Source: an uncultured Gammaproteobacteria bacterium (GTDB lineage Bacteria > Pseudomonadota > Gammaproteobacteria > Xanthomonadales > SZUA-36). Taken from it: a stretch of DNA of 64,000 nt. Where the stretch lies: positions 3,505 to 67,504 of the forward strand of contig CAVWXL010000020.1 of NCBI GenBank assembly GCA_963759035.1. The letters run 5' to 3'. This document shows, one piece after another, positions 1-64,000 of this stretch. Below the pieces are notes generated by a model. It saw only the letters and a list, made by a program, of their open reading frames with translations. It was not told the DNA's origin and did no database searches. Position numbers and translations under genes: made by a program. Within the stretch, counting starts at the first letter, position 1; each line of letters starts with the position of its first letter.

Positions 1-289
1 TTCTACCGGGCGGGTCTGTTGCCCGTGGCGGTGATTTGCCTGGTGTCTGGTGCCGCTTCTATTTTTGAAAAAAAGCTGGGTTCCACGATTTTTCCAGGGT
101 CTGCTATTGCTCGGAGCCCTGGAATGGCTTCGTGCGCTCTATTCCTTTGCCGCCATGCGGATCGCCTGGGACCAGCCCTGGACCCGCCTCGCTCTCATTC
201 TGGGCGCAGTCGCGTTGTTTACCGCCCTTTCAGGCCTGGTTTTCAACAGCAGGAAACTCCGCCTGTTTTATCGAGTAAATATTGACTGA
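1..289 (+). CDS. Small or partial membrane protein. Either the 3' end of a gene entering the window, or a 79-aa GTG-started ORF at 50..289.
   Basis: Hydrophobic helix-like sequence in frame 1 (pos 1 to about 70: FYRAGLLPVAVICLVSGAASIF) and in frame 2 (50..289: GLLLLGALEWL, LALILGAVALFTALSGLVF). The two frames meet at a T5-G-A7 tract (62-74). No family recognised. Confidence 0.3.
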
Positions 290-379
290 GGTCGGCATGA
301 AGCGATTTATTACCATTTGCTAATATGCTATGGTTTCAAGGATAAGTTCGCGTATTAATCACATACCGGGAAACGGTCT

Positions 380-3277
380 ATGGCACCTCCGCAGGAACAG
401 GTAGAAACATCCCCAAAAGTCTCTGATGAGGTCAAGTACACGACGTGTTACATGTGCGCCTGCCGCTGCGGTATCAAGGTACATTTGACCGATGGCCAGG
501 TTCGCTACATCGAGGGCAACCCGGATCATCCGGTAAACAAGGGGGTGCTGTGCGGCAAGGGCTCGTCCGGCATCATGCAACACTTGTCACCGGCGCGTTT
601 ATCCGCCCCGCTGAAAAGGACCGGGCCCCGCGGCAGTGGCGAATTTGAAGAAATCTCCTGGGAAGAGGCGTTTGAAATCGCTACCGGTTGGCTGTCCGAT
701 ATCCGGGCCAGCGACCCGCGCAAGCTGGCGTTCTTCACCGGCCGCGACCAGAGCCAGTCCCTGACCGGCTTCTGGGCGACCAAGTTCGGCACGCTCAACC
801 ACGCTGCCCACGGCGGTTTTTGTTCGGTCAACATGGCGGCGGCGGGTCTGTACACGATCGGTGGGTCGTTCTGGGAGTTCGGCGAACCGGACTGGGAGCA
901 CACCCGTTACTTCATGATGTTCGGTGTCGCCGAGGACCATGACTCCAACCCGATTAAAACCGGCCTGGGCAACCTGAAAACCCGCGAGAATACCAAGTAC
1001 GTCTCGGTTAATCCCGTGCGCACCGGATACTCGGCCATCGCCGACGAATGGATAGGCATCAGGCCCGGTACCGATGGGCTGTTCGTGATGGCCCTGATCC
1101 ATGAACTGCTGAAATCACGAAAAATCGACCTCGACTTCCTGGTTCGCTACAGCAATGCACCCTGGCTGGTGCGGGCTGAAGAGGGGCACCCGGAAGACGG
1201 TCTGTTCCTGCGCGATGAAGAAGGCAATCCGCTGGCCTGGGAAAAGAACCAGGGACAGCCGGTCAACGCCCTGTTGCCGGACATCGTGCCTGAACTGAGC
1301 GGCCTGTTCGAAATGCCGGATGGCACCAAGGCCCGCCCGGCTTTCGAATTGATGGCGATGCGCTACCTCGATCAGCAATACGCGCCAGGCGAAGTTGCGG
1401 AAAAAACCGGCATCCCCGAAGCGACCATCAAGCGGATTGCAGCAGAACTCGCACACGCTGCTTTCGAGCAGGAAATAGAGCTGGATGTTGAATGGACCGA
1501 CTGGGCCGGGCGCAAGCACGACAAAATGATCGGGCGGCCGGTTTCCATGCACGCGATGCGCGGAATATCTGCGCACTCCAACGGCTTCCATACCTGCCGC
1601 GCCATCCACTTGCTGCAAATGCTGCTGGGCAGCATCGACTGCCCGGGTGGCTTTCGCTACAAGCCACCGTTCCCGCGGCCTTGCCCGCCCGGCCCCAAGC
1701 CGACCGGTAAGCCCGGCCAGGTCAACGCCGGCGAGCCGATGCCAGGTCCACCGCTGGGCTTTATCACCGGCCCTGAAGACCTGCTGGTCAACGAGGACGG
1801 CAGCCCCTGCCGTATCGACAAGGGCTTCTCCTGGGAGCACCCGTTCTCGGCGCACGGGCTGATGCACATGGTGATCCACAATGCCTGGGCCGGCGACCCG
1901 TACCCGGTGGATACCCTGTTCCTGTACATGGCCAACATGGCCTGGAACTCGTCGATGAATTCGAAGGGCACGATGGAAATGCTCACCGATGTCGATGAAA
2001 GCACCGGCGAGTACAAGATTCCGCACATCATTTACTCCGATGCCTTTGCTTCGGAAATGGTCTCCTACGCCGACCTGGTACTGCCGGATACAACCTACCT
2101 GGAGCGTTGGGATTGCGTCAGCCTGCTGGACCGGCCGATCAGCACCGCGCACGGCCCGGCGGATTCGATCCGCCAACCTGTCGTGAAACCAGACCGGGAT
2201 GTACGGCCTTTCCAGGATGTTCTGATCGAACTCGGTGCACGCCTGGGCCTGCCGGCTTTCAGCAATGAAGACGGTTCGGCCACTTACCCGGGCGGATACC
2301 CTGACTACCTGGTCAACCACCAACGCATGCCGGGCATCGGCCCACTGGCCGGTTGGCGCGGTGAAAACGGCGATCAGCATGGCAAGGGTAGTTCCAACCC
2401 GGACCAGCTAAAACGCTACATCGAAAACGGCTGTTTCTGGAAACACGATTTGCCGGATTCACAGCTGTACTATAAGCACGCCAACAAGGATTACCTGGAG
2501 TTTGCGCACGGCATGGGGTTCATCCCTTCTTCTGAGCAGATCGTGATGCAGCTTTACAGCGAGCCATTACAACGTTTCCGGCTGGCCGCCCAGGGACATG
2601 GTGAACACCAGCCGCCGGAAGATCTGCGCAAACGCATCACAGATTATTTTGATCCGCTGCCCATCTGGTATGAGCCCATCGAGGAGACTATGGTCTCCCA
2701 TGATAAATACCCGATCCACGCGATCACCCAGCGTCCGGCCGCGATGTACCACTCCTGGGGTTCACAAAATGCCTGGTTGCGGCAGATTCACGGTTACAAC
2801 CGCCTGTGTATGCACCGCGACCTGGCACGCGAAATCGGGGTGGGTGATGACGACTGGGTGTACGTTGAAAGCCACCACGGCAAAATAAAGGCCCAGGTCC
2901 GCACGATGACCGGTTGCGAACGCAACACCGTCTGGACCTGGAATGCTATCGGCAAGCGTCGCGGCGCATGGAACCTGGAAAAAGATGCGGCAGAGGGTGA
3001 GAAGGGCTTCCTGCTCAACCACCTTATTTCTGAATTGTTGCCGGCCAACGATGACGGCAAGAGACGTCGCATGAGTAATTCGGACCCGGTCACCGGCCAG
3101 GCCGCCTGGTTCGACCTGCGGGTGAAAATCAGCAAGGCTGAAGTGGGCGACGGGGTGAGCGAACCCCGGTTTGAACCGCTGCAGCCGGTCCCCGGTGTTC
3201 AGAAACGCCCGAAGATTCTGCGCTTTGGTGAACAATTCCTGCCCTCGGGCAGTTGGCGCCGGAAGGACCGCTCATGA
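380..3277 (+). CDS. Molybdopterin (bis-MGD) oxidoreductase catalytic subunit of the DMSO-reductase superfamily. SoeA-like, a candidate cytoplasm-facing sulfite dehydrogenase large subunit.
   Basis: 965-aa ORF. N-terminal 4Fe-4S motif C-x2-C-x3-C (CYMCACRCG) plus a distal Cys (GVLCGKG). No twin-arginine or signal peptide at the N-terminus. Followed directly by FeS and membrane-anchor genes. Confidence 0.7.
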   Translation: MAPPQEQVETSPKVSDEVKYTTCYMCACRCGIKVHLTDGQVRYIEGNPDHPVNKGVLCGKGSSGIMQHLSPARLSAPLKRTGPRGSGEFEEISWEEAFEIATGWLSDIRASDPRKLAFFTGRDQSQSLTGFWATKFGTLNHAAHGGFCSVNMAAAGLYTIGGSFWEFGEPDWEHTRYFMMFGVAEDHDSNPIKTGLGNLKTRENTKYVSVNPVRTGYSAIADEWIGIRPGTDGLFVMALIHELLKSRKIDLDFLVRYSNAPWLVRAEEGHPEDGLFLRDEEGNPLAWEKNQGQPVNALLPDIVPELSGLFEMPDGTKARPAFELMAMRYLDQQYAPGEVAEKTGIPEATIKRIAAELAHAAFEQEIELDVEWTDWAGRKHDKMIGRPVSMHAMRGISAHSNGFHTCRAIHLLQMLLGSIDCPGGFRYKPPFPRPCPPGPKPTGKPGQVNAGEPMPGPPLGFITGPEDLLVNEDGSPCRIDKGFSWEHPFSAHGLMHMVIHNAWAGDPYPVDTLFLYMANMAWNSSMNSKGTMEMLTDVDESTGEYKIPHIIYSDAFASEMVSYADLVLPDTTYLERWDCVSLLDRPISTAHGPADSIRQPVVKPDRDVRPFQDVLIELGARLGLPAFSNEDGSATYPGGYPDYLVNHQRMPGIGPLAGWRGENGDQHGKGSSNPDQLKRYIENGCFWKHDLPDSQLYYKHANKDYLEFAHGMGFIPSSEQIVMQLYSEPLQRFRLAAQGHGEHQPPEDLRKRITDYFDPLPIWYEPIEETMVSHDKYPIHAITQRPAAMYHSWGSQNAWLRQIHGYNRLCMHRDLAREIGVGDDDWVYVESHHGKIKAQVRTMTGCERNTVWTWNAIGKRRGAWNLEKDAAEGEKGFLLNHLISELLPANDDGKRRRMSNSDPVTGQAAWFDLRVKISKAEVGDGVSEPRFEPLQPVPGVQKRPKILRFGEQFLPSGSWRRKDRS

Positions 3278-4020
3278 CCAGCCTGCCTAAAACCACCCAA
3301 AAGAAGCTGGGCCTTGTCACCGACCTGGACATCTGCGTGGGTTGCCACGCCTGCGCGGTCAGCTGTAAGGAATGGAACGCCAGTGGTCACTCGGCGCCAC
3401 TTACCGATACCGATGCCTACGGCAAGGACCCTTCCGGAGTCTGGTTCAACCGGGTTCATGTCTACGAGACCGATGACGGCGCGAACACGCGCACTGTAAA
3501 TTTCCCCCGGTCCTGCCTGCACTGCGAACAACCGGCCTGTGTCACGGTCTGCCCGACCGGTGCCTCCTACAAGCGCGAGGAAGACGGCATTGTGCTGGTC
3601 GATGCAGAGAAATGCATTGGCTGCAAGCTGTGCTCCTGGGCCTGTCCTTATGGCGCCCGCGAGTTTGATGCAGACGACGGCGTGATGAAAAAGTGCACGC
3701 TGTGCATCGATCGCATCTACAACGAAAACCTGGAAGAGAGCGAGCGCCAGCCGGCCTGTGTCATGGCCTGCCCTACCAGGGCGCGGCATTTCGGTGACCT
3801 GGGTGACCCGGCTTCGGACATTTCCCAACTGGTCGAGCGACGGGGTGGATATGCGCTGATGCCTGAAAGCGGTTATCAGCCGGTCAACCGCTACCTGCCG
3901 CCGCGCCCACGTAAAGAACTGGCCGGAGACACCGGCACCGGCGACCACCTTGAAGCGGCGGAGAACATAACATCCGGCAACGCCTTCTTCGATTGGCTGG
4001 ACAAGGCCCTTTCGAGATAG
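3274..4020 (+). CDS. 4Fe-4S dicluster-domain electron-transfer subunit (DmsB/PsrB/SoeB-like, four clusters)
   Basis: The ATG at 3274 overlaps the upstream stop (ATGA). Four Cys groups: CVGCHACAVSC, CLHCEQPACVTVCP, CIGCKLCSWACP, CTLC...ACVMACP. No signal peptide. Confidence 0.85.
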   Translation: MTSLPKTTQKKLGLVTDLDICVGCHACAVSCKEWNASGHSAPLTDTDAYGKDPSGVWFNRVHVYETDDGANTRTVNFPRSCLHCEQPACVTVCPTGASYKREEDGIVLVDAEKCIGCKLCSWACPYGAREFDADDGVMKKCTLCIDRIYNENLEESERQPACVMACPTRARHFGDLGDPASDISQLVERRGGYALMPESGYQPVNRYLPPRPRKELAGDTGTGDHLEAAENITSGNAFFDWLDKALSR

Positions 4021-4038
4021 CAGGAGAGACTAGCACCC

Positions 4039-4983
4039 ATGGATCCGGCATATTCCGTCATACTTTTTACTTCATCTTCCGGTGCGGGCTACGGCCTGAT
4101 GATCTGGCTGGCGATTGCCCGACTGAGCGGCGCCTGGGAACTCTCTCCACTAACGGCGTTTATCGCCTGCCTGGTGGCTCTCGCGCTGATCACCACCGGC
4201 TTGCTGTCCTCTACGTTCCACCTGGGCCACCCCGAGCGGGCCTGGAGGGCCATGAGCCAGTGGCGCACGTCGTGGCTGAGCCGTGAAGGCGTGTTTGCAA
4301 TACTGGCCTACCCGGCCGCGCTGGTCTTTACAGCCGGCTGGATATGGAACGTCATTCCGGCGAACGTGACGCAGGCAGCCGCAGCCGCCACTGCCGTGCT
4401 GGCCCTGATCACCGTGATCAGCACCGGCATGATCTATGCCTCACTGACAACCATCCCGCGCTGGCACAACCACTGGGTCGTGCCGGTATACGTCGCGCTG
4501 GCGCTGGCCAGCGGCGGTCTGCTGTTCACCCTGGCACTGGGCTTCTCGGGCGCCGCCAGTCAGCAAACGCTGATCATGATGCTGGGCGTGTTGCTGGTGT
4601 CATGGCTGATCAAGTGGTCTTACTGGCGATTCATCGACCGGCAGGAAGCCGTCAGCACCACCGGTACCGCCACCGGACTGGGGCACCTGGGCAAAGTCAG
4701 CCAACTGGAAGCGCCGCATACATCAGAGAACTACCTGCTTAAGGAAATGGGGTTTGCCATCGCCCGCAAGCATGCAGAACGGCTGCGCCGCTTGGCTATA
4801 AACCTGGGCCTTTTGCTGCCCGGAATCTTGCTCATTCTTGCCGGTGTCTCCGGGGGCGTGGCGCAGCTGGCCTTATTGACCATTGCCCTGGTGGTTGGCC
4901 TGGCCGGAATAGTCGTCGAACGCTGGCTGTTTTTCGCCGAGGCTCGACACGCAGTCACGCTGTATTACGGCCGGTCGTTATAA
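4039..4983 (+). CDS. DmsC/YnfH-type (SoeC-like) molybdoenzyme membrane anchor subunit
   Basis: 314-aa polytopic membrane protein with multiple long hydrophobic helices. The N-terminus MDPAYSVILFTSSSGAGYGL is typical of DmsC-type anchors. It is third in the gene trio. Confidence 0.75.
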   Translation: MDPAYSVILFTSSSGAGYGLMIWLAIARLSGAWELSPLTAFIACLVALALITTGLLSSTFHLGHPERAWRAMSQWRTSWLSREGVFAILAYPAALVFTAGWIWNVIPANVTQAAAAATAVLALITVISTGMIYASLTTIPRWHNHWVVPVYVALALASGGLLFTLALGFSGAASQQTLIMMLGVLLVSWLIKWSYWRFIDRQEAVSTTGTATGLGHLGKVSQLEAPHTSENYLLKEMGFAIARKHAERLRRLAINLGLLLPGILLILAGVSGGVAQLALLTIALVVGLAGIVVERWLFFAEARHAVTLYYGRSL

Positions 4984-4992
4984 GAAGGACTT

Positions 4993-6200
4993 TTAGATGA
5001 TTCCCCGCTCTTCAAGGTCTGCGATCTCCTCCGCGGAAAGCCCCAGCAGGTCTCTGTAGACTTCTTCGTTGAACGCACCCACCTCCGGTCCGGCCCAGTC
5101 GGTCCGGCCCGGGGTCGCACTCATCCTGGGTATCATCGCCGGAATCTTCAGTGATTTGCCGTTTACATCGACCTCTTCGAACAGGCCGCGCGCGATGAAA
5201 TGCTCGTTGACCATCATGTCGGCCACGCTGTAGATCGGACCGGACGGCACCCGCGCTTGATCCAGCAGTGACAGCGCCTCGATTGAACCCAGGGCGCTGG
5301 TCCATTGCGTGATGGCCGCATCGATCTCCGGTTCATGCTCCACCCGCCCGGCATTGGTATCAAAACGCGCGTCCTGAGCCATGTCCGACCGGCCCATTTT
5401 TTCGCACAGCCGCTTGAAAATGGAGTCGCCGTTGGCGCCGATGATGATGAACTTCCCATCGGCACAGCGGTAGGTATTGGTGGGCACAATTCCGGTGATG
5501 GTCGATCCGGAAGGCTCGCGGATGACACCGGCGCCGTCGTATTCCGGCACTACCCCTTCGAGCAGGTTAAAGGTCGCCTCGTACAGGGCGGTATCGATCA
5601 CCTGGCCTTTGCTGCCGGGATGATTGGCCTGGTACAGGCAGGCCATGACGACACCCAGCGCGGTGTGCAGGCCTGCCATCGTGTCGCCCAGGCTGAGGTT
5701 GGGCCGCATCGGCGCTTCACCGGGTTTGCCGTTGACGTAACGCAAGCCGCCGACACCCTCGCAGACCGAGGCAAAACCGGGTTTGGCCGAATATGGCCCG
5801 TCCTGCCCGTAGCCGGAGATCCGTGCGTAGACCAGTTGCGGATTCTCAGCCCACAGGTCGGCCGGTCCGAGCCCCCATTTCTCCATCACGCCCGGACGGA
5901 AATTCTCCACCAGCACCTGGCAGCTTGAAGCGAGCCTGCGTACCAGGTTGCGACCCTCTTCGACTGCGCAAATCGGCCGTGATGCATTTTTTGTTGCGGC
6001 CCAGGCTGCGCCACCAGAAGGACGTGCCGTCTTCATCGAGTTCACGCCACTTGACGCAGCGGGTCGCCTTCTCCAGGTGGTTCCACCTTGATGACCTCGG
6101 CGCCATAGTAGCCGAGCATACTACCGGTGAACGGGCCGGCCAGCAGTTGCCCGACCTCCAGAATGCGGATTCCGTCCAGCGGTCGGCTGTTTTGTTCCAT
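4993..6200 (-). pseudogene. Family III CoA-transferase (CaiB/BaiF-like) spread over three reading frames. This is either a frameshifted gene or an assembly error.
   Basis: Frame A from the ATG at 6200 reads [49 protein letters not shown]. Frame B reads [30 protein letters not shown]. Frame C reads EEGRNLVRRLASSCQVLVENFRPGVMEKWGLGP and continues to 4993. Joined, these form a canonical CaiB-family N-terminus. The shifts lie near 6050-6056 and near 5962. Confidence 0.8.
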
Positions 6201-6216
6201 ACGCTTAGCTCACGGG

Positions 6217-6840
6217 TCAGGTCTTGAAGACCCGGTCCCAGAAATAATTAGACACGCCGAAACCGAGGCGGGTATCACGAAAATGATGGGCCATATGATG
6301 GCGGCGGACCTTTCGAAACAAGGCGAATTTCGAGTTCTGAACGTGGTGAACTGAGTAATGCATCATGTCGTAAAACACGTAACCCAGACCAAACCCGCAG
6401 AAGAACCCCCAACCCTTGTCACCCATCAGGCTGACGAACAGCACGCCAAACAGGGCGGCCAGCGGGATGCTCACGGTAATCGGCATGACCAGGCGGTCTT
6501 TGTCAGTCGGGTACTGGTGGTGCACCCCGTGTATGGTGAACAGGATCTTGTGTTGAAACGGCGTGGTGGCGTTGAAATGGAACACGAAACGGTGGAAAAA
6601 GTACTCGAAAAAAGTCCAGAAAAAGAAGCCGCCCGCGACCAGCCCGGCTGTTACCCCAATACCGACGCCGTTGCTGATACTCAGGTAAGCGGCAATGGCG
6701 ATCACCGGAAGATACACGGCCAGCACGGTTACCGGGCTGATGCGGCTCAGGCGTTCGAGAAGCGCGTTGTCCTCGAACATGATGAGTTCGCCTTGCTGCG
6801 GGGCAAGGTGCCCGGGTATGCGGTCGCTCACGTCCGTCAT
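6217..6840 (-). CDS. Fatty acid hydroxylase / sterol desaturase superfamily membrane di-iron enzyme
   Basis: Histidine boxes HRFVFH, HGVHHQYP, HYSVHH and HHMAHH, plus N-terminal TM helices. Confidence 0.8.
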   Translation of the reverse strand: MTDVSDRIPGHLAPQQGELIMFEDNALLERLSRISPVTVLAVYLPVIAIAAYLSISNGVGIGVTAGLVAGGFFFWTFFEYFFHRFVFHFNATTPFQHKILFTIHGVHHQYPTDKDRLVMPITVSIPLAALFGVLFVSLMGDKGWGFFCGFGLGYVFYDMMHYSVHHVQNSKFALFRKVRRHHMAHHFRDTRLGFGVSNYFWDRVFKT

Positions 6841-6845
6841 GGCCT

Positions 6846-8258
6846 TTAGAATCTCCAGCTGTAGCTGAGTTCGAAATCAAACTGATCCGACTCAATTTTT
6901 ATATTCTGACTGGGGTCGAGCAGGTTTTGATCGATCTGTGATTCTTCCTCGGAATAAGCCGCCGAGAAATTCACTTCCGCGCCACTGCTCAGCACGTATG
7001 AAAAGCCAAAGGTGTAATGCGCTTCGGCCAGGTAAGGCGTGAGTATGTTGGTGCTGGTTTCACGCAGGCTGATCGGCTGGTCTGCAAAACTGAAACCAGC
7101 CAGCAGCGTCCACCGGTCGGTGATCACAAAACTGCCACCAATCCGGTAGATGTTCATGTCCTGCCACCCCAGCCCGCTGCCATTTTTGCCGCCAAGGCAG
7201 GAACTGACATCTTCGCCGCCGGCATTGACTCCCGGACAACGCAACAGGTTCTGACCGGAGTTGCCCAGCGTATCCACGCCCGAGTTGAAAATTCTCTCCG
7301 CATCGATGCTGAAAGCCACATTTTCCCAGGCCTGCCAGGTCAAACCGATCTTCAGGTCCGCCGGCATGTCGAACCTGCCGCCGTTTGGCAGCAAATCCGA
7401 ATAGTCCTTGTGTTTCGTCATGAATATTTTCGACTGGTACATGACGCCAAAGCTGAGTGTGGGGGTAAATTGCGCGTGCAGGCCGACTTTGACACCCGCA
7501 CCGTAAGCCCAGTCACGCTTGTTATTCGACAGGCTGTCGGGAAACTCGGTACCTCCGCTGGCCACATAGGTTTCAGTCCATTGCGCAAACGACCTCATGC
7601 CATTAGCCCTGAACCCCTGCGTCGCCAGGACCCCGGTGAAGCCCAGCGATATTTTCTCGCTCACCTGCTTCGCATAGGTCATGTCGATAAGCGTCTGGTA
7701 TACGTGCCAGTTCGCATTGCCATCGCCGAAGGTTCCCGGAAGGGTTTGCACGGGCTGCGGGCCGTCACCATCCGGATCAAAGGTTGCGGTGCCTCCGCGG
7801 TAGTCGGTGTTCATGCCGGAACGAGTGTAGAGGGACACCGCTACCGCTGAGTCTTCCTGCAACAACGCACTGGTCGCCATGTAAGGTTGAACCAGGTACT
7901 TATCTTCCGCGTCGATGGCATTGGGTCCGATGGTAAAAGCGCCATTCTCACCGTCGTTACTACTCTCGGTCGTATAGTAGTTGGCACGCGCATGGTAGAC
8001 AGAAATACCCGCCTGCATCTGGCCGGCCACCGCGATCGCAACGGCCGGGTTGTTGATCACTGCGGCCGCCTCCCGCGGCAGGGCCATACCGGCTCCGCCC
8101 ATCGCCTTGTTCTTGGTACCGTAACCGTGCGGGTACATGGCATTATTTGCCGAAACACTTCCGGCGACGCAAAGCCCTGCTGACAGCGCAAGGGATGCCA
8201 GAAAAGCAGAACCCGTCCGGATCCGCCCAGGCTGATTGTTTTTATTGCTGCAACTCAC
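6846..8258 (-). CDS. Outer-membrane hydrophobic-compound channel, OmpP1/FadL/TodX family
   Basis: Signal peptide, N-terminal GYGTKNKAMGGAGMALP...NNPA motif, beta-strand-rich sequence and C-terminal aromatic residue (SYSWRF). Confidence 0.8.
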   Translation of the reverse strand: MSCSNKNNQPGRIRTGSAFLASLALSAGLCVAGSVSANNAMYPHGYGTKNKAMGGAGMALPREAAAVINNPAVAIAVAGQMQAGISVYHARANYYTTESSNDGENGAFTIGPNAIDAEDKYLVQPYMATSALLQEDSAVAVSLYTRSGMNTDYRGGTATFDPDGDGPQPVQTLPGTFGDGNANWHVYQTLIDMTYAKQVSEKISLGFTGVLATQGFRANGMRSFAQWTETYVASGGTEFPDSLSNNKRDWAYGAGVKVGLHAQFTPTLSFGVMYQSKIFMTKHKDYSDLLPNGGRFDMPADLKIGLTWQAWENVAFSIDAERIFNSGVDTLGNSGQNLLRCPGVNAGGEDVSSCLGGKNGSGLGWQDMNIYRIGGSFVITDRWTLLAGFSFADQPISLRETSTNILTPYLAEAHYTFGFSYVLSSGAEVNFSAAYSEEESQIDQNLLDPSQNIKIESDQFDFELSYSWRF

Positions 8259-8321
8259 AAAAAATCCTCTGTTCAGGCAAATTCCTAGTGTAAAGTATAT
8301 TGAAAATACCGGCTCCGAATC

Positions 8322-9029
8322 ATGCGTCCAAAGGTCTTCACGCTCCGAACCTTACTGATACCGGCCCTCGTCCTGGGTGTGGTGATCAGTGCGGTTTTTC
8401 TGCCGGTCGAACAACTCATCACTGCGCTTCAAAGCTGGGCCGATACGCATCAGTCGTCGGCCCTGCTGGTCATAATCGTCAGCATTATACTCGGAACGCT
8501 ATTGCTTCTCCCCCTGTCGCTGATGATGATGCTGGCCGGTTTCCTGTTTGGCCTGGGCCAGGGCCTGGCCGTGGTGTGGATCGCCGGCCTGGTTGCCTCT
8601 TCCACCGCCTTCTGGATCGGGCGTTCATTCGCACGAGCCTGGATCGAGCGCAGAATTCAACGCCAGCCGACGTTCATGGCGATAGACCGGGCCATCCAGC
8701 GCAAAGGATTCCTGGTCGTGCTGCTCACCCGGTTGGTCATGCTGCTGCCGTATCCGCCGCTCAATTACTCACTGGGGCTGACCAATGTCAGTTTCAGGGA
8801 TTACGTACTCGCCACCAATATCGGATCGGTGCCAACCTTCTTTCTATTCGTTTACCTGGGAACAACCGTCAGCAACATCGCAGCCATCATCAATGGCGAC
8901 ATCAGCCTGGAAGGGGCTGAGTTAGCGATTGCTGTTCTCGCCCTGGCCGCCGTTGCCGGCCTGGTATTGTTGATCGTCCGCGTTGCAGGCGGGATCCTGA
9001 AGGAAGAACTGATCGCAGCCCGGGAATAA
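8322..9029 (+). CDS. TVP38/TMEM64 (DedA-related, VTT domain) membrane protein
   Basis: 235-aa polytopic membrane protein with family-typical LLPLSLMMMLAGFLFG and RLVMLLPYPPLNY segments. Confidence 0.7.
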   Translation: MRPKVFTLRTLLIPALVLGVVISAVFLPVEQLITALQSWADTHQSSALLVIIVSIILGTLLLLPLSLMMMLAGFLFGLGQGLAVVWIAGLVASSTAFWIGRSFARAWIERRIQRQPTFMAIDRAIQRKGFLVVLLTRLVMLLPYPPLNYSLGLTNVSFRDYVLATNIGSVPTFFLFVYLGTTVSNIAAIINGDISLEGAELAIAVLALAAVAGLVLLIVRVAGGILKEELIAARE

Positions 9030-9041
9030 GACCGTCCGAAA

Positions 9042-9518
9042 TTATTGGGTCAGGTAATAACCCCGATAGTATTGGGGCTGCAAGCGCGTGTACTGCGCAT
9101 GCAGAAACTCCGTCAGATCAATCAGCTCGGCGACCGTCATTTCTTCACCGTAATACGGCATGGGCGAAATCACCGCATCCCGGCCCGCATCATTCAGCAT
9201 GTTGACGTATTTCGGTGAAATGATGTGATCCGGATTAACTATGGCCGTCAGCAGTTCTCCGTAGTTTTTGACCCGGTATACTTCACCGCCAATCTCCAGG
9301 ATGAAGGGTGGCGTAAAATCCACTTCCGGAAATTCACGTCCCGGAATGGTGTGACAACCGTGGCAATTGAAGTCGATGAACACCTGTTCACCCTGCGCGA
9401 CATCGCCTTCCGGCAGGACGAATCCCCTGACCGGTTTTCCTTCCTGACTGCAGGCAAACAGGGCGGCGGCGGAAAGCAATGCGATCGAAATCCGTTTCAA
9501 GCCGTTGATAGTAGACAT
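9042..9518 (-). CDS. Mono-haem c-type cytochrome, probable lipoprotein
   Basis: Signal peptide with lipobox-like LFAC. Single haem site CHGCH (FNCHGCHTI). Confidence 0.75.
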   Translation of the reverse strand: MSTINGLKRISIALLSAAALFACSQEGKPVRGFVLPEGDVAQGEQVFIDFNCHGCHTIPGREFPEVDFTPPFILEIGGEVYRVKNYGELLTAIVNPDHIISPKYVNMLNDAGRDAVISPMPYYGEEMTVAELIDLTEFLHAQYTRLQPQYYRGYYLTQ

Positions 9519-9561
9519 GACAAACCCTCCCTAACCAGAAGAGACACTTATAGTGTGCCGC

Positions 9562-10383
9562 TCAGCCGGGCTTTTCCAAATGTCCTGGGTCATGGATTGG
9601 CGCAATAACATGGTGGCTGGCAGCCGGGCGGAATACCGCCTGGTCATGATAAAAAGATTGATCCTGTGACCCGCCTGCCCACCAGCCCGGTATACCCATC
9701 AGCGGCAGGGGCGACAGATCAGCGGAACCGCGCAACATGCCATCGCGAACCAGCCCCGTGCTCAGCAGGTCGTCCAGTTTCTCTACCGTAGGGTGTTCCG
9801 GGATATACAGAACCAGGGCATGTGCTGTCATGGACTTGTAAGGATCAAGTAATTTCTCGAGGATGGCGTGGCCGCAGACCAGCACCCTCACCTCCTCCCG
9901 CCAGGCAGACCGGTGGGTAATGAAGGCCGACGGCCAGTCGCGTTCAACCAGCGACTGCAGGGCATCAGGATTGGATCCAGCCACGATCACACCGCTTTCA
10001 TCGAGCAGGGTCAGCGCATCACGAACCTTGCCCCTGCGTCCCATTTCTTCAGAGCCCCGGCTTTCATAGTGCATGGCATTCATCGCAGCCTTCAGCCGCG
10101 GGAAGCGGCACCACGCCAAAGCGTTGAACAGGTCGTGCCAATTGTCCTCGCGGGTGCTGACCCGGCCGGTCTCAAAAATTTGTTGCTCATAGTCTCCGGC
10201 GGGTAAGTCACCGGACGGGACAAACCGGATCGGCGGGCCATTGTTGCTTCTTACCCCTGGCGGCAACAGCGCATTAAGGGCAGTTGTACCCGGAAAAGCG
10301 CCATCGGGGAGCGCCTCAAGCAGATCCCGATATCCATCCCAACCGGGCAAGGCCGGGTTAAAGCGCAATTTCCAGTGTGCCAT
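9562..10383 (-). CDS. Conserved hypothetical protein, DUF3025-like
   Basis: 273-aa ORF. The segment YEQQIFETGRVSTREDNWHDLFNALAWCRFPRLKAAMNAMH resembles DUF3025 proteins from memory only. No catalytic motif recognised. Confidence 0.45.
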   Translation of the reverse strand: MAHWKLRFNPALPGWDGYRDLLEALPDGAFPGTTALNALLPPGVRSNNGPPIRFVPSGDLPAGDYEQQIFETGRVSTREDNWHDLFNALAWCRFPRLKAAMNAMHYESRGSEEMGRRGKVRDALTLLDESGVIVAGSNPDALQSLVERDWPSAFITHRSAWREEVRVLVCGHAILEKLLDPYKSMTAHALVLYIPEHPTVEKLDDLLSTGLVRDGMLRGSADLSPLPLMGIPGWWAGGSQDQSFYHDQAVFRPAASHHVIAPIHDPGHLEKPG

Positions 10384-10397
10384 TTCCTGAAGTCCGG

Positions 10398-11953
10398 CTA
10401 TTCGCCTACGACGTAGTGAGCACCCTTGCTTCTGGGATTCAATGACGCCGCATGCACCACCAATAATGCGGTTTGTACGGCATTTCGTAACTCAACCAAC
10501 GCCGGGGTAACCTGGCAGTCACGGTAGAACGACTGAATCTCCTCGCGGGCTTCCAACAGGATTCGCCGGGCCCGGGTCAGGCGGCGTGGCGAACGGACGA
10601 TTCCCGCATAATTCCACATGGTTTGCTGAACCAGGTTCAGATCCTGAGCGACCAGTGTTGGATCGGCTTCTTCACGCGGACTTTCCCAGGGCCTGGGATC
10701 CGGTAGCCGGAAATCCATCGCATCTCGATGTCCCGCGCATCAGCCAGGGCAGTAAATTTCGCACTGGTCAGGCACTCCAGCAACGAGGTGCTGGCCAGTC
10801 GGTTGGCGCCATGCAGTCCGGTACAACCCGTCTCGCCAATCGCATTGAGGTGCATGATATTACTGCGGCCTTCAAGGTCAGCATGAATCCCTCCACAGGA
10901 ATAATGCGCGGCCGGCACGACTGGAATCGGATCGCGGGTGATATCTACACCGTGCTCCAGGCAGCTTTGGTATACGGATGGGAATCGTTCGCGCAGATAG
11001 GTTCTGTCCATCGATCCCGGATCCAGGTAAACGCAGGGCTCGCCACTGTTGGCCAGTTCACGGTGGATGGCCCGGGAAACGATGTCACGAGGCGCCAGCG
11101 AGCCCTGGCGGTGGACGCCATCCATGAACGGCTCGCCATCCAAATTGACCAGCACCGCGCCTTCGCCCCTGATCGCCTCGGTGATCAGGAACCGCGGCGC
11201 ATTTTTCCCATAAAAGACCGTGGGATGAAACTGCACGTACTCGAGGTCAATCAAGCGCGCTCCAACCCGGTAAGCCATTGCCACGCCATGCCCTACCGTG
11301 CCCGGGTAATTGGTGCTGTGCTGGTAGATGTGTCCCAGTCCGCCCGTTGCCAGGATGGTCTTTCGGGCCACGATGGCGACCGGTTCACGGCAACCCTCAG
11401 GCAACACGAATGCACCGAAGCAGGTCAGCGGAGCATAGCGGTCGGAGGCATTTTCGCTGTTATGGGACAGGGTCAACAGGTCGATCGCAACGGCGCCCTG
11501 CTGCTGCTGGATTCTCGGCGTGGCAGCGACCCGCTCAGCAACGGCCGAAAGGATCGCGTGGCCGGTCAGATCCTTCGCATGGATAATCCGTCGTGCGCTG
11601 TGACCGCCTTCACGCGTGAATTCAAGACTACCGTCCTCATGACGATCGAACGGCACACCCAGGTCGTCGATCAGAAAATCACGGACGGAGGGTGGCCCTT
11701 CACGTACCAATTGATCTATCGCTGCCGGATTGGCTGTGCCATCGCTGGCTTCCAGGATGTCCGAGGCGAGCAGGCCTGAACCGGAGTCCGTATCGTAAAT
11801 GATGCCGCCTTGCGCCCAGTCGCTATTGGCCGCAGTCGGACCACCCAGCGAAAGAAGTTGCACATCCAGTCCGGCCTGCTCAGCTTGCAGCGCATAGGCA
11901 GTGCCGGCCAGTCCGGCGCCAATGACCAGGCAATCGGTGCGAATAATATCCAT
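10398..11953 (-). pseudogene. nadB: L-aspartate oxidase NadB split by one frameshift. This is either a genuine lesion or an assembly error.
   Basis: N-terminal FAD fold DCLVIGAGLAGTAYAL and fumarate-reductase/NadB core occupy the 438-aa frame. The conserved C-terminal helical domain (LPDPRPWES...QQTMWNYAGIVRSPRRLTRA...PRSKGAHYV) lies in a second frame (10398..10718). The frame switch must lie at about 10715-10745. Confidence 0.9.
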
Positions 11954-12036
11954 GCAAACGGACGTTACCGGCTTCCTTGGGCCGCGTCAAAATACTGTAG
12001 AATTCTATGCGCACATTTCCACCCCGGATTCACTGA

Positions 12037-12954
12037 ATGGACAGATCAACCAGACCCCCGCGTTCGCCTTACACACGCCGTTCAACTGCCACCCAGGTGA
12101 CCGACGGTCTTGACCTTCATGGCAAAACTGTTTTGATCACCGGCTGCAATTCCGGACTTGGACTGGAGACCATGCGCGTGCTGACCGGCCTCGGCGCGCA
12201 GATGATCGGCGCTGCCCGCACCCTGAAAAAAGCACGCAAAGCCGCGATAGAAACAGGCGGCGAAGTAATCCCCGTGGCCTGTGAACTCAGCGATCTCGAA
12301 TCCGTTGCCGCCTGCGCAGATGAAATAGATGCATTGGGACGGCCCATCGACGCGTTGATCTGCAACGCCGGCATCATGGCACTGCCGGAACTGGAGCAGA
12401 GGTACGGATTGGAAATGCAGTTCCTGACTAACCACCTGGGCCATTTCGTCCTGGTCAACCGCCTGCTCGAACGGGTCAGGCAGGCCCGTGCCGGTCGTGT
12501 CGTGATGGTCTCCAGCCTGGGACACTACACAACCGTCGCCGGCGGGATCAACTTTGAAAATCTCTCCGGTGAAAAGCGATACGTGCCATTCAATTTCTAC
12601 GGCCAGTCCAAGCTGGCCAACCTGTTAATGTCCAACGAGCTGGCCCGGCGGCTTGAGGGGTGCAGGGCCACTTCGAATGCCATTCATCCCGGCATTATCA
12701 TGACACCGCTGGTGCGCAACATCGGCAACCTGAGGGCTACGCTGACCAACATCGTCAGTTGGCCCGTTAGCCGCAGTGTTGAACAAGGCGCAGCAACCCA
12801 GTGCTACGTGGCCACCGCACCTGCGCTGGAAGGTGTCAGCGGGCATTATTTCGCAAACTGCAATCCGGCCCGGATGAGCGCCCATGCCCAAAGCCGTGAA
12901 CTGGCTGCGAGGCTGTGGTCCGTTTCGGAAGATTTGGCTGCCGACTACTTGTAG
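12037..12954 (+). CDS. Short-chain dehydrogenase/reductase (retinol-dehydrogenase-like SDR)
   Basis: GKTVLITGCNSGLGLET Rossmann motif, NAGI, and a YxxSK-type catalytic segment (YGQSKLAN). Confidence 0.85.
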   Translation: MDRSTRPPRSPYTRRSTATQVTDGLDLHGKTVLITGCNSGLGLETMRVLTGLGAQMIGAARTLKKARKAAIETGGEVIPVACELSDLESVAACADEIDALGRPIDALICNAGIMALPELEQRYGLEMQFLTNHLGHFVLVNRLLERVRQARAGRVVMVSSLGHYTTVAGGINFENLSGEKRYVPFNFYGQSKLANLLMSNELARRLEGCRATSNAIHPGIIMTPLVRNIGNLRATLTNIVSWPVSRSVEQGAATQCYVATAPALEGVSGHYFANCNPARMSAHAQSRELAARLWSVSEDLAADYL

Positions 12955-13044
12955 CAATGCGCCGAGCAAGCGAAACTAACCTTTGCACACTCATCGAATA
13001 GTCGATTCGCGGGCAATGCCCGCACTAAAATTGAGGGTTTACTC

Positions 13045-14688
13045 ATGGCAATGCACCCACTGGCTGGCAAGCCGGCTCCCGAATCCCTGCTGGAAAACAT
13101 TCCACGGCTGATCGCCGCTTATTACAGCCTGGTCCCCGATGCGACAGAGCACGCCCACCAGGTCACCTTCGGCACGTCCGGACATCGCGGTTGTTCACTC
13201 AACCATACGTTTAACGAGGCCCATATCCTGGCGATCAGCCAGGCCGTCTGCGAGTACCGCGCTGCCAATGGAGTTTCGGGACCCCTGTACCTGGGCATGG
13301 ACACGCACGCTCTGTCGGAGCCGGCCCTGATCAGCGCGGTTGAAGTATTCGCGGCCAACAGCGTCGAGGTGATGATTGACGCCGGCTATGGTTACACACC
13401 AACGCCGGTCATTTCACACGCCATCCTGGGCCACAACCGGGAGCACAGCGGCCTTAAGGCGGACGGCGTGGTGATTACACCCTCGCATAACCCGCCCCGG
13501 GATGGCGGCTTCAAATACAACCCACCGAATGGCGGCCCGGCGGATACCGGTATCACCGACCAGATCCAGCAACGCGCCAACCAATTGATGGCCGAACCGG
13601 CTGCGATTCGGCGCACACCCTGGGAGCGCGCCCTGAAGCTGGACAACGTACATCATCACGACTACATCAGTCCTTATGTTGACGATCTGGGCAGTGTGCT
13701 GGATATGGAAATCATCCGGGATTCCGGCATTCACATCGGGGCCGACCCGATGGGTGGGTCAGGCATCGCCTACTGGGAACCCATCGCCGAAAAATACGGG
13801 CTCAACCTGGACATGGTCAGCAAGAGCGTGGACCCGACCTTCCGTTTCATGTGCGTGGACAAGGACGGCCAGATCCGCATGGACTGCTCCTCGCCAGCGG
13901 CGATGGCCGGCTTGATTGGCCTGAAAGACAGCTACGACATTGCGTTTGGTAACGACACCGATTTCGACCGCCACGGAATCGTCACACCCAGCGCGGGCTT
14001 GATGAACCCCAACCATTACCTGGCCGTTGCGATCTCCTACCTGTTTGCCAACCGCTCCGGCTGGCGGGAAGATGCTGCAATCGGAAAAACCCTGGTCAGC
14101 AGCAGCATGATTGACCGGATCGCACAGACCAGCGGCAGAAAAATGAGCGAGGTACCGGTTGGCTTCAAATGGTTTGTGGACGGCTTGCTGGACGGCTCAT
14201 ATGGATTTGGCGGGGAAGAAAGTGCCGGCGCCTCGTTCCTTCGCAAGGACGGCACCGTCTGGACTACCGACAAGGACGGCATCATCATGGACCTGCTGGC
14301 AGCCGAAATAACGGCCCGCACCGGCCGTGATCCGGCCGAACATTACCGGGACCTGACCGAACGATTCGGGACACCTGTCTACGAGCGGCTGGACGCGCCG
14401 GCCAGCCCCGCGGAAAAGGCTATCCTGAAAGAACTGTCGCCGGAACAGGTGACGGCCACCGAACTCGCCGGCGAAGTGATTACGGCCCGGCTAACCCGGG
14501 CACCTGGCAACGATGCCGCGATTGGCGGGCTCAAGGTGGTTACTGAAAACGGCTGGTTTGCAGCACGGCCATCCGGAACAGAAGATATTTATAAAATCTA
14601 TGCCGAAAGCTTCAGGGGCCAGGATCACCTGAAGCAAATACAGGTGGAAGCGCGTGATATCGTTGCGGCAGCCCTGAGCGGAGACTGA
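13045..14688 (+). CDS. pgm: Phosphoglucomutase, alpha-D-glucose-phosphate specific
   Basis: 547 aa. Contains TSGHRG, the active-site loop [22 protein letters not shown] and GGEESAG motifs. Collinear with enterobacterial Pgm. Confidence 0.93.
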
Positions 14689-14690
14689 CC

Positions 14691-15566
14691 ATGAAATGGA
14701 AAGGCAGAAGAAAAAGCACCAACGTGATAGACAGCCGCGGCAAGCGGACAGCCGCTACCGGGGCCGGAGCGGGGATGCTTCTGAATTTCGTGGGCCGCCG
14801 TTTTGGCATCAAGGGCATCCTGATCATGATCGTCGTGGTCGGGGTGTTGTGGATGACCGGCCTGGTCGATCCGAGCATGTTCCTGGGCGGCCAAACCGCC
14901 AGCCAGACAGTCCCTTACGAGCCCAGTCCCGAGAACCAGGAACGCTTTGATTTCGTCATGGTGGTCCTGGCCGATACCGAGGACATCTGGCAGGCTGAAT
15001 TCAACCGGCATGGCGAAAACTACCAGGTACCACAACTCGAAATTTACACGGACAGAATCAATACCGCCTGCGGTGCAGGGAGTGCGCAGATGGGGCCTTT
15101 CTACTGCCCGGGGGACCGCAAGGTATACATCGATTTAGGTTTTTACGACGAACTGGAGCGCTCTTTCCAGGCGCCCGGTGACTTTGCCCAGGCTTACGTG
15201 ATCGCCCACGAAGTCGGGCATCACATTCAGACTCTGCTGGGCACGTCACAGAAAGTGCATGCCAGACGCGGGCAACCGGACTATAACGAATGGTCCGTCA
15301 GGCTGGAACTTCAGGCCGACTACTACGCCGGGGTATGGGCGCGTAACAACCAGCGCTACCTGGACCGGGGTGATATCGAGGAGGCCTTGACGGCGGCCAA
15401 CGCGATCGGCGACGACTCGATCCAGGGCAGAACGCGGGGCAAAGTGGTTCCGCACACCTTCACCCACGGCACATCCGAGCAGCGCATGCGCTGGTTCAAC
15501 AAGGGTCTCCAGAGCGGCCGGATCGAGGACGGCGATACATTTTCAATGCCGTATGATCAGCTTTAG
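14691..15566 (+). CDS. ypfJ: YpfJ-family neutral zinc metallopeptidase
   Basis: N-terminal TM segment, HEVGHH zinc motif and family-typical QADYYAGVW / GTSEQRMRWF segments. Confidence 0.8.
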   Translation: MKWKGRRKSTNVIDSRGKRTAATGAGAGMLLNFVGRRFGIKGILIMIVVVGVLWMTGLVDPSMFLGGQTASQTVPYEPSPENQERFDFVMVVLADTEDIWQAEFNRHGENYQVPQLEIYTDRINTACGAGSAQMGPFYCPGDRKVYIDLGFYDELERSFQAPGDFAQAYVIAHEVGHHIQTLLGTSQKVHARRGQPDYNEWSVRLELQADYYAGVWARNNQRYLDRGDIEEALTAANAIGDDSIQGRTRGKVVPHTFTHGTSEQRMRWFNKGLQSGRIEDGDTFSMPYDQL

Positions 15567-16333
15567 AGCGAGGTTTGGAAGCTGAACCCTGAAGTGCCGG
15601 TGGCCTGTCCCTGAGAATTGAACTGGCGCTCCAGGAACTGTACGCGACCTTCCCGGCCGATCATCACGACCGTTGAACAGCGGGTGCCATATACAGGTGA
15701 CACGATAAAGTAGTGTTTCATCAACCGCTCCGGCGCCAGGCTCGCTTCGATGTTTTCAGGCATCGTTCCAGGCGTCAGTGTTTTGTCGGTCAGTAGTTCG
15801 AACAAGGCTTCTGCCTCCAGTGTTTCATCCTGCAACAACAGGTCCAGGCGTTCACGACCGGAAATAATTTTAGGCCAGCCGGTATCCAGCAGGTGATTGC
15901 TCAAGCCGTGACTGCCGGCAGCGACCGGCACGGCTTTCTCACTGCGATTCGAGACATAGGCCAGTTCCCCCGCTGCACCCAGCAACAGGTTGAACCCCTG
16001 GTAAGCGGGGCCGGCTTTGTGTACGTTCCCGGCATGCTTCAACGGCATTCCTCCTGACTTCAGAAAATCACTGACCAGGTGACCGCGGGAACGCTCCGGA
16101 GAATGCCCGGGCGCAAGAGGTTCACGGTAGTTGGTAATCGCGGCAAACCGCCCCGAGCGGGTCAGGCCCAGCCAGGTTCCGCCGGCCTCAAGGTCCCGGC
16201 CCGCAAGGATATCCGGATCATCTTCCCAGAAATCTGCTGTAGCGGATGGCCGCTGGTGGAATTCGTCCCGATTCGCCGCCACGACCAGCGAATAGCGTGG
16301 ATGGGATTGCCAGGCAAAGAGTATCAGGCACAT
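15563..16333 (-). CDS. NRDE-family protein (TANGO2/DUF833-like)
   Basis: N-terminus MCLILFAW...VVAANRDEF with the eponymous NRDE motif. 256 aa. Confidence 0.8.
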   Translation of the reverse strand: MCLILFAWQSHPRYSLVVAANRDEFHQRPSATADFWEDDPDILAGRDLEAGGTWLGLTRSGRFAAITNYREPLAPGHSPERSRGHLVSDFLKSGGMPLKHAGNVHKAGPAYQGFNLLLGAAGELAYVSNRSEKAVPVAAGSHGLSNHLLDTGWPKIISGRERLDLLLQDETLEAEALFELLTDKTLTPGTMPENIEASLAPERLMKHYFIVSPVYGTRCSTVVMIGREGRVQFLERQFNSQGQATGTSGFSFQTSL

Positions 16334-16416
16334 AAGAAGTCCTGCTCACAAAGAATAATCTTGCGGTATGTACTATAAAGCACACAATCAATAAAAAGGG
16401 CAGGAGTAGAATAATA

Positions 16417-17703
16417 ATGAAAAATCCCGGTTGGTTTCTGTCCACCAGTTCGAAAACCCGTTACTCAACGGGTGCTCTGGCCTATTTCGCACAGGGGATA
16501 CCGCAAGGCTTGCTTCACATCTCTTTACCGGCCTGGCTGGCGGTGGAAGGGGTCTCGGCCGCAAGAATTGCCGCATACCTTGGCGTGATCATGCTGCCAT
16601 GGGCCTTCAAGCTCTTGGTCGGCCCCTTGATGGACCACTTTGAATTCCTGCCGATGGGTACCCGCAGGCCATGGGTGCTGGGAGCCCAGGCCGGCATGGT
16701 GGCCAGCCTGCTGGCCCTGATGTGGATTAATGATCCAGCGGCCCAAATCGGAGCGTTAACCGCCATCGGCTTCATGATCAATGCCTTCACAGCGACACAG
16801 GACGTGGCCGTCGACGGCATGTCCATTGACCTGGTTCCGGTAGAGGAAGAAGGGCGCCTGAACGCCTTTATGAGCTTCGGAAAATCCGTGGGTTGGGCTA
16901 TCACCGCGGCGGTCACAGGTAGCTTGCTGGTAATTTACGGCATGCAGGTCACCGCCATTGTTTGCGCTATCACCGCGGCGGCCGTATTCGTGTTCCTGGT
17001 CATGGTGCGTGAACGGCACACAGAACGCCTTTTTCCCTGGTCGGAAGGTGAGGCGTCGCCAAAAAATGCACCGCCGCCCTCACTCAAACAGGTTTTCCTG
17101 AATCTGAATCACGTGCTCTGGACACGGGCCAGCCTGATCGTCATGACCATCATGTTTATTGACGGCATGGTGAGTGGTTATGGCCGTGCATTGATGACGA
17201 TTGCAGCCGTTCAGGTTTTCGATTTCACCACGCCTCAATGGTCAGACCTGAATGCCGTCATGGGCTTGACCGGCGCCGTCATCGCACTGGCGCTCGGGCC
17301 TCTCATCGACCGTTTCGGCGCGAAAAAGATAATGGGACTGACCATTTTCCTGACCGGGATTCATGCGTTCACGCTGGCTGGCACACAGGAGATGTGGCAA
17401 AACAGCACGTATGTGCTGGTGATGATGTCCTTATGGGTGATGTTGCTGCCCGTGATCATGGTCTGCGCACTGGCCCTTGCCATGAGCATCTGCTCACACG
17501 TCGCGTCGGCAACGCAGTTTGCGATATACATGTCCATTTCGAACCTGGGCGCGACGCTGGGTTCCATGTTCTACAGCATGCTGTCGGGCTATACCAGCTG
17601 GCCGCAAAACTATGCCGTGAAAGGTCTGTTGGTGTTCCTGCTCATGCTGGCCATCCTGATGTTCCGCTCGCACGGACACCCGGAGGAGTTACTGGAAGAC
17701 TAG
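16417..17703 (+). CDS. MFS transporter, PAT/AmpG-like family
   Basis: 428 aa with about 12 hydrophobic helices. LPWAFKLLVGPLMDHF...RRPWVLGAQ resembles the AmpG-type signature. Confidence 0.7.
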   Translation: MKNPGWFLSTSSKTRYSTGALAYFAQGIPQGLLHISLPAWLAVEGVSAARIAAYLGVIMLPWAFKLLVGPLMDHFEFLPMGTRRPWVLGAQAGMVASLLALMWINDPAAQIGALTAIGFMINAFTATQDVAVDGMSIDLVPVEEEGRLNAFMSFGKSVGWAITAAVTGSLLVIYGMQVTAIVCAITAAAVFVFLVMVRERHTERLFPWSEGEASPKNAPPPSLKQVFLNLNHVLWTRASLIVMTIMFIDGMVSGYGRALMTIAAVQVFDFTTPQWSDLNAVMGLTGAVIALALGPLIDRFGAKKIMGLTIFLTGIHAFTLAGTQEMWQNSTYVLVMMSLWVMLLPVIMVCALALAMSICSHVASATQFAIYMSISNLGATLGSMFYSMLSGYTSWPQNYAVKGLLVFLLMLAILMFRSHGHPEELLED

Positions 17704-17709
17704 CGGTCT

Positions 17710-18042
17710 CTACTGACGGGAGAAATATTCGCCCAGCGCTACCCTGTCCTCTGCGCTCAGGACGTTGGCGATATTGCACATATTCAGAGGCGTTTTAGGC
17801 CGGTCTCCGTACCGGTAGGTCGTGGTAGTGCAGTGCCGTTCATAGAAATAAAACTCTTCCAGTGAATTAGTGAGCTCGGCCGCATCCATTCCGGCCAGTG
17901 AGGGAATGTCATCTTCGGTGGATACTCCGCCCGGGCCGTGGCACGCTTCACACTCCTGAATCTGGGTTTGTAAATCCTGCGCTGCAGCATTTGTTGCCAC
18001 CATGAGCAGCAATGCCATCACGGTGTATCTAAGGATCTGCAT
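17710..18042 (-). CDS. Small periplasmic c-type cytochrome
   Basis: Signal peptide (ATNAAAQ) and one CEACH haem-binding site. Confidence 0.75.
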   Translation of the reverse strand: MQILRYTVMALLLMVATNAAAQDLQTQIQECEACHGPGGVSTEDDIPSLAGMDAAELTNSLEEFYFYERHCTTTTYRYGDRPKTPLNMCNIANVLSAEDRVALGEYFSRQ

Positions 18043-18085
18043 ATCACCCTCCTGTTCAGTCAGCTACCTTTACTACTATACGCCA

Positions 18086-18955
18086 CTAAGCTTTTTGACT
18101 GAATGCATTGGCGAAAAAGCTGAGACTGCGTTGCCACGCCAGGGTGGCTGCTGCCGCATCGTAGCGCGCCTCGCTGGAGTCGTTGTGGAAGCCATGGCTG
18201 GTACCCGGATACATGTTCAGGCTATAGGCAATCGCATTCTCGTCAAGCAATGTTCTGAATTCCGGAATCCCGGCATTGATGCGCGCGTCATTGCCGGCGT
18301 AATGCATCATCAGCGGGACGTTCACCCTGCCGACGTCTTCTGCGCCCAGCGGGCTGCCGTAAAAACACACAGCACCGGCTGTCGCCGTCTCTCTCGCGGC
18401 ACACAGAAGTGCAACGCCACCGCCATAGCAGAACCCCACCGCTGCGACCTGGCCCGTGCAATCTTCCCGCGCCGCCAGGTATGGAACGCCGGCAATCACA
18501 TCTTCAGTAATGCGCGCCCGGTCTGATTCCCGGAACAGGTCCCGGGCCGCTTCCTGGTCGGCCGGAGCGCCGCCGGCATAGGTCAGGCCATCCGGCGCCA
18601 GGGCCAGGTAGCCGGCCAGTGCCGCGCGCCGGGCAACGTCCTCGATGTGCTGGTTAAGCCCCCGGTTTTCGTGGATGACAAGGACACCCGGCAACCGACC
18701 GGCAGTTCCGGCTGGTTTTGCCATATAGGCACGAACCGGCCCGTTTCCGGAATCGTACTCGACGTACCCCGTCTCCAGCCGCGGATCGTCCAGGGGCACT
18801 TGTTGGCCCCATGCATAGTTGGGCTCCAGCATCGGAAGCAGTGCACTTGCCGCAGCGGCGCCGCCTGCTATGCCGGCCAACTTTTTCAGAAAAGACCGCC
18901 GCGGCAGTTCGCCGTGAACGTACTCGTTGTACAGGTCGATTGCTTTCTGGTCCAT
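18086..18955 (-). CDS. Dienelactone hydrolase family protein, Tat-exported
   Basis: Twin-arginine leader (PRRSFLKKLAGIAGGAAAASALLP). DLH-type alpha/beta-hydrolase core (VLVIHENRGLN, GFCYGGG). Confidence 0.8.
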   Translation of the reverse strand: MDQKAIDLYNEYVHGELPRRSFLKKLAGIAGGAAAASALLPMLEPNYAWGQQVPLDDPRLETGYVEYDSGNGPVRAYMAKPAGTAGRLPGVLVIHENRGLNQHIEDVARRAALAGYLALAPDGLTYAGGAPADQEAARDLFRESDRARITEDVIAGVPYLAAREDCTGQVAAVGFCYGGGVALLCAARETATAGAVCFYGSPLGAEDVGRVNVPLMMHYAGNDARINAGIPEFRTLLDENAIAYSLNMYPGTSHGFHNDSSEARYDAAAATLAWQRSLSFFANAFSQKA

Positions 18956-19083
18956 GTGGTCTCCTCGTGATTCAGTCCTTGTAGCAGGAGGATATCAACT
19001 CGGTAGATTCAATGAAATGAAAAAAAGGTTATCCTGCTGGGATGCCTGAACCGGGCATCAACACCCTGAGAGGTTTTTCCGAA

Positions 19084-22000
19084 ATGTACCCAGCCCTAAC
19101 CAAGCTTTTTACCCCGGCACTTGCCCTGCTGGCCCTCACCGCCACCGTCTCCACCGCCGGTGCCGAAACAGATACTGACAGGCTGGAAGGCCTGGAATGG
19201 CGCATGATCGGCCCCTACCGCGGCGGCCGGGTCACCACCGTGACCGGCGTACCGGGCAAACCGAACCTGTATTACATGGGCGCGACAGGCGGTGGCGTCT
19301 GGAAAACCGAGAACGCTGGCGCGACCTGGGAGAACCTCTCTGACGTAGACTTCGAAGTTGGCACGATCGGTGCGGTCGCAGTGGCTGAATCAGACCACAA
19401 TGTCATCTACGTTGGAACCGGTGAATCACCCATTCGCGGCGTGACGACCAGCCACGGAGACGGTGTCTGGAAGTCAACCGACGGTGGTAAAAGCTGGACC
19501 CATATCGGCCTTGAGAACAGCGGGCAGATTGCAAAAATAGAAATCCATCCGGATGATCCCGACACGGCCTTCGTCGCGGTCCAGGGCCAGATCTGGGGTC
19601 CCAATGAGGAGCGCGGGGTATTCCGCACAAACGACGGCGGCAATAGCTGGAAACACGTGTTAAAGGTCGGCCCGGAAACCGGCGCCGCCGACCTTTCGAT
19701 GGACCCGACCAACTCCCGCATTCTGTACGCGGCCATGTGGAACCACGGCCGCAAGCCCTGGTTTATCAAGTCGGGCGGCACCGATGGTGGAATCTACAAA
19801 TCCAGCGACGGTGGCGACAGCTGGAAAAAGCTGAGCGGTGGCCTGCCCGAAATGGTTGGCAAGATCGCCGTGGACGTATCCGCCAGTAATCCGGACCGTG
19901 TCTACGCACTGATCGAAGCCGAACCGGAAAAGGGCGGTCTGTGGCGTAGCGACGATGCCGGTAAAACCTGGAAACTGATCAACGGGCACCGGGTGTTGCA
20001 CTCACGCGCCTGGTACTACATCCACATCGCGGCCGACCCGGTAGACGAGGATACCGTGTATGTGCTGAACGTGCCGCTGATGAAATCCATCGACGCCGGT
20101 AAGAACTGGGAAAAATTGTCCACGCCCCACGGCGATCATCATGACCACTGGATTAATCCGGCCGACAACCGCAACATGATCAACGGCAACGATGGCGGCG
20201 CCACGATCACTTTCGACGGCGGCGAAACATGGTCTTCCATCATGAATCAGCCTACCTCGCAATTCTACCGCGTCACCACGGATAACCAGGTTCCCTTCAG
20301 GATTTATGGCGGACAACAGGACAACACGACCGTCGCCATTTCCAGTCGCAGCCTGTACGGAGGTATCGGTGTCGCGGACTACTTCGACGCCGGCGGCGGC
20401 GAAAGTGCTCACATCGCATTCGATCCGGATAATCCGCAGTTGATTTATGCGACCACAATCAACGGAACGCTGACAGAGTATGACCACCAGTCCGGTCTGG
20501 AGCGTTACATCATCCCCTACCCCGAGTTGGTCTATGGTAAAGACTCCAGCGATCTGAAATACCGGACCAACTGGAACGCACCGGTAGCAGTTTCGCCACA
20601 CGACCCGTCGGTCATTTATTACGGCACACAGGTGGTTCTGAAAAGCACCAACCGAGGCGTAAACTGGTCGGAAATCAGCCCTGACCTGACCCGTAACGAC
20701 CTGGAAAAACAGGGCCGCAACGGCGGACCTCTGACCCCCGAAAACGTCGGTGCCGAGTATTACAACACGCTGTTTTACATCGTCGAATCGCCGCTCGAGA
20801 AAGGCCACATCTGGGTCGGTAGCGATGACGGACTGGTTCATCTGAGCAAGGACGGCGGCACCAACTGGGACAACGTCTCACCGCCACATAAAGGCGAGGC
20901 GATGATCAATGCCATCGAAATCAGCCCGCATGATCCGGGCACGGTTTACCTGGCAGTCACCGGCTACAAGCTGAACGACTTCAAACCGTATATTTACAAG
21001 ACCACGGATTATGGAAAACGCTGGAAACGCATTGATGAGGGCCTGCCCGGAACAACCTTCGTTCGGGTTGTGCGTGAAGACCCGGCTCGCCAGGGCGTGC
21101 TTTACGCCGGTACTGAAGCGGGCATGTTTGTTTCCTTCGATGACGGCGAAAAATGGCAATCCCTGAAGCTCAACATGCCGCCGGTTCCGATTACCGACCT
21201 GGCGATCCGCCACAACACGCTGGTCGCCGCCACCCAGGGGCGTGGTTTCTGGACCCTGGACGACCTGTTCATGGTGCAGACCGCCGCGCAACAACCTGGC
21301 ATAGAGGACCAGCTGATCTACGCTCCGGCCAAAACGGTCGAGTTACACAACCGCGGCTGGTCTTCTGAAAAATTTGAAGCCGAGAACCCGGATTCCGGTG
21401 TTCCGCTTTACTATTATCTCGAAAAGGACATGGAAGACCCGATCCTGATTGAGATCCTGGGTAACCAGGGTGAAGTGATCAGAAGCTATTCCAGTGATGA
21501 GAGTGATTTTGAACGCTGCCTGGCCCACAACGAAGACCCGCGGTCACCCTACAAACCTGAATATCCGGCCGCGAAAGCCGGACTGAACAAGTGGAACTGG
21601 GACACGCGGCGCGAAGGATTCACCTGCGTAAAGGGCATGACGCTGTTTGCCGGACTTAAAGGGAGCAGCGTGGCGCCAGGCAACTACACGGCCCGCCTGA
21701 CGGCCGGAGGTAAAATCAGTGAAGCGTCTTTCGTACTGGAAATGGATCCGCGGGTAAGCTCCACCCCGCAGGAAATCCAGGCCTGGACAGCCCGGCTGGC
21801 CGAAACTTCTGACTTACTGGAAAACGTACTGACCCACCTGGGCGACCTGCGCAAGGCCCACAGCCAGATCAAATCACTGATGGGCGATTATCTGCAGGAC
21901 ACCGAACTCCAGAAAAAGGGCCAGGCAGCCCTGGACGCCATTGACGCCTGGGACCACCAGGTGATTCAGCCGCTGCACGAAACCTATGAAGACGAAGATG

Positions 22001-22218
22001 CATGGGAAACGAGACTGGCTGGACAGATCCGTTTTCTGCTCGACGTCATCGATTCAACCGGCGCGCCCGTTACCGAGGGTGCATTGATTCGGCTGAGCGA
22101 TTTAAAGGCCGAATGGGCCGAGCTGGAATCGCAATTTGACGAAATCCGCACGCAGCATATAGACCCGATCAATGACTGGGCGCGAAGCACAGGGGTTCCG
22201 CACGTTAAGCGCGATTGA
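19084..22218 (+). CDS. Secreted BNR/Asp-box repeat protein (sortilin/VPS10-like double beta-propeller, of the kind often annotated as 'glycosyl hydrolase, BNR repeat')
   Basis: Signal peptide from the ATG at 19084 (MYPALTKLF...STAGA). At least 10 S-x-D-x-G-x-T/S-W Asp-boxes, for example STDGGKSWTH, TNDGGNSWKH, SSDGGDSWKK, SDDAGKTWKL, SKDGGTNWDN. Confidence 0.8.
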   Translation: MYPALTKLFTPALALLALTATVSTAGAETDTDRLEGLEWRMIGPYRGGRVTTVTGVPGKPNLYYMGATGGGVWKTENAGATWENLSDVDFEVGTIGAVAVAESDHNVIYVGTGESPIRGVTTSHGDGVWKSTDGGKSWTHIGLENSGQIAKIEIHPDDPDTAFVAVQGQIWGPNEERGVFRTNDGGNSWKHVLKVGPETGAADLSMDPTNSRILYAAMWNHGRKPWFIKSGGTDGGIYKSSDGGDSWKKLSGGLPEMVGKIAVDVSASNPDRVYALIEAEPEKGGLWRSDDAGKTWKLINGHRVLHSRAWYYIHIAADPVDEDTVYVLNVPLMKSIDAGKNWEKLSTPHGDHHDHWINPADNRNMINGNDGGATITFDGGETWSSIMNQPTSQFYRVTTDNQVPFRIYGGQQDNTTVAISSRSLYGGIGVADYFDAGGGESAHIAFDPDNPQLIYATTINGTLTEYDHQSGLERYIIPYPELVYGKDSSDLKYRTNWNAPVAVSPHDPSVIYYGTQVVLKSTNRGVNWSEISPDLTRNDLEKQGRNGGPLTPENVGAEYYNTLFYIVESPLEKGHIWVGSDDGLVHLSKDGGTNWDNVSPPHKGEAMINAIEISPHDPGTVYLAVTGYKLNDFKPYIYKTTDYGKRWKRIDEGLPGTTFVRVVREDPARQGVLYAGTEAGMFVSFDDGEKWQSLKLNMPPVPITDLAIRHNTLVAATQGRGFWTLDDLFMVQTAAQQPGIEDQLIYAPAKTVELHNRGWSSEKFEAENPDSGVPLYYYLEKDMEDPILIEILGNQGEVIRSYSSDESDFERCLAHNEDPRSPYKPEYPAAKAGLNKWNWDTRREGFTCVKGMTLFAGLKGSSVAPGNYTARLTAGGKISEASFVLEMDPRVSSTPQEIQAWTARLAETSDLLENVLTHLGDLRKAHSQIKSLMGDYLQDTELQKKGQAALDAIDAWDHQVIQPLHETYEDEDAWETRLAGQIRFLLDVIDSTGAPVTEGALIRLSDLKAEWAELESQFDEIRTQHIDPINDWARSTGVPHVKRD

Positions 22219-23083
22219 TCGGGCCAAAGCGTGCGGTAATGGCGCGTGCAAATCTTTCCGGGGCCTGCGGATCAGTCCGCAGGTATAGCGAGGGCTCTAT
22301 CAATTCGAGCTCCATGACCAGGTGGTCACCTTCGTCGTTTCGCACGAAATCCGCCCGGGCATAAAGCGGAACCGATGACAACGCGGCCAGCGCCTGCATA
22401 CCACGGTACAGCAACCGCTCGGGTGGCTTAACCGCACGGATCTGTGCCCCGCGTTCTTCCTGTGAGCGGAATTCAGATTCCGCCGGGGTCTTGAGAATGG
22501 CGTGACTGAATTCACCATTGAAGAAGAACAGGGAATGCTCGCCCTCACTCAGGATCCGAGGCATAAAGCGCTGCACCAGGGCCCGGCGGTTACGAAAGCA
22601 CGCGACAATCGGCGCAAGGGCATCTTCCGTGTCACTGGCTGAGACCCTGTACGCGTGTTCGCCATTGGCACCAACAACCGGCTTGATCACCAGCTCATCA
22701 CTCCCGAGCTGAGCAAAAAACCCCTCGAAGGAACCTGACTGAATCGTCTCCGGCCAGAGCGTGGGTACGATGCCGACTCCGTGATCATGCAGGTCCGCCA
22801 GGTAGGTCTTGGCCAGGTTCCAGTGCACCATCTCCAGCGGATTCGCCAGGCGGGTCTCCCTGTCGATAACTGCAAGGATATCCAGAAAGGCCGGAACATC
22901 ATTCCAGTAATCCCAGGTTGAGCGGATGATTACCGCGTCAAAGTCACTCCATGGAATCTCTTTTTGCCGCCATGAGACGGTCGCGACCTTCCAGCCCAGG
23001 CGCGCCAGCGGTTCGATCGCATGCTCGTCGTCGATGACGTAGTCACCCCGATGATCCAGGGTAAGGAAAGCACAATTTTTCAT
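22205..23083 (-). CDS. ATP-grasp domain protein (RimK / glutathione-synthetase-like ligase), substrate unknown
   Basis: 292 aa. Its layout and segments (VIKPVVGANGEHAY, ARADFVRNDEGDHLVMELELIEPSL) are typical of ATP-grasp ligases. Confidence 0.6.
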   Translation of the reverse strand: MKNCAFLTLDHRGDYVIDDEHAIEPLARLGWKVATVSWRQKEIPWSDFDAVIIRSTWDYWNDVPAFLDILAVIDRETRLANPLEMVHWNLAKTYLADLHDHGVGIVPTLWPETIQSGSFEGFFAQLGSDELVIKPVVGANGEHAYRVSASDTEDALAPIVACFRNRRALVQRFMPRILSEGEHSLFFFNGEFSHAILKTPAESEFRSQEERGAQIRAVKPPERLLYRGMQALAALSSVPLYARADFVRNDEGDHLVMELELIEPSLYLRTDPQAPERFARAITARFGPINRA

Positions 23084-23108
23084 CGGCCCATGATATAAGG
23101 TTAAAGCT

Positions 23109-24506
23109 ATGTGGTACGAGTACCTTTTATCCCTGCTCTCGGTTTACCTGCTGGTAGCAGTGGCAGCCGGAATTCACGTGCTGCTTAATGTGCGTGTTTC
23201 CCGTGCAGCCTTTGGCTGGCTTGGACTGATCATTGTTTTTCCCATCATCGGCGCGCTGCTCTATGCCCTTTTCGGCATCAACCGGGTCCGCCGCAAGGCA
23301 CAGCGCGTTTCAAGGGAGAGCGAAGCGGCACCCGGAAAAGACTGCCTCACCGGCACGCGGGCTGAGGGCGCATCACGCAGCAGGCCGGGCTTCAGCGTGA
23401 CCGGCATGGAGTTAAGCGCGGAAAACCGGGGCACCACCTATTACGACGGTGAGCAAGCATACCCGCCCATGCTCAGCGCCATCGAAAACGCGCAGCGCGA
23501 GGTGTTGTTGAGCAGCTACATCTTTGACAACGACGACACTGGCAAGTTGTTCCTGGACAAGCTGGCCGGGGCCCGGGACCGCGGCTGTGAGGTCTGTGTG
23601 CTGGTGGACGATGTGGGCATTCGTTACAGCTTCCCCACGATCATCAGGGAACTGGAAAAGCGGCAGCTCAATTACCGGCGCTTCATGCCGCTGCGGTTGC
23701 TGCCGCCCAGCTTCAGCATCAATCTTCGTACTCACCGGAAACTGCTGATCACGGACCGCATGGTGACCTTTGCCGGTGGCATGAATATCGGCGACCGCCA
23801 ATTGGTCAACGGGCCATCTGCACACCGTGCCAGCGACCTGCATTTCCGCTTCGAGGGGCCACTGACCGCCGACTGTGTGCGGCTGTTTGCCGAGGACTGG
23901 AAATTCGCCGGTGGCGAATCACTGCCTGCCTGGAGCGCCGACTGCAAGGCGCCAGGAACCGCCCGATGCCGCTTGATCTCGGATGGTCCGGACGACACGC
24001 TCGATTCGCTGATGCTGGTCATAATGGGTGTCATATCCAGTGCCAGTAAACGCGTCTGGATCATGTCACCCTACTTCCTGCCGGAACGCCAGATGCTGGG
24101 TTGCCTGCAGGCGGCAGCCCTTTCCGGCGTCGATGTGAAGGTCATGATTCCTGAGAAGAATAACTGGCCACTGGTCCAGTGGGCCCTGCAACACAACCTC
24201 GATGAACTACTAAACGCCGGCGTCACCCTGCTCACAAGGCCCGCCCCTTTCGCACACAGCAAATGCATGGTGATCGACGACGACTATGCCCTGGTGGGTT
24301 CAAGCAACATGGACCCGCGCAGCCTGCGCCTGAATTTCGAGTTGGGAATCGAAGTATTCGACCCCGAACTGAACAGCGAGCTGAGCGCGCATTTTACGAA
24401 AAAGGCCGCGAAGAGCTCCCGGATTTCACGCAAAAAGCTCCAGTCACGAGGCACCTTCACCCGCCTGCGCGATGGAGCAGCGGCACTTTTTACTCCGTAC
24501 CTGTAA
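23109..24506 (+). CDS. cls: Cardiolipin synthase (PLD superfamily)
   Basis: Two N-terminal TM helices with the PLDc_N-type segment FPIIGALLYALFG. Two HKD motifs (HRKLLITD and HSKCMVIDD). Confidence 0.9.
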   Translation: MWYEYLLSLLSVYLLVAVAAGIHVLLNVRVSRAAFGWLGLIIVFPIIGALLYALFGINRVRRKAQRVSRESEAAPGKDCLTGTRAEGASRSRPGFSVTGMELSAENRGTTYYDGEQAYPPMLSAIENAQREVLLSSYIFDNDDTGKLFLDKLAGARDRGCEVCVLVDDVGIRYSFPTIIRELEKRQLNYRRFMPLRLLPPSFSINLRTHRKLLITDRMVTFAGGMNIGDRQLVNGPSAHRASDLHFRFEGPLTADCVRLFAEDWKFAGGESLPAWSADCKAPGTARCRLISDGPDDTLDSLMLVIMGVISSASKRVWIMSPYFLPERQMLGCLQAAALSGVDVKVMIPEKNNWPLVQWALQHNLDELLNAGVTLLTRPAPFAHSKCMVIDDDYALVGSSNMDPRSLRLNFELGIEVFDPELNSELSAHFTKKAAKSSRISRKKLQSRGTFTRLRDGAAALFTPYL

Positions 24507-24518
24507 TAGAATGCGCAC

Positions 24519-25139
24519 ATGAACCACAAGCACCATGACTCCAAAGCCCACATCGAAAAGGTCGTCGATGCAGTGAAAAAAGAGAAGAAACCCGGGTCGG
24601 CCCGGGGCATAGAAACCCTGTTTCGCAGCGCCTACCGGGTGCAAATGGACCTGACCGGCCTGGCCGATAACAAGGCCAACATGATGATCAGCATCAACGG
24701 CATCATTATCTCCATCATTATTGCCGCTGTCGCACCGAAACTGGACGCCAACCCCTGGCTACTGATTCCGTCAACCCTCTTTCTGGTCGGCAACCTGGTT
24801 TCGATCGTGTTCGCGATCCTGGCTGCGCGACCCCGCGTCGGCACGATCCCGATCACGCTCACCGACCTGGAGCACAGCGAAGGCAATATCCTGTTCTTTG
24901 GCGATTTCGCCAACCTCACCCAGGACCAGTTCACGGAAGGGATGATGGACCTGATGGAAGACAAAACCGTCGTCTATGAAACCATGATCCGGAATATCTA
25001 TGGGTTGGGCTCGGTTCTGAAAAAGAAGTTTCATTTTCTGAAAATCGCCTATACCGCTTTCATGATCGCCCTGATTCTCGGCGTCACTTCATTCATTGGC
25101 GTTTTCATCTGGATACTGAAATCCGCACCTGCAGGTTGA
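24519..25139 (+). CDS. Membrane protein resembling the Pycsar-effector TM domain (PycTM/DUF5706-like), stand-alone
   Basis: 206 aa. The LADNKANMMISINGIIISIIIA segment plus further TM helices matches my recollection of the DUF5706/PycTM family. It starts 12 nt after the cls stop. No cyclase gene is nearby. Confidence 0.45.
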   Translation: MNHKHHDSKAHIEKVVDAVKKEKKPGSARGIETLFRSAYRVQMDLTGLADNKANMMISINGIIISIIIAAVAPKLDANPWLLIPSTLFLVGNLVSIVFAILAARPRVGTIPITLTDLEHSEGNILFFGDFANLTQDQFTEGMMDLMEDKTVVYETMIRNIYGLGSVLKKKFHFLKIAYTAFMIALILGVTSFIGVFIWILKSAPAG

Positions 25140-25229
25140 CCGGTGGCGCTGGCCTTGAGTCAGATCAACACACGCAGTTCGCTCGTATCGTAAGATTTTC
25201 TTAAGGATTGTTATCGTGAGAATCTTGCC

Positions 25230-26795
25230 ATGCAGTTTATTCCCAAGTCGGTACTGAGCAAACTCTATAACCGAACGAGCCTGAGAAACACCGAAGGCGC
25301 CGTTCGTTTTAGCGTCAAAAACCGTCTGAGCCCGGCCATGCTCAAAGAGATCTCGCAGATCTCGATTGACGGGCAGGTCATTGCGCACGAGAAAATAACC
25401 GTCGCCGTTGAAGCGAATGACGTGGTAGCCATCAGTGCCATCACCCCGGAATCACCGGCGGACTTTCCACTGGGTACCCTGGTGAACATCTTCCTCGACA
25501 TAGAACCACTTGCCGAGGGCCGTCACGAAATCAGTATGACGTTCGACGCCAAACCCTTCGGCCGGCTGAATCTGGAAGTGCAGGACACGCTGAAGACCGG
25601 CATCCCGGCACCCGGCTCCGTACCACGCGACCCCGAAGACGATTACAGCGAAAATGTCATCCGCCAGCGCCAGGACTTCATAAGGCAACGCTCAGAAAGC
25701 GACCTGACCCACATCTCCAGCTACTCGTTCGATCCGCATGTGACACGGGGCAACATTGAGCACTTTACCGGTGTCGCCCAGGTGCCACTCGGGTTTGCCG
25801 GCCCGCTGCTGGTGCATGGCGAGCACGCCCAGGGTGAATTCTATGTGCCACTGGCCTGCAGCGAAGGCACCCTGGTTGCTTCCTACAACCGCGGTATGAA
25901 AGTCCTGCACCGCAGCGGCGGAGTGAAGTGCGCTGTGGTCGGAGACAATATGCAGCGCGCACCGGTATTTATTTTTGAAGACGCTGCTTCAGCCCGCCGT
26001 TTTGCTGACTGGATCGTGGCGCATACGGAGGAAATCCGGGCCGTATCCGAAGCATCGGACCCCTTCGTTCATCTGAAATACATCGATTACTACCTGGCGG
26101 CGAAATTCTGTTACCTGCGCTTCAACTTCCAGACCGGCGACGCCGCGGGTATGAACATGGTGGGCAAAGCTACCTTTGTGGCCTGCAACTGGATTCTGGA
26201 AAACTGCGATGTGGTGGAGATACAGAGATTCTTCCTGGAATCAAACTTCGCTACCGACAAGAAAGCATCTATGATCAACATGATGCGTTCGCGCGGCAAA
26301 CGGGTCGTAGCCGAGACCGTGGTTAAGCGTGATGTTCTGCTGGAAATCATGGATGCCGATACAGAATCGATTTACTACCACAGCAAGGTCGCCAACATCG
26401 GCTCCCTGATGTCCGGTACCAACAACAACGGCTGCCATGCGGCCAATGCAATCACCGCGATATTCCTGGCCACCGGGCAGGATGTCGCCAATGTGGCAGA
26501 GGCCTCCATGGGTCTGCTCTACTCCGAGCTGACGCCGGAAAACGACCTCTATATTTCGATCACTCTACCGGCCCTTATCGTGGCGACCTGTGGCGGCGGC
26601 ACGGGCCTGCCGACCCAGAAAGAATCCCTGCAGGCGATGGATTGTTACGGACCTGGAAAGGTGCTCAAGTTTGCAGAAATCGTAGCCGGTACCGTATTGG
26701 CCGGTGAAATCTCACTGGCCGCCGCGATCTCCTCGCTGGACTGGGTATCCAGTCACGACCAGTACGGACGTAACGACCCCGGAAAAAAGGTGTAG
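25230..26795 (+). CDS. Class I HMG-CoA reductase-like oxidoreductase with an extra N-terminal domain of about 130 aa
   Basis: Motifs collinear with class I HMGR: NIEHFTGVAQVPLGFAGPL (ENVIG-type), SEGTLVAS (catalytic Glu), DAAGMN, ATDKKAS (Lys), TGQDVANV (Asp), CGGGTG, VSSHDQYGRN (His). Confidence 0.8.
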   Translation: MQFIPKSVLSKLYNRTSLRNTEGAVRFSVKNRLSPAMLKEISQISIDGQVIAHEKITVAVEANDVVAISAITPESPADFPLGTLVNIFLDIEPLAEGRHEISMTFDAKPFGRLNLEVQDTLKTGIPAPGSVPRDPEDDYSENVIRQRQDFIRQRSESDLTHISSYSFDPHVTRGNIEHFTGVAQVPLGFAGPLLVHGEHAQGEFYVPLACSEGTLVASYNRGMKVLHRSGGVKCAVVGDNMQRAPVFIFEDAASARRFADWIVAHTEEIRAVSEASDPFVHLKYIDYYLAAKFCYLRFNFQTGDAAGMNMVGKATFVACNWILENCDVVEIQRFFLESNFATDKKASMINMMRSRGKRVVAETVVKRDVLLEIMDADTESIYYHSKVANIGSLMSGTNNNGCHAANAITAIFLATGQDVANVAEASMGLLYSELTPENDLYISITLPALIVATCGGGTGLPTQKESLQAMDCYGPGKVLKFAEIVAGTVLAGEISLAAAISSLDWVSSHDQYGRNDPGKKV

Positions 26796-26806
26796 AGAAG
26801 CCCGGT

Positions 26807-27175
26807 TCACCCCGGTTGGTTCAACAGCAACTGTGCCCGGTCATCCGGGCCTTCGATAAAATCGACCAGGTTACTGATCGAGATATCGTTTTTCAGTAAC
26901 AGGCCGCTGAAGGCGTTGACGCAAGCCGCAGCGGAAGCTTCAGGAAACCGTGCGCGGAATTCTCTCCGAAAAACCACGAATTCCGCATAGGCGAACAACT
27001 TGCCATGGTTGAAGGTGTTTTTCTGTGCCAATTCCTGCTGGAAACGCCCTGATGCCAGCAAAGACTGGTACTCAAGCGGTGCTTTACGGTACACCAGCTC
27101 CACGAACTCACTGGAGTGGTCCAGGACTTTGGCCTGCAGGCTTAGCACATCGGTGGATACCGGGCGGTCATTCAT
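26807..27175 (-). CDS. Hypothetical protein
   Basis: 122-aa ORF, co-directional with and 44 nt downstream of the 27220..27758 gene. No motif recognised. Confidence 0.4.
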   Translation of the reverse strand: MNDRPVSTDVLSLQAKVLDHSSEFVELVYRKAPLEYQSLLASGRFQQELAQKNTFNHGKLFAYAEFVVFRREFRARFPEASAAACVNAFSGLLLKNDISISNLVDFIEGPDDRAQLLLNQPG

Positions 27176-27219
27176 AGAACTGAAGATACACGAACCGGGC
27201 GGCGCGTATCAAAGTGGAA

Positions 27220-27758
27220 TTACAGGCGCCGGTATTTGCCGCCGACCACGTGTGCATTCCAACCCCAGGACGTGATCTTGCCGTCAGCCACCGCCTTGTT
27301 GTAAACCGGTGTAGACCAAAAGCGAAGCCTTACCGCGTGCGGTATCTGAACTGCTGCCGTTCTTTGCTTCCCATATGTAGTCTTCGTGGCCGCCACAGAT
27401 TTCTGCAAATCCGTCGTCAGCGCCATCCATCGCCTCATCAATCCTGCCTGCGATGGTTTCCTGCGCCTTCAACAGGCCGGGCACGGTGTCAGACACGTGG
27501 TACTGGATCCGGCGCCATTTGCCGCCAGTGTGGTGAGATAGCCAGCCCCAGCCCTCTATGGTGCCATCGGCAACGGCTGCGTCGTAGATCGGAGCTGTAT
27601 TATTCCTGACCAACATCCCGTTCCTGCGTGGCTGTCTTACAGTAGAAGTAAGTAGCGTAAATAAACCGGTCTTCCTTCTCCTCGTGATGATCAGCACTCA
27701 CGACGGCCGGAACCAGCAGGGTGGTGGCCAAACTCAAACTCAGTAAAACTTTTCTCAT
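27220..27758 (-). pseudogene. Small secreted protein with an internal duplicated motif, read across three frames (apparent frameshifts)
   Basis: Signal peptide MRKVLLSLSLATTLLVPAVVSA starts at the ATG at 27758. Repeat 1 is PIYDAAVADGTIEGWGWLSHHTGGKWRR and repeat 2 is PVYNKAVADGKITSWGWNAHVVGGKYRR. The repeats sit in different frames, so two frame switches are needed (about 27600-27700 and about 27350-27365). Confidence 0.5.
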
Positions 27759-27856
27759 TAGTGCGCCCCTCAGTCGGCCGAAATTGTCCTTCAAGCCCAG
27801 GAAGTATAGGTGGTTCGAAGAAATTTGCTTGCCGCGGGTAACCTTTCTGCGAGGTG

Positions 27857-29452
27857 CTATTGAAGCGCCTCGCACAGCGCCACGTTGTCCAGCACGATCC
27901 GCTGCAGCGGAATCATACCGGACAGGACCGGTGAATCGATCTGATAGGTGAGAATGGCGGCATTGCAGCTGCTCCACCTGATTGTCGCGGTGCCCATTTT
28001 TATAGCCGGACCAGCCACCGGGTCCGAGGCATCGAACACGCCTCCAGACGTGCTGTACAGATCCAGCGTAGCCGTGTCCCCTGCAAACGGACCCTGCAGG
28101 GTAAACCAGCGAGCGCCGGGATCACCGATAATCGCCATAACATCTTCGGGAGGGCGCTCAACATCAAAAGTAAACCAGGCCAGGAACATGACCCCGGCCT
28201 GCTCGAACACGGCTACCAACAAGCCCTGGCCATCGGTCGCCGGATCGAACCAGGCATCGTTCAACCCGGCATTGATCTGAAAGGCTTCCGGGACTACGTC
28301 ACCATCGCTCAGCAGGTAGACACCACCGGACGCACTGCCAACATAGACGCTCCCATCCTCGCCCAGTCCAAAGGTTGCAATTCTGAGCGTCGTATCAGCC
28401 AGCAACGTATTCAGCCAGTCATTCCCTGAACGGGATAAGCCCCAGATGCGGCCGGTGCAATAATCAGCAAACAGGTACATACCCTGCAAATTGGGATAGG
28501 CGTTGCCGCGATAGGTTTCGCCACCCGTGATCGAGCAGTTATTGTTTTCATGGTTATATCCCGAGACCGGCAGGACGAGCCCACTGGTATCACAGCCACC
28601 ATCAACACACTGCGATCCTTCCATGGTGCTCCAGCCGTAGTTCTCGCCACCGGTGGAACTGGCCGCTTGGTAATTGATTTCTTCGAACTCATTCTGTCCG
28701 ACATCTGCAATGAACAAGTCGCCAGTCGAGCGATCGAAACTGATTCGCCAGGGGTTTCGTAGCCCCAGAGCCCAAATTTCATCCCGAACCGCGCCATTAC
28801 CGACGAAAGGATTACCCGCAGGAATCGCATAGGTTCCATGCACCGGATCGACATCGATCCGTATGAGTTTGCCCAACAAAGTGCTGCCGTCCTGCCCACT
28901 GCCGTCCGGATCAAAGGAGCCACCACCGTCTCCCAGGCCAAGGTACAACATGCCATCGTGACCGAATTGCAGCCTTCCGCCATTATGATTAGTGCGCGGC
29001 TGGGCCACGTTCAGAACTTCCACTTTGCTTTGCATATCCGCAACATCCGGGTTGCCGCTCACCCGGAACCGGGCGAGCACAGAATCACCGCCAGCCCCGG
29101 TGTACCAAACGTAAAAGTATCCAGTGGCTGCATAATCAGGGGCAAACGCCAGGCTTAGCAAACCCTGTTCATTGCCCATCGACTCGACTTCATCGCGGAT
29201 GTCGAGAAAGGGCGCTTCGATGACCCCGTCATCATCAAGAATGTAAATTCGGCCACTTTGTTGAACCAGGAACAGCCTTCCGCTACCGTCTCCGGCGTTG
29301 GCAATATCGACTACATCGCTGAGGTCAGAGACCTGTGTTAATTGAAGCTGTATGTCATCAGCGACCACCGGTCCTGCGACCACACTTGAAATCAAAACAA
29401 AAACCACCGCTACCAGCCAGGCGCAGCAGGACGGGATAACAGATTTGGACAC
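27857..29452 (-). CDS. Secreted PQQ-dependent sugar (glucose/sorbosone) dehydrogenase-type beta-propeller with a C-terminal two-Cys module
   Basis: Signal peptide. Family motifs NHNGGRLQFGHDGMLYLGLGDGG and GLRNPWRISFD. The last 140 aa (27860..28279) carry the recurrent WFDP..DGQG...FTFD...C...C module. Confidence 0.85.
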   Translation of the reverse strand: MSKSVIPSCCAWLVAVVFVLISSVVAGPVVADDIQLQLTQVSDLSDVVDIANAGDGSGRLFLVQQSGRIYILDDDGVIEAPFLDIRDEVESMGNEQGLLSLAFAPDYAATGYFYVWYTGAGGDSVLARFRVSGNPDVADMQSKVEVLNVAQPRTNHNGGRLQFGHDGMLYLGLGDGGGSFDPDGSGQDGSTLLGKLIRIDVDPVHGTYAIPAGNPFVGNGAVRDEIWALGLRNPWRISFDRSTGDLFIADVGQNEFEEINYQAASSTGGENYGWSTMEGSQCVDGGCDTSGLVLPVSGYNHENNNCSITGGETYRGNAYPNLQGMYLFADYCTGRIWGLSRSGNDWLNTLLADTTLRIATFGLGEDGSVYVGSASGGVYLLSDGDVVPEAFQINAGLNDAWFDPATDGQGLLVAVFEQAGVMFLAWFTFDVERPPEDVMAIIGDPGARWFTLQGPFAGDTATLDLYSTSGGVFDASDPVAGPAIKMGTATIRWSSCNAAILTYQIDSPVLSGMIPLQRIVLDNVALCEALQ

Positions 29453-29589
29453 GGTTCAGGTCCTCTGGCGAAATTCTAACCACCAGAATAGACGTTCAAC
29501 CGCAGAAATGCGCATCTGCGTCATTTTGTCGTCCTGTGCCGGGGGATATTATTTCAGATATCAGCGATGAAGCAGATTTGTCCGTTGCC

Positions 29590-30396
29590 ATGGCCCAACA
29601 CGAACTATTCGACGCGCACTTCCATATCATCGACCCCAGGTTTCCACTGGTGCCGAACCGTGGCTATATCCCGGACCGGTATACGGTCCATGACTACCGC
29701 GAACGTCTCGAAGCGTACCCCCTTGCCGGCGGTGCTGTCGTCTCCGGGTCATTCCAGGCTTTTGACCAGGACTACCTGGTCGATGCGCTGTCACGCCTGG
29801 GGCGCGGATTCGTCGGTGTAACCCAATTGCCGATAAGCGTCCGTGACGAGGAAATCCAGGAACTCGACCGGGCGGGTATTCGTGCGGTGCGCTTCAACCT
29901 CAAACGTGGCGGCTCAGAAACCATCGAACATCTCGACCGGATGGCAAGAAGGGTGAATGAGCAGGCTGGCTGGCATGTGGAGCTCTATGCAGATGCCAAG
30001 GATCTGCCCGAATTGTTTTCCACCCTGGTGGCGCTTCCTGCAGTCAGCATTGATCACCTCGGGTTGTCTAAAGAAGGGTTTCCAACGCTGCTCGCTCTGG
30101 CCGAAAAGGGTGTTCGTGTGAAAGCCTCCGGCTTTGGACGGGTTGACTTTGATGTGCGCGCAGCCATCAGGCAACTGTATGCAGCCAACCCCGATTGCCT
30201 GATGTTTGGAACCGACCTGCCGTCGACACGGGCGGCCCGGCCCTATACCGACAGCGATTTTCAGTTAATCACAGAGGTACTTGGCAAGCAGGCTTCACGG
30301 CAAGTGCTGTATACCAACGCACTGGATTTCTACCGGATCAACCCCGGTTCATTGATCAATGCCCATGGTCGCAAGAACCATGCAGCGGGACGGTAA
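29590..30396 (+). CDS. Amidohydrolase-2 family metal-dependent TIM-barrel hydrolase
   Basis: N-terminal DAHFH metal-binding motif. Later IDHLG and FGTDLP segments are typical of the PF04909-type fold. ATG at 29590 preferred over the upstream GTG at 29536. Confidence 0.7.
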   Translation: MAQHELFDAHFHIIDPRFPLVPNRGYIPDRYTVHDYRERLEAYPLAGGAVVSGSFQAFDQDYLVDALSRLGRGFVGVTQLPISVRDEEIQELDRAGIRAVRFNLKRGGSETIEHLDRMARRVNEQAGWHVELYADAKDLPELFSTLVALPAVSIDHLGLSKEGFPTLLALAEKGVRVKASGFGRVDFDVRAAIRQLYAANPDCLMFGTDLPSTRAARPYTDSDFQLITEVLGKQASRQVLYTNALDFYRINPGSLINAHGRKNHAAGR

Positions 30397-32421
30397 CCGC
30401 CATTGTCCCGGATTGGGCTCGGCGGGCGGCACGTCGTTGCTGCAAAACCTCAGCACCCAGTCAGATGCCAGGCCGGATGGCAGCGTAAACGGCACCTCTT
30501 CGGATGAAGCGTTATAAAGTACCGCAATCGCATGGGTGACCGGCGAATAAGCATGCTGCTGCTCATGACAGGTGTAAAACAAAGCTACCTGCTGGCCCCT
30601 GGCCCAGTCGCTCTGGGCCATCGGCCGCCCATCGGGATGAAGCCAGGAAATGTCGCAATGACCCTGGTCCGTAGGCATCCTGCCGTGCACGTAACGCGCC
30701 TGGCGCAGCAACGGTAGCCGGCGTCGCAACTGCACCAGTTCGCGTACTTTGGCACTGAAGTCAGGATCCTCGTCCAGGCGCTGCCAGTCGAGCCAGCCAG
30801 TTTCGTTGTCCTGCGCGTAGGCGTTGTTGTTGCCGCCCTGGCTGTTGCCAAATTCATCGCCGGCGAGCAACATCGGCGTGCCCTGCGAAAACAACAACGT
30901 GGCCAGCATATTGAGCCGCTGCTGCCGGCGGACACGGTTGATTCCGGCGTCATCGGATTCGCCTTCTACACCATAGTTGCAACTGAAATTGTGTGCGTGG
31001 CCGTCGCGGTTATCTTCCAGGTTGGCCAGGTTGTGCCGTTGCTTGTAACGGACCAGGTCACGCAGGGTGAAACCGTCATGGCTGGTGATAAAGTTGACGC
31101 TGGCAAAAGGGTCACGCCCGCTACGCTCGAACAGGTCAGCAGATCCATGGATGCGCCGGGCGAATTCGCTGGCCTGTCCGGCATCTCCACGCCAGTAACG
31201 CCGGACGGTATCGCGGTAACGATCATTCCACTCCGCCCACTCTGTGGGAAATCTGCCCAGTTGATAGCCACCCGGACCCGGATCCCATGGCTCTGCGATC
31301 AACTTCGCCCGGTACAGTTCCGGCTCAATCCCTACCTGGGTCAACAGGGGGTGTTTGCGGGTGAATCCATGGCTGGAGCGGCCAAGTACGGTGGCCAGGT
31401 CAAACCGGAACCCGTCGACCCCCATTTCGCGGTGCCAGTAAACCAGGCTGTCCAGCACCAGTTTCTGAACCCGGGAGTGGTCCGCATTCAAGGTATTTCC
31501 GCAACCCGTATCGTTCACGTAACGGCCCGGGTCACCGGGTTCGTGGCTGTAATAAGCCTGGCTGTCAATGCCGCGAAAGCTCAGGGTCGGCCCATGCTCA
31601 CTGCCTTCGGCGGTATGGTTGTACGCAACATCCAGGATGACCTCCAACCCGGCGTCATGGATCGCATTCACCATCTCGCGAAATTCCTCAACCGGGTCAG
31701 CGACAGCAAAGCGCGAATCGGGAGTGAAGAACTGTATGGAGTTATAGCCCCACAGGTTACGCAGGCCTTTTTTGACGAGGAAGGCTTCATCGATGAGGGT
31801 GTGCACCGGCATGAGCTCGACGGAGGTAATTCCCAGTGCTTTCAGGTAGTTAACCACCTGTCCGTTACTCATACCACGGAACGTGCCTTTCTCTTCAGCA
31901 GACAATCCGGGGTGAGTCATCGTGAACCCCCGCACATTGGTCTCGTAGACGATGGTTTCCGCCCAGGGTATCCAGGGGCTGCGCACGCCACTTCTTCCCT
32001 GCGGGTGGTCTACCACGCCCAGTGGTATGAACGGCGCGCTGTCCAGCTCATTTTTGTGCCAGGTTTTGCCTTCCAGGTCGGGCACAAAATCGTATACCGC
32101 CGGATCCCACTTGAACGTCCCGTCCAGCCGCCGGGCGTAAGGGTCGATCAACAGCTTGGCCGGGTTGTAACGCAAGCCTTTGGCCGGAGCCCATGGGCCG
32201 TGCACACGGTAGCCGTATCGCTGGCCTGCTTCGCAGCCGGGCAGGAAACCGTGCCAGACTCCATCGGTCTGAAGCGGCAGGAAATGTCTTGCCGTTTCGT
32301 GCCGGTTTTCGTCATACAGACACAGCTCCACGGCTTCCGCGCCGCCCGAATACAACGCAAAGTTTACGCCGTCATCTTCCAGCCACGAGCCAAGCCGGTT
32401 GGGGGTTCCGTTTTCTATCAT
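30349..32421 (-). CDS. glgX: Glycogen debranching enzyme GlgX (GH13)
   Basis: N-terminus LGSWLEDDGVNFALYS. GH13 regions DVAYNHTAEG, GVDGFRFDLA, IAEPWD and FITSHDGFTLRD. The ATG at 32421 overlaps the malQ stop (ATGA). Confidence 0.9.
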   Translation of the reverse strand: MIENGTPNRLGSWLEDDGVNFALYSGGAEAVELCLYDENRHETARHFLPLQTDGVWHGFLPGCEAGQRYGYRVHGPWAPAKGLRYNPAKLLIDPYARRLDGTFKWDPAVYDFVPDLEGKTWHKNELDSAPFIPLGVVDHPQGRSGVRSPWIPWAETIVYETNVRGFTMTHPGLSAEEKGTFRGMSNGQVVNYLKALGITSVELMPVHTLIDEAFLVKKGLRNLWGYNSIQFFTPDSRFAVADPVEEFREMVNAIHDAGLEVILDVAYNHTAEGSEHGPTLSFRGIDSQAYYSHEPGDPGRYVNDTGCGNTLNADHSRVQKLVLDSLVYWHREMGVDGFRFDLATVLGRSSHGFTRKHPLLTQVGIEPELYRAKLIAEPWDPGPGGYQLGRFPTEWAEWNDRYRDTVRRYWRGDAGQASEFARRIHGSADLFERSGRDPFASVNFITSHDGFTLRDLVRYKQRHNLANLEDNRDGHAHNFSCNYGVEGESDDAGINRVRRQQRLNMLATLLFSQGTPMLLAGDEFGNSQGGNNNAYAQDNETGWLDWQRLDEDPDFSAKVRELVQLRRRLPLLRQARYVHGRMPTDQGHCDISWLHPDGRPMAQSDWARGQQVALFYTCHEQQHAYSPVTHAIAVLYNASSEEVPFTLPSGLASDWVLRFCSNDVPPAEPNPGQWRLPSRCMVLATMGIDQ

Positions 32422-33983
32422 GCAGTGGATTCTAGCGGCATTGACCGGGCACGTGAAGCTTCGGTTACCAGTGTACGAACCTGCTCCAGGAATTGAGGGC
32501 CGAGCTGGCTTGACTGAACCCGCCAGCGCCAATTGTCCAGGGTGGTTCCCGGGATGTTGAGTCTCGACTCCGACCCCAGGCCCAGGTAGTCCTGTAAAGG
32601 TGCGACCGCTAGTGCCGCGCGGCTGGAAAAGGCCAGCCGAATCATATCCAGGTGGATGGTCTCTGGCGTTCCACCGGTAACCTCAATAGCCATCGCCTGG
32701 GTGTCCTGGATCTCCTCCAGGGTTCGGGTGTCCTCTCCGGTACCGTTAAACCAGCCCAACGTTGTATCGTTGTCGTGGGTACCTGTGTAACACGCACTGT
32801 TGCGCGCGACCCCTTCAATGTCGAACTCCGGATCTCCCACTTCGAATTGCAAAACAACCATACCTGGCAGGTCGTGGTTGAGGCGTAGTTGATCCACCTC
32901 GGGTGTGATAACACCCAGGTCCTCAGCCACGATGGCGAGACTCCCCAGCGCTTCCTTGAGCGCTTCGAACAACGCATCGCCAGGACCCGGCACCCATTCA
33001 CCCTTGCGCGCAGTTTCGGCGCCATAGGGTACTGACCAGAACGACTCGAAACCACGAAAATGGTCAATCCTCACCAGGTCGTTGAGACTGGCGGCATGCC
33101 GCATGCGTTCGATCCACCAACGATAACCTGTGCGCTCATGGTATGCCCAGTCGTACAGTGGATTGCCCCACAACTGCCCGTCCTCACTGAAGTAGTCCGG
33201 CGGCACGCCGGCGATATGTGACGGCCATCCATCAGCGTCGATCAACAGCCTCTGGGGGTGCGCCCAGGCATCTGAACTGTCCAGCGCGATGTAAATCGGC
33301 ATATCGCCAAATAGCCTGATGCCTTTGCGGGCGGCGGCAGACCTGAGGTTTTTCCATTGGTTCCAGAACAGGAACTGGATGATTCGTGCGCACTCTATAT
33401 CGCCTCCCAATTCGTTCTTTACGCGCTCCAGCGCAGTCGGGTCGCGGTGCACAAACTTCTTTTCCCATTCGGGCCAGGGGCGTTCACCGTGGAGGGTTTT
33501 CAGAACCCGGAACAGGACATAGTCATCAAGCCAGTGCTCACCGTGCTGGTGCAGAAAATCTTTGTACTCCGGACGTAAAGGGTGACCGGGCTGTGCATGA
33601 AAATTCTGCGCCGCCTTCTTCAACACACCACGCTTGATGGGGATCAGTCGTCCATAGTCCACGTGGTCATCCGGCAGGCCACACAAACCATCCAGATCCC
33701 GTTCCTTGAGCAAACCGTCCCGAACCAGGGGTTTCAATCCGATCAGCATCGCGTTACCGGCAAAAGCCGACAGGGGCTGATAGGGTGAGTCGCCGTAGGC
33801 CGTCGGACCGGTCGGCAGGTATTGCCAAACGCCGATTTCCATTTCGACCAGTTTGTCCAGGAAAGACAGGGCGCTGTCTGCAATATCCCCGATCCCGTGC
33901 TCTCCCGGAAGGGAGCTGATGTGCAGGCCAATCCCGGCCTGGCGGCCCATTTTCATGATGTACGAGTCAATAGTGTTCTGCAT
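32418..33983 (-). CDS. malQ: 4-alpha-glucanotransferase (amylomaltase, GH77)
   Basis: 521 aa. GIGDIADSA..., SPYQPLSAFAGN, FGDMPIY, RIDHFRGF, IVAEDLG and YTGTHDNDT are canonical GH77 segments. Confidence 0.9.
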   Translation of the reverse strand: MQNTIDSYIMKMGRQAGIGLHISSLPGEHGIGDIADSALSFLDKLVEMEIGVWQYLPTGPTAYGDSPYQPLSAFAGNAMLIGLKPLVRDGLLKERDLDGLCGLPDDHVDYGRLIPIKRGVLKKAAQNFHAQPGHPLRPEYKDFLHQHGEHWLDDYVLFRVLKTLHGERPWPEWEKKFVHRDPTALERVKNELGGDIECARIIQFLFWNQWKNLRSAAARKGIRLFGDMPIYIALDSSDAWAHPQRLLIDADGWPSHIAGVPPDYFSEDGQLWGNPLYDWAYHERTGYRWWIERMRHAASLNDLVRIDHFRGFESFWSVPYGAETARKGEWVPGPGDALFEALKEALGSLAIVAEDLGVITPEVDQLRLNHDLPGMVVLQFEVGDPEFDIEGVARNSACYTGTHDNDTTLGWFNGTGEDTRTLEEIQDTQAMAIEVTGGTPETIHLDMIRLAFSSRAALAVAPLQDYLGLGSESRLNIPGTTLDNWRWRVQSSQLGPQFLEQVRTLVTEASRARSMPLESTA

Positions 33984-34060
33984 GCGTGACGTTATAACGC
34001 GGTACGGGTGACAAGAACAGCTTCTTTGCCGTTTTGGTGGCCAATGGTAAAGTGCCGTTG

Positions 34061-34450
34061 ATGCAAACCACTCTCGCGTTGGTCTACGTTGGTCTCGGCA
34101 GCATGTTCGGCGGCCTGAGCCGCTATGGCATGTCCCTGGCCACCCAGAACCTGTCAGCCTTCAGCCTGCCTTATGGAACCCTGGTGTCCAACGTGGCTGG
34201 TTGCCTGGTGGTTGGATTGATCGCGGGTTTCAGCGGCAAGAGTGAGCTGATGTCGACCGAGATGCGCCTGTTACTCGCAACCGGATTCTGCGGCGGCTTC
34301 ACGACCATGTCCTCATTTATCTACGAACTGGGGCAGTTTGTGCAGGACAAGGAGTACTTTTTTGCATCGTCATATTTCGTCGCCACGCTGGCCGGAGCCG
34401 GAATCGCCTTCGCGCTGGGCCTGCTGGTGGTCGAATTCATCATGAGGTGA
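34061..34450 (+). CDS. crcB: Fluoride channel CrcB/FluC
   Basis: About 129 aa from the ATG at 34061. Four TM helices with GGLSRYG and GFCGGFTTMSSF signatures. Confidence 0.9.
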   Translation: MQTTLALVYVGLGSMFGGLSRYGMSLATQNLSAFSLPYGTLVSNVAGCLVVGLIAGFSGKSELMSTEMRLLLATGFCGGFTTMSSFIYELGQFVQDKEYFFASSYFVATLAGAGIAFALGLLVVEFIMR

Positions 34451-34453
34451 CCC

Positions 34454-34807
34454 ATGGAAATTGCCGGACAAGCCGTATTGCTGAGAGTATTCATTGGCGA
34501 AAGTGACAAGGTCGGACACTTACCGCTGTATGAAGTCATCGTCAAGCAGGCCCGTGAAGCCGGGCTGGCCGGCGCCACTGTCCTGAAGGGCGTGCTGGGC
34601 TACGGCGCTACCGATCACATTCGCACCACCAAGATTCTCGATTTGTCAGCCGACCTGTCGATGGTGGTCGAAATTGTCGACAGCGAAGCCAAAATCGAGG
34701 CGTTCCAGCCCACCTTGTCTGGCCTGATTGAGCAGGCCAATTCCGGCGGACTGGTCACGCTGGAAAATATCCGCGTCATTCATTACATGCCGGAACGCTC
34801 GCCTTAG
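34454..34807 (+). CDS. DUF190 (PII-like) protein commonly paired with crcB
   Basis: 117 aa, starting 3 nt after crcB. LLRVFIGESDK...PLYEVIV...AGLAGATVLKGVLGYG is typical of DUF190. Confidence 0.8.
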   Translation: MEIAGQAVLLRVFIGESDKVGHLPLYEVIVKQAREAGLAGATVLKGVLGYGATDHIRTTKILDLSADLSMVVEIVDSEAKIEAFQPTLSGLIEQANSGGLVTLENIRVIHYMPERSP

Positions 34808-34896
34808 CCCTTCTGAAATTCTCTGACTTTTCTCCTATTCTGAAGAGACAAAGTCCATCGGGCCCGGAAAGCAAGTCACTTGTGAGGGAATTTCTT

Positions 34897-37718
34897 ATGC
34901 ACAGGCCGATAGTTTCAGTCGTATTATTTCTGCTTATTTCACTATCAAACCAACTGGTCGCTTCAGACCAGAACCGCGTTCCAAACCCCGAGTTCGAAGG
35001 AACCAACGGTGCAAAGCTGGGACAGACCACCGGAAGCGTCCCGGACTACTGGCGGGCCTTCGGGCTGGAAGGCGGCGAAGTTGCCATTGAGATCATCCCG
35101 TTGTCAGCCAATGCCCTGTACCCTGGCAGCCCCGCCACCAATGCCGTCAAGCTGACATTCGTATCATTTGGCGCCGCACAGGGTTTCGACCATGAGGGAA
35201 CACCGTTTAGTCTCGGTCCGGGACACAATTACAAAGCGACTGTGTATATGCGTTCCGCCAACGCCGGCGGAGAGACTCAGGGTGTCTCGGTCTCATTCCC
35301 CATATTCGACGAAAACGGGTTTACCGGCAGGTTCCCCGGATCGTTCAACGCAACGGTCACTTCTGAGTGGGCACAGTATTCCGGCCCCGAATTTATGGAG
35401 GTGGAGGGCACCGCTGCAGATCTCGCCTTCCGGTTGACCGATGACGGCGGGGATAACTCCATCCTGATCGCCATGCCGGTCGTAAACGGGCCTGCTTCAG
35501 AAACGCCTGCGGTCGACTATCCCCCAATTTATACCCCGGGCCGCGATTTTTCTGACACCGACCGGTTCGTATCCACGATGGTTTTTCATTGGTATACAAC
35601 GTTTTCGGGGCAGCTTGATGGGCCCTGGAAACCAGAAGAGGGTCGGGGCAACTGGACGGGTGAGGCCCCATGGTGGCGCGAACAGATCAAGGACATGATG
35701 GATGCCAACATCGACGTTCTCTATGTCCACCTGTTCAACGGTTTCGGCTACCAGCGCGAGCAATTTTTCAAAGCGCTGCATCAGCTTCGAAGCGAGGGTT
35801 ATAACACGCCTTACGTGCTGCCGTTTCTCGATCCACAGATCATCTGGAACGACGCCCCCGTCGATATGAGCACAGAGGCCGGTAAAGATGAGTACACCGA
35901 TTGGTACCGTCTATGGTTTGACCAGTATTTCCGCGAAGAGACGGGGGCCTTCGCAGAGAGCCGCCTGCTGCATATCAATGGAAAAATTGTTCTGAATACG
36001 TGGCACGGCAACCCGAATCGCACGCCAAATCTCTCTTCACTGTCACGGTCCGACCTCGAATCCCGGTTGGCGGACACATTCGGCGAACGTTACCCGAGCT
36101 TCTACAACGGCATCTACCAGATTGCCACAACCAACGGGATTTCGCCGACTTTTACGGATGAAATTGCCCATCAGTTCTCCAATACGGAATATTTCTCCAC
36201 CAATGAATTCAACGGCCGGAGACCGGCCACGATGAAGGCTGGATACTGGGACCAAAACATCCGTGTTCCGGGTTCATTCCTGGCACGCAACGGGGGTAGC
36301 CCCTACGCCATGGCATGGGACGAACTGATCAGCAAACGTAACGGGGGGGAGGGCAACAGCCGATCTACCATGCTTACATCGAATCCTGGAACGAGTATGA
36401 CGAAGGCACCGGCATTTACTCCACGAGCACAGCCCCGCCGTACATTGCCCCGGAAAACCAAAGTGGAAACAACGACACCTGGTCGACCGCCGATAACCCG
36501 CGTGAGTACATCGACAGCACTTTCGAGGGCGCGAAGGATTTCAATGACCATCCGGACCTGGACAGCCAGTTCCTTTGGCACGAATTCCCTCCCGGCCTGG
36601 CGCCGGGTGAAAGCGCAGAGGTTCAGGTATTGGTCCGCAATATGGGAGATATCAAGTGGTCGGACGCGGCCAGTATCAAGCTCGCCCTGACCGATTCAGC
36701 CGGCCAGGATTGGGGGTCCACGATGCAGGCCATTGAGCCCGGTCCAAATGAAGTTGAAAAGTACGGCGGCGTTTTCCGCGGCAGGCCTGTGCTGTTCAAG
36801 TTCACCCTTACCGCCCCGGCAACGCCGGGAGTATACCAACTCACCTACCGGATGATGCGTGATGAGGGTGGTGCAACGCCGTTTGGCGATGAATTGGTGG
36901 TCCAGGTTGCTGTTGGTACCGGCCAGGTGAGCAGCGGGCACAGTGGTGCGTTTTTCAATCCCCTGCGAAATGGCGAGGGCAGCTACGTTGAGATTCTGGA
37001 TGAGACGCGGGCTGTTGTTTACACGTTCACCTACCGCCCGGATGGTTCGGGACTTTCCTGGTTCTTCGGTGTCGGTGACATTGAGGACGGCTCGATTGCG
37101 ATCGGCGATCTTCTGCGGCCCACAGGCACCAGCTTTGGCGATGGTTTTGATACGAACGACATTACCTTTACCCCGGCAGGAACGATGTCCATGAGTTTTC
37201 TCGACTGCGATTCCACCACCAATGAGGGCAGCACGGTATTTTCCGGCGCAGCGGAAATCGGCTATGAATCACTGCTGACACGGGCCAGCCGGCTCAGCCA
37301 GATTACCGGTTGTGGATCAACACCCACCGGCAACGCCGGCTTGTCGGGTTCATTTTATGATCCGGCGCGCAATGGTGAGGGCCTGGTCATCCAGTGGCTG
37401 ACCAACGGTCAGGTACTGCTCATCATGTTCACCTATGACCTGGCGGGGAACCAGTTCTGGACCTTTGGCATCGGAACTCCGCAAGGTAAAAGCATCACCA
37501 TCGAGGCACGGTATGCTTCGGGAACCACATCGTGGGGCAGCGACTTCAATCCGGATGAAGTGGTGCTGACGCCCTGGGGAACGATTACGCTGAACTGGAC
37601 AAGCTGCGACTCGATCAGCTTTAGTTACGAATCGATCGTGGCAGGATTCGGCTCTGCCACGCGGGATTACACGCGCATCTCGACCCTGGCGGGAACAGAG
37701 TGCCCGGACTTCCCCTGA
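34897..37718 (+). pseudogene. Large secreted multidomain protein interrupted by a -1 frameshift in a poly-G tract. Domains: CBM-like N-terminus, glycoside-hydrolase-like TIM barrel, NBR1-type Ig domain, and a tandem two-Cys C-terminal module.
   Basis: Signal peptide MHRPIVSVVLFLLISLSNQLVA. Frame 1 makes sense up to ...ELISKRNGG. Sense then continues in another frame as QPIYHAYIESWNEYDEGTGIY...PGESAEVQVLVRNMGDIKW...YQLTYRMMRDEG..FGDEL (NBR1-like), followed by two module copies at 36930..37718. That second frame has a stop at 36339-36341, so the switch is confined to G7-A-G3 (36343-36353). Confidence 0.6.
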
Positions 37719-37751
37719 CCATCAATGCGAATGCATCGCGGGTTCTGATGC

Positions 37752-38507
37752 CTACCAGATACCGCCGAGGGCAACCGTTATCGACTCACCGTTGACCCCG
37801 CTGGATTCTTCGGAGGCCAGGAATGCGATCACTTCGGCAACTTCGATCGGTGTAACCACCCGTCCTGCCGGATAGATCGCTGCCCGCTCGCTCCACACTT
37901 CCTCTGCGGTCATGCCGCGTTCTTTCGCCTCGGCCCTGGCGGAGTTCTCGGCCATCTCGGTGCGCACCCAACCCGGCAGAACGGCATTGGAAGTGATCCC
38001 GTGCGCGCCGCCGTCCTGTGCCACCGAGCGCATCAGCCCCAGCAGCCCGGCCTTGGAACTGTTGTAGGCGGAACCGGCTAGCTCAGCCACCTGCGCGGCC
38101 GTTGAGCTGGTGTAAACAACGCGCCCGTAACCCTGTTCGACCATTCCCGCGGTAATCAGCCTGGAAAGATGGAACGGCCCATCCAGGTTTATTCTGATGG
38201 TCTGCTCCCACAGCGCCGGGTCCTGCTCCCAGATCACCCGCTCATGGGCCGAACCAATACCGTGGTTACAGACGAAAATTTCTACCGGCCCGAGCCGTTT
38301 GCTGGTTTGCTCGACCGCATGTGAACACCCCTGGGCAGTCCCCAGGTCGGCCACCGTGTAGTCGAGCCCGAGGCCGGCCAGTTCCCCCTCGTTACGGGCC
38401 ACCGCCATCACGCGCGCACCCCTTGCAGCCAGCAACTTTGCAGTCACCCGGCCAATACCCCGCCCGGCACCGGTGACCAGTGCAACTCTTCCTTCAACTC
38501 CCGCCAT
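37752..38507 (-). CDS. SDR-family oxidoreductase (FabG-like)
   Basis: VALVTGAGRGIGR, NHGI and YNSSK catalytic motifs. 251 aa. Confidence 0.85.
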   Translation of the reverse strand: MAGVEGRVALVTGAGRGIGRVTAKLLAARGARVMAVARNEGELAGLGLDYTVADLGTAQGCSHAVEQTSKRLGPVEIFVCNHGIGSAHERVIWEQDPALWEQTIRINLDGPFHLSRLITAGMVEQGYGRVVYTSSTAAQVAELAGSAYNSSKAGLLGLMRSVAQDGGAHGITSNAVLPGWVRTEMAENSARAEAKERGMTAEEVWSERAAIYPAGRVVTPIEVAEVIAFLASEESSGVNGESITVALGGIW

Positions 38508-38537
38508 CTCGTACTCCCCGCCATTTGAATGAATGGC

Positions 38538-39473
38538 TCAATAACCGCGTTCGAAATCAATCGGGTATTCAAGCGCCTCACCGGCGCAGTAACGACGATA
38601 ATTTTTCCTGAAAATGGCAGCAATGTCGCGCGGCCGGCTGCGCGCGGCCACATGCCCGGTCACGATCAAGCCGGGTGCGCTCCACAGCGGGCTTTCCGGA
38701 GGCAGCGGTTCGCTGTGAAAGACATCCAGCACCGCACCGGCAATCTCAGCGGTAAAAAGCGCGCGCACCAGCACCTGCTCGTCGAGGATCGTACCGCGCC
38801 CCACATTGACCAGCAGACAGTTCGGCTTCATCGCACGAAAGGCGCTCGCATCGAGTATCCCGCGGGTATCCGGCGTGTCGGGCAGGACACATACCAGGTA
38901 ATCCGGCTCTGCCAGGAACTCTGCCAGCTGATCAGCGGCGTAGACCCTGTCGAACCCGGCTACCGGCCGCCCCGTGCGGCTGTACCCCGTGACCGACAGG
39001 CCAAACGGCCTGGCCAACGAGGCAATATATGACCCTATGGAACCGGTGCCCATAATGCCCAGGTTTTTGCCCTGCAAACTCCCCGACGGCTGATCCCACC
39101 AGCTACGGTTGGCCTGGCGTCCAAGCCGCTCAAGCATTTTAATCTCATGGGCCAGCAGGTATCCCAGCACATACTCTGCCATCTCGGGACCAAAGGTGTT
39201 CTTAACGCCTGTCAGAAGGTAGTTCGAGCGTCCGGAATTCAGCAGGGGGGTGATACCTGCCCAGGTAGACTGAACCCAACAGATATCGGGCATCCCATCG
39301 AGCAGCTGTGCTGCCATATCGGGTTGCGCGAGCATAACCTCCTGCCCCGTATACCGTTTGCGAGCCAGATCAGCGGTTTCAGCCACGGTCAGTTCAACAC
39401 CGGAATCTGCCAGCGGCTGCAGAAAGGGCAGATAATCGCTGGCATCAGCACTCAGAATGAGAATGCCTGTCAT
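38538..39473 (-). CDS. D-isomer-specific 2-hydroxyacid dehydrogenase family protein
   Basis: NAD-binding GIMGTGSIGS, and a catalytic region (LLVNVGRG ... VTGH). Internal ATG at 39473 preferred as the start. Confidence 0.8.
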   Translation of the reverse strand: MTGILILSADASDYLPFLQPLADSGVELTVAETADLARKRYTGQEVMLAQPDMAAQLLDGMPDICWVQSTWAGITPLLNSGRSNYLLTGVKNTFGPEMAEYVLGYLLAHEIKMLERLGRQANRSWWDQPSGSLQGKNLGIMGTGSIGSYIASLARPFGLSVTGYSRTGRPVAGFDRVYAADQLAEFLAEPDYLVCVLPDTPDTRGILDASAFRAMKPNCLLVNVGRGTILDEQVLVRALFTAEIAGAVLDVFHSEPLPPESPLWSAPGLIVTGHVAARSRPRDIAAIFRKNYRRYCAGEALEYPIDFERGY

Positions 39474-39533
39474 AAATTTTCCTCCGACTAGGAGTATCAT
39501 TACACAGCGTGACCGTTGTCGAGTGCAAAAAAA

Positions 39534-40571
39534 ATGAATATTGAGAATACGCAAATTGTCCTGGCCAGCCGGCCGAAGGGTAAACCATCAGCTGAAAACT
39601 ACCGGGTTGAGAAAGGGCCGGTTCCTGAATTGAAGAAAGGCCAGGTGCTGATAAAGATCATCTACCTGTCACTGGACCCCTACATGCGTGGCCGCATGAG
39701 CAAGGAAAAATCCTATGCCGACCCGGTGCCCATCGACGGAGTGATCACCGGTGAAGCGGCCGGCGTGGTCATCAAATCCAGATCAATCCGGTTCAAAGAG
39801 GGTGACTACGTATGCTGCCCTTCAGGTTGGCAATCCTATTTCGTCGGGGACGAAAGCGACCTGATGATCTACCCGGTAGACCCGGCGCTGGTTCCTCTGT
39901 CGGCCTATCTGGGCGTTTGCGGCATGCCGGGCCGAACCGCATACTTTGGTTTGCTGCACGAAGCCAAACCGCGTGCGGCTGAAACCATGGTGGTTTCAGC
40001 GGCCTCAGGCGCCGTTGGCTCGGTCGTCGGCCAGATCGGAAAGATGCTCTCGCTACGGGTGGTCGGGGTCGCCGGCGGCAAGGAAAAATGCGCCTGGGTG
40101 AAAGACGAGCTGGGTTTTGATGAATGCATAGACTACAAGAAAGCCAATCTGGATGAAGCCCTGGCCCGGGCCTGCCCTGATGGCATCGACATTTACTTTG
40201 AATCCGTTGGCGGCGCCCTGTCCGAAGCCGTTGCAAAGCAGCTCAACCCCGGCGCGCGCGTGCCGATCTGCGGCTATATATCCAGCTACAACGCCAGGAA
40301 AGTTGCCGAAACGCGCACACCCTTCCACATTTTCGGGGAACTACCGAACCCACCTTGGCACCAGTTCTTCCTGGTGTTCAACTATGTTGCAGACTATGCA
40401 GAGGCCAACCAGAAGCTGGTCGAATGGGTGGCCAGCGGCAAGCTCAAATACCGCGAAACGATTGTCGAGGGCCTGGAAAAGACACCGGAGTATTTCAACT
40501 GGCTATTCGAAGGGAAAAACTTTGGCAAACTTGTTGTTCAGGTCAACAAGGATAGTGGAATACAGAGTTAG
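39534..40571 (+). CDS. NADP-dependent medium-chain alkenal/one oxidoreductase (CurA/YncB-like)
   Basis: MDR fold with AASGAVGSVVGQIGK nucleotide-binding motif. Collinear with the LTB4-dehydrogenase-like family. Confidence 0.8.
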   Translation: MNIENTQIVLASRPKGKPSAENYRVEKGPVPELKKGQVLIKIIYLSLDPYMRGRMSKEKSYADPVPIDGVITGEAAGVVIKSRSIRFKEGDYVCCPSGWQSYFVGDESDLMIYPVDPALVPLSAYLGVCGMPGRTAYFGLLHEAKPRAAETMVVSAASGAVGSVVGQIGKMLSLRVVGVAGGKEKCAWVKDELGFDECIDYKKANLDEALARACPDGIDIYFESVGGALSEAVAKQLNPGARVPICGYISSYNARKVAETRTPFHIFGELPNPPWHQFFLVFNYVADYAEANQKLVEWVASGKLKYRETIVEGLEKTPEYFNWLFEGKNFGKLVVQVNKDSGIQS

Positions 40572-40580
40572 CCTTAGCCC

Positions 40581-42008
40581 ATGCATATACTGTTTCTGAA
40601 CCCCCAGGGCAATTTCGACGACGAAGACTCCCGGCTGGCTGAACATCCGGACTTTGGTGGCCAACTGGTCTACGTCAAGGAAATTGCGATGGCGATGGTG
40701 GACCAGGGACACAAGGTCGACATCGTGACCCGGCGAATCGTAGATCCGGAGTGGCCCGAATTCGCGGATGCCGTTGATCACTACACCGGCTATGAATCTG
40801 GCTTACGCATCATTCGCATTCCGTGCGGAGGTGATTCGTTTCTGCCGAAAGAGCAACTCTGGGACCACCTGCCGGAATTCATATCGAACACCCTTCTTTT
40901 CTACGGTAACGAATTGCCGGATTTCGTAACTGCACATTATGCAGACGGGGGCTACTGCGCGTTACTTTTGCAGGCACAGACCGGACTGAAATTCACATTC
41001 ACCGGTCATTCCCTCGGAGCACAGAAGCTGGAGAAGCTGGGAGCAGATAGCTCTAACTCGGTAGAAATGGAGGAACGGTTCTGCTTTTCCCGGCGTATAG
41101 ACGCCGAACGCCTGGCCATGAAAAAGGCCTTCTGCATCATCACCTCGACCCGGCAGGAGCGCCTGAAGCAGTATGCCCATCCACTCTATCGCGGGTCGAT
41201 TGATGTGGATGACGATTCCAGGTTCGCGGTGATCCCGCCCGGAGTGAATACGGATCTGTTCACGACAGAACCCTGTAGTGAAGATCAGCAAGTGGAACAG
41301 TGGCTGGATTCAGAACTGCACGATCCGCAAAGCCCTCATCTGCTGATTGCCAGCAGGATCGATGAGAAGAAAAACATCGGGGCCGCAGTCGAGGCGTGGG
41401 CCTCTTCTGAAGACCTGCATACCCGCGCCAACCTGGCATTGTGCGTCCGCGGTATGGACGACCCGTGGACCGAACTCTCCACGCTGACCGAAGAAGAACA
41501 GGATGTACTGCGGCCCATACTGAAAACGATCGAAAACGCCGGGCTGCGGAACAAGGTCGATTTCCTGAACGTGCAATCGCAATCCGAACTCGCAGCGACG
41601 TATCGCTACTTCGCCAATCACGGTTCATTATTCCTGCTTCCCTCTGTCTACGAACCTTTCGGGCTCGCTCCGATTGAGGCGGCCGCATGCGGATTGGCCT
41701 GCGTCGCGACCAGCAACGGAGGCCCATCTGAAATATTTGAAGACGGTGCCGGGATTCTCGTTGATCCGTTTGATGTGCAGGATATTGTGCGCGGAATCAA
41801 ACAAGCACTGGACCGGCAGTCAGAGTTGTCCGAACGGGGCTGCCAGCGCGTGCTGGACAGGTACACCTGGAAAAAAACGGCTACCCGGTACCTCGACGTC
41901 ATCCAGGCGGGAGTGGCGTCCGGACCGGCGGAAAAACAAGCGATACCTGCACTGGATGCAGGCCCAAGAATCCGCGCCTACCTGGATCAGCGATCCGTCA
42001 ACCAGTAA
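40581..42008 (+). CDS. sps: Sucrose-phosphate synthase-like GT4 glucosyltransferase (GT domain only)
   Basis: N-terminus HILFLNPQGNFD...HPDFGGQLVYVKE is typical of SPS/SuSy-type enzymes. Contains a C-terminal EPFGLAPIEA motif. It sits within a sucrose gene cluster. Confidence 0.75.
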   Translation: MHILFLNPQGNFDDEDSRLAEHPDFGGQLVYVKEIAMAMVDQGHKVDIVTRRIVDPEWPEFADAVDHYTGYESGLRIIRIPCGGDSFLPKEQLWDHLPEFISNTLLFYGNELPDFVTAHYADGGYCALLLQAQTGLKFTFTGHSLGAQKLEKLGADSSNSVEMEERFCFSRRIDAERLAMKKAFCIITSTRQERLKQYAHPLYRGSIDVDDDSRFAVIPPGVNTDLFTTEPCSEDQQVEQWLDSELHDPQSPHLLIASRIDEKKNIGAAVEAWASSEDLHTRANLALCVRGMDDPWTELSTLTEEEQDVLRPILKTIENAGLRNKVDFLNVQSQSELAATYRYFANHGSLFLLPSVYEPFGLAPIEAAACGLACVATSNGGPSEIFEDGAGILVDPFDVQDIVRGIKQALDRQSELSERGCQRVLDRYTWKKTATRYLDVIQAGVASGPAEKQAIPALDAGPRIRAYLDQRSVNQ

Positions 42009-43942
42009 AAAGCGAACGGTGGTATCACCAGCTGATCGTTAAACAGGTGAGGTGACTCTCCCGAGCACAGGTCGCGGAGCATGGCATATTCAAACTGGCC
42101 CCGGTTGCCAAGATCGCTGAGTGTCAACGATTGCGGTGCGTCGTCGAAATTGCCGATGACCAGCACGCTCTCTCCGATCCCTAAAGGATCGCTGCGCATA
42201 AACACAAACAGGTGGGGGTTGCCGGTCTCGATCAATTCACGGTTGTTATAGTCAGCGAACGCCGGCAGACTCTTGCGCACACTGATCATTTTCGAAAGAC
42301 CATCGAATATTTTCTGTTCCGGAGTGCCTTGCTGGTGCCTCAACTCGGCTTTTTCCCAGCTGATCACCGGCCGGTGAATCCAGCGCGTATCGTGCGCTTT
42401 TTCTTCATCGTCCATGAAGGAAAAATCGTTGAGCATGCCGATTTCGTCACCGGAGTACAGCAAGGGTATCCCGCCAAATGACATGATCATTCCATGCAAC
42501 AGCAGTATCAGGTCTATTGTTTTTTGAATGGTCAGCGGGTCGCCCATTTCCAGCGCCGATTCCAATCCAGCCAGCGAGGCAAGAGAACCTGCGATGCGCG
42601 CATCACCGGTTTTCTCATTTTGCGCGAAAGGCTGACCCCGCGCGGGTGAGCCCGTATGTACTCCGGTGAAATAATCCACCAGGAACTTGCGATGGGAGCT
42701 GGGTTCATAACCGGCCTGCCTGATATCGGCGTCATCGAATCCCAGGCCGATGTCATCGTGGCAGCGTACATAATTCAACCACGTTGCCCGGTCGAGTTTG
42801 TCCGGCAGGCTGCGTATCCCCTGGTCCAGCAAGCGTGCATTGCGGGTGGCAACGGCGTCCCAGAGCAGCGCCATCAGGGTGGCGTTGTAAGCAATCTCAC
42901 ACTCCTTGGCGATCACCGCGTCCTCACCGAAGTACTTGATGATCTCCACCGGCGCCACAATCGCCTCAGCGATAAACAGCACACCGGGAGCCGTTACCTG
43001 GCAACAGTCTTTCAGCAATTGCAGTATCAGGTGCGCTTCGCGCTCGTTCTGGCTGGTCGTCCCGATCTTCTTCCAGAGAAACGCAACGGCATCCAGTCGC
43101 AGGATGTCAGCGCCCTGGTTTGCCCAGTAGAGCAGAACATCGAGCATTTCGATGAACACTGCCGGGTTTCCATAGTTAAGATCCCACTGGTAGTGGTTGA
43201 ACACGGTCATCACCCACTTCCCCATGGTCTCGTTCCAGGTGAAATTACCCGGCGATGTTTCGGGAAATACTTCCGGCAAGGTTTCCTCAAACATGTCCGG
43301 GATTTCCCGACTCTTGAACGCGTAGAAATAGTCCTGGTATTTTTTCTCGCCGGAGCGCGCACGCTGCGCCCATTCGTGCTGGTCGGAAACGTGATTAACC
43401 ACAACATCCAGTGTCAGCAACATGTCACGGGCGCGCATCCTGCGGCCCAGTTCACGCAATTGGTCAAGGCTGCCGGCGCGGTCATCGACATCGCGGTAGT
43501 CACTCACCGCGTAACCGCCGTCACTGGCGCCCGGCGGGCATTTGAGGATGGGCATTACGTGCAGCAGGTTTACACCAAGCTCCTGCAAATAGGGTAATCG
43601 TTCACCCACACCTTTCAGGTCTCCGGCAAATGCACTGGTATACAGAGCCATTCCTACCCATTCCTGGCTGAGGAACCAGTTGTGGTCATTTTCACGCTTT
43701 ACATCGAGTTTTTTCAGGTCCTTGGCACGCTGGATGTAATTTATAGCCAGCACCTCCACAAGGCGCAGCAGTTGCTCGTCAAAATCATCGCGTTTGCCGT
43801 AGAGCAGGTGGAAAAGCGAGTAAATGGCATAAAAATTCGCGCCCAGACGCGTGTAAAAGTGGCGCAGGTCACGCTTTCGAATTTCCGGCCTGAGCTGATT
43901 CAGGATCCGATTCAACTGGGAGTGTGAAATTTGTTCGTACAT
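41987..43942 (-). CDS. ams: Amylosucrase (GH13_4 sucrose:alpha-1,4-glucan glucosyltransferase)
   Basis: Extended collinearity with Neisseria-type amylosucrase: DLKGV..LPYLQELGVNLLHVMP, SDGGYAVSDYRDV, VVNHVSDQHEWAQRA, FQWDLNYGNP, ILRLDAVAFLWK, AEAIV, YVRCHDDIG. ATG at 43942 preferred as the start. Confidence 0.85.
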   Translation of the reverse strand: MYEQISHSQLNRILNQLRPEIRKRDLRHFYTRLGANFYAIYSLFHLLYGKRDDFDEQLLRLVEVLAINYIQRAKDLKKLDVKRENDHNWFLSQEWVGMALYTSAFAGDLKGVGERLPYLQELGVNLLHVMPILKCPPGASDGGYAVSDYRDVDDRAGSLDQLRELGRRMRARDMLLTLDVVVNHVSDQHEWAQRARSGEKKYQDYFYAFKSREIPDMFEETLPEVFPETSPGNFTWNETMGKWVMTVFNHYQWDLNYGNPAVFIEMLDVLLYWANQGADILRLDAVAFLWKKIGTTSQNEREAHLILQLLKDCCQVTAPGVLFIAEAIVAPVEIIKYFGEDAVIAKECEIAYNATLMALLWDAVATRNARLLDQGIRSLPDKLDRATWLNYVRCHDDIGLGFDDADIRQAGYEPSSHRKFLVDYFTGVHTGSPARGQPFAQNEKTGDARIAGSLASLAGLESALEMGDPLTIQKTIDLILLLHGMIMSFGGIPLLYSGDEIGMLNDFSFMDDEEKAHDTRWIHRPVISWEKAELRHQQGTPEQKIFDGLSKMISVRKSLPAFADYNNRELIETGNPHLFVFMRSDPLGIGESVLVIGNFDDAPQSLTLSDLGNRGQFEYAMLRDLCSGESPHLFNDQLVIPPFAFYWLTDR

Positions 43943-43964
43943 CTTGTTTATCGTTGCCTTTTGC

Positions 43965-44840
43965 TCATAATTGCCAATTACTGATATAGGGCTTGTAGAA
44001 CGCCGGGTCAGAAACGGTCGCACCGCGTTGCCCCACCACAGCCGATGCAAATGCCTGAGCCCTGTCCAGGCTGACCTGTGGACTCCAATCCAATTCCAGG
44101 CCCAGCATGATCACGGAAGTGAACGCATCACCGGCGCCCACGGTGTCAGCCACCCGGATCCCCGATTTCGGCCGCACTTCATGCAGTCCTCCCTCTGAGG
44201 TCATCAGGGTCGCACCGGCAGAACCTCTTGTGAGAACCACGCCACGCAAGCCCTTCGCCTCCAACAAAGCCCTGGCACGGGATACATCGTCAGGCCCGTG
44301 AGGCCATAATTCCTCCAGTTCATGCTGGTTGAGTTTTACCCAGTGGGCCTGGCCCATCCAATGCAGAACCTGTTCCGGCTGCCACCAGGGTGGCCGCAGA
44401 TTAACATCGACAAAGACGGTTGCCGGCACGCTGGACTGTATCTGCTTCAGAGACTCGCGTGAATAACGGTCACGCAAAGCGAGGCTCCCATGGTACAGCA
44501 CCCGGCACTCGGGCAAATGCCGGGGCGTCTCAATCCGGTCATAGGCGACTGGATGGACAATGTCATAGGAGGGCTCTCCTTCGATAAAGCTGACCAGTAC
44601 CTTTCCCGTAGCAAGATCCGAATCTGTCCGCAGACCACGGGTGTCCATTGCCCAACCCTGCATGGCTGATAGAATCTGCCGGCCTTCTTCATCTGCACCC
44701 ACACAGCTGATGAACAAAGGATTCCGTCCAAAGGCCTGCAAATGCCATGCGACGTTAAAAGGCGCCCCGCCGAGTACCGGCCGACCCTCGGGAAAATGGT
44801 CGAACAGTACTTCGCCAAAAACGCATATACGGCTGTCCAT
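43965..44840 (-). CDS. PfkB-family fructokinase
   Basis: N-terminus ICVFGEVLFD...GGAPFNVA and ATP site DTVGAGDAF. Sits immediately upstream of ams on the same strand. Confidence 0.8.
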   Translation of the reverse strand: MDSRICVFGEVLFDHFPEGRPVLGGAPFNVAWHLQAFGRNPLFISCVGADEEGRQILSAMQGWAMDTRGLRTDSDLATGKVLVSFIEGEPSYDIVHPVAYDRIETPRHLPECRVLYHGSLALRDRYSRESLKQIQSSVPATVFVDVNLRPPWWQPEQVLHWMGQAHWVKLNQHELEELWPHGPDDVSRARALLEAKGLRGVVLTRGSAGATLMTSEGGLHEVRPKSGIRVADTVGAGDAFTSVIMLGLELDWSPQVSLDRAQAFASAVVGQRGATVSDPAFYKPYISNWQL

Positions 44841-44963
44841 TTCTGCTCCGCCGGGATCAACTGGAAAGGAGTCCTATCCTAAGGGCTAAGCAGCGAAAAG
44901 GAAAACTGTGAATCCTTGCATTAATACAGATAAAATACACGGCTGACCAAGGGATGCTTTCCG

Positions 44964-46592
44964 ATGACCACAAATTTCAAATCACTAAACTCAGCGATTC
45001 CTTCCGGCGTGATGTTCAACGCATACCCCGACAGCATTGGAAAAACAATGGAAGACATCATGCAGATGCTGGGCAGCCCGGAATTAGAAGATGTCTTTTC
45101 ACTGTTCTACGTCCTGCCGACATTTTTCAACACCGACCTCGACCGCGGCTTCTCTGTCATTGATTACGACCTCAACGATAAACTGGTTATCCCGGAAGAC
45201 CCGGAAAAGGCCGATGAGCTGAACATCCAGTTCAAGTTCGACCTGGTTCTGAACCATCTTTCGGTGGGCTCTCCCCAGTTCCAGGACATGCTCAAAAACG
45301 GCGACAGCTCCCCCTATAAAAATTTCTTTATAGACTGGAACGAGTTCTGGGCGAATGAAGGCGAAATGGGGCCGGACGGCCACATCATTCCCAGGCAGGA
45401 TCACCTTGATTTGCTGTTCATGAGAAAACCGGAACTGCCGATCCTGATGGTTCGTTTTCCGGATGGCAGTGAGCGCCCTTACTGGAATACTTTTTACCAG
45501 GAAATAAGCTATCCGGACGACACAGGGCTTTCGCCGGAAGAACGTGAACAAAGCCGCCAATACCTCGGTCAAATGGATCTGAATGCGCGTTCCGAGGATG
45601 TCTGGGCATTTTATGATGAAACGCTGAAGAAACTTCGTCACTATGGCGCCCGGCTGGTCAGGCTCGATGCCTTTGCCTACCTGCACAAACAGGTTGGAAA
45701 GAGTAACTTTTTCAACAAACCCGGCACCTGGGAATACCTCAACCGGCTGAAGGGCCTGGCCGAAAAACACGACCTGGTGCTGCTGCCCGAAATTCATGCA
45801 GAGTATGGCAGCGGGCTACACGAGGAGGTCGCATCAAACGGTTTTCCGGTCTATGACTTTTTCCTTCCCGGACTCGTCCTAGATGCACTGGACCGTTCGA
45901 CGAACCAACCACTGCTTCGCTGGATTGGCGAATTGATCGACAAAGACATCAAGACCGTCAACATGCTGGGTTGCCATGATGGCATCCCGGTTCTCGATCT
46001 TCGGGGAAAGGCGGTTGATGGTGACTACCGCGAAGGTCTGCTCAGCGATGAGCAGATTGAAGCAGTTATCAAAAATGTCCTGGCGCGCGGCGGCAGAATC
46101 AAGAACCTGTATGGAGCCAATGGCAAGAAGATTGCCTACTACCAGGTCAACGCAACCTACTTCAGCGCATTGGGTGAAGACGAGCAGAAACTTCGTCTGG
46201 CACGCGCCATCCAGATGTTCACTCCAGGCATTCCGCAGGTCTGGTACCTGGATCTCTTTGCCGGCAGCAACGACTACGCTGCTGCTGACAATGGCGGCAC
46301 CGGCGGGCACAAGGAAATCAATCGTACTACGCTCTCACAGGCTGATATCCGGGAGCGGCTGGGCAACTCCGTAGTCCAGGACCAGTTACAGTTGATGAGG
46401 TTGCGCAACACCTCACCCGCATTCGGCGGGCAACTGGAGGCGGTCAACTCCGAACCACACGTCCTGCATCTGGTCTGGCAAAACGGGAACCATCGCGCGT
46501 GTTTGCAGGCTGACTTGCGCGATCATGGCTTTAGCGTATCGACCTCTGATGGCGCCGGAAACGAACTCACGATGAATTTTCCACGGGACTGA
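44964..46592 (+). CDS. GH13_18 sucrose-phosphorylase-family glycoside phosphorylase; acceptor specificity not determinable from sequence
   Basis: VMFNAYPDSIG, FDLVLNHLS, RLDAFAYL, LLPEIH and GCHDGIP are the family's conserved regions. At 542 aa it is longer than the sucrose phosphorylases I recall. Confidence 0.75.
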   Translation: MTTNFKSLNSAIPSGVMFNAYPDSIGKTMEDIMQMLGSPELEDVFSLFYVLPTFFNTDLDRGFSVIDYDLNDKLVIPEDPEKADELNIQFKFDLVLNHLSVGSPQFQDMLKNGDSSPYKNFFIDWNEFWANEGEMGPDGHIIPRQDHLDLLFMRKPELPILMVRFPDGSERPYWNTFYQEISYPDDTGLSPEEREQSRQYLGQMDLNARSEDVWAFYDETLKKLRHYGARLVRLDAFAYLHKQVGKSNFFNKPGTWEYLNRLKGLAEKHDLVLLPEIHAEYGSGLHEEVASNGFPVYDFFLPGLVLDALDRSTNQPLLRWIGELIDKDIKTVNMLGCHDGIPVLDLRGKAVDGDYREGLLSDEQIEAVIKNVLARGGRIKNLYGANGKKIAYYQVNATYFSALGEDEQKLRLARAIQMFTPGIPQVWYLDLFAGSNDYAAADNGGTGGHKEINRTTLSQADIRERLGNSVVQDQLQLMRLRNTSPAFGGQLEAVNSEPHVLHLVWQNGNHRACLQADLRDHGFSVSTSDGAGNELTMNFPRD

Positions 46593-46593
46593 A

Positions 46594-47406
46594 ATGCACA
46601 TACTTGCTACGGATATGGACAGGACCCTTCTGCCAAACGGCAGCTGGGAAAGCGACAAGAACGCCATCGGGCTGTTTAATCAGCTCACCCGGGATTCCGG
46701 CGTACTCGTTGTCTATGTAACGGGCAGGAACCTGAACCTGACGGAAGGCGCTATCCGGGAATATGGCGTCCGTTACCCCGACGTACTGATCGGCGATGTC
46801 GGTACGTCTATTCGCAAATACGAGAACGGCGAGTGGGCGTTCGACGATGGATGGCTTGCCCACGTCAGGCGTGCCAGCCCACGCTGGCATGCGACCGAAA
46901 TAAAGGCTGCAGTGGCCGGCATCGACGGCCTGAAAGAGCAGGAGCCAGAGCACCTCAACCCGTTCAAACAGAGTTACTACGTTGACCATGCACGCAAGGA
47001 AGAAATTCTCAGGGCGGTCGACCAACGGGTCAAAGGCAGGTTCGACGAGGTTATCGTCTATAGTTTTGACTCCCTGGACGGCAAGGGCCTGCTCGACTTT
47101 CTGCCGGAAAGCGCTACGAAACAAACAGCACTGGAATATGTCTGCGAAGAATTTGAATGTAAGCAACAGAATGTCGTTTACTGCGGAGACAGTGGCAACG
47201 ACGTTTTTCCTTTAACAGCAGGATTTTGCGGTGTACTGGTTCGCAACGCAGATGAGCAGTTGGTGGAGGATGTCCGGGCGGCCATGGCCCGCAATGAGGC
47301 TTTGAAAGTCTATTTCGCCAAGGGTGCGTTTATGGGCCTGAATGGTTACTACACCAGCGGCGTGATCGAAGGCGCCTTTTTCTACGGTCTGTTCAAAGAC
47401 AGTTAA
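46594..47406 (+). CDS. HAD-IIB phosphatase, sucrose-phosphate-phosphatase-like
   Basis: DMDRTLL catalytic motif I, VYVTGR motif II, and GDSGND motif IV. Starts 1 nt after the phosphorylase stop. Confidence 0.7.
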   Translation: MHILATDMDRTLLPNGSWESDKNAIGLFNQLTRDSGVLVVYVTGRNLNLTEGAIREYGVRYPDVLIGDVGTSIRKYENGEWAFDDGWLAHVRRASPRWHATEIKAAVAGIDGLKEQEPEHLNPFKQSYYVDHARKEEILRAVDQRVKGRFDEVIVYSFDSLDGKGLLDFLPESATKQTALEYVCEEFECKQQNVVYCGDSGNDVFPLTAGFCGVLVRNADEQLVEDVRAAMARNEALKVYFAKGAFMGLNGYYTSGVIEGAFFYGLFKDS

Positions 47407-47420
47407 GCCGGGAACATCGT

Positions 47421-48951
47421 ATGACCGAACTACGCACAACTGCCTACAAGGCTCTGGCCACTCTCTTCATTTTACTGGCGGTCAGCCTGCCAGCCCCTGC
47501 AGCTTCGGAAACCGGGTCACTTTCCGGCTTCGTCGAACGCGGGATGGAACTCTGGCAGGTTCCGGGAATGGCCGTGACGGTTGTCGACAGTGACCGGACT
47601 CTATTTCGGCAGGGATTCGGCGAAACGGCGATTGATAACGGACAGGCCATTGATGAACACACGCTGTTTGCCATCGCCTCCACAACAAAGGCAATGGTGG
47701 TCGCTGCCATCCTGATCCTGGCAGACGAGGGCAAACTGTCGCTGGATGACCCCATCGTCAATCACATCCCGGAACTGCATTTCAGCGATCCGATGCTAAC
47801 GGAACAACTGATGGTGCGGGACCTGCTGGCCCACCGGACGGGCCTGCCGAGCACCGATTTCTGGACGTTTTTCATGGGCATGCCGCTGGATGAGCAGATC
47901 CGGCGTCTTGGCGCTATAACGCCTGCCGCTCCCATGCGCACCCGGCTCATCTACCAGAACACCATGTATGAACTGGCCGGCGTACTGATTGAACGGGTTA
48001 GCGGCAATTCCTGGGACTCCTTCGTCCGGAGTCGCCTGTGGCTGCCCATCGGAATGCATGAGACATTCGCTGCACGCAGCCGGATCGGGGCTGACCTGAA
48101 TCGCGTAACACCTTATTTTTCAACCGACGGCAATCTCGTCCAGGCCAATTGGGACATACCCGCCGACCTGGCCGAGGCCGCTGGTTCTGTCTGGTCTTCG
48201 ATACACGACATGGGGCTTTGGGCCCAGTTTCTGCTTCGCGGCGGCGTCACCAGCGGGGGCGAGCGCCTGGTTTCCAGCAACAGCATTGAGGAGATGTTCA
48301 AACCCCAGCAACTATCCAGCGCTGATGATTTCTATCCAACGACTGCACTTACCCTGCCCAACTGGATCAGTTACGGCCTGGCCTGGTTTCAACAGGACTT
48401 CCAGGGGCGAAAAATCGACTTCCATACCGGTAGCCTGTCCGGCCTGATCGCCATCATCGGCCTGGACCGTGCCGGCGACCGCGCCATGGTTGCGCTGGGT
48501 AACCGCGATCATGCCGAGATGCGGCATGCCATTTTATGGGAAGTCATGGACGACACGCCGGCCGGAGAACGGCGTGACTGGAACCGGGAAATCCGGGATT
48601 TATACGACGGACTGGCTGAACAGGGCGAGGAGGGGTGGCAAAAAACCGAACAACAGCGCCTGAAGAAAAGTAAACCCAGCCTGGCAAAGAAGGCCTATCT
48701 CGGCATGTACGAAAGCCCGGCCATGGGCCGTATACGCATAGAACCGGACGGCAGGAATATGGTTGCTGAACGCCGGTAGCGTCAGCTTGCCGATGACTTA
48801 CTGGCACCTCGATACGTTCCTGGTGGAATACCCCGAGTGGCAACTGAAGGAATTCGCGGAGTTCCGGATCGGCCCCAACGGTCAAATTGACGAACTGGAA
48901 CTTTTCGGAGAAAATTTCAAGCCGATTGCGGAAACCGCCGACGGAGAGTGA
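47421..48951 (+). pseudogene. Beta-lactamase-family serine hydrolase with a DUF3471-like C-terminal domain, split by a frameshift near 48755-48765
   Basis: Signal peptide and SxxK motif (ASTTKAM) after VPGMAVTVV. The tail (GSVSLPMTYWHLDTFLVEY...) continues in the next frame (ORF 48763..48951). Confidence 0.8.
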
Positions 48952-48959
48952 TCGTGAAA

Positions 48960-50091
48960 ATGCCCCGCCTGTTTTTATCCATCGCCCTTCTTGGCCTGGT
49001 TGTCAGCGTCAATACGGCCGCCCAGCAGGTTTCAGACGGGGTGGATGTGCCGGGGCTGGAAAGTTTTGATCAGGCCATGCTGGCCTTCATGCAGGATCAT
49101 GACATTCCGGATGGCCAGTGTCAGCAAACCGCTGACTTCAACCCTGGTTCACCGCTTGCAACAAGACGGGGGCGCATCCACTTCCGATACCCTCGCACAA
49201 CACCTCGACCTCTCGCCTCAGCCGGGACAGACGGCAGACGCCATGCTGGGAGGCATCACGATTCGAAACCTGCTCGAGCACCTGGCCGGTTTCAATAGCC
49301 CGCAGGGTTACGGTTACGACCCGGTTTTCAATGATGCGGCCATTGTCAGCGCGCTGGGCACCGATTACCCGGTGCTTAAGTCCCATATCCGTACGTTCAT
49401 GAATGGTAAGGCACTGGCCAACGCCCCGGGCACTACCTACAACTATTCCCAGGGTTGGTCGGTGCGCGACTACGGCAATGGCAACCGCAACACCTGGCAC
49501 AACGGCAGTCTTCCGGGGACAACTTCCTGGGTGGTTCGTTTCCAGAATGGGTACAACTACGCCGCTGCTTTCAATCGCCGCAATGAAACCTCACCCGGTT
49601 CATGGCTGGCCGGCCTCACCAGCAAGATGAATGCCGCTCACGACCAGGTCGCCCAATGGCCGGACCACGACCTTTTCCCATCAACACTATCCGCGGCCCC
49701 TGAATCCATTGGGGCCCGCTATGCAGGCTCCTGGTATGACGTGACCCACGACGGCGAGGGCTTCGTCGTGCAGATCATCAACCCAAGAACGGCTGTCGTC
49801 TACTGGTTTACCTATGACTCCGAAGGACGTGCTGCCTGGATGCTGGGAATTACCAGTGAGGGAACCCTGGAAAATGGCGTTGATATTGGCATGCTCCGGC
49901 CCGAAGATGGAAACTTCGGCGTCGCTTTCGACCCGGCCAGGGTGGTGAAGCAGCCCAATGGAGAACTGATCCTCAAGCTTACTTGCGGATCCGGCTCGAT
50001 GAGCCAATTTACCGGTGGCAGTTCCGGATTTCCCGACGTCAACCAGGCCCTGACCCGCCTGGCCGGGTATGTTAATCCGCCCTGCCCTTAG
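48960..50091 (+). pseudogene. Second beta-lactamase-family hydrolase carrying a C-terminal two-Cys module. Frame-disrupted, and apparently missing the segment before SxxK.
   Basis: Frame 0 gives signal peptide MPRLFLSIALLGLVVSVNTAAQ and ...FMQDHDIPDG. Sense then resumes in frame +1 at ASVSKPLTS. The roughly 30-40 residues that normally separate the 'IPG' and 'SxxK' regions are absent in all frames. The C-terminal 125 aa (49714..50088) form the recurrent module. Confidence 0.65.
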
Positions 50092-50174
50092 CCGATTCAA
50101 CCAAAAACAGGCTCAATACGCCACTGCCCCATCAGCAACGCCCGGAAAGGGCACTGTGTCAGGCGGTCAGCCGC

Positions 50175-50191
50175 TGGCACGAATTCTGCAT
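50175..50191 (+). promoter_or_regulatory. Candidate sigma-54 (RpoN) promoter
   Basis: TGGCACGAATTCTGCAT fits -24 TGGCACG / N4 / -12 (T/C)TGCA with canonical GG-GC spacing. It lies 34 nt upstream of an ATG preceded by a strong RBS (AAGGAG at 50213-50218). Confidence 0.6.
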
Positions 50192-50224
50192 CTATTATCT
50201 TGAGAACCCCGAAAGGAGATACCG

Positions 50225-50461
50225 ATGGGAAATGGATCCTGTGGAAATGTAATTGCAGCGCTGGCAAGCTTTTTTATACCCGGCCTGGGCCAGTTATTGC
50301 AGGGCCGCTGGGTCGTGGCTGGCATCATGTTCCTGATGACGGCAGTGCTGTGGCTGATCCTGCTTGGCTGGATCATTCACCTCTGGTCGATCATTGATGC
50401 GGCGCTCTACGAGCGCCCGGATCAATGGCGTCAGGAATACTATCGAAGTTCTTACCGCTAG
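50225..50461 (+). CDS. Small (78 aa) two-TM membrane protein, function unknown
   Basis: Strong RBS and sigma-54-like promoter upstream. Two hydrophobic helices (VIAALASFFIPGLGQ and VVAGIMFLMTAVLWLILLGWIIHLW). Convergent with pilE. Confidence 0.6.
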   Translation: MGNGSCGNVIAALASFFIPGLGQLLQGRWVVAGIMFLMTAVLWLILLGWIIHLWSIIDAALYERPDQWRQEYYRSSYR

Positions 50462-50465
50462 TGGC

Positions 50466-50897
50466 TTATGAACCTCCAGCGGGACGCTTTCCTTGCCAGC
50501 AGGAAATGGCAAAGGTGCCGGTCTTGCCGCCTGCCGTCTTCACGCCCGTGTCACTGAGCGTCATAGCCCCGCAACTGTCCTTGGTCTGCCCTACCTGGGG
50601 GGTCGCCGTCGCCACGAAATTCTGATTGGCGTTGCTGGTTGCAAGGGCCACAACGTAGTGGCCGTTGGGCGTCGCTCCACCACAACTGGCTGCGTCGTAA
50701 ACATTGTTACGAATGAACAACCGTTCCTGGCAGGCGGAAGCCGCCAGCAGACCGTCAATGGCCTCACTGCGGTTAGTCCGCAGAACATATTGCATATAGC
50801 TCGGCACCGCCAGGCTCAACAGGATTGTGAGTATGGCAACGGTGATCATGGCCTCCACTATCGTGAATCCGCCCTGGCTCTCTTTTTTGCTGCCCAT
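50466..50897 (-). CDS. pilE: Type IV pilus minor pilin PilE
   Basis: Prepilin leader followed by G/FTIVEAMITVAIL, then PSYMQYVLRTNRSEA, which is typical of PilE. Last gene of the minor-pilin operon. Confidence 0.85.
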   Translation of the reverse strand: MGSKKESQGGFTIVEAMITVAILTILLSLAVPSYMQYVLRTNRSEAIDGLLAASACQERLFIRNNVYDAASCGGATPNGHYVVALATSNANQNFVATATPQVGQTKDSCGAMTLSDTGVKTAGGKTGTFAISCWQGKRPAGGS

Positions 50898-50902
50898 GAC
50901 GG

Positions 50903-51229
50903 TCAGCTTTCCAGGCCGGACTTGCTGCCGCGGATCAGGATCACGGCCTCAAGCACTTGCTTGCCCTGATCCCCACTCTGCTCGCCGAAGATCAGGCGCA
51001 CGTCATCACCCGGACTAAGATCCTCCTCACCCATTTGCTCGCCCTGGTAAATGATCCGGGTGCTTTCGGTGACAACTTCATAAACAACACCGTCCACTTC
51101 AATTCTTTCCTGGTTGAAGGAAACGCTGTCCAGCTTACCCTCGATGGCCTCAGCCATTGCCGCTACCGGTGTCAGCATCAGCAGCGCGGCTGCTATCCAT
51201 ACTTTCTTAAACATATCTTTCTCCAGCAT
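50903..51229 (-). CDS. Small secreted protein in the pilY2 position (between pilY1 and pilE)
   Basis: Signal peptide MFKKVWIAAALLMLTPVAAMA (an alternative start is at 51214). About 100 aa. The assignment is positional only; no sequence similarity is claimed. Confidence 0.45.
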   Translation of the reverse strand: MLEKDMFKKVWIAAALLMLTPVAAMAEAIEGKLDSVSFNQERIEVDGVVYEVVTESTRIIYQGEQMGEEDLSPGDDVRLIFGEQSGDQGKQVLEAVILIRGSKSGLES

Positions 51230-51235
51230 GATACA

Positions 51236-54200
51236 TCAGTGGGTCTGCATCCAGTTCTGTCGGCCACAGGCCAACGGTTGGTGGGCCGCTGCAACCATCA
51301 CAATACTGCCGTTGGTCCGGGTCGTATAGGTGAACGACTTGGCGCCGTCTGACCCACAACCACGCGGTGCGTTGGGGCGCAGTGGGAAGACTGAACCCAG
51401 ATCCGCCGGCCTGTCGTCGTACAGCAACGCCGGCAAGTTGGGAATACTCAGCATTTCTATACCTACCGGGTTGGCCATTACATCATCGGCCGTTTCGTCG
51501 TATGGGTTGTCCACCATCAGCACGTCATCTTCATTGATCGTATTGTCATCGGTGATATCGATAACCGGGAAACGAGGCGCATTGCCAGTTTCAGCGTTCA
51601 GTGCCATCAGCCAGCCACTACCTCCGGCCGAGCATACATCTCCTTCCGGAATCAGCGAGACCAGGATGGCGATGTTGTCACGCAGAATGATCTTTCTCAC
51701 TACGCGTTCGCCTTCTACCGGCAGGTCGACCATCCAGCCACGCGAATCGGGATCACCGTTGTCATCGAACCAGACCGGAGTGCCGGGACCGTAGTCGTGG
51801 ATCACTCGCCTATTGCTTGCCGAATCCACTGACATGATGGATGGAGTCAGATCAGAGCGGGAAAAATCATGGTCGCCCGTATTGTTTCGCTGGTTCAGGG
51901 CCTTGTTGTAAAAGCCATCGCGATCCCAAATCCCATACACAGTCTGTGTTTGTGCTCCTTCTACCACGTCGTCATTGACCTCAAGATACTTGCCGGTTCC
52001 AAACAGCACCATGACACCCTCTCGGATGGACAGCGGGTGACGCATAATGGCGGGACGGGTGGTAATCGCCTGGCGGTTACCGTCAGAATCCTTTGCGATG
52101 AACAGCGGCTCACCGCCGAACGATATGGACCAGCTGGAAGCGGAACTGGAGGTCACATCCACTTTCCACATATTACCGTCGAGGTCTCCAAGGTAGATAA
52201 AATCTGAAATGCCGTCGCCGTCTATGTCAGCCACTGCAGGTGCGGACAGGCCATCAGCACCGGGCACTTCGATTTTGCGATAATCCGCTGAAGACCAGCC
52301 GTCCATGCCTTCGTTGATGAAAACCACGTAAACATACTGTTTGCCTTCAGCGGAGGCATGTCCATCAGCGACGGTATTATTGTATCCGGAAGTGAAAATG
52401 GCGGCCCATTTACCGTTGGCCATCTTACGGATTTGCGGATCGCCAAATATGAAACCCAGGTCCGCATCGTCTTCGTCGGTGAATTCCCACATGACATCAT
52501 CTGCACCAAAAGTATTGGGATCTGTGATGTCCAGTGCGTATAAGCCGTGCCCGCCACCGCGGAGGGCACCAACCAGGACAGACTTCCAGCCATTGGCGGA
52601 CTCAATGTCGCCGTACACCGGTGATCCATCGACGTAAAAGTCATGGTAGTAGCCGGGCGAGGTCAATTCCGGCAGCTTCCCGATAACTTTGTTGGGTACA
52701 AATGCAAACAACTCGGCACCATTGGCTTCGTTGAACGCGTGCAGCATGCCGTCGTTGGCGCCAACATAAATGACCGGATCGCGGTCTTTGTTACCATATG
52801 CGAATGAGGAGTAACCGCCAAACGGGTAATAGAACGACGGGAAGCTGACGTATTCCGGATCCGAATGCGCGATATCGCCCAGGCGGTGCTCGCGGCTTCG
52901 GAACTTGCCGCCTTCGAAGGCACTGGAACCGCGGATAAAGTTCAGACGGTCCTGCCCGTCGCTGTCTTCATCACCCGTCTGCGGGTTGACGCTCAGCAGG
53001 TCTTTTTGCGCTTCATTTATGTCGTCCCAGGTGAAATTGCCGCCGTTGCCCGTGGCTGGGTTGTAGGTGAAGACCTTTCTGGCGCCGGTAAACCAGGAAT
53101 CAGATTTGGTATCGAGTATGTCACCGGCTTCCCAGGCAATCGTGCCCAGCTCTCCGTCAGCGGAATTCACGTTTATCGCCAGCAGGGAACCATGCCAGTC
53201 GGCCGCATCGAACTTGGCCTGGAATACCTTGGATTCACTGGAGATTGACCCACCGTTGGTGGCGCCTGATGCGGCGCCGCCGACCCGGTCACTGATATCC
53301 AGGATGGCATTGGTCAATTCTGAAATCAGCTCTTCGGGCCGTTTCGCCGAGATGTACTCGCCGCGACTGTTCCAGGCTGCGTGCCACAGATCGTCAACGC
53401 GCCGCTCCTCGTCATTGGCGCCCGACAGGTACCATTTGTTGCCATTGGTCAGGTTGTTCGGCCAGCCATCGTCATCGGTATCCACCAGCGAACCGGTGAT
53501 TCCAAAGCCAATGGTGAAGGTCGACAAATGCTGATGGCTGGCAGAGTCAAACTGATCCGTCGGCACCAGGTTGGGTAGAGGCGAAAGATCCTTGTCGTAA
53601 TAGTACTTTGCTACGTCGGCGAGCAGCACCCGGGTTTCAGAACCGGTACCGTTGAAAACCACTCCGTTATCACCATCGACGTCTGTTCCGACGACCGAGG
53701 GGTTGCTTCCATTCCAGTAGCCATCCGAAAACAGGATGGCAAAGTTCTTCTGGCAGGCTGACGCGATTGGACTATCCTTGCCACTGAGCTCGTCGTCAAA
53801 ATAGCGACCGACCCGCTCCAGACCGCGCCGCAATGGCGTGCCATAGGCATTCTGGGGGTGCGTGAGGTACTCTTTGATCAAGTTGGCATTGTGTGTCGTA
53901 TAGTCATTAACCAGCGGTCCAGGCTGTTCAACGAACACATCATAGTCGTTGATCAGGCTGAAACCGTAACGGAACGAAGGCAAGTCCGTGACCACCCGGG
54001 CCACAGAGGCGCGAGCGACCATTGCACGGCGCCGGTAATACTGGAACCAGTTGGCCACGTTCTGTTGCAATTGTGTAATTGACCCATTGGCGCCAAGCGC
54101 AGCCTGGCAGAGGGCATCCGCGCCGGCCAGCACGGTAATTGTTGGGTTCAGGCCGTTATCGTCGGGGGCATAATTGTAGAGCTTGCAGGTATACGAACCT

Positions 54201-54925
54201 GCATCCACGGTCACTTCAACGTGGCTGTCCCATTCGTCGATGATTCCATTGGGAAAGGTGTTATCGTCTGTCTTGTCCGGGCGCGTACCGTTAAAGCCCT
54301 TGTCGTCAATCCAGTAGTTGTAGACGAAACCTGCCATGTTATCGGTATCGTTGTATCCGGACAGCGCGGGGTCGGGATAGGAGTGAGTCGAACTGAAGCT
54401 GGCATCACTGTATCCAGGCCAGGGCGTGTAGTCGATGGCTGGATTGAAGAACAACACGTTCAGGTCCGCGCTGCGAACACGCCAGTCCCAGGGCGCGTCG
54501 CCCGTGCGGTTGCCGCACCGTTCAATAACCTGCCTGCTACTGCCCGTACAGCCGACGCTGTAGGCATCGTCGTCGGAGTGCTCAACGTACTCAAACGTCC
54601 GGTAGACCTTATTGCCATTTGAATATTTCCCGGACCAGTCATAAAACTCACCGGTCCTTTCGAGGGTACTGCAACCTTTCTTCTTGTTATAACGGCACGT
54701 GGTGAAATGAGTGGGCGTCAATATGTCCCAGTCCATTGAACCTGAATCATCCATTTCCAGGAAGATATTGGGCGTGGTGCTGATATTGACGAACAGGGGC
54801 ACATTCGGCAGCAACAGGGTTGCAGATGCCGTGACCGGCGCGAGCAGACCCGCGGCCAGTGCAGTCAACGCGATGATGGTGCCCGTGAGGGTCTTGGTTT
54901 GGTCAATCCTGATCTTGCGGTTCAT
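51236..54925 (-). CDS. pilY1: Type IV pilus tip-associated adhesin / biogenesis factor PilY1 (PilC family)
   Basis: 1229 aa with signal peptide. Long N-terminal region and C-terminal beta-propeller with the PilY1-type calcium site ADIDGDGISD (52202-52231), followed by YLGDLDGNMWKVD. Operon position is after pilX. Confidence 0.9.
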   Translation of the reverse strand: MNRKIRIDQTKTLTGTIIALTALAAGLLAPVTASATLLLPNVPLFVNISTTPNIFLEMDDSGSMDWDILTPTHFTTCRYNKKKGCSTLERTGEFYDWSGKYSNGNKVYRTFEYVEHSDDDAYSVGCTGSSRQVIERCGNRTGDAPWDWRVRSADLNVLFFNPAIDYTPWPGYSDASFSSTHSYPDPALSGYNDTDNMAGFVYNYWIDDKGFNGTRPDKTDDNTFPNGIIDEWDSHVEVTVDAGSYTCKLYNYAPDDNGLNPTITVLAGADALCQAALGANGSITQLQQNVANWFQYYRRRAMVARASVARVVTDLPSFRYGFSLINDYDVFVEQPGPLVNDYTTHNANLIKEYLTHPQNAYGTPLRRGLERVGRYFDDELSGKDSPIASACQKNFAILFSDGYWNGSNPSVVGTDVDGDNGVVFNGTGSETRVLLADVAKYYYDKDLSPLPNLVPTDQFDSASHQHLSTFTIGFGITGSLVDTDDDGWPNNLTNGNKWYLSGANDEERRVDDLWHAAWNSRGEYISAKRPEELISELTNAILDISDRVGGAASGATNGGSISSESKVFQAKFDAADWHGSLLAINVNSADGELGTIAWEAGDILDTKSDSWFTGARKVFTYNPATGNGGNFTWDDINEAQKDLLSVNPQTGDEDSDGQDRLNFIRGSSAFEGGKFRSREHRLGDIAHSDPEYVSFPSFYYPFGGYSSFAYGNKDRDPVIYVGANDGMLHAFNEANGAELFAFVPNKVIGKLPELTSPGYYHDFYVDGSPVYGDIESANGWKSVLVGALRGGGHGLYALDITDPNTFGADDVMWEFTDEDDADLGFIFGDPQIRKMANGKWAAIFTSGYNNTVADGHASAEGKQYVYVVFINEGMDGWSSADYRKIEVPGADGLSAPAVADIDGDGISDFIYLGDLDGNMWKVDVTSSSASSWSISFGGEPLFIAKDSDGNRQAITTRPAIMRHPLSIREGVMVLFGTGKYLEVNDDVVEGAQTQTVYGIWDRDGFYNKALNQRNNTGDHDFSRSDLTPSIMSVDSASNRRVIHDYGPGTPVWFDDNGDPDSRGWMVDLPVEGERVVRKIILRDNIAILVSLIPEGDVCSAGGSGWLMALNAETGNAPRFPVIDITDDNTINEDDVLMVDNPYDETADDVMANPVGIEMLSIPNLPALLYDDRPADLGSVFPLRPNAPRGCGSDGAKSFTYTTRTNGSIVMVAAAHQPLACGRQNWMQTH

Positions 54926-54954
54926 CCTTGAACTCCAGTCAGATGTTTTCTAGC

Positions 54955-55542
54955 TCATTCGAAACGTTTTGCGAGTACGGAACGCACAATGGCGTCGCTG
55001 CTCTTTCTCAAGCCTGTACCCATAGAGGTTGCGCGATAGAAAACCACGCCTTTCTGCGGATCACCCGCCAGGTCATCGCGAGCGAAAAACTGTTGCTCGA
55101 TGACAAACCTCGGCTGGCTGTCCACGACCGGGAGCGACATGCCTAAGTCTTCATCGTTAGCCGGGTCTGTCCCGAATGAACGGGCCGATGCCCAGAACTC
55201 ATCGCGCGGTGTCGGGTAATGTGCTATCTCGCCAACCCCAAATACCTTTGCGGTCATATCGCAGGAACCAATGCATGGGAAGGGTCGGCTGAGTGTGTTG
55301 CCACCCAGGCTTTGCAGCCAGGCGGAGGGCCAGCGGGTGCCGGCTTCGGCGGACTGGAAGGCTACACTCAAATCTTTGAAGTTGCCAGCCAGACGCTCCT
55401 GCATAATCGCGCTCTGGGCATAGGTAACGCCGAGCAGCGCCAGCACGACGAAAATTCCCAGTCCGACCAGCAGTACTGCGCCTTTCTGGCGCGCGGGGAG
55501 GGCCGATCTTCCGGACCCGTTTCTGAAAGTATGCATATTCAT
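54955..55542 (-). CDS. pilX: Type IV pilus minor pilin PilX
   Basis: QKGAVLLVGLGIFVVLALLGV...MQERLAGNFKD...AFQSAEAG is the PilX N-terminal signature. The start overlaps the pilW stop (ATGA at 55539-55542). Confidence 0.8.
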   Translation of the reverse strand: MNMHTFRNGSGRSALPARQKGAVLLVGLGIFVVLALLGVTYAQSAIMQERLAGNFKDLSVAFQSAEAGTRWPSAWLQSLGGNTLSRPFPCIGSCDMTAKVFGVGEIAHYPTPRDEFWASARSFGTDPANDEDLGMSLPVVDSQPRFVIEQQFFARDDLAGDPQKGVVFYRATSMGTGLRKSSDAIVRSVLAKRFE

Positions 55543-56372
55543 AGTGTCAGGTTCCTTAACGCGACGGTCGTGGAATAAGCTTTGCGTAGCCTGTTGTCGT
55601 CCGCTGCAGCAACGGCGACATCGAGAATGTTGAAAGACTGGGTATCGTTACGAGGCCCAACACTATCCGGGCTGGCGATCAACATGCCGATCTTCAGAGC
55701 AACCGGCAGGCCATCGCGCATGTCGTTGATCAGGCCGCCAACCTCACACAGGTACTGGCTTTGCATGCAAACGGACGAATTTGGCGTGATGCTGTCGGCG
55801 GTGGTCCAGGCATTGATACTGAAATCCGGCGGGAAATCCGTATCCACTCCGTAAAGCACCTGGAAACTCTCGACACCATCCACGATGGGCTGGTTCGCCC
55901 GCTGAACTGCGAGTTCACCTGGTGAAGGGCCGTACTCGCAGGTCCACAAAAGGTTCTGGTTGTCGTCGACGGCAAAAGTGACCCGCTTGTAGAGCGCCAG
56001 GGCTTCGGTGGTTTCGGGGTCGAAATTACTGTTTCGGTTACCCGCGCAATCAAGGTCGTCCATGTACATGACCTGCAACGTGTCATTGGCGCCATCTGCA
56101 CCATTTACAGACCCGGCAGTCAGTGGTGAGTAGCCGGCACGCGGGTCATTCCAGACCGGCTTGCGAAAGCCCGCTTTGCGAGCCTCTTCGGCCACCACGT
56201 GCATCGCGATCCTGCCGTCTTCCTGAACACGGGTCAGTCCGTCCTGCAGGGTGTAGCTGCTTTTTGCGGTGGAAAACATCGCCAGCATGACCATCGTCAG
56301 CACGATCCCGAGCGTCATAGCGACCAGGATTTCAATCAGCGTGAAACCGCGGTTGTGTTTGTTGAAAAACAT
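55539..56372 (-). CDS. pilW: Type IV pilus minor pilin PilW
   Basis: Prepilin motif G/FTLIEILVAM, followed by the PilW-typical LQDGLTRVQEDGRIA. Confidence 0.85.
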   Translation of the reverse strand: MFFNKHNRGFTLIEILVAMTLGIVLTMVMLAMFSTAKSSYTLQDGLTRVQEDGRIAMHVVAEEARKAGFRKPVWNDPRAGYSPLTAGSVNGADGANDTLQVMYMDDLDCAGNRNSNFDPETTEALALYKRVTFAVDDNQNLLWTCEYGPSPGELAVQRANQPIVDGVESFQVLYGVDTDFPPDFSINAWTTADSITPNSSVCMQSQYLCEVGGLINDMRDGLPVALKIGMLIASPDSVGPRNDTQSFNILDVAVAAADDNRLRKAYSTTVALRNLTL

Positions 56373-56389
56373 AATATTTATGCTCCGAT

Positions 56390-56914
56390 TCAGGGAATGA
56401 CGGTCACGGCATAGCGCTGAAAGGTTTCACCGTCATTAAGCGCGTCTTCACTGTGGCTGTCCCTCCAGAAGATCTTGATCGTGTTCAGGCCAAGTCCGTC
56501 ACAGGCTTCTGCACCCGGATTGCCGTCGTTCGGGGTGGAGTCCATGCAGAAGTGCGCTATTCCGCCGGGTAGTTCATCAACCGCATGTGAGCGCCATTTG
56601 CCCGAATCGTACTGAGCCTGTTCGCTGGCCGTGCACTGTTCGTCGGTTGTGCATAACTTGTCGGTCAGCTCCGGCAGGTACGCAAAGTTGTTTGATTCGT
56701 ATCCGGACAGGTTGGCGCGCATCGCATCGGCAAGTTCCTCACCGATCAACATCGCCTGTGAATTGAACTGCCCGTCCGCAGTGCTACGCAGGCTCGCCAG
56801 GGACATGCTGGCCATACCGGCCAGGCAAACGCTGAAGATCACTACCGAGACAAGGATCTCAATCATGCTGAATCCTTTTTGGAACCTGGCCCCGTTACTG
56901 GAATACATTTTCAT
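56390..56914 (-). CDS. pilV: Type IV pilus minor pilin PilV
   Basis: Prepilin motif G/FSMIEILVSVVIF, followed by the PilV-typical ...AMRAN segment. Confidence 0.85.
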   Translation of the reverse strand: MKMYSSNGARFQKGFSMIEILVSVVIFSVCLAGMASMSLASLRSTADGQFNSQAMLIGEELADAMRANLSGYESNNFAYLPELTDKLCTTDEQCTASEQAQYDSGKWRSHAVDELPGGIAHFCMDSTPNDGNPGAEACDGLGLNTIKIFWRDSHSEDALNDGETFQRYAVTVIP

Positions 56915-56925
56915 AGCTCAGTTCC

Positions 56926-57498
56926 TTATGAGGTCGGTTCTTCTTCGTCATTGGTGGTGCTGTGCTTATCAGACTCGATCATTCCAAACTGATTGATGGT
57001 CACGATTGCACAGTTCTCGCCCACGCTTCCCTGCTCGCGGCAATTGGTAATGGTCGCGTTCGCGCCCAATTCCGTCGTGCCGTCTGCCTGGAATACGATG
57101 TTTTCGCCAAAACCGCTGTTGTTCACATCGCCCTCGATGTTAACGACCCTAATGATCTCGGCGCTGGCTACGTTACCATCGCCATTGGCGTCGTTGAATA
57201 CGATCCATCCGTCATCCCAACTGTCGTCAGCACAGGTCGCGCCGTCGGCTGACGGGCAAATGGTGATGTCGTCGCCAGTTGTGATGGCGGTAGACCGGGC
57301 CAGATTGAGACCGGTTACGATCGTGTTGTTGGCGGAAATGAGTTGGTTGTTAGCTGAAAACTGGCGCAGATTTGGTACGGCAAGCCCAACAGCGACCGCG
57401 AGCAAAGCCAGTGCAACGATAAATTCAAGAATGGTAAAACCACGGGATGACAGGCACGGACGGCCGACATGAGCACAGAATCCTTTCTGTTTGGACAT
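56926..57498 (-). CDS. fimU: GspH/FimT-family minor pilin (FimU/FimT)
   Basis: The ATG at 57498 gives MSKQKGF...SRG/FTILEFIVALALL and the GspH-type segment LNLARSTAI. First gene of the operon. Confidence 0.8.
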   Translation of the reverse strand: MSKQKGFCAHVGRPCLSSRGFTILEFIVALALLAVAVGLAVPNLRQFSANNQLISANNTIVTGLNLARSTAITTGDDITICPSADGATCADDSWDDGWIVFNDANGDGNVASAEIIRVVNIEGDVNNSGFGENIVFQADGTTELGANATITNCREQGSVGENCAIVTINQFGMIESDKHSTTNDEEEPTS

Positions 57499-57768
57499 AA
57501 CCAAATTCCTTTTTGGCTTAATGACAGGTAGTACATAGAATATAGCGAAACCGGGACTATAAGACACCACCATGTGTCTGTCCAATTCTACCGTTCAGAC
57601 AGTACCTTAAATAGCCCGCAAACGGCCTCTAGCAGCTATTCCAGCTGTTGAAAGCGTCGACAAATTACGTCAGTCGCTGACATATCCCGGCAAAACTCTA
57701 GCCGAAGAAAAAAATACAAAACTCCCTATGTCTTTGTTTTAAATGATTTTATTATTCATAAAAGGCGA

Positions 57769-57785
57769 TGGCACGATACCTGCAT
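57769..57785 (+). promoter_or_regulatory. Candidate sigma-54 (RpoN) promoter of the PilA-like pilin gene
   Basis: TGGCACGATACCTGCAT, with the -24 GG and -12 GC correctly spaced. It lies 37 nt upstream of the ATG at 57822, in an AT-rich divergent intergenic region. pilA is RpoN/PilSR-dependent in Pseudomonas aeruginosa. Confidence 0.7.
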
Positions 57786-57821
57786 TAATATTCATGAAAC
57801 GAACTCAAGGGGAACACGCAA

Positions 57822-58292
57822 ATGGAAGCTAACGTCAGGAAAAGCAGAGGGATCTCGCTAATTGAGGTGCTGATCGTTTTCGCAGTCACTGCCATCGCTA
57901 TGGCCTACACATTTCCCAAGCTGACCGATCAGGCGATCCGCGCCAAGGTAAGCCAGGGACTCAGCATGGCGCAAACCGCCATAGAAGCTCTGGAAAATAC
58001 CTGCGCCGAAAATCAGCAGGCCATTGTGCACAACAACCTCGAGGCTGACTTTTTCTACGTGCCTTCAAAATCAGAAGATGATTACCTGAACCGCGTTTTG
58101 CTGGGTGCCGATTGCGCCAGCCAGACCATGGTCATCGTATTATGGACCGGCAATACCGGTGCGGCCCTGGACCCGATTATCGAACTCAGCTCAAATGGCC
58201 CGGGCGACGCTGAAGCCTGGACCTGCCGTGTGATTCGAGGCGATACCCGCCACGTACCCAGCGACTGCCACGCAGCATACGAGACCATCTAG
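57822..58292 (+). CDS. pilA: Type IVa pilin, PilA-like (atypical Ile at mature position +1)
   Basis: Leader MEANVRKSRG, then ISLIEVLIVFAV with Glu at +5. The IRAKVSQGL helix segment and a C-terminal Cys pair (WTCRVIRGDTRHVPSDC) are typical of the major-pilin disulfide loop. Confidence 0.65.
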   Translation: MEANVRKSRGISLIEVLIVFAVTAIAMAYTFPKLTDQAIRAKVSQGLSMAQTAIEALENTCAENQQAIVHNNLEADFFYVPSKSEDDYLNRVLLGADCASQTMVIVLWTGNTGAALDPIIELSSNGPGDAEAWTCRVIRGDTRHVPSDCHAAYETI

Positions 58293-58323
58293 CACGGGGG
58301 CCGTATCCACCCGGTCAGCACTC

Positions 58324-58360
58324 ATGTTGCGCCTGTCAGACTCCTGGGCCGGTGCAACAT
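58324..58360 (+). terminator. Possible hairpin downstream of the pilin gene
   Basis: ATGTTGCGCC ... GGTGCAACAT forms a 10-bp stem (one G-U pair) with a 17-nt loop. No U-tract follows, so terminator function is uncertain. Confidence 0.2.
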
Positions 58361-58471
58361 ATGAAAACAGCGCCAAAACCAACAGTGTGGCTGCAAGCAG
58401 AAATCCAGTGACTTTTGCACTCCAGATGACGCTTGTTTCTCGCCGGTCTTTTGACAGTACAATACGGGCCT

Positions 58472-58594
58472 ATGCCCTTCTTCCTGAAACGTTACATCCT
58501 GTCTGTGCTGTTGTTTAATCTGGCGGCCTGCTCTTCCATGCAAACCGTCAATGTCGCGGTCTGCGCCCCGGCACCCTGCGGACCACGGCCATGA
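58472..58594 (+). CDS. Possible 40-aa lipoprotein micro-ORF
   Basis: MPFFLKRYILSVLLFNLAACSS... has a lipobox-like LAAC. Its TGA overlaps the ATG of the CapA-like gene (ATGA at 58591-58594). It is below the ORF-track size cut-off and has no other support. Confidence 0.2.
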   Translation: MPFFLKRYILSVLLFNLAACSSMQTVNVAVCAPAPCGPRP

Positions 58595-60657
58595 AAGCCG
58601 CTGTTCAAATCGGAGTGCTGGTTCTTTTCGTGCTGACAGCGTTACCTTGTGCCGCGGATGTAAGCATCACCGGGCGTGTGCTGTCTGAATCGGGTGAGGG
58701 CCTGGCCGGCGCCTCGATCCTTCTAGACGGGCAGAGCGCCGTGTCCGACGAAAGCGGACGCTTCACGCTGAATGTTGAGCCGGCCGGTATCTACCGGCTG
58801 GACTACTCTGCCAACAAGCACTTCCCGATCATCCACAGCTACAGCGCACTGGAATTTTCCATGCAAAAGGAATCTCCGGCCGCCGGTGCGATCACGGTTC
58901 CTGACGTTACCCTGGTGGAACGGGTCGATGGCCGGATCATGCTGGCGGTTGGTGGCGATACGATGATGGGGCGGCGCTATTCCGAGCCTTCCGATAATGA
59001 ACCGGCATTAATACGCGAGGGGTTCAGAACCACTGACACGGTCGGACTGCTGCGTTACATCAGGCCCTACCTGGAGCAGGCGGATTTCACCACCCTCAAT
59101 CTCGAAACCCAGGTGATAGAGGGCATTCCCACGGAAAACGCACCCAAGTCCTATGTCTTCTATACCCCTCCAGAGGCCCTGCTGGCGCTGAAGGAGTCAG
59201 GCGTTGATTACGTCGCGCTGGCCAACAACCACACCTATGACTACCTTTCCTACGGGCTTGAATCGACTATCGATGCGCTGCAGGCTTCAGGCCTGGCCTG
59301 GTCAGGGGCCGGCCTGACCGAAGCCGAGGCCCTGGCGCCCTACCGCACCAGGGTTGGCGGGAACCCCCTGAGCTTCCTGGCTTACCTGGGCTGGGCGGGT
59401 AACTTCACACCCAACCAGGTCGCCATGGGCACTGAAAAAGGCGGTGCAGCTTTTGGCACCACAGCGAACATCAACCGCACCGTCCGTGCCGAAGTTGACC
59501 AGGGCTTCCTGCCCATCGTGCAATACCATGGCAGCCGGGAGTACACCGACGAACCCACCCTGGTCACCGAAACCCGGCTCAAACAGGCGGTTGATGACGG
59601 TGCCGTGCTGGCCATCGGCCACCACCCGCACGTGACCCAGGGGTTTGAATTGTATAAAGGGAAGTTGATCGCCTGGTCGATGGGCAATTTCATGTTCGAC
59701 CAGTTCCACTACGCAACCAAGCGCTCCTACCTGCTTTATGTCTGGATGGACGGCGGCCAACTGCACCGGGCCGAAGTGATGCCGTTGAGGATCAAAGGCT
59801 ACGTGCCTGTTCCGGCTACCGATACGTTCCGGCAGTCGGTGCTTAAACGGGTGAAGGAGTTGTCCGGCCGCAGAGGCATCACGTTGCAGGCATCGGGCGG
59901 AAACGCGGTGATCAATCCGGATGTGCAGGGCAGCCAACCAGGCACCACTTGGGAATTCGCCGTCCCTGTCAGCAGCAAGGCTCCTGAATCAACTATCTGG
60001 CCGTTAGACGGCAGATCATGGAACAGCGCCGTGGATTCGATCGCACCCTTGCCAGGGGGTAGCGGACAGGTCTTCCTGGGCCAGAACCTGTTGCCGATGG
60101 GACACCTGGAGTCGCACTACCTGTTTGGCACCCCGGACCGGAGCTGGTTAGCAGACGGTTCACAAACCATCGTGGCAATGGATGACGCGCCCAGCGGCAA
60201 GAACGTGATGCAACTTGTGGTACCCGCCGGACAGGCCAAAGGGACGCTCGGGATGCGCACCTTTGAATACACGTTCGAGCCGGGCACTCCCACTTCGTTC
60301 GTCGTCAAGGCCCGCTCAGATGCCGCGGCTACCGTCACTGCTTATGGGCAGTGGCGCAAACAGGGTGAAAACCGAACCGAGGCGCTTGAAACTGCAAAAT
60401 TGAGGTTGATTGGCGAGCATGAACTCAGCGCCGGAGGCTGGCAGGAGTTGCGCTTCGATTTCGACTCGCCGCGGGTGACCGCTATCTCTTACCGCATTGT
60501 ACTGAAGGTCACACCGATGGATGATTCACGGGATCACGTGAGCTTATTTGATGACATTGCGCTGATTGAATGGCTCAGCCCGCCACTGGACCCAGGTACA
60601 GTGCCCGCGCACGTCCCATCCACCCTGGCCAGTCATGCTGGCCTGGTCATCGAATAG
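58591..60657 (+). CDS. Secreted CapA-family (PGA_cap metallophosphatase-like) protein with an N-terminal carboxypeptidase-regulatory-like domain and a long C-terminal extension
   Basis: Signal peptide. ITGRVLSESGEGLAGASILLDG...SDESGRFTL is CarboxypepD_reg-like. The CapA core has GGDTMMGR, NLETQV, ALANNHTYDY and GHHPHV. About 240 further residues match no motif I recognise. Confidence 0.7.
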   Translation: MKAAVQIGVLVLFVLTALPCAADVSITGRVLSESGEGLAGASILLDGQSAVSDESGRFTLNVEPAGIYRLDYSANKHFPIIHSYSALEFSMQKESPAAGAITVPDVTLVERVDGRIMLAVGGDTMMGRRYSEPSDNEPALIREGFRTTDTVGLLRYIRPYLEQADFTTLNLETQVIEGIPTENAPKSYVFYTPPEALLALKESGVDYVALANNHTYDYLSYGLESTIDALQASGLAWSGAGLTEAEALAPYRTRVGGNPLSFLAYLGWAGNFTPNQVAMGTEKGGAAFGTTANINRTVRAEVDQGFLPIVQYHGSREYTDEPTLVTETRLKQAVDDGAVLAIGHHPHVTQGFELYKGKLIAWSMGNFMFDQFHYATKRSYLLYVWMDGGQLHRAEVMPLRIKGYVPVPATDTFRQSVLKRVKELSGRRGITLQASGGNAVINPDVQGSQPGTTWEFAVPVSSKAPESTIWPLDGRSWNSAVDSIAPLPGGSGQVFLGQNLLPMGHLESHYLFGTPDRSWLADGSQTIVAMDDAPSGKNVMQLVVPAGQAKGTLGMRTFEYTFEPGTPTSFVVKARSDAAATVTAYGQWRKQGENRTEALETAKLRLIGEHELSAGGWQELRFDFDSPRVTAISYRIVLKVTPMDDSRDHVSLFDDIALIEWLSPPLDPGTVPAHVPSTLASHAGLVIE

Positions 60658-60662
60658 CCGGA

Positions 60663-61115
60663 TTAACCCTCTTCCGGGATCACCGTGGCCTGCCAGGCAA
60701 CGACTCGCCATTCACCTTTGCGCTTTATGAATGTGCCGGTATTGAAGTACTGCAGGACCTGGTCCGGGTCATCCTGTGTCGTACCGAGAAGACGGAACGC
60801 CACCACGGCGGTCGTTCCAAACTGCATGATCCGGATGTCTTCCGCCGAATATACAACTGCCGGTTCGTCTTCACTGGACTCGGCATCGGCACTCATCCCC
60901 TTCATGATCTCGGCCTTGCCAAAACGCAGGCCGCGTGAAGAGGTATAGACCAGCTCTTCTGCCCAAAAACGATCATGGGCTGCGGCGTCATTCACAGAAG
61001 CGCCGGCCAGGAATTCATTGAGCATTTGCGTCAGCTCATCCTGATCTGGGCCTGCCTGTGCGGGCGTAACGGCAAAGAGAGACAGCAAGGCGAGCAAAGA
61101 CAGGATATTTCTCAC
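60663..61115 (-). CDS. Secreted SnoaL/NTF2-like (DUF4440-like) protein
   Basis: The GTG at 61115, preceded by GGAAGGA, gives (M)RNILSLLALLSLFAVTPAQA. The mature part (FLAGASVNDAAAHDRFWAEELVY..., GEWRVVAWQAT) has an NTF2-fold-like pattern. Confidence 0.5.
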   Translation of the reverse strand: MRNILSLLALLSLFAVTPAQAGPDQDELTQMLNEFLAGASVNDAAAHDRFWAEELVYTSSRGLRFGKAEIMKGMSADAESSEDEPAVVYSAEDIRIMQFGTTAVVAFRLLGTTQDDPDQVLQYFNTGTFIKRKGEWRVVAWQATVIPEEG

Positions 61116-61137
61116 TTCTACGATCCTTCCGGTAGAC

Positions 61138-63090
61138 CTAGGGGAAGGCCGGACAAGTCGTTCCGGCCAGCTTTGACAAGCGCGAATAGTTGCGCGTCGC
61201 AGAGCCAAAGGTACCTACACTAGAGCTGTATTGGAAGGTCATGTTGTCACAGTCCGTCCAGTTCAGGGTGAATGTCCCCCAGTTATCCAGGACCACGTCA
61301 TTCGGATTGAAATTTCGCCCCCAGGGTGTGAAAGCACTCGGGTACACCGCGTTGTTCATCGTGACGGATTTTCCGTCGGGCGTTGCCTGACCGAACAACC
61401 AGAACTGGTTACCCTCGGTATCGTAGGTAAAAAACACGGCCAGCACGTCACCATTGGTCAGCCACTCCACGATCAGGCCTTCGCCGTTGCGGGCGGGGTC
61501 GTACCACGACCCGGATAAACCGGCATTTGGATCCGGGGTTTCTGCGCCGCAGCCGGTAATATTCGCCAGCCGCGTCCCACGCGAAATCAGCCCTTCATAG
61601 CCCAGGCCTGCATCACCGGTGTAAGCGATGTTGCCACCCGGTGCCGATGCCTGGCAGTCCGGAAACACCATCGACATACTGCCGGCGTTTGTAAAGTCCA
61701 CTTCTGCCGCGTCGAAGTCATCACCAAAGGGGGTGCCTGTTGGCCGGAACAGGTCGTCCAGGATAATCGAGTTCCCACTCACCTGGCCCACGCCCAGGAA
61801 CCAGGCGGGACCGGTCCCATCGGGGTTATAGGTAAAGGTGTAAACGACCGCCCGGCCGTCTTCCAGCACTTCGACGTAGTTACCCTCACCATTGCGGTCC
61901 GGGTTGTAGAACACGGAGCTGTGGCCGGCAACCACTGCACCGCCGCCGGCAATTTCAATCGCCCCGCGATCACATTCGAAGACACCGTCTCCGTTGGCAT
62001 CCTGTGGCCGTGCGGTGCCTTTGGCGTCGCGATAGCTGCACGGCAGGGTGGCCAGCGTGTCGCCGTCGAACACAACCACATCAGCAGCTCCGGAGTCGAT
62101 GGCGGGGCTACCGGCCATCGGTACCAGGAAGCCGTCTGCATCCTGGCCCAGCATGGGATCGGTATTGGGCAGATCGGTATCCTGATTCAGTGAACAGCTG
62201 TTGTCAGCCGCTATGTTATACCCCTGTGAATTAAAAGCGCCGCTGCCGAAATCATTACATAGCGCATGTGTTTTACCGCCGGGTGCCTTTAAAGAAAAAG
62301 GCATTGGCGACATCCTGTTATCAAGCAAGCTGCCAAATGACCAAACGCCGCCTGTTGAGTCGATGGCGTCGGGCTCATGGTTGACAGTACTGTAACGAAT
62401 GTGGATGTTGCCAAGGGGGTTTTCCAGTGAAACCGTGCCCTCGTAGTTGACGAAGCTGGTCCCTTCGATGGTAGCTGCAGGACCATCGTCCGGAGAAGAA
62501 TTGATGTCCAGATCATTACCAAAAATCATGGCTTCGTTTCCGGAGAGATACGAAGCGGACAGTGAGAGCTTTGACTTACCGTTAATCGAAAAGGCACCGC
62601 CATAAGTACCGGCAAAATTATCAATCGCGCGAACATCCCGGACATAGAGTTCGGCAGAGCCGTTGACGCTGATCACACCCCCGTCCTGGTCTGCGCCGTA
62701 CCCGATTATGTCGACCTTTTCCAGTTCAAGCCTGGTCAATCCATCTATAAACATAAGCCGCGTAGATGGAGCGTCATCCGCGAGGGTCAGCGTACAGCGC
62801 GGATCGCACATGCCACGTATCCAGATTCGTCCGCTCGACCGATCCGGCAGGGCCCCCATGGAGCCGGGAAAGGCTCCTGGAAAGTGCGTCACCGTTTCAC
62901 CATTCGGCCCATTGACCAGGTTGATTTGCCTGAAACCCAGGTCATCAATTGATTCCACCGCGTCCCGGAATCCTGCAACATCCCCGGAAATAACATCGAC
63001 AATAGACAGCGGGATATCCAGCGAGCTTTCCCTCGCCTCCGCAACGGGAAACCAGGTGAGTAAAACGATCAATAGCCAATATTTGTTCAT
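61138..63090 (-). CDS. Secreted right-handed beta-helix repeat protein with a tandem two-Cys C-terminal module
   Basis: The ATG at 63090 gives the signal peptide MNKYWLLIVLLTWFPVAEA. It has a Gly/Asn-rich beta-helix-type repeat region (DGGVISVNGSAELYV..., GGAFSINGKSKLSL...). The last 262 aa (61141..61926) are two module copies that are close paralogues of 36930..37718. Confidence 0.6.
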   Translation of the reverse strand: MNKYWLLIVLLTWFPVAEARESSLDIPLSIVDVISGDVAGFRDAVESIDDLGFRQINLVNGPNGETVTHFPGAFPGSMGALPDRSSGRIWIRGMCDPRCTLTLADDAPSTRLMFIDGLTRLELEKVDIIGYGADQDGGVISVNGSAELYVRDVRAIDNFAGTYGGAFSINGKSKLSLSASYLSGNEAMIFGNDLDINSSPDDGPAATIEGTSFVNYEGTVSLENPLGNIHIRYSTVNHEPDAIDSTGGVWSFGSLLDNRMSPMPFSLKAPGGKTHALCNDFGSGAFNSQGYNIAADNSCSLNQDTDLPNTDPMLGQDADGFLVPMAGSPAIDSGAADVVVFDGDTLATLPCSYRDAKGTARPQDANGDGVFECDRGAIEIAGGGAVVAGHSSVFYNPDRNGEGNYVEVLEDGRAVVYTFTYNPDGTGPAWFLGVGQVSGNSIILDDLFRPTGTPFGDDFDAAEVDFTNAGSMSMVFPDCQASAPGGNIAYTGDAGLGYEGLISRGTRLANITGCGAETPDPNAGLSGSWYDPARNGEGLIVEWLTNGDVLAVFFTYDTEGNQFWLFGQATPDGKSVTMNNAVYPSAFTPWGRNFNPNDVVLDNWGTFTLNWTDCDNMTFQYSSSVGTFGSATRNYSRLSKLAGTTCPAFP

Positions 63091-63211
63091 GAAAACTCCT
63101 CTGCCCGGGCAGCGATGGGTCGAAATGGTTTGCTTCCTATAATTAATAGCAGAAGGGTCAAAAATTGCATCGCAGGAGCGGGTTGCACGCCGCAACTCGA
63201 AGTTGCTGCGG

Positions 63212-63808
63212 TCAGAGTACTTCCGCCAGGTAGGCTGAGAACCCTTCCAGCAACATCTGCACGGCCAGTGCAATCAATAGCATCCCCATCAGCCGCTCCA
63301 TGGCGATCAGGCCGCGTTTGCCGAGGAAACGTTTTAGCCCGTTGGCGGAGAGCAGAATCACCGAGGTGAGCAGCCAGGCCAGGAACAGGGCCGCCAGCCA
63401 CTCCGGCATGCGTCCCGGATCATTGCTGGTCAACAGCATCACCATGGCCATGGCCGACGGGCCAGCGACCATGGGAATCGCCAGTGGCACCAGCAGGGGT
63501 TCGCCCTGCAACTCCTCGACTGTGTGAGCCGAGCGCTTGACCGGGAACACCATTTTCAGGGCGATCAGGAACAGGATGATACCGCCTGCAATGCGGATGG
63601 AGTGTTCACTTAATTGCAGAAAGCCGAGCAGGTACTGGCCGAAGACCAGGAAAACCACCAACACAGCCAGGGCCAGAAACAACTCACGAATCAGCACGCG
63701 GGTCCGCCTTTCCGGCGCCACGCCTTCCAGCACGGAGATGAAAATGGGAATGTTGCCCAGCGGGTCCATGACCAGGAACAGCAGGGTGGCGGCAGAGATC
63801 ATGTCCAT
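63212..63808 (-). CDS. marC: MarC/UPF0056-family integral membrane protein
   Basis: The ATG at 63808 gives MDMISAATLLFLVMDPLGNIPIF, the family signature. About 198 aa with six hydrophobic helices. Confidence 0.8.
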   Translation of the reverse strand: MDMISAATLLFLVMDPLGNIPIFISVLEGVAPERRTRVLIRELFLALAVLVVFLVFGQYLLGFLQLSEHSIRIAGGIILFLIALKMVFPVKRSAHTVEELQGEPLLVPLAIPMVAGPSAMAMVMLLTSNDPGRMPEWLAALFLAWLLTSVILLSANGLKRFLGKRGLIAMERLMGMLLIALAVQMLLEGFSAYLAEVL

Positions 63809-63862
63809 TTGGCTTTGCTCTAAATTCTCAAGTATTGAGAGCGCACACAGTATGATAACCGC

Positions 63863-64000
63863 ATGACAGTTTCCACCCTGAATTACGCCTCGCTGTTCGA
63901 ACGGCTTTCCTCCGGCCTGCTGCTGGTTACCGCCAACAGCCGCCTGACCCGCGTATTGGCCGGCCAATACACCCGCTGGCGCATCGAGCGCGGAGACCGG
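63863..64000 (+). CDS. 5' end of an ORF running off the window (possibly a PD-(D/E)XK/AddB-like nuclease family protein)
   Basis: MTVSTLNYASLFERLSSGLLLVTANSRLTRVLAGQY... The 'VTANSRL' N-terminus resembles that family from memory only. Only 46 codons are visible. Confidence 0.3.
   Translation, partial: MTVSTLNYASLFERLSSGLLLVTANSRLTRVLAGQYTRWRIERGDR

Follow-up and report, generated by a model that had tools for sequence, protein, structure and literature searches.

A previously unnamed module, predicted to form a beta-barrel, is shared by otherwise unrelated exported proteins of an uncultured gammaproteobacterium

The calycins, among them Blc, Bla g 4, the nitrophorins, avidin and streptavidin, are stand-alone carriers built on an eight-stranded, up-and-down antiparallel barrel. 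Their signature combines an N-terminal 3-10 helix with a strand A 'GxW' tryptophan that packs on an Arg or Lys at the end of the last strand, and barrels of the avidin type are dimers or tetramers. The T9SS C-terminal domain of Bacteroidota (Por_Secre_tail), a seven-stranded sandwich of about 80 aa, is lineage-restricted and is borne, mostly at the C-terminus, by many unrelated secreted enzymes per genome. Accessory modules of secreted enzymes, such as PPC, PKD and the CBMs, are appended to exported hydrolases, are flexible in position and are often repeated. The cargo of the T11SS (Slam), which includes the TbpB/LbpB lobes, fHbp, NHBA and hemophilin, consists of Sec-exported proteobacterial proteins that have a C-terminal eight-stranded beta-barrel in common and variable N-termini, and the cargo genes usually adjoin their secretor (PMC12282271). 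The module described here resembles the calycins and the T11SS cargo in its predicted barrel, the T9SS domain in its distribution over genomes and enzymes, and the accessory modules in its flexible position and frequent repetition.

The window, i.e. the whole 64,000-nt stretch of DNA analysed here, was translated in six frames, and its stop-to-stop fragments were searched with a profile built from six copies of the module. Exactly six module domains were returned, all other fragments scoring E ≥0.3 (Table 1). The module is about 130 residues long and has two conserved cysteines. When each copy was scored with a profile that omitted all copies from the protein in question, with Z set at 4000, the E-value was 1.2e-9 for copy A, 2.3e-17 for copy C and between 9e-35 and 5e-43 for B1, B2, D1 and D2. 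The single copies were also linked significantly to the tandem ones by pairwise BLASTP (A with B2, 2e-7; C with D2, 1e-11), and B1 is 56% identical to D1 and B2 65% identical to D2. At the level of sequence, the six copies are confirmed as one homologous module on otherwise unrelated exported proteins. This was the central claim of the first-pass annotation, whose coordinates agree with the profile-search domains to a few codons and whose description of a shared motif is borne out by nine columns invariant in all six copies (G20, G22, F39, T40, W61, G82, F85, G99 and the second Cys). Copy A represents a subtype with a conserved 'ERPPEDV..G.PG.RW' loop.

Table 1. Genes bearing the module and individual module copies in the window
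Feature	Coordinates	Strand	Description	hmmsearch domain iE
Gene A	27857..29452	-	Signal peptide, GSDH beta-propeller, module; 531 aa	
Module copy A	27866..28282	-	Single copy; C-terminal end of PQQ glucose/sorbosone dehydrogenase-like protein	5e-42
Gene B	34882..37718	+	Signal peptide, about 480 aa without Pfam match, N_BRCA1_IG-like Ig domain, two modules; protein end 37715, stop codon 37716..37718	
Module copy B1	36918..37316	+	First barrel of tandem cassette	2.8e-54
Module copy B2	37323..37706	+	Second barrel of gene B cassette	2.5e-55
Gene C	48948..50091	+	Signal peptide, beta-lactamase-fold hydrolase, module	
Module copy C	49702..50088	+	Single copy	2.6e-45
Gene D	61138..63090	-	Signal peptide (MNKYWLLIVLLTWFPVAEA), about 380 aa possibly beta-helix, two modules	
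Module copy D1	61543..61941	-		3.3e-54
Module copy D2	61147..61536	-	Stop codon 61138..61140	2.3e-55

The remaining parts of the four proteins are diverse. The protein of gene A matched GSDH (PF07995, E 7.8e-42, aa 51-373), and an ortholog with 81% nucleotide identity is present in a Wenzhouxiangellaceae MAG (L001). The gene B and gene C proteins matched N_BRCA1_IG (E 1.9e-7) and Beta-lactamase (PF00144, E 3.8e-14), respectively, and that of gene D gave only a sub-threshold match to choice_anch_Q (E 0.007). Gene D likely starts at the ATG at 63090 and not at the TTG at 63273. The N-terminal parts of B and D have no significant similarity to each other, while the two-barrel cassette that follows these unrelated parts is 64% identical between the two genes at the nucleotide level. 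Genes B and C do bear modules, as was first annotated, but neither is intact as read, both being split across two reading frames. Gene B is broken at a run of seven G (36344..36350) into two ORFs: 34882..36690, whose tail is low-complexity junk, and 36630..37718, whose frame has no stop from 36342 onwards. Gene C is divided into ORFs 48948..49298 and 48991..50091, with a frame change near 49110 according to the frame translations of 49050-49170. About 35 residues ahead of its SxxK motif seem to be missing, judging from the spacing in the neighbouring paralog (47421..48779).

No Pfam-A or NCBIfam model matched the module region of any of the four proteins at E ≤0.1, the only matches being to the partner domains. 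The models of known sorting tags (T9SS C-terminal domain, PEP-CTERM, GlyGly-CTERM) were among those without a match in the four window proteins, and no transmembrane segment follows the module. Precomputed Pfam assignments of the module relatives likewise cover the partner domains only, and the relatives are labelled 'hypothetical protein' in the source databases. Sequence searches of the PDB with 6-sequence and 88-sequence profiles gave chance-level local matches only, and the literature searched on Wenzhouxiangella, on lipocalin-like C-terminal domains and on the motif strings does not describe this domain. By the sequence comparisons made, the module is a previously unnamed domain family in curated databases; the first-pass annotation was right to assign it to no named family and to note the absence of a membrane helix or sorting tag behind it. 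The accessory modules PPC, PKD and CBMs are unrelated to it in sequence, and the T9SS domain differs from it in fold and phylum.

The chance-level PDB matches were to Knr4/SMI1, carbonic anhydrase, the CBM56 of BH0236 and Fab chains. Identity with CBM56 was considered and rejected: the Pfam CBM_56 model scored 19.2 bits against a cutoff of 27, over 21 residues and in protein D only, and PDB entry 5t7a matched at E 0.26 over about 40 residues.

Structure prediction with AlphaFold2 gave confident models, both for the single copy A (pLDDT 89.7, pTM 0.81) and for the tandem cassette (pLDDT 92.7, pTM 0.90). In the copy A model, DSSP assigned eight strands, with a short helix ahead of the first and a further helix at the C-terminus; the tandem model consists of two eight-stranded barrels. 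The module is thus predicted to be a self-folding, eight-stranded antiparallel up-and-down (calycin-like) beta-barrel. When the single and tandem models were compared with the PDB by Foldseek, no match reached E ≤1e-3, the best lying at E 0.004-0.04 with TM scores mostly below 0.5; because none is significant, 'calycin-like' is a fold-class call on a model. The neighbours retrieved were the lipocalins Bla g 4 (E 0.04) and nitrophorin 2 (E 0.0095), avidin and wilavidin, the barrels of TbpB, LbpB, fHbp and NHBA, and designed barrels, the last with TM scores up to 0.67 and the solved calycins with 0.26-0.51. Like the calycins, the module has a short helix ahead of strand 1 in its models, a C-terminal helix (in subtype A) and a conserved 'GxW' tryptophan: W17 on strand 1 and R134 on the last strand are conserved in at least 90% of copies, and may correspond to the calycin-defining pair. 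Sequence relationship to the calycins was not found, as no Pfam model matched and a domain profile of 373 sequences, compared locally by hhalign with approximate sequences of Blc, avidin, streptavidin and beta-lactoglobulin, gave probabilities ≤1%. Moreover, the module is fused, often in tandem, to dozens of enzyme types, whereas the calycins stand alone.

The two-cysteine feature noted on first reading proved to be nearly invariant. Of 373 distinct copies, 372 have exactly two C-terminal Cys, and the spacing of the two is 30-34 residues in 371. In copy C the first Cys stands one position earlier than in the other copies, and in all four window proteins the second lies 2-5 residues before the protein end. 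The pair probably forms one disulfide that staples the barrel and ties its C-terminal segment to it, a further likely parallel with the calycins, and the up-and-down topology of the model would place both cysteines at the same barrel end.

Outside the window, 8,405 representatives of 50%-identity clusters matched the profile at E ≤1e-3 and 2,075 at E ≤1e-30, although the profile used for the larger count included flanking columns, so that some weak matches may be partner fragments and not the module. A scan of species-representative genomes confirmed 226 stretches, of which 79 loci were kept. It was run with an alignment of subtype A, the six-copy alignment having no stretch conserved enough, and for this reason its taxonomic picture is skewed towards that subtype. 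Of the kept loci, 49 are labelled Lysobacterales, Xanthomonadales or Wenzhouxiangellaceae, with up to 8 loci from one MAG. The bearers include Gammaproteobacteria from sediment, soil, saline and marine sources, and most of the labelled matches are from uncultured Lysobacterales/Xanthomonadales, the relatives of Xanthomonas. Their partner domains are varied: in 91 ORFs that carry the module, 59 Pfam families were counted. Among them are NHL, GSDH, Endonuclease I, FG-GAP, GDSL lipase, cupredoxin, Kelch, FGE-sulfatase and cyclophilin as well as CARDB, PKD and PPC, which co-occur with the module in the same proteins. A Sec-like hydrophobic N-terminus was present in 71 of the 89 ORFs that have an upstream stop, and most bearers carry ordinary signal peptides, not lipoboxes.

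The module was initially held to be strictly C-terminal. This is true of the four window proteins and of most relatives, since 84 of 97 ORFs taken from related genomes have it running to their final residue, but it does not extend to the whole family. Among 146 high-scoring representatives, the module forms the very C-terminal end of 114, lies internally in 17 and N-terminally in 15 (32 of 146 not C-terminal), and the N-terminal placements follow directly after the signal peptide. Two copies are present in 105 of these 146 representatives, and in a few cases (P0025, P0026, P0011) the protein consists of a signal peptide or a lipobox followed by the module alone.

Taken together, these features suggest that the module is a non-catalytic binding module that tethers exported enzymes near the cell, a reading to which we assign a probability of about 0.42. 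In uncultured Lysobacterales (Wenzhouxiangellaceae and relatives), many unrelated enzymes and repeat proteins exported by Sec carry it, either as one copy or as a two-barrel cassette. The module would recognise one common ligand, which could be a glycan, a lipid or some other constituent of the cell's own envelope or matrix, so that the exported enzymes would be held near the cell, and tandem copies would confer higher avidity. As compared with the CBMs, its carbohydrate binding is putative. The first-pass annotation had proposed surface anchoring, carbohydrate binding or secretion targeting; binding or tethering is favoured over an obligatory C-terminal secretion tag because of the positional freedom, the tandem copies and the stand-alone forms. 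Several observations weigh against it. Conservation is without clear asymmetry between the loops of the two barrel ends, and the conserved residues, mostly Gly, aromatic residues and Cys, may be purely structural. In addition, a sorting domain would be expected to show the same strong bias to the extreme C-terminus and the same multiplicity within a genome. If tethering is the true function, it would explain how the loss of nucleases, lipases, dehydrogenases and proteases by diffusion is prevented in these uncultured degraders.

The sorting domain just mentioned would be a barrel that an outer-membrane machine for export or surface display, whether dedicated or general, recognises, perhaps with cleavage or anchoring afterwards, and might be a functional analogue of the T9SS C-terminal domain or of the C-terminal eight-stranded barrel of type 11 (Slam) cargo. 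We regard this as doubtful. Besides the C-terminal position and the many paralogues with unrelated passenger domains in one genome, it draws on the lineage-restricted distribution, on the weak Foldseek matches to the TbpB, LbpB, fHbp and NHBA barrels, and on the 50-65% identity to copy A of modules found on unrelated partners in many different MAGs, which suggests a common conserved partner. However, N-terminal, internal, tandem and stand-alone occurrences misfit a terminal signal, and most bearers, with their ordinary signal peptides, are not lipoproteins, which sets them apart from T11SS cargo. Neither TbpB_B_D nor any other cargo-barrel Pfam model matched the four window proteins, and a DUF560/Slam gene or other secretion gene is absent among the annotated ORFs of the window. 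The surroundings of the module genes point the same way: no outer-membrane protein recurred across the 79 loci, each about 8 kb long, and the recurrent neighbours were shadow ORFs and a family of TPR/TolB_N transmembrane regulators (12 loci, a raw count without background). The module genes are many and dispersed in each genome, unlike T11SS cargo genes, which lie beside their secretor (PMC12282271). A wider version of the same proposal is unlikely: the barrel would be the recognition or attachment domain of an undescribed sorting or surface-display pathway of Lysobacterales, the proteobacterial counterpart of the T9SS system, serving dozens of exoproteins per cell, with the N-terminal and stand-alone forms being secondary. 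An export or display signal, if true, would mean an undescribed sorting route in Proteobacteria.

That the conserved positions are mainly fold-determining could also indicate a structural helper, i.e. a stabilising, solubilising or oligomerising appendage for enzymes under saline extracellular conditions, without a specific ligand. The presence of avidin and wilavidin among the best fold matches fits such a role, as does the tandem pTM of 0.90, which in the model implies that the barrels pack together. With a median pI of 4.05 and a median net charge of -14, the module is very acidic, but its partner domains are nearly as acidic (-7.5 per 100 aa as against -10.1 for the module), so that the module adds little charge and, for the same reason, charge is uninformative as a functional clue. 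Stand-alone secreted and lipoprotein forms would have nothing to stabilise, and the 50-65% identity across unrelated partners exceeds what a passive stability tag needs. A helper role is distinctly unlikely.

Capture of a small molecule or metal, as by hemophilin, TbpB or the lipocalin siderocalins, with the barrel passing a cofactor or nutrient to the fused enzyme or to a receptor, would suit a calycin-like fold class composed mostly of small-ligand binders and the lipoprotein and secreted stand-alone versions, but it is very improbable, given that nuclease, PPIase, lipase, PQQ dehydrogenase, cupredoxin and propeller-repeat partners have no common cofactor, that no conserved His, Cys or Tyr cluster hints at a metal or haem site, and that no TonB-dependent receptor recurs beside the module genes in the 79 loci.

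Naming the module, which is found on thousands of exported proteins of sediment, soil and saline Gammaproteobacteria, would annotate a recurring part of their exoproteomes. As a compact barrel with a probable disulfide, modelled confidently both singly and in tandem, it might also be tried as a scaffold for fusion or display. On one contig, five consecutive genes each carry the module at their end.

The proteins encoded by genes A to D end in a shared two-cysteine module, and its six copies in the window (A, B1, B2, C, D1 and D2) could be aligned over about 130 common columns. The two glycines of an 'xGxG' turn, the 'FT' of FTYD, a tryptophan, a 'G..F' pair, a further glycine and the last cysteine are unchanged in all six. 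When an HMM built from these copies was run against all six-frame stop-to-stop fragments of the window, it recovered exactly the six domains on four proteins that the first-pass annotation had described (iE 5e-42 to 2e-55), with no seventh copy in the window (next best fragment, E 0.36). In a leave-one-out test, where the profile lacked any copy from the scored copy's own protein, B1, B2, D1 and D2 scored E 9e-35 to 5e-43, and the values for the single-copy modules A (1.2e-9) and C (2.3e-17) upheld their homology to the rest. These results confirmed that the shared module is real and far beyond chance.

Module-ending proteins of the window
Feature	Position	Strand	Basis
Gene A	27857..29452	-	ORF listing, C-terminal motif
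Gene B, second ORF	36630..37718	+	ORF listing, C-terminal motif
Gene C, second ORF	48991..50091	+	ORF listing, C-terminal motif
Gene D	61138..63273	-	ORF listing, C-terminal motif

No Pfam-A or NCBIfam model matched the module region at E <= 0.1 in a scan of the four proteins, and searches of PDB sequences, whether with a small or a large module profile, gave only local matches at chance level, in agreement with the initial failure to place it in a named family. A weak CBM_56 signal (19 bits across 21 residues) was rejected. Related proteins bear the name 'hypothetical protein', and the Pfam domains precomputed for them are partner domains only. An exhaustive profile search of 50%-identity cluster representatives returned 8,405 proteins at E <= 1e-3, 5,551 at 1e-10 and 2,075 at 1e-30; the profile had some flanking columns, and the weakest matches may not all be the module. 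The module defines a large domain family that none of the searched libraries names.

With 88 aligned sequences as input, AF2 gave for copy A (pLDDT 89.7, pTM 0.81) a short helix that precedes eight strands (15-18, 26-32, 37-45, 63-73, 76-83, 100-111, 114-121 and 126-134) and a C-terminal helix (140-146). The B1-B2 tandem was modelled as two eight-stranded units (pLDDT 92.7, pTM 0.90). Foldseek found nothing in the PDB at E <= 1e-3; the best-ranked single-barrel matches, all above that value, were nearly all small eight-stranded barrels, among them lipocalins (Bla g 4, milk lipocalin, nitrophorin 2), avidin and wilavidin, the TbpB, LbpB, fHbp and NHBA barrels, and designed barrels (TM up to 0.67 on target). 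The calycin signature pairs a strand-1 'GxW' tryptophan with a last-strand arginine; the module has a candidate for each, at least 90% conserved. Local hhalign comparisons with the sequences of Blc, avidin, streptavidin and beta-lactoglobulin were negative. As modelled, the module is calycin-like at fold level only, outside every lipocalin and avidin family.

The two C-terminal cysteines noted earlier, some 25-35 residues apart, proved nearly invariant: 372 of 373 distinct domain sequences have exactly two in the C-terminal 45% of the domain, spaced by 30-34 residues in 371, and 344 contain no other cysteine. The first lies in the turn after strand 6 and the second in the segment after strand 8. 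Since both are at the same end of an up-and-down barrel, a disulfide between them is geometrically plausible in the model. Subtype A (copy A and the relatives sharing its loop), the most abundant, is set apart from the B, C and D copies by some 17 extra, highly conserved residues that separate strands 3 and 4 ('ERPPEDV.A.LG.PGHRW'). The model is least confident in this insertion (pLDDT 61-75), which is a candidate loop for contact with a partner or ligand.

The bearers carry different domains. Gene A encodes a signal-peptide glucose/sorbosone dehydrogenase (PF07995, E 8e-42), the gene B product has an N_BRCA1_IG-type Ig domain immediately N-terminal to its two-barrel cassette, the gene C product has a beta-lactamase fold, and the gene D product gave only a sub-threshold choice-of-anchor-Q match. 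Plausible Sec signal peptides, judged by eye, start all four, and the N-terminal parts of B and D showed no significant similarity when compared, so that the earlier picture of exported proteins with unrelated N-terminal parts held. The B and D cassettes share 64% DNA identity across 762 nt (B1 and D1, 56% identity; B2 and D2, 65%). Since the cassettes are alike and the N-terminal parts unlike, the two-barrel unit has moved between genes by shuffling.

Among 91 module-bearing ORFs of related loci, 59 Pfam partner families were found, and 71 of the 89 ORFs having an upstream stop begin with a Sec-like N-terminus. When species-representative genomes were scanned with subtype-A patterns, 226 stretches were confirmed; 79 loci were kept, up to eight from a single metagenome-assembled genome (MAG). 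With this listing the taxonomic range and partners sought earlier could be given: 49 of the 79 are labelled Lysobacterales, Xanthomonadales or Wenzhouxiangellaceae, 21 come from unclassified Gammaproteobacteria, and a few from Chromatiales, Competibacteraceae and one Gemmatimonadales. On one contig (L080), a TPR regulator (89-1870) is followed by five consecutive genes each ending in the module. The position, first described as strictly C-terminal, is so in most relatives (in 84 of 97 ORFs nothing follows the module), but among the 146 best representatives it directly follows the signal peptide in 15 and is internal in 17; 105 have two copies. Non-C-terminal or tandem placement is exemplified by P0155, P0249 and P0171, the last with DUF3179 after the module. 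P0025 and P0026 consist of signal peptide and module only, and P0011 of lipobox and module only.

We propose, with a probability of roughly 0.4, that the module would be a self-standing unit which binds one shared ligand, or tethers, on exported proteins. This tentative reading is favoured because positional freedom, tandem cassettes and stand-alone forms suit autonomous binding modules and not terminal sorting signals, and because the fold belongs to a class of ligand binders. A sorting domain is a less probable alternative. In its favour are the strong bias to the C-terminus, the large number of paralogues in each genome and the 50-65% identity of copies on unrelated partners. Against it, no cargo-barrel model matches the module, the window yielded no Slam-type gene and the related loci share no recurrent outer-membrane neighbour; type 11 cargo genes normally adjoin their secretor (PMC12282271). 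That the module belongs to a new sorting or display pathway is more doubtful still. A passive stabiliser or oligomeriser is less probable again and cofactor capture quite improbable; neither loop-end conservation nor charge discriminated among these readings. The family combines a confidently predicted fold of known class with an unusual use, that of an accessory domain fused promiscuously within a single bacterial order.

In 12 of the 79 related loci a module gene adjoins a paralogous transmembrane regulator (Trans_reg_C or guanylate cyclase, TM segment, TolB_N-like domain, TPR repeats; L017:2107-3759, L018:2192-3796, L028:6294-8423, L036:375-2174, L046:5755-8430, L072:4441-6471); the TPR regulator of L080 is one of this family, and the window has no such gene. 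Large CARDB/PPC proteins (P0142, P0144, P0147, P0148, P0149, P0153, P0157, P0158, P0160, P0170) carry after the tandem module a second conserved Cys-bounded domain in their C-terminal ~110 residues ('NLCxGS..W.FDWPD ... GW.WRYR ... F.V...PC'), for which there is no Pfam match.

Two of the bearers are disrupted. Gene B (34882..37718) is broken by a frame change at a seven-G run (36344..36350) into ORFs 34882..36690, a signal peptide followed by junk sequence, and 36630..37718; the break reflects a sequencing error in the homopolymer or else a genuine frameshift. Gene C (48948..50091) switches frame near 49110 (~49100..49120), where the signal-peptide frame stops at 'HDIPDG' and the enzyme frame opens at 'ASVSKPL'. 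Spacing in the paralog 47421..48779 suggests that about 35 beta-lactamase-fold residues before the SxxK motif are missing, through either deletion plus frameshift or assembly collapse. Either assembly errors or true pseudogenes could lie behind both. The paralog, a second gene of beta-lactamase fold, lies immediately upstream of gene C and has no module; the final ~30 residues of its product ('YLGMYESPAMGRIRIEPDGRNMV') resemble the start of a further, cut-short domain.

The four genes are scattered in the window, not in one operon, among ordinary chromosomal genes (glycogen/sucrose metabolism, CrcB, dehydrogenases, a type IV minor-pilin cluster, PGA_cap), and the window is syntenic with a contig of an uncultured Wenzhouxiangellaceae MAG (81-89% nt identity). 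The minor-pilin cluster (50466..58292), between genes C and D, encodes a ComP_DUS-like pilin, PilY1 (1229 aa), PilX, PilW, a Tt1218-like pilin, a GspH/FimU-like pilin and one more pilin. ORF 25230..26795 encodes an HMG-CoA reductase including its N-terminal domain (PF00368 and PF25653), a mevalonate-pathway enzyme that, to our knowledge, is not usual in Gammaproteobacteria. Genes for a sucrose-synthase-like GT4 glycosyltransferase, an alpha-amylase-family enzyme, an unannotated 542-aa ORF without a Pfam match (44964..46592) and a sucrose-6-phosphate phosphatase are grouped at 40581..47406, which may be a compatible-solute (sucrose) locus.
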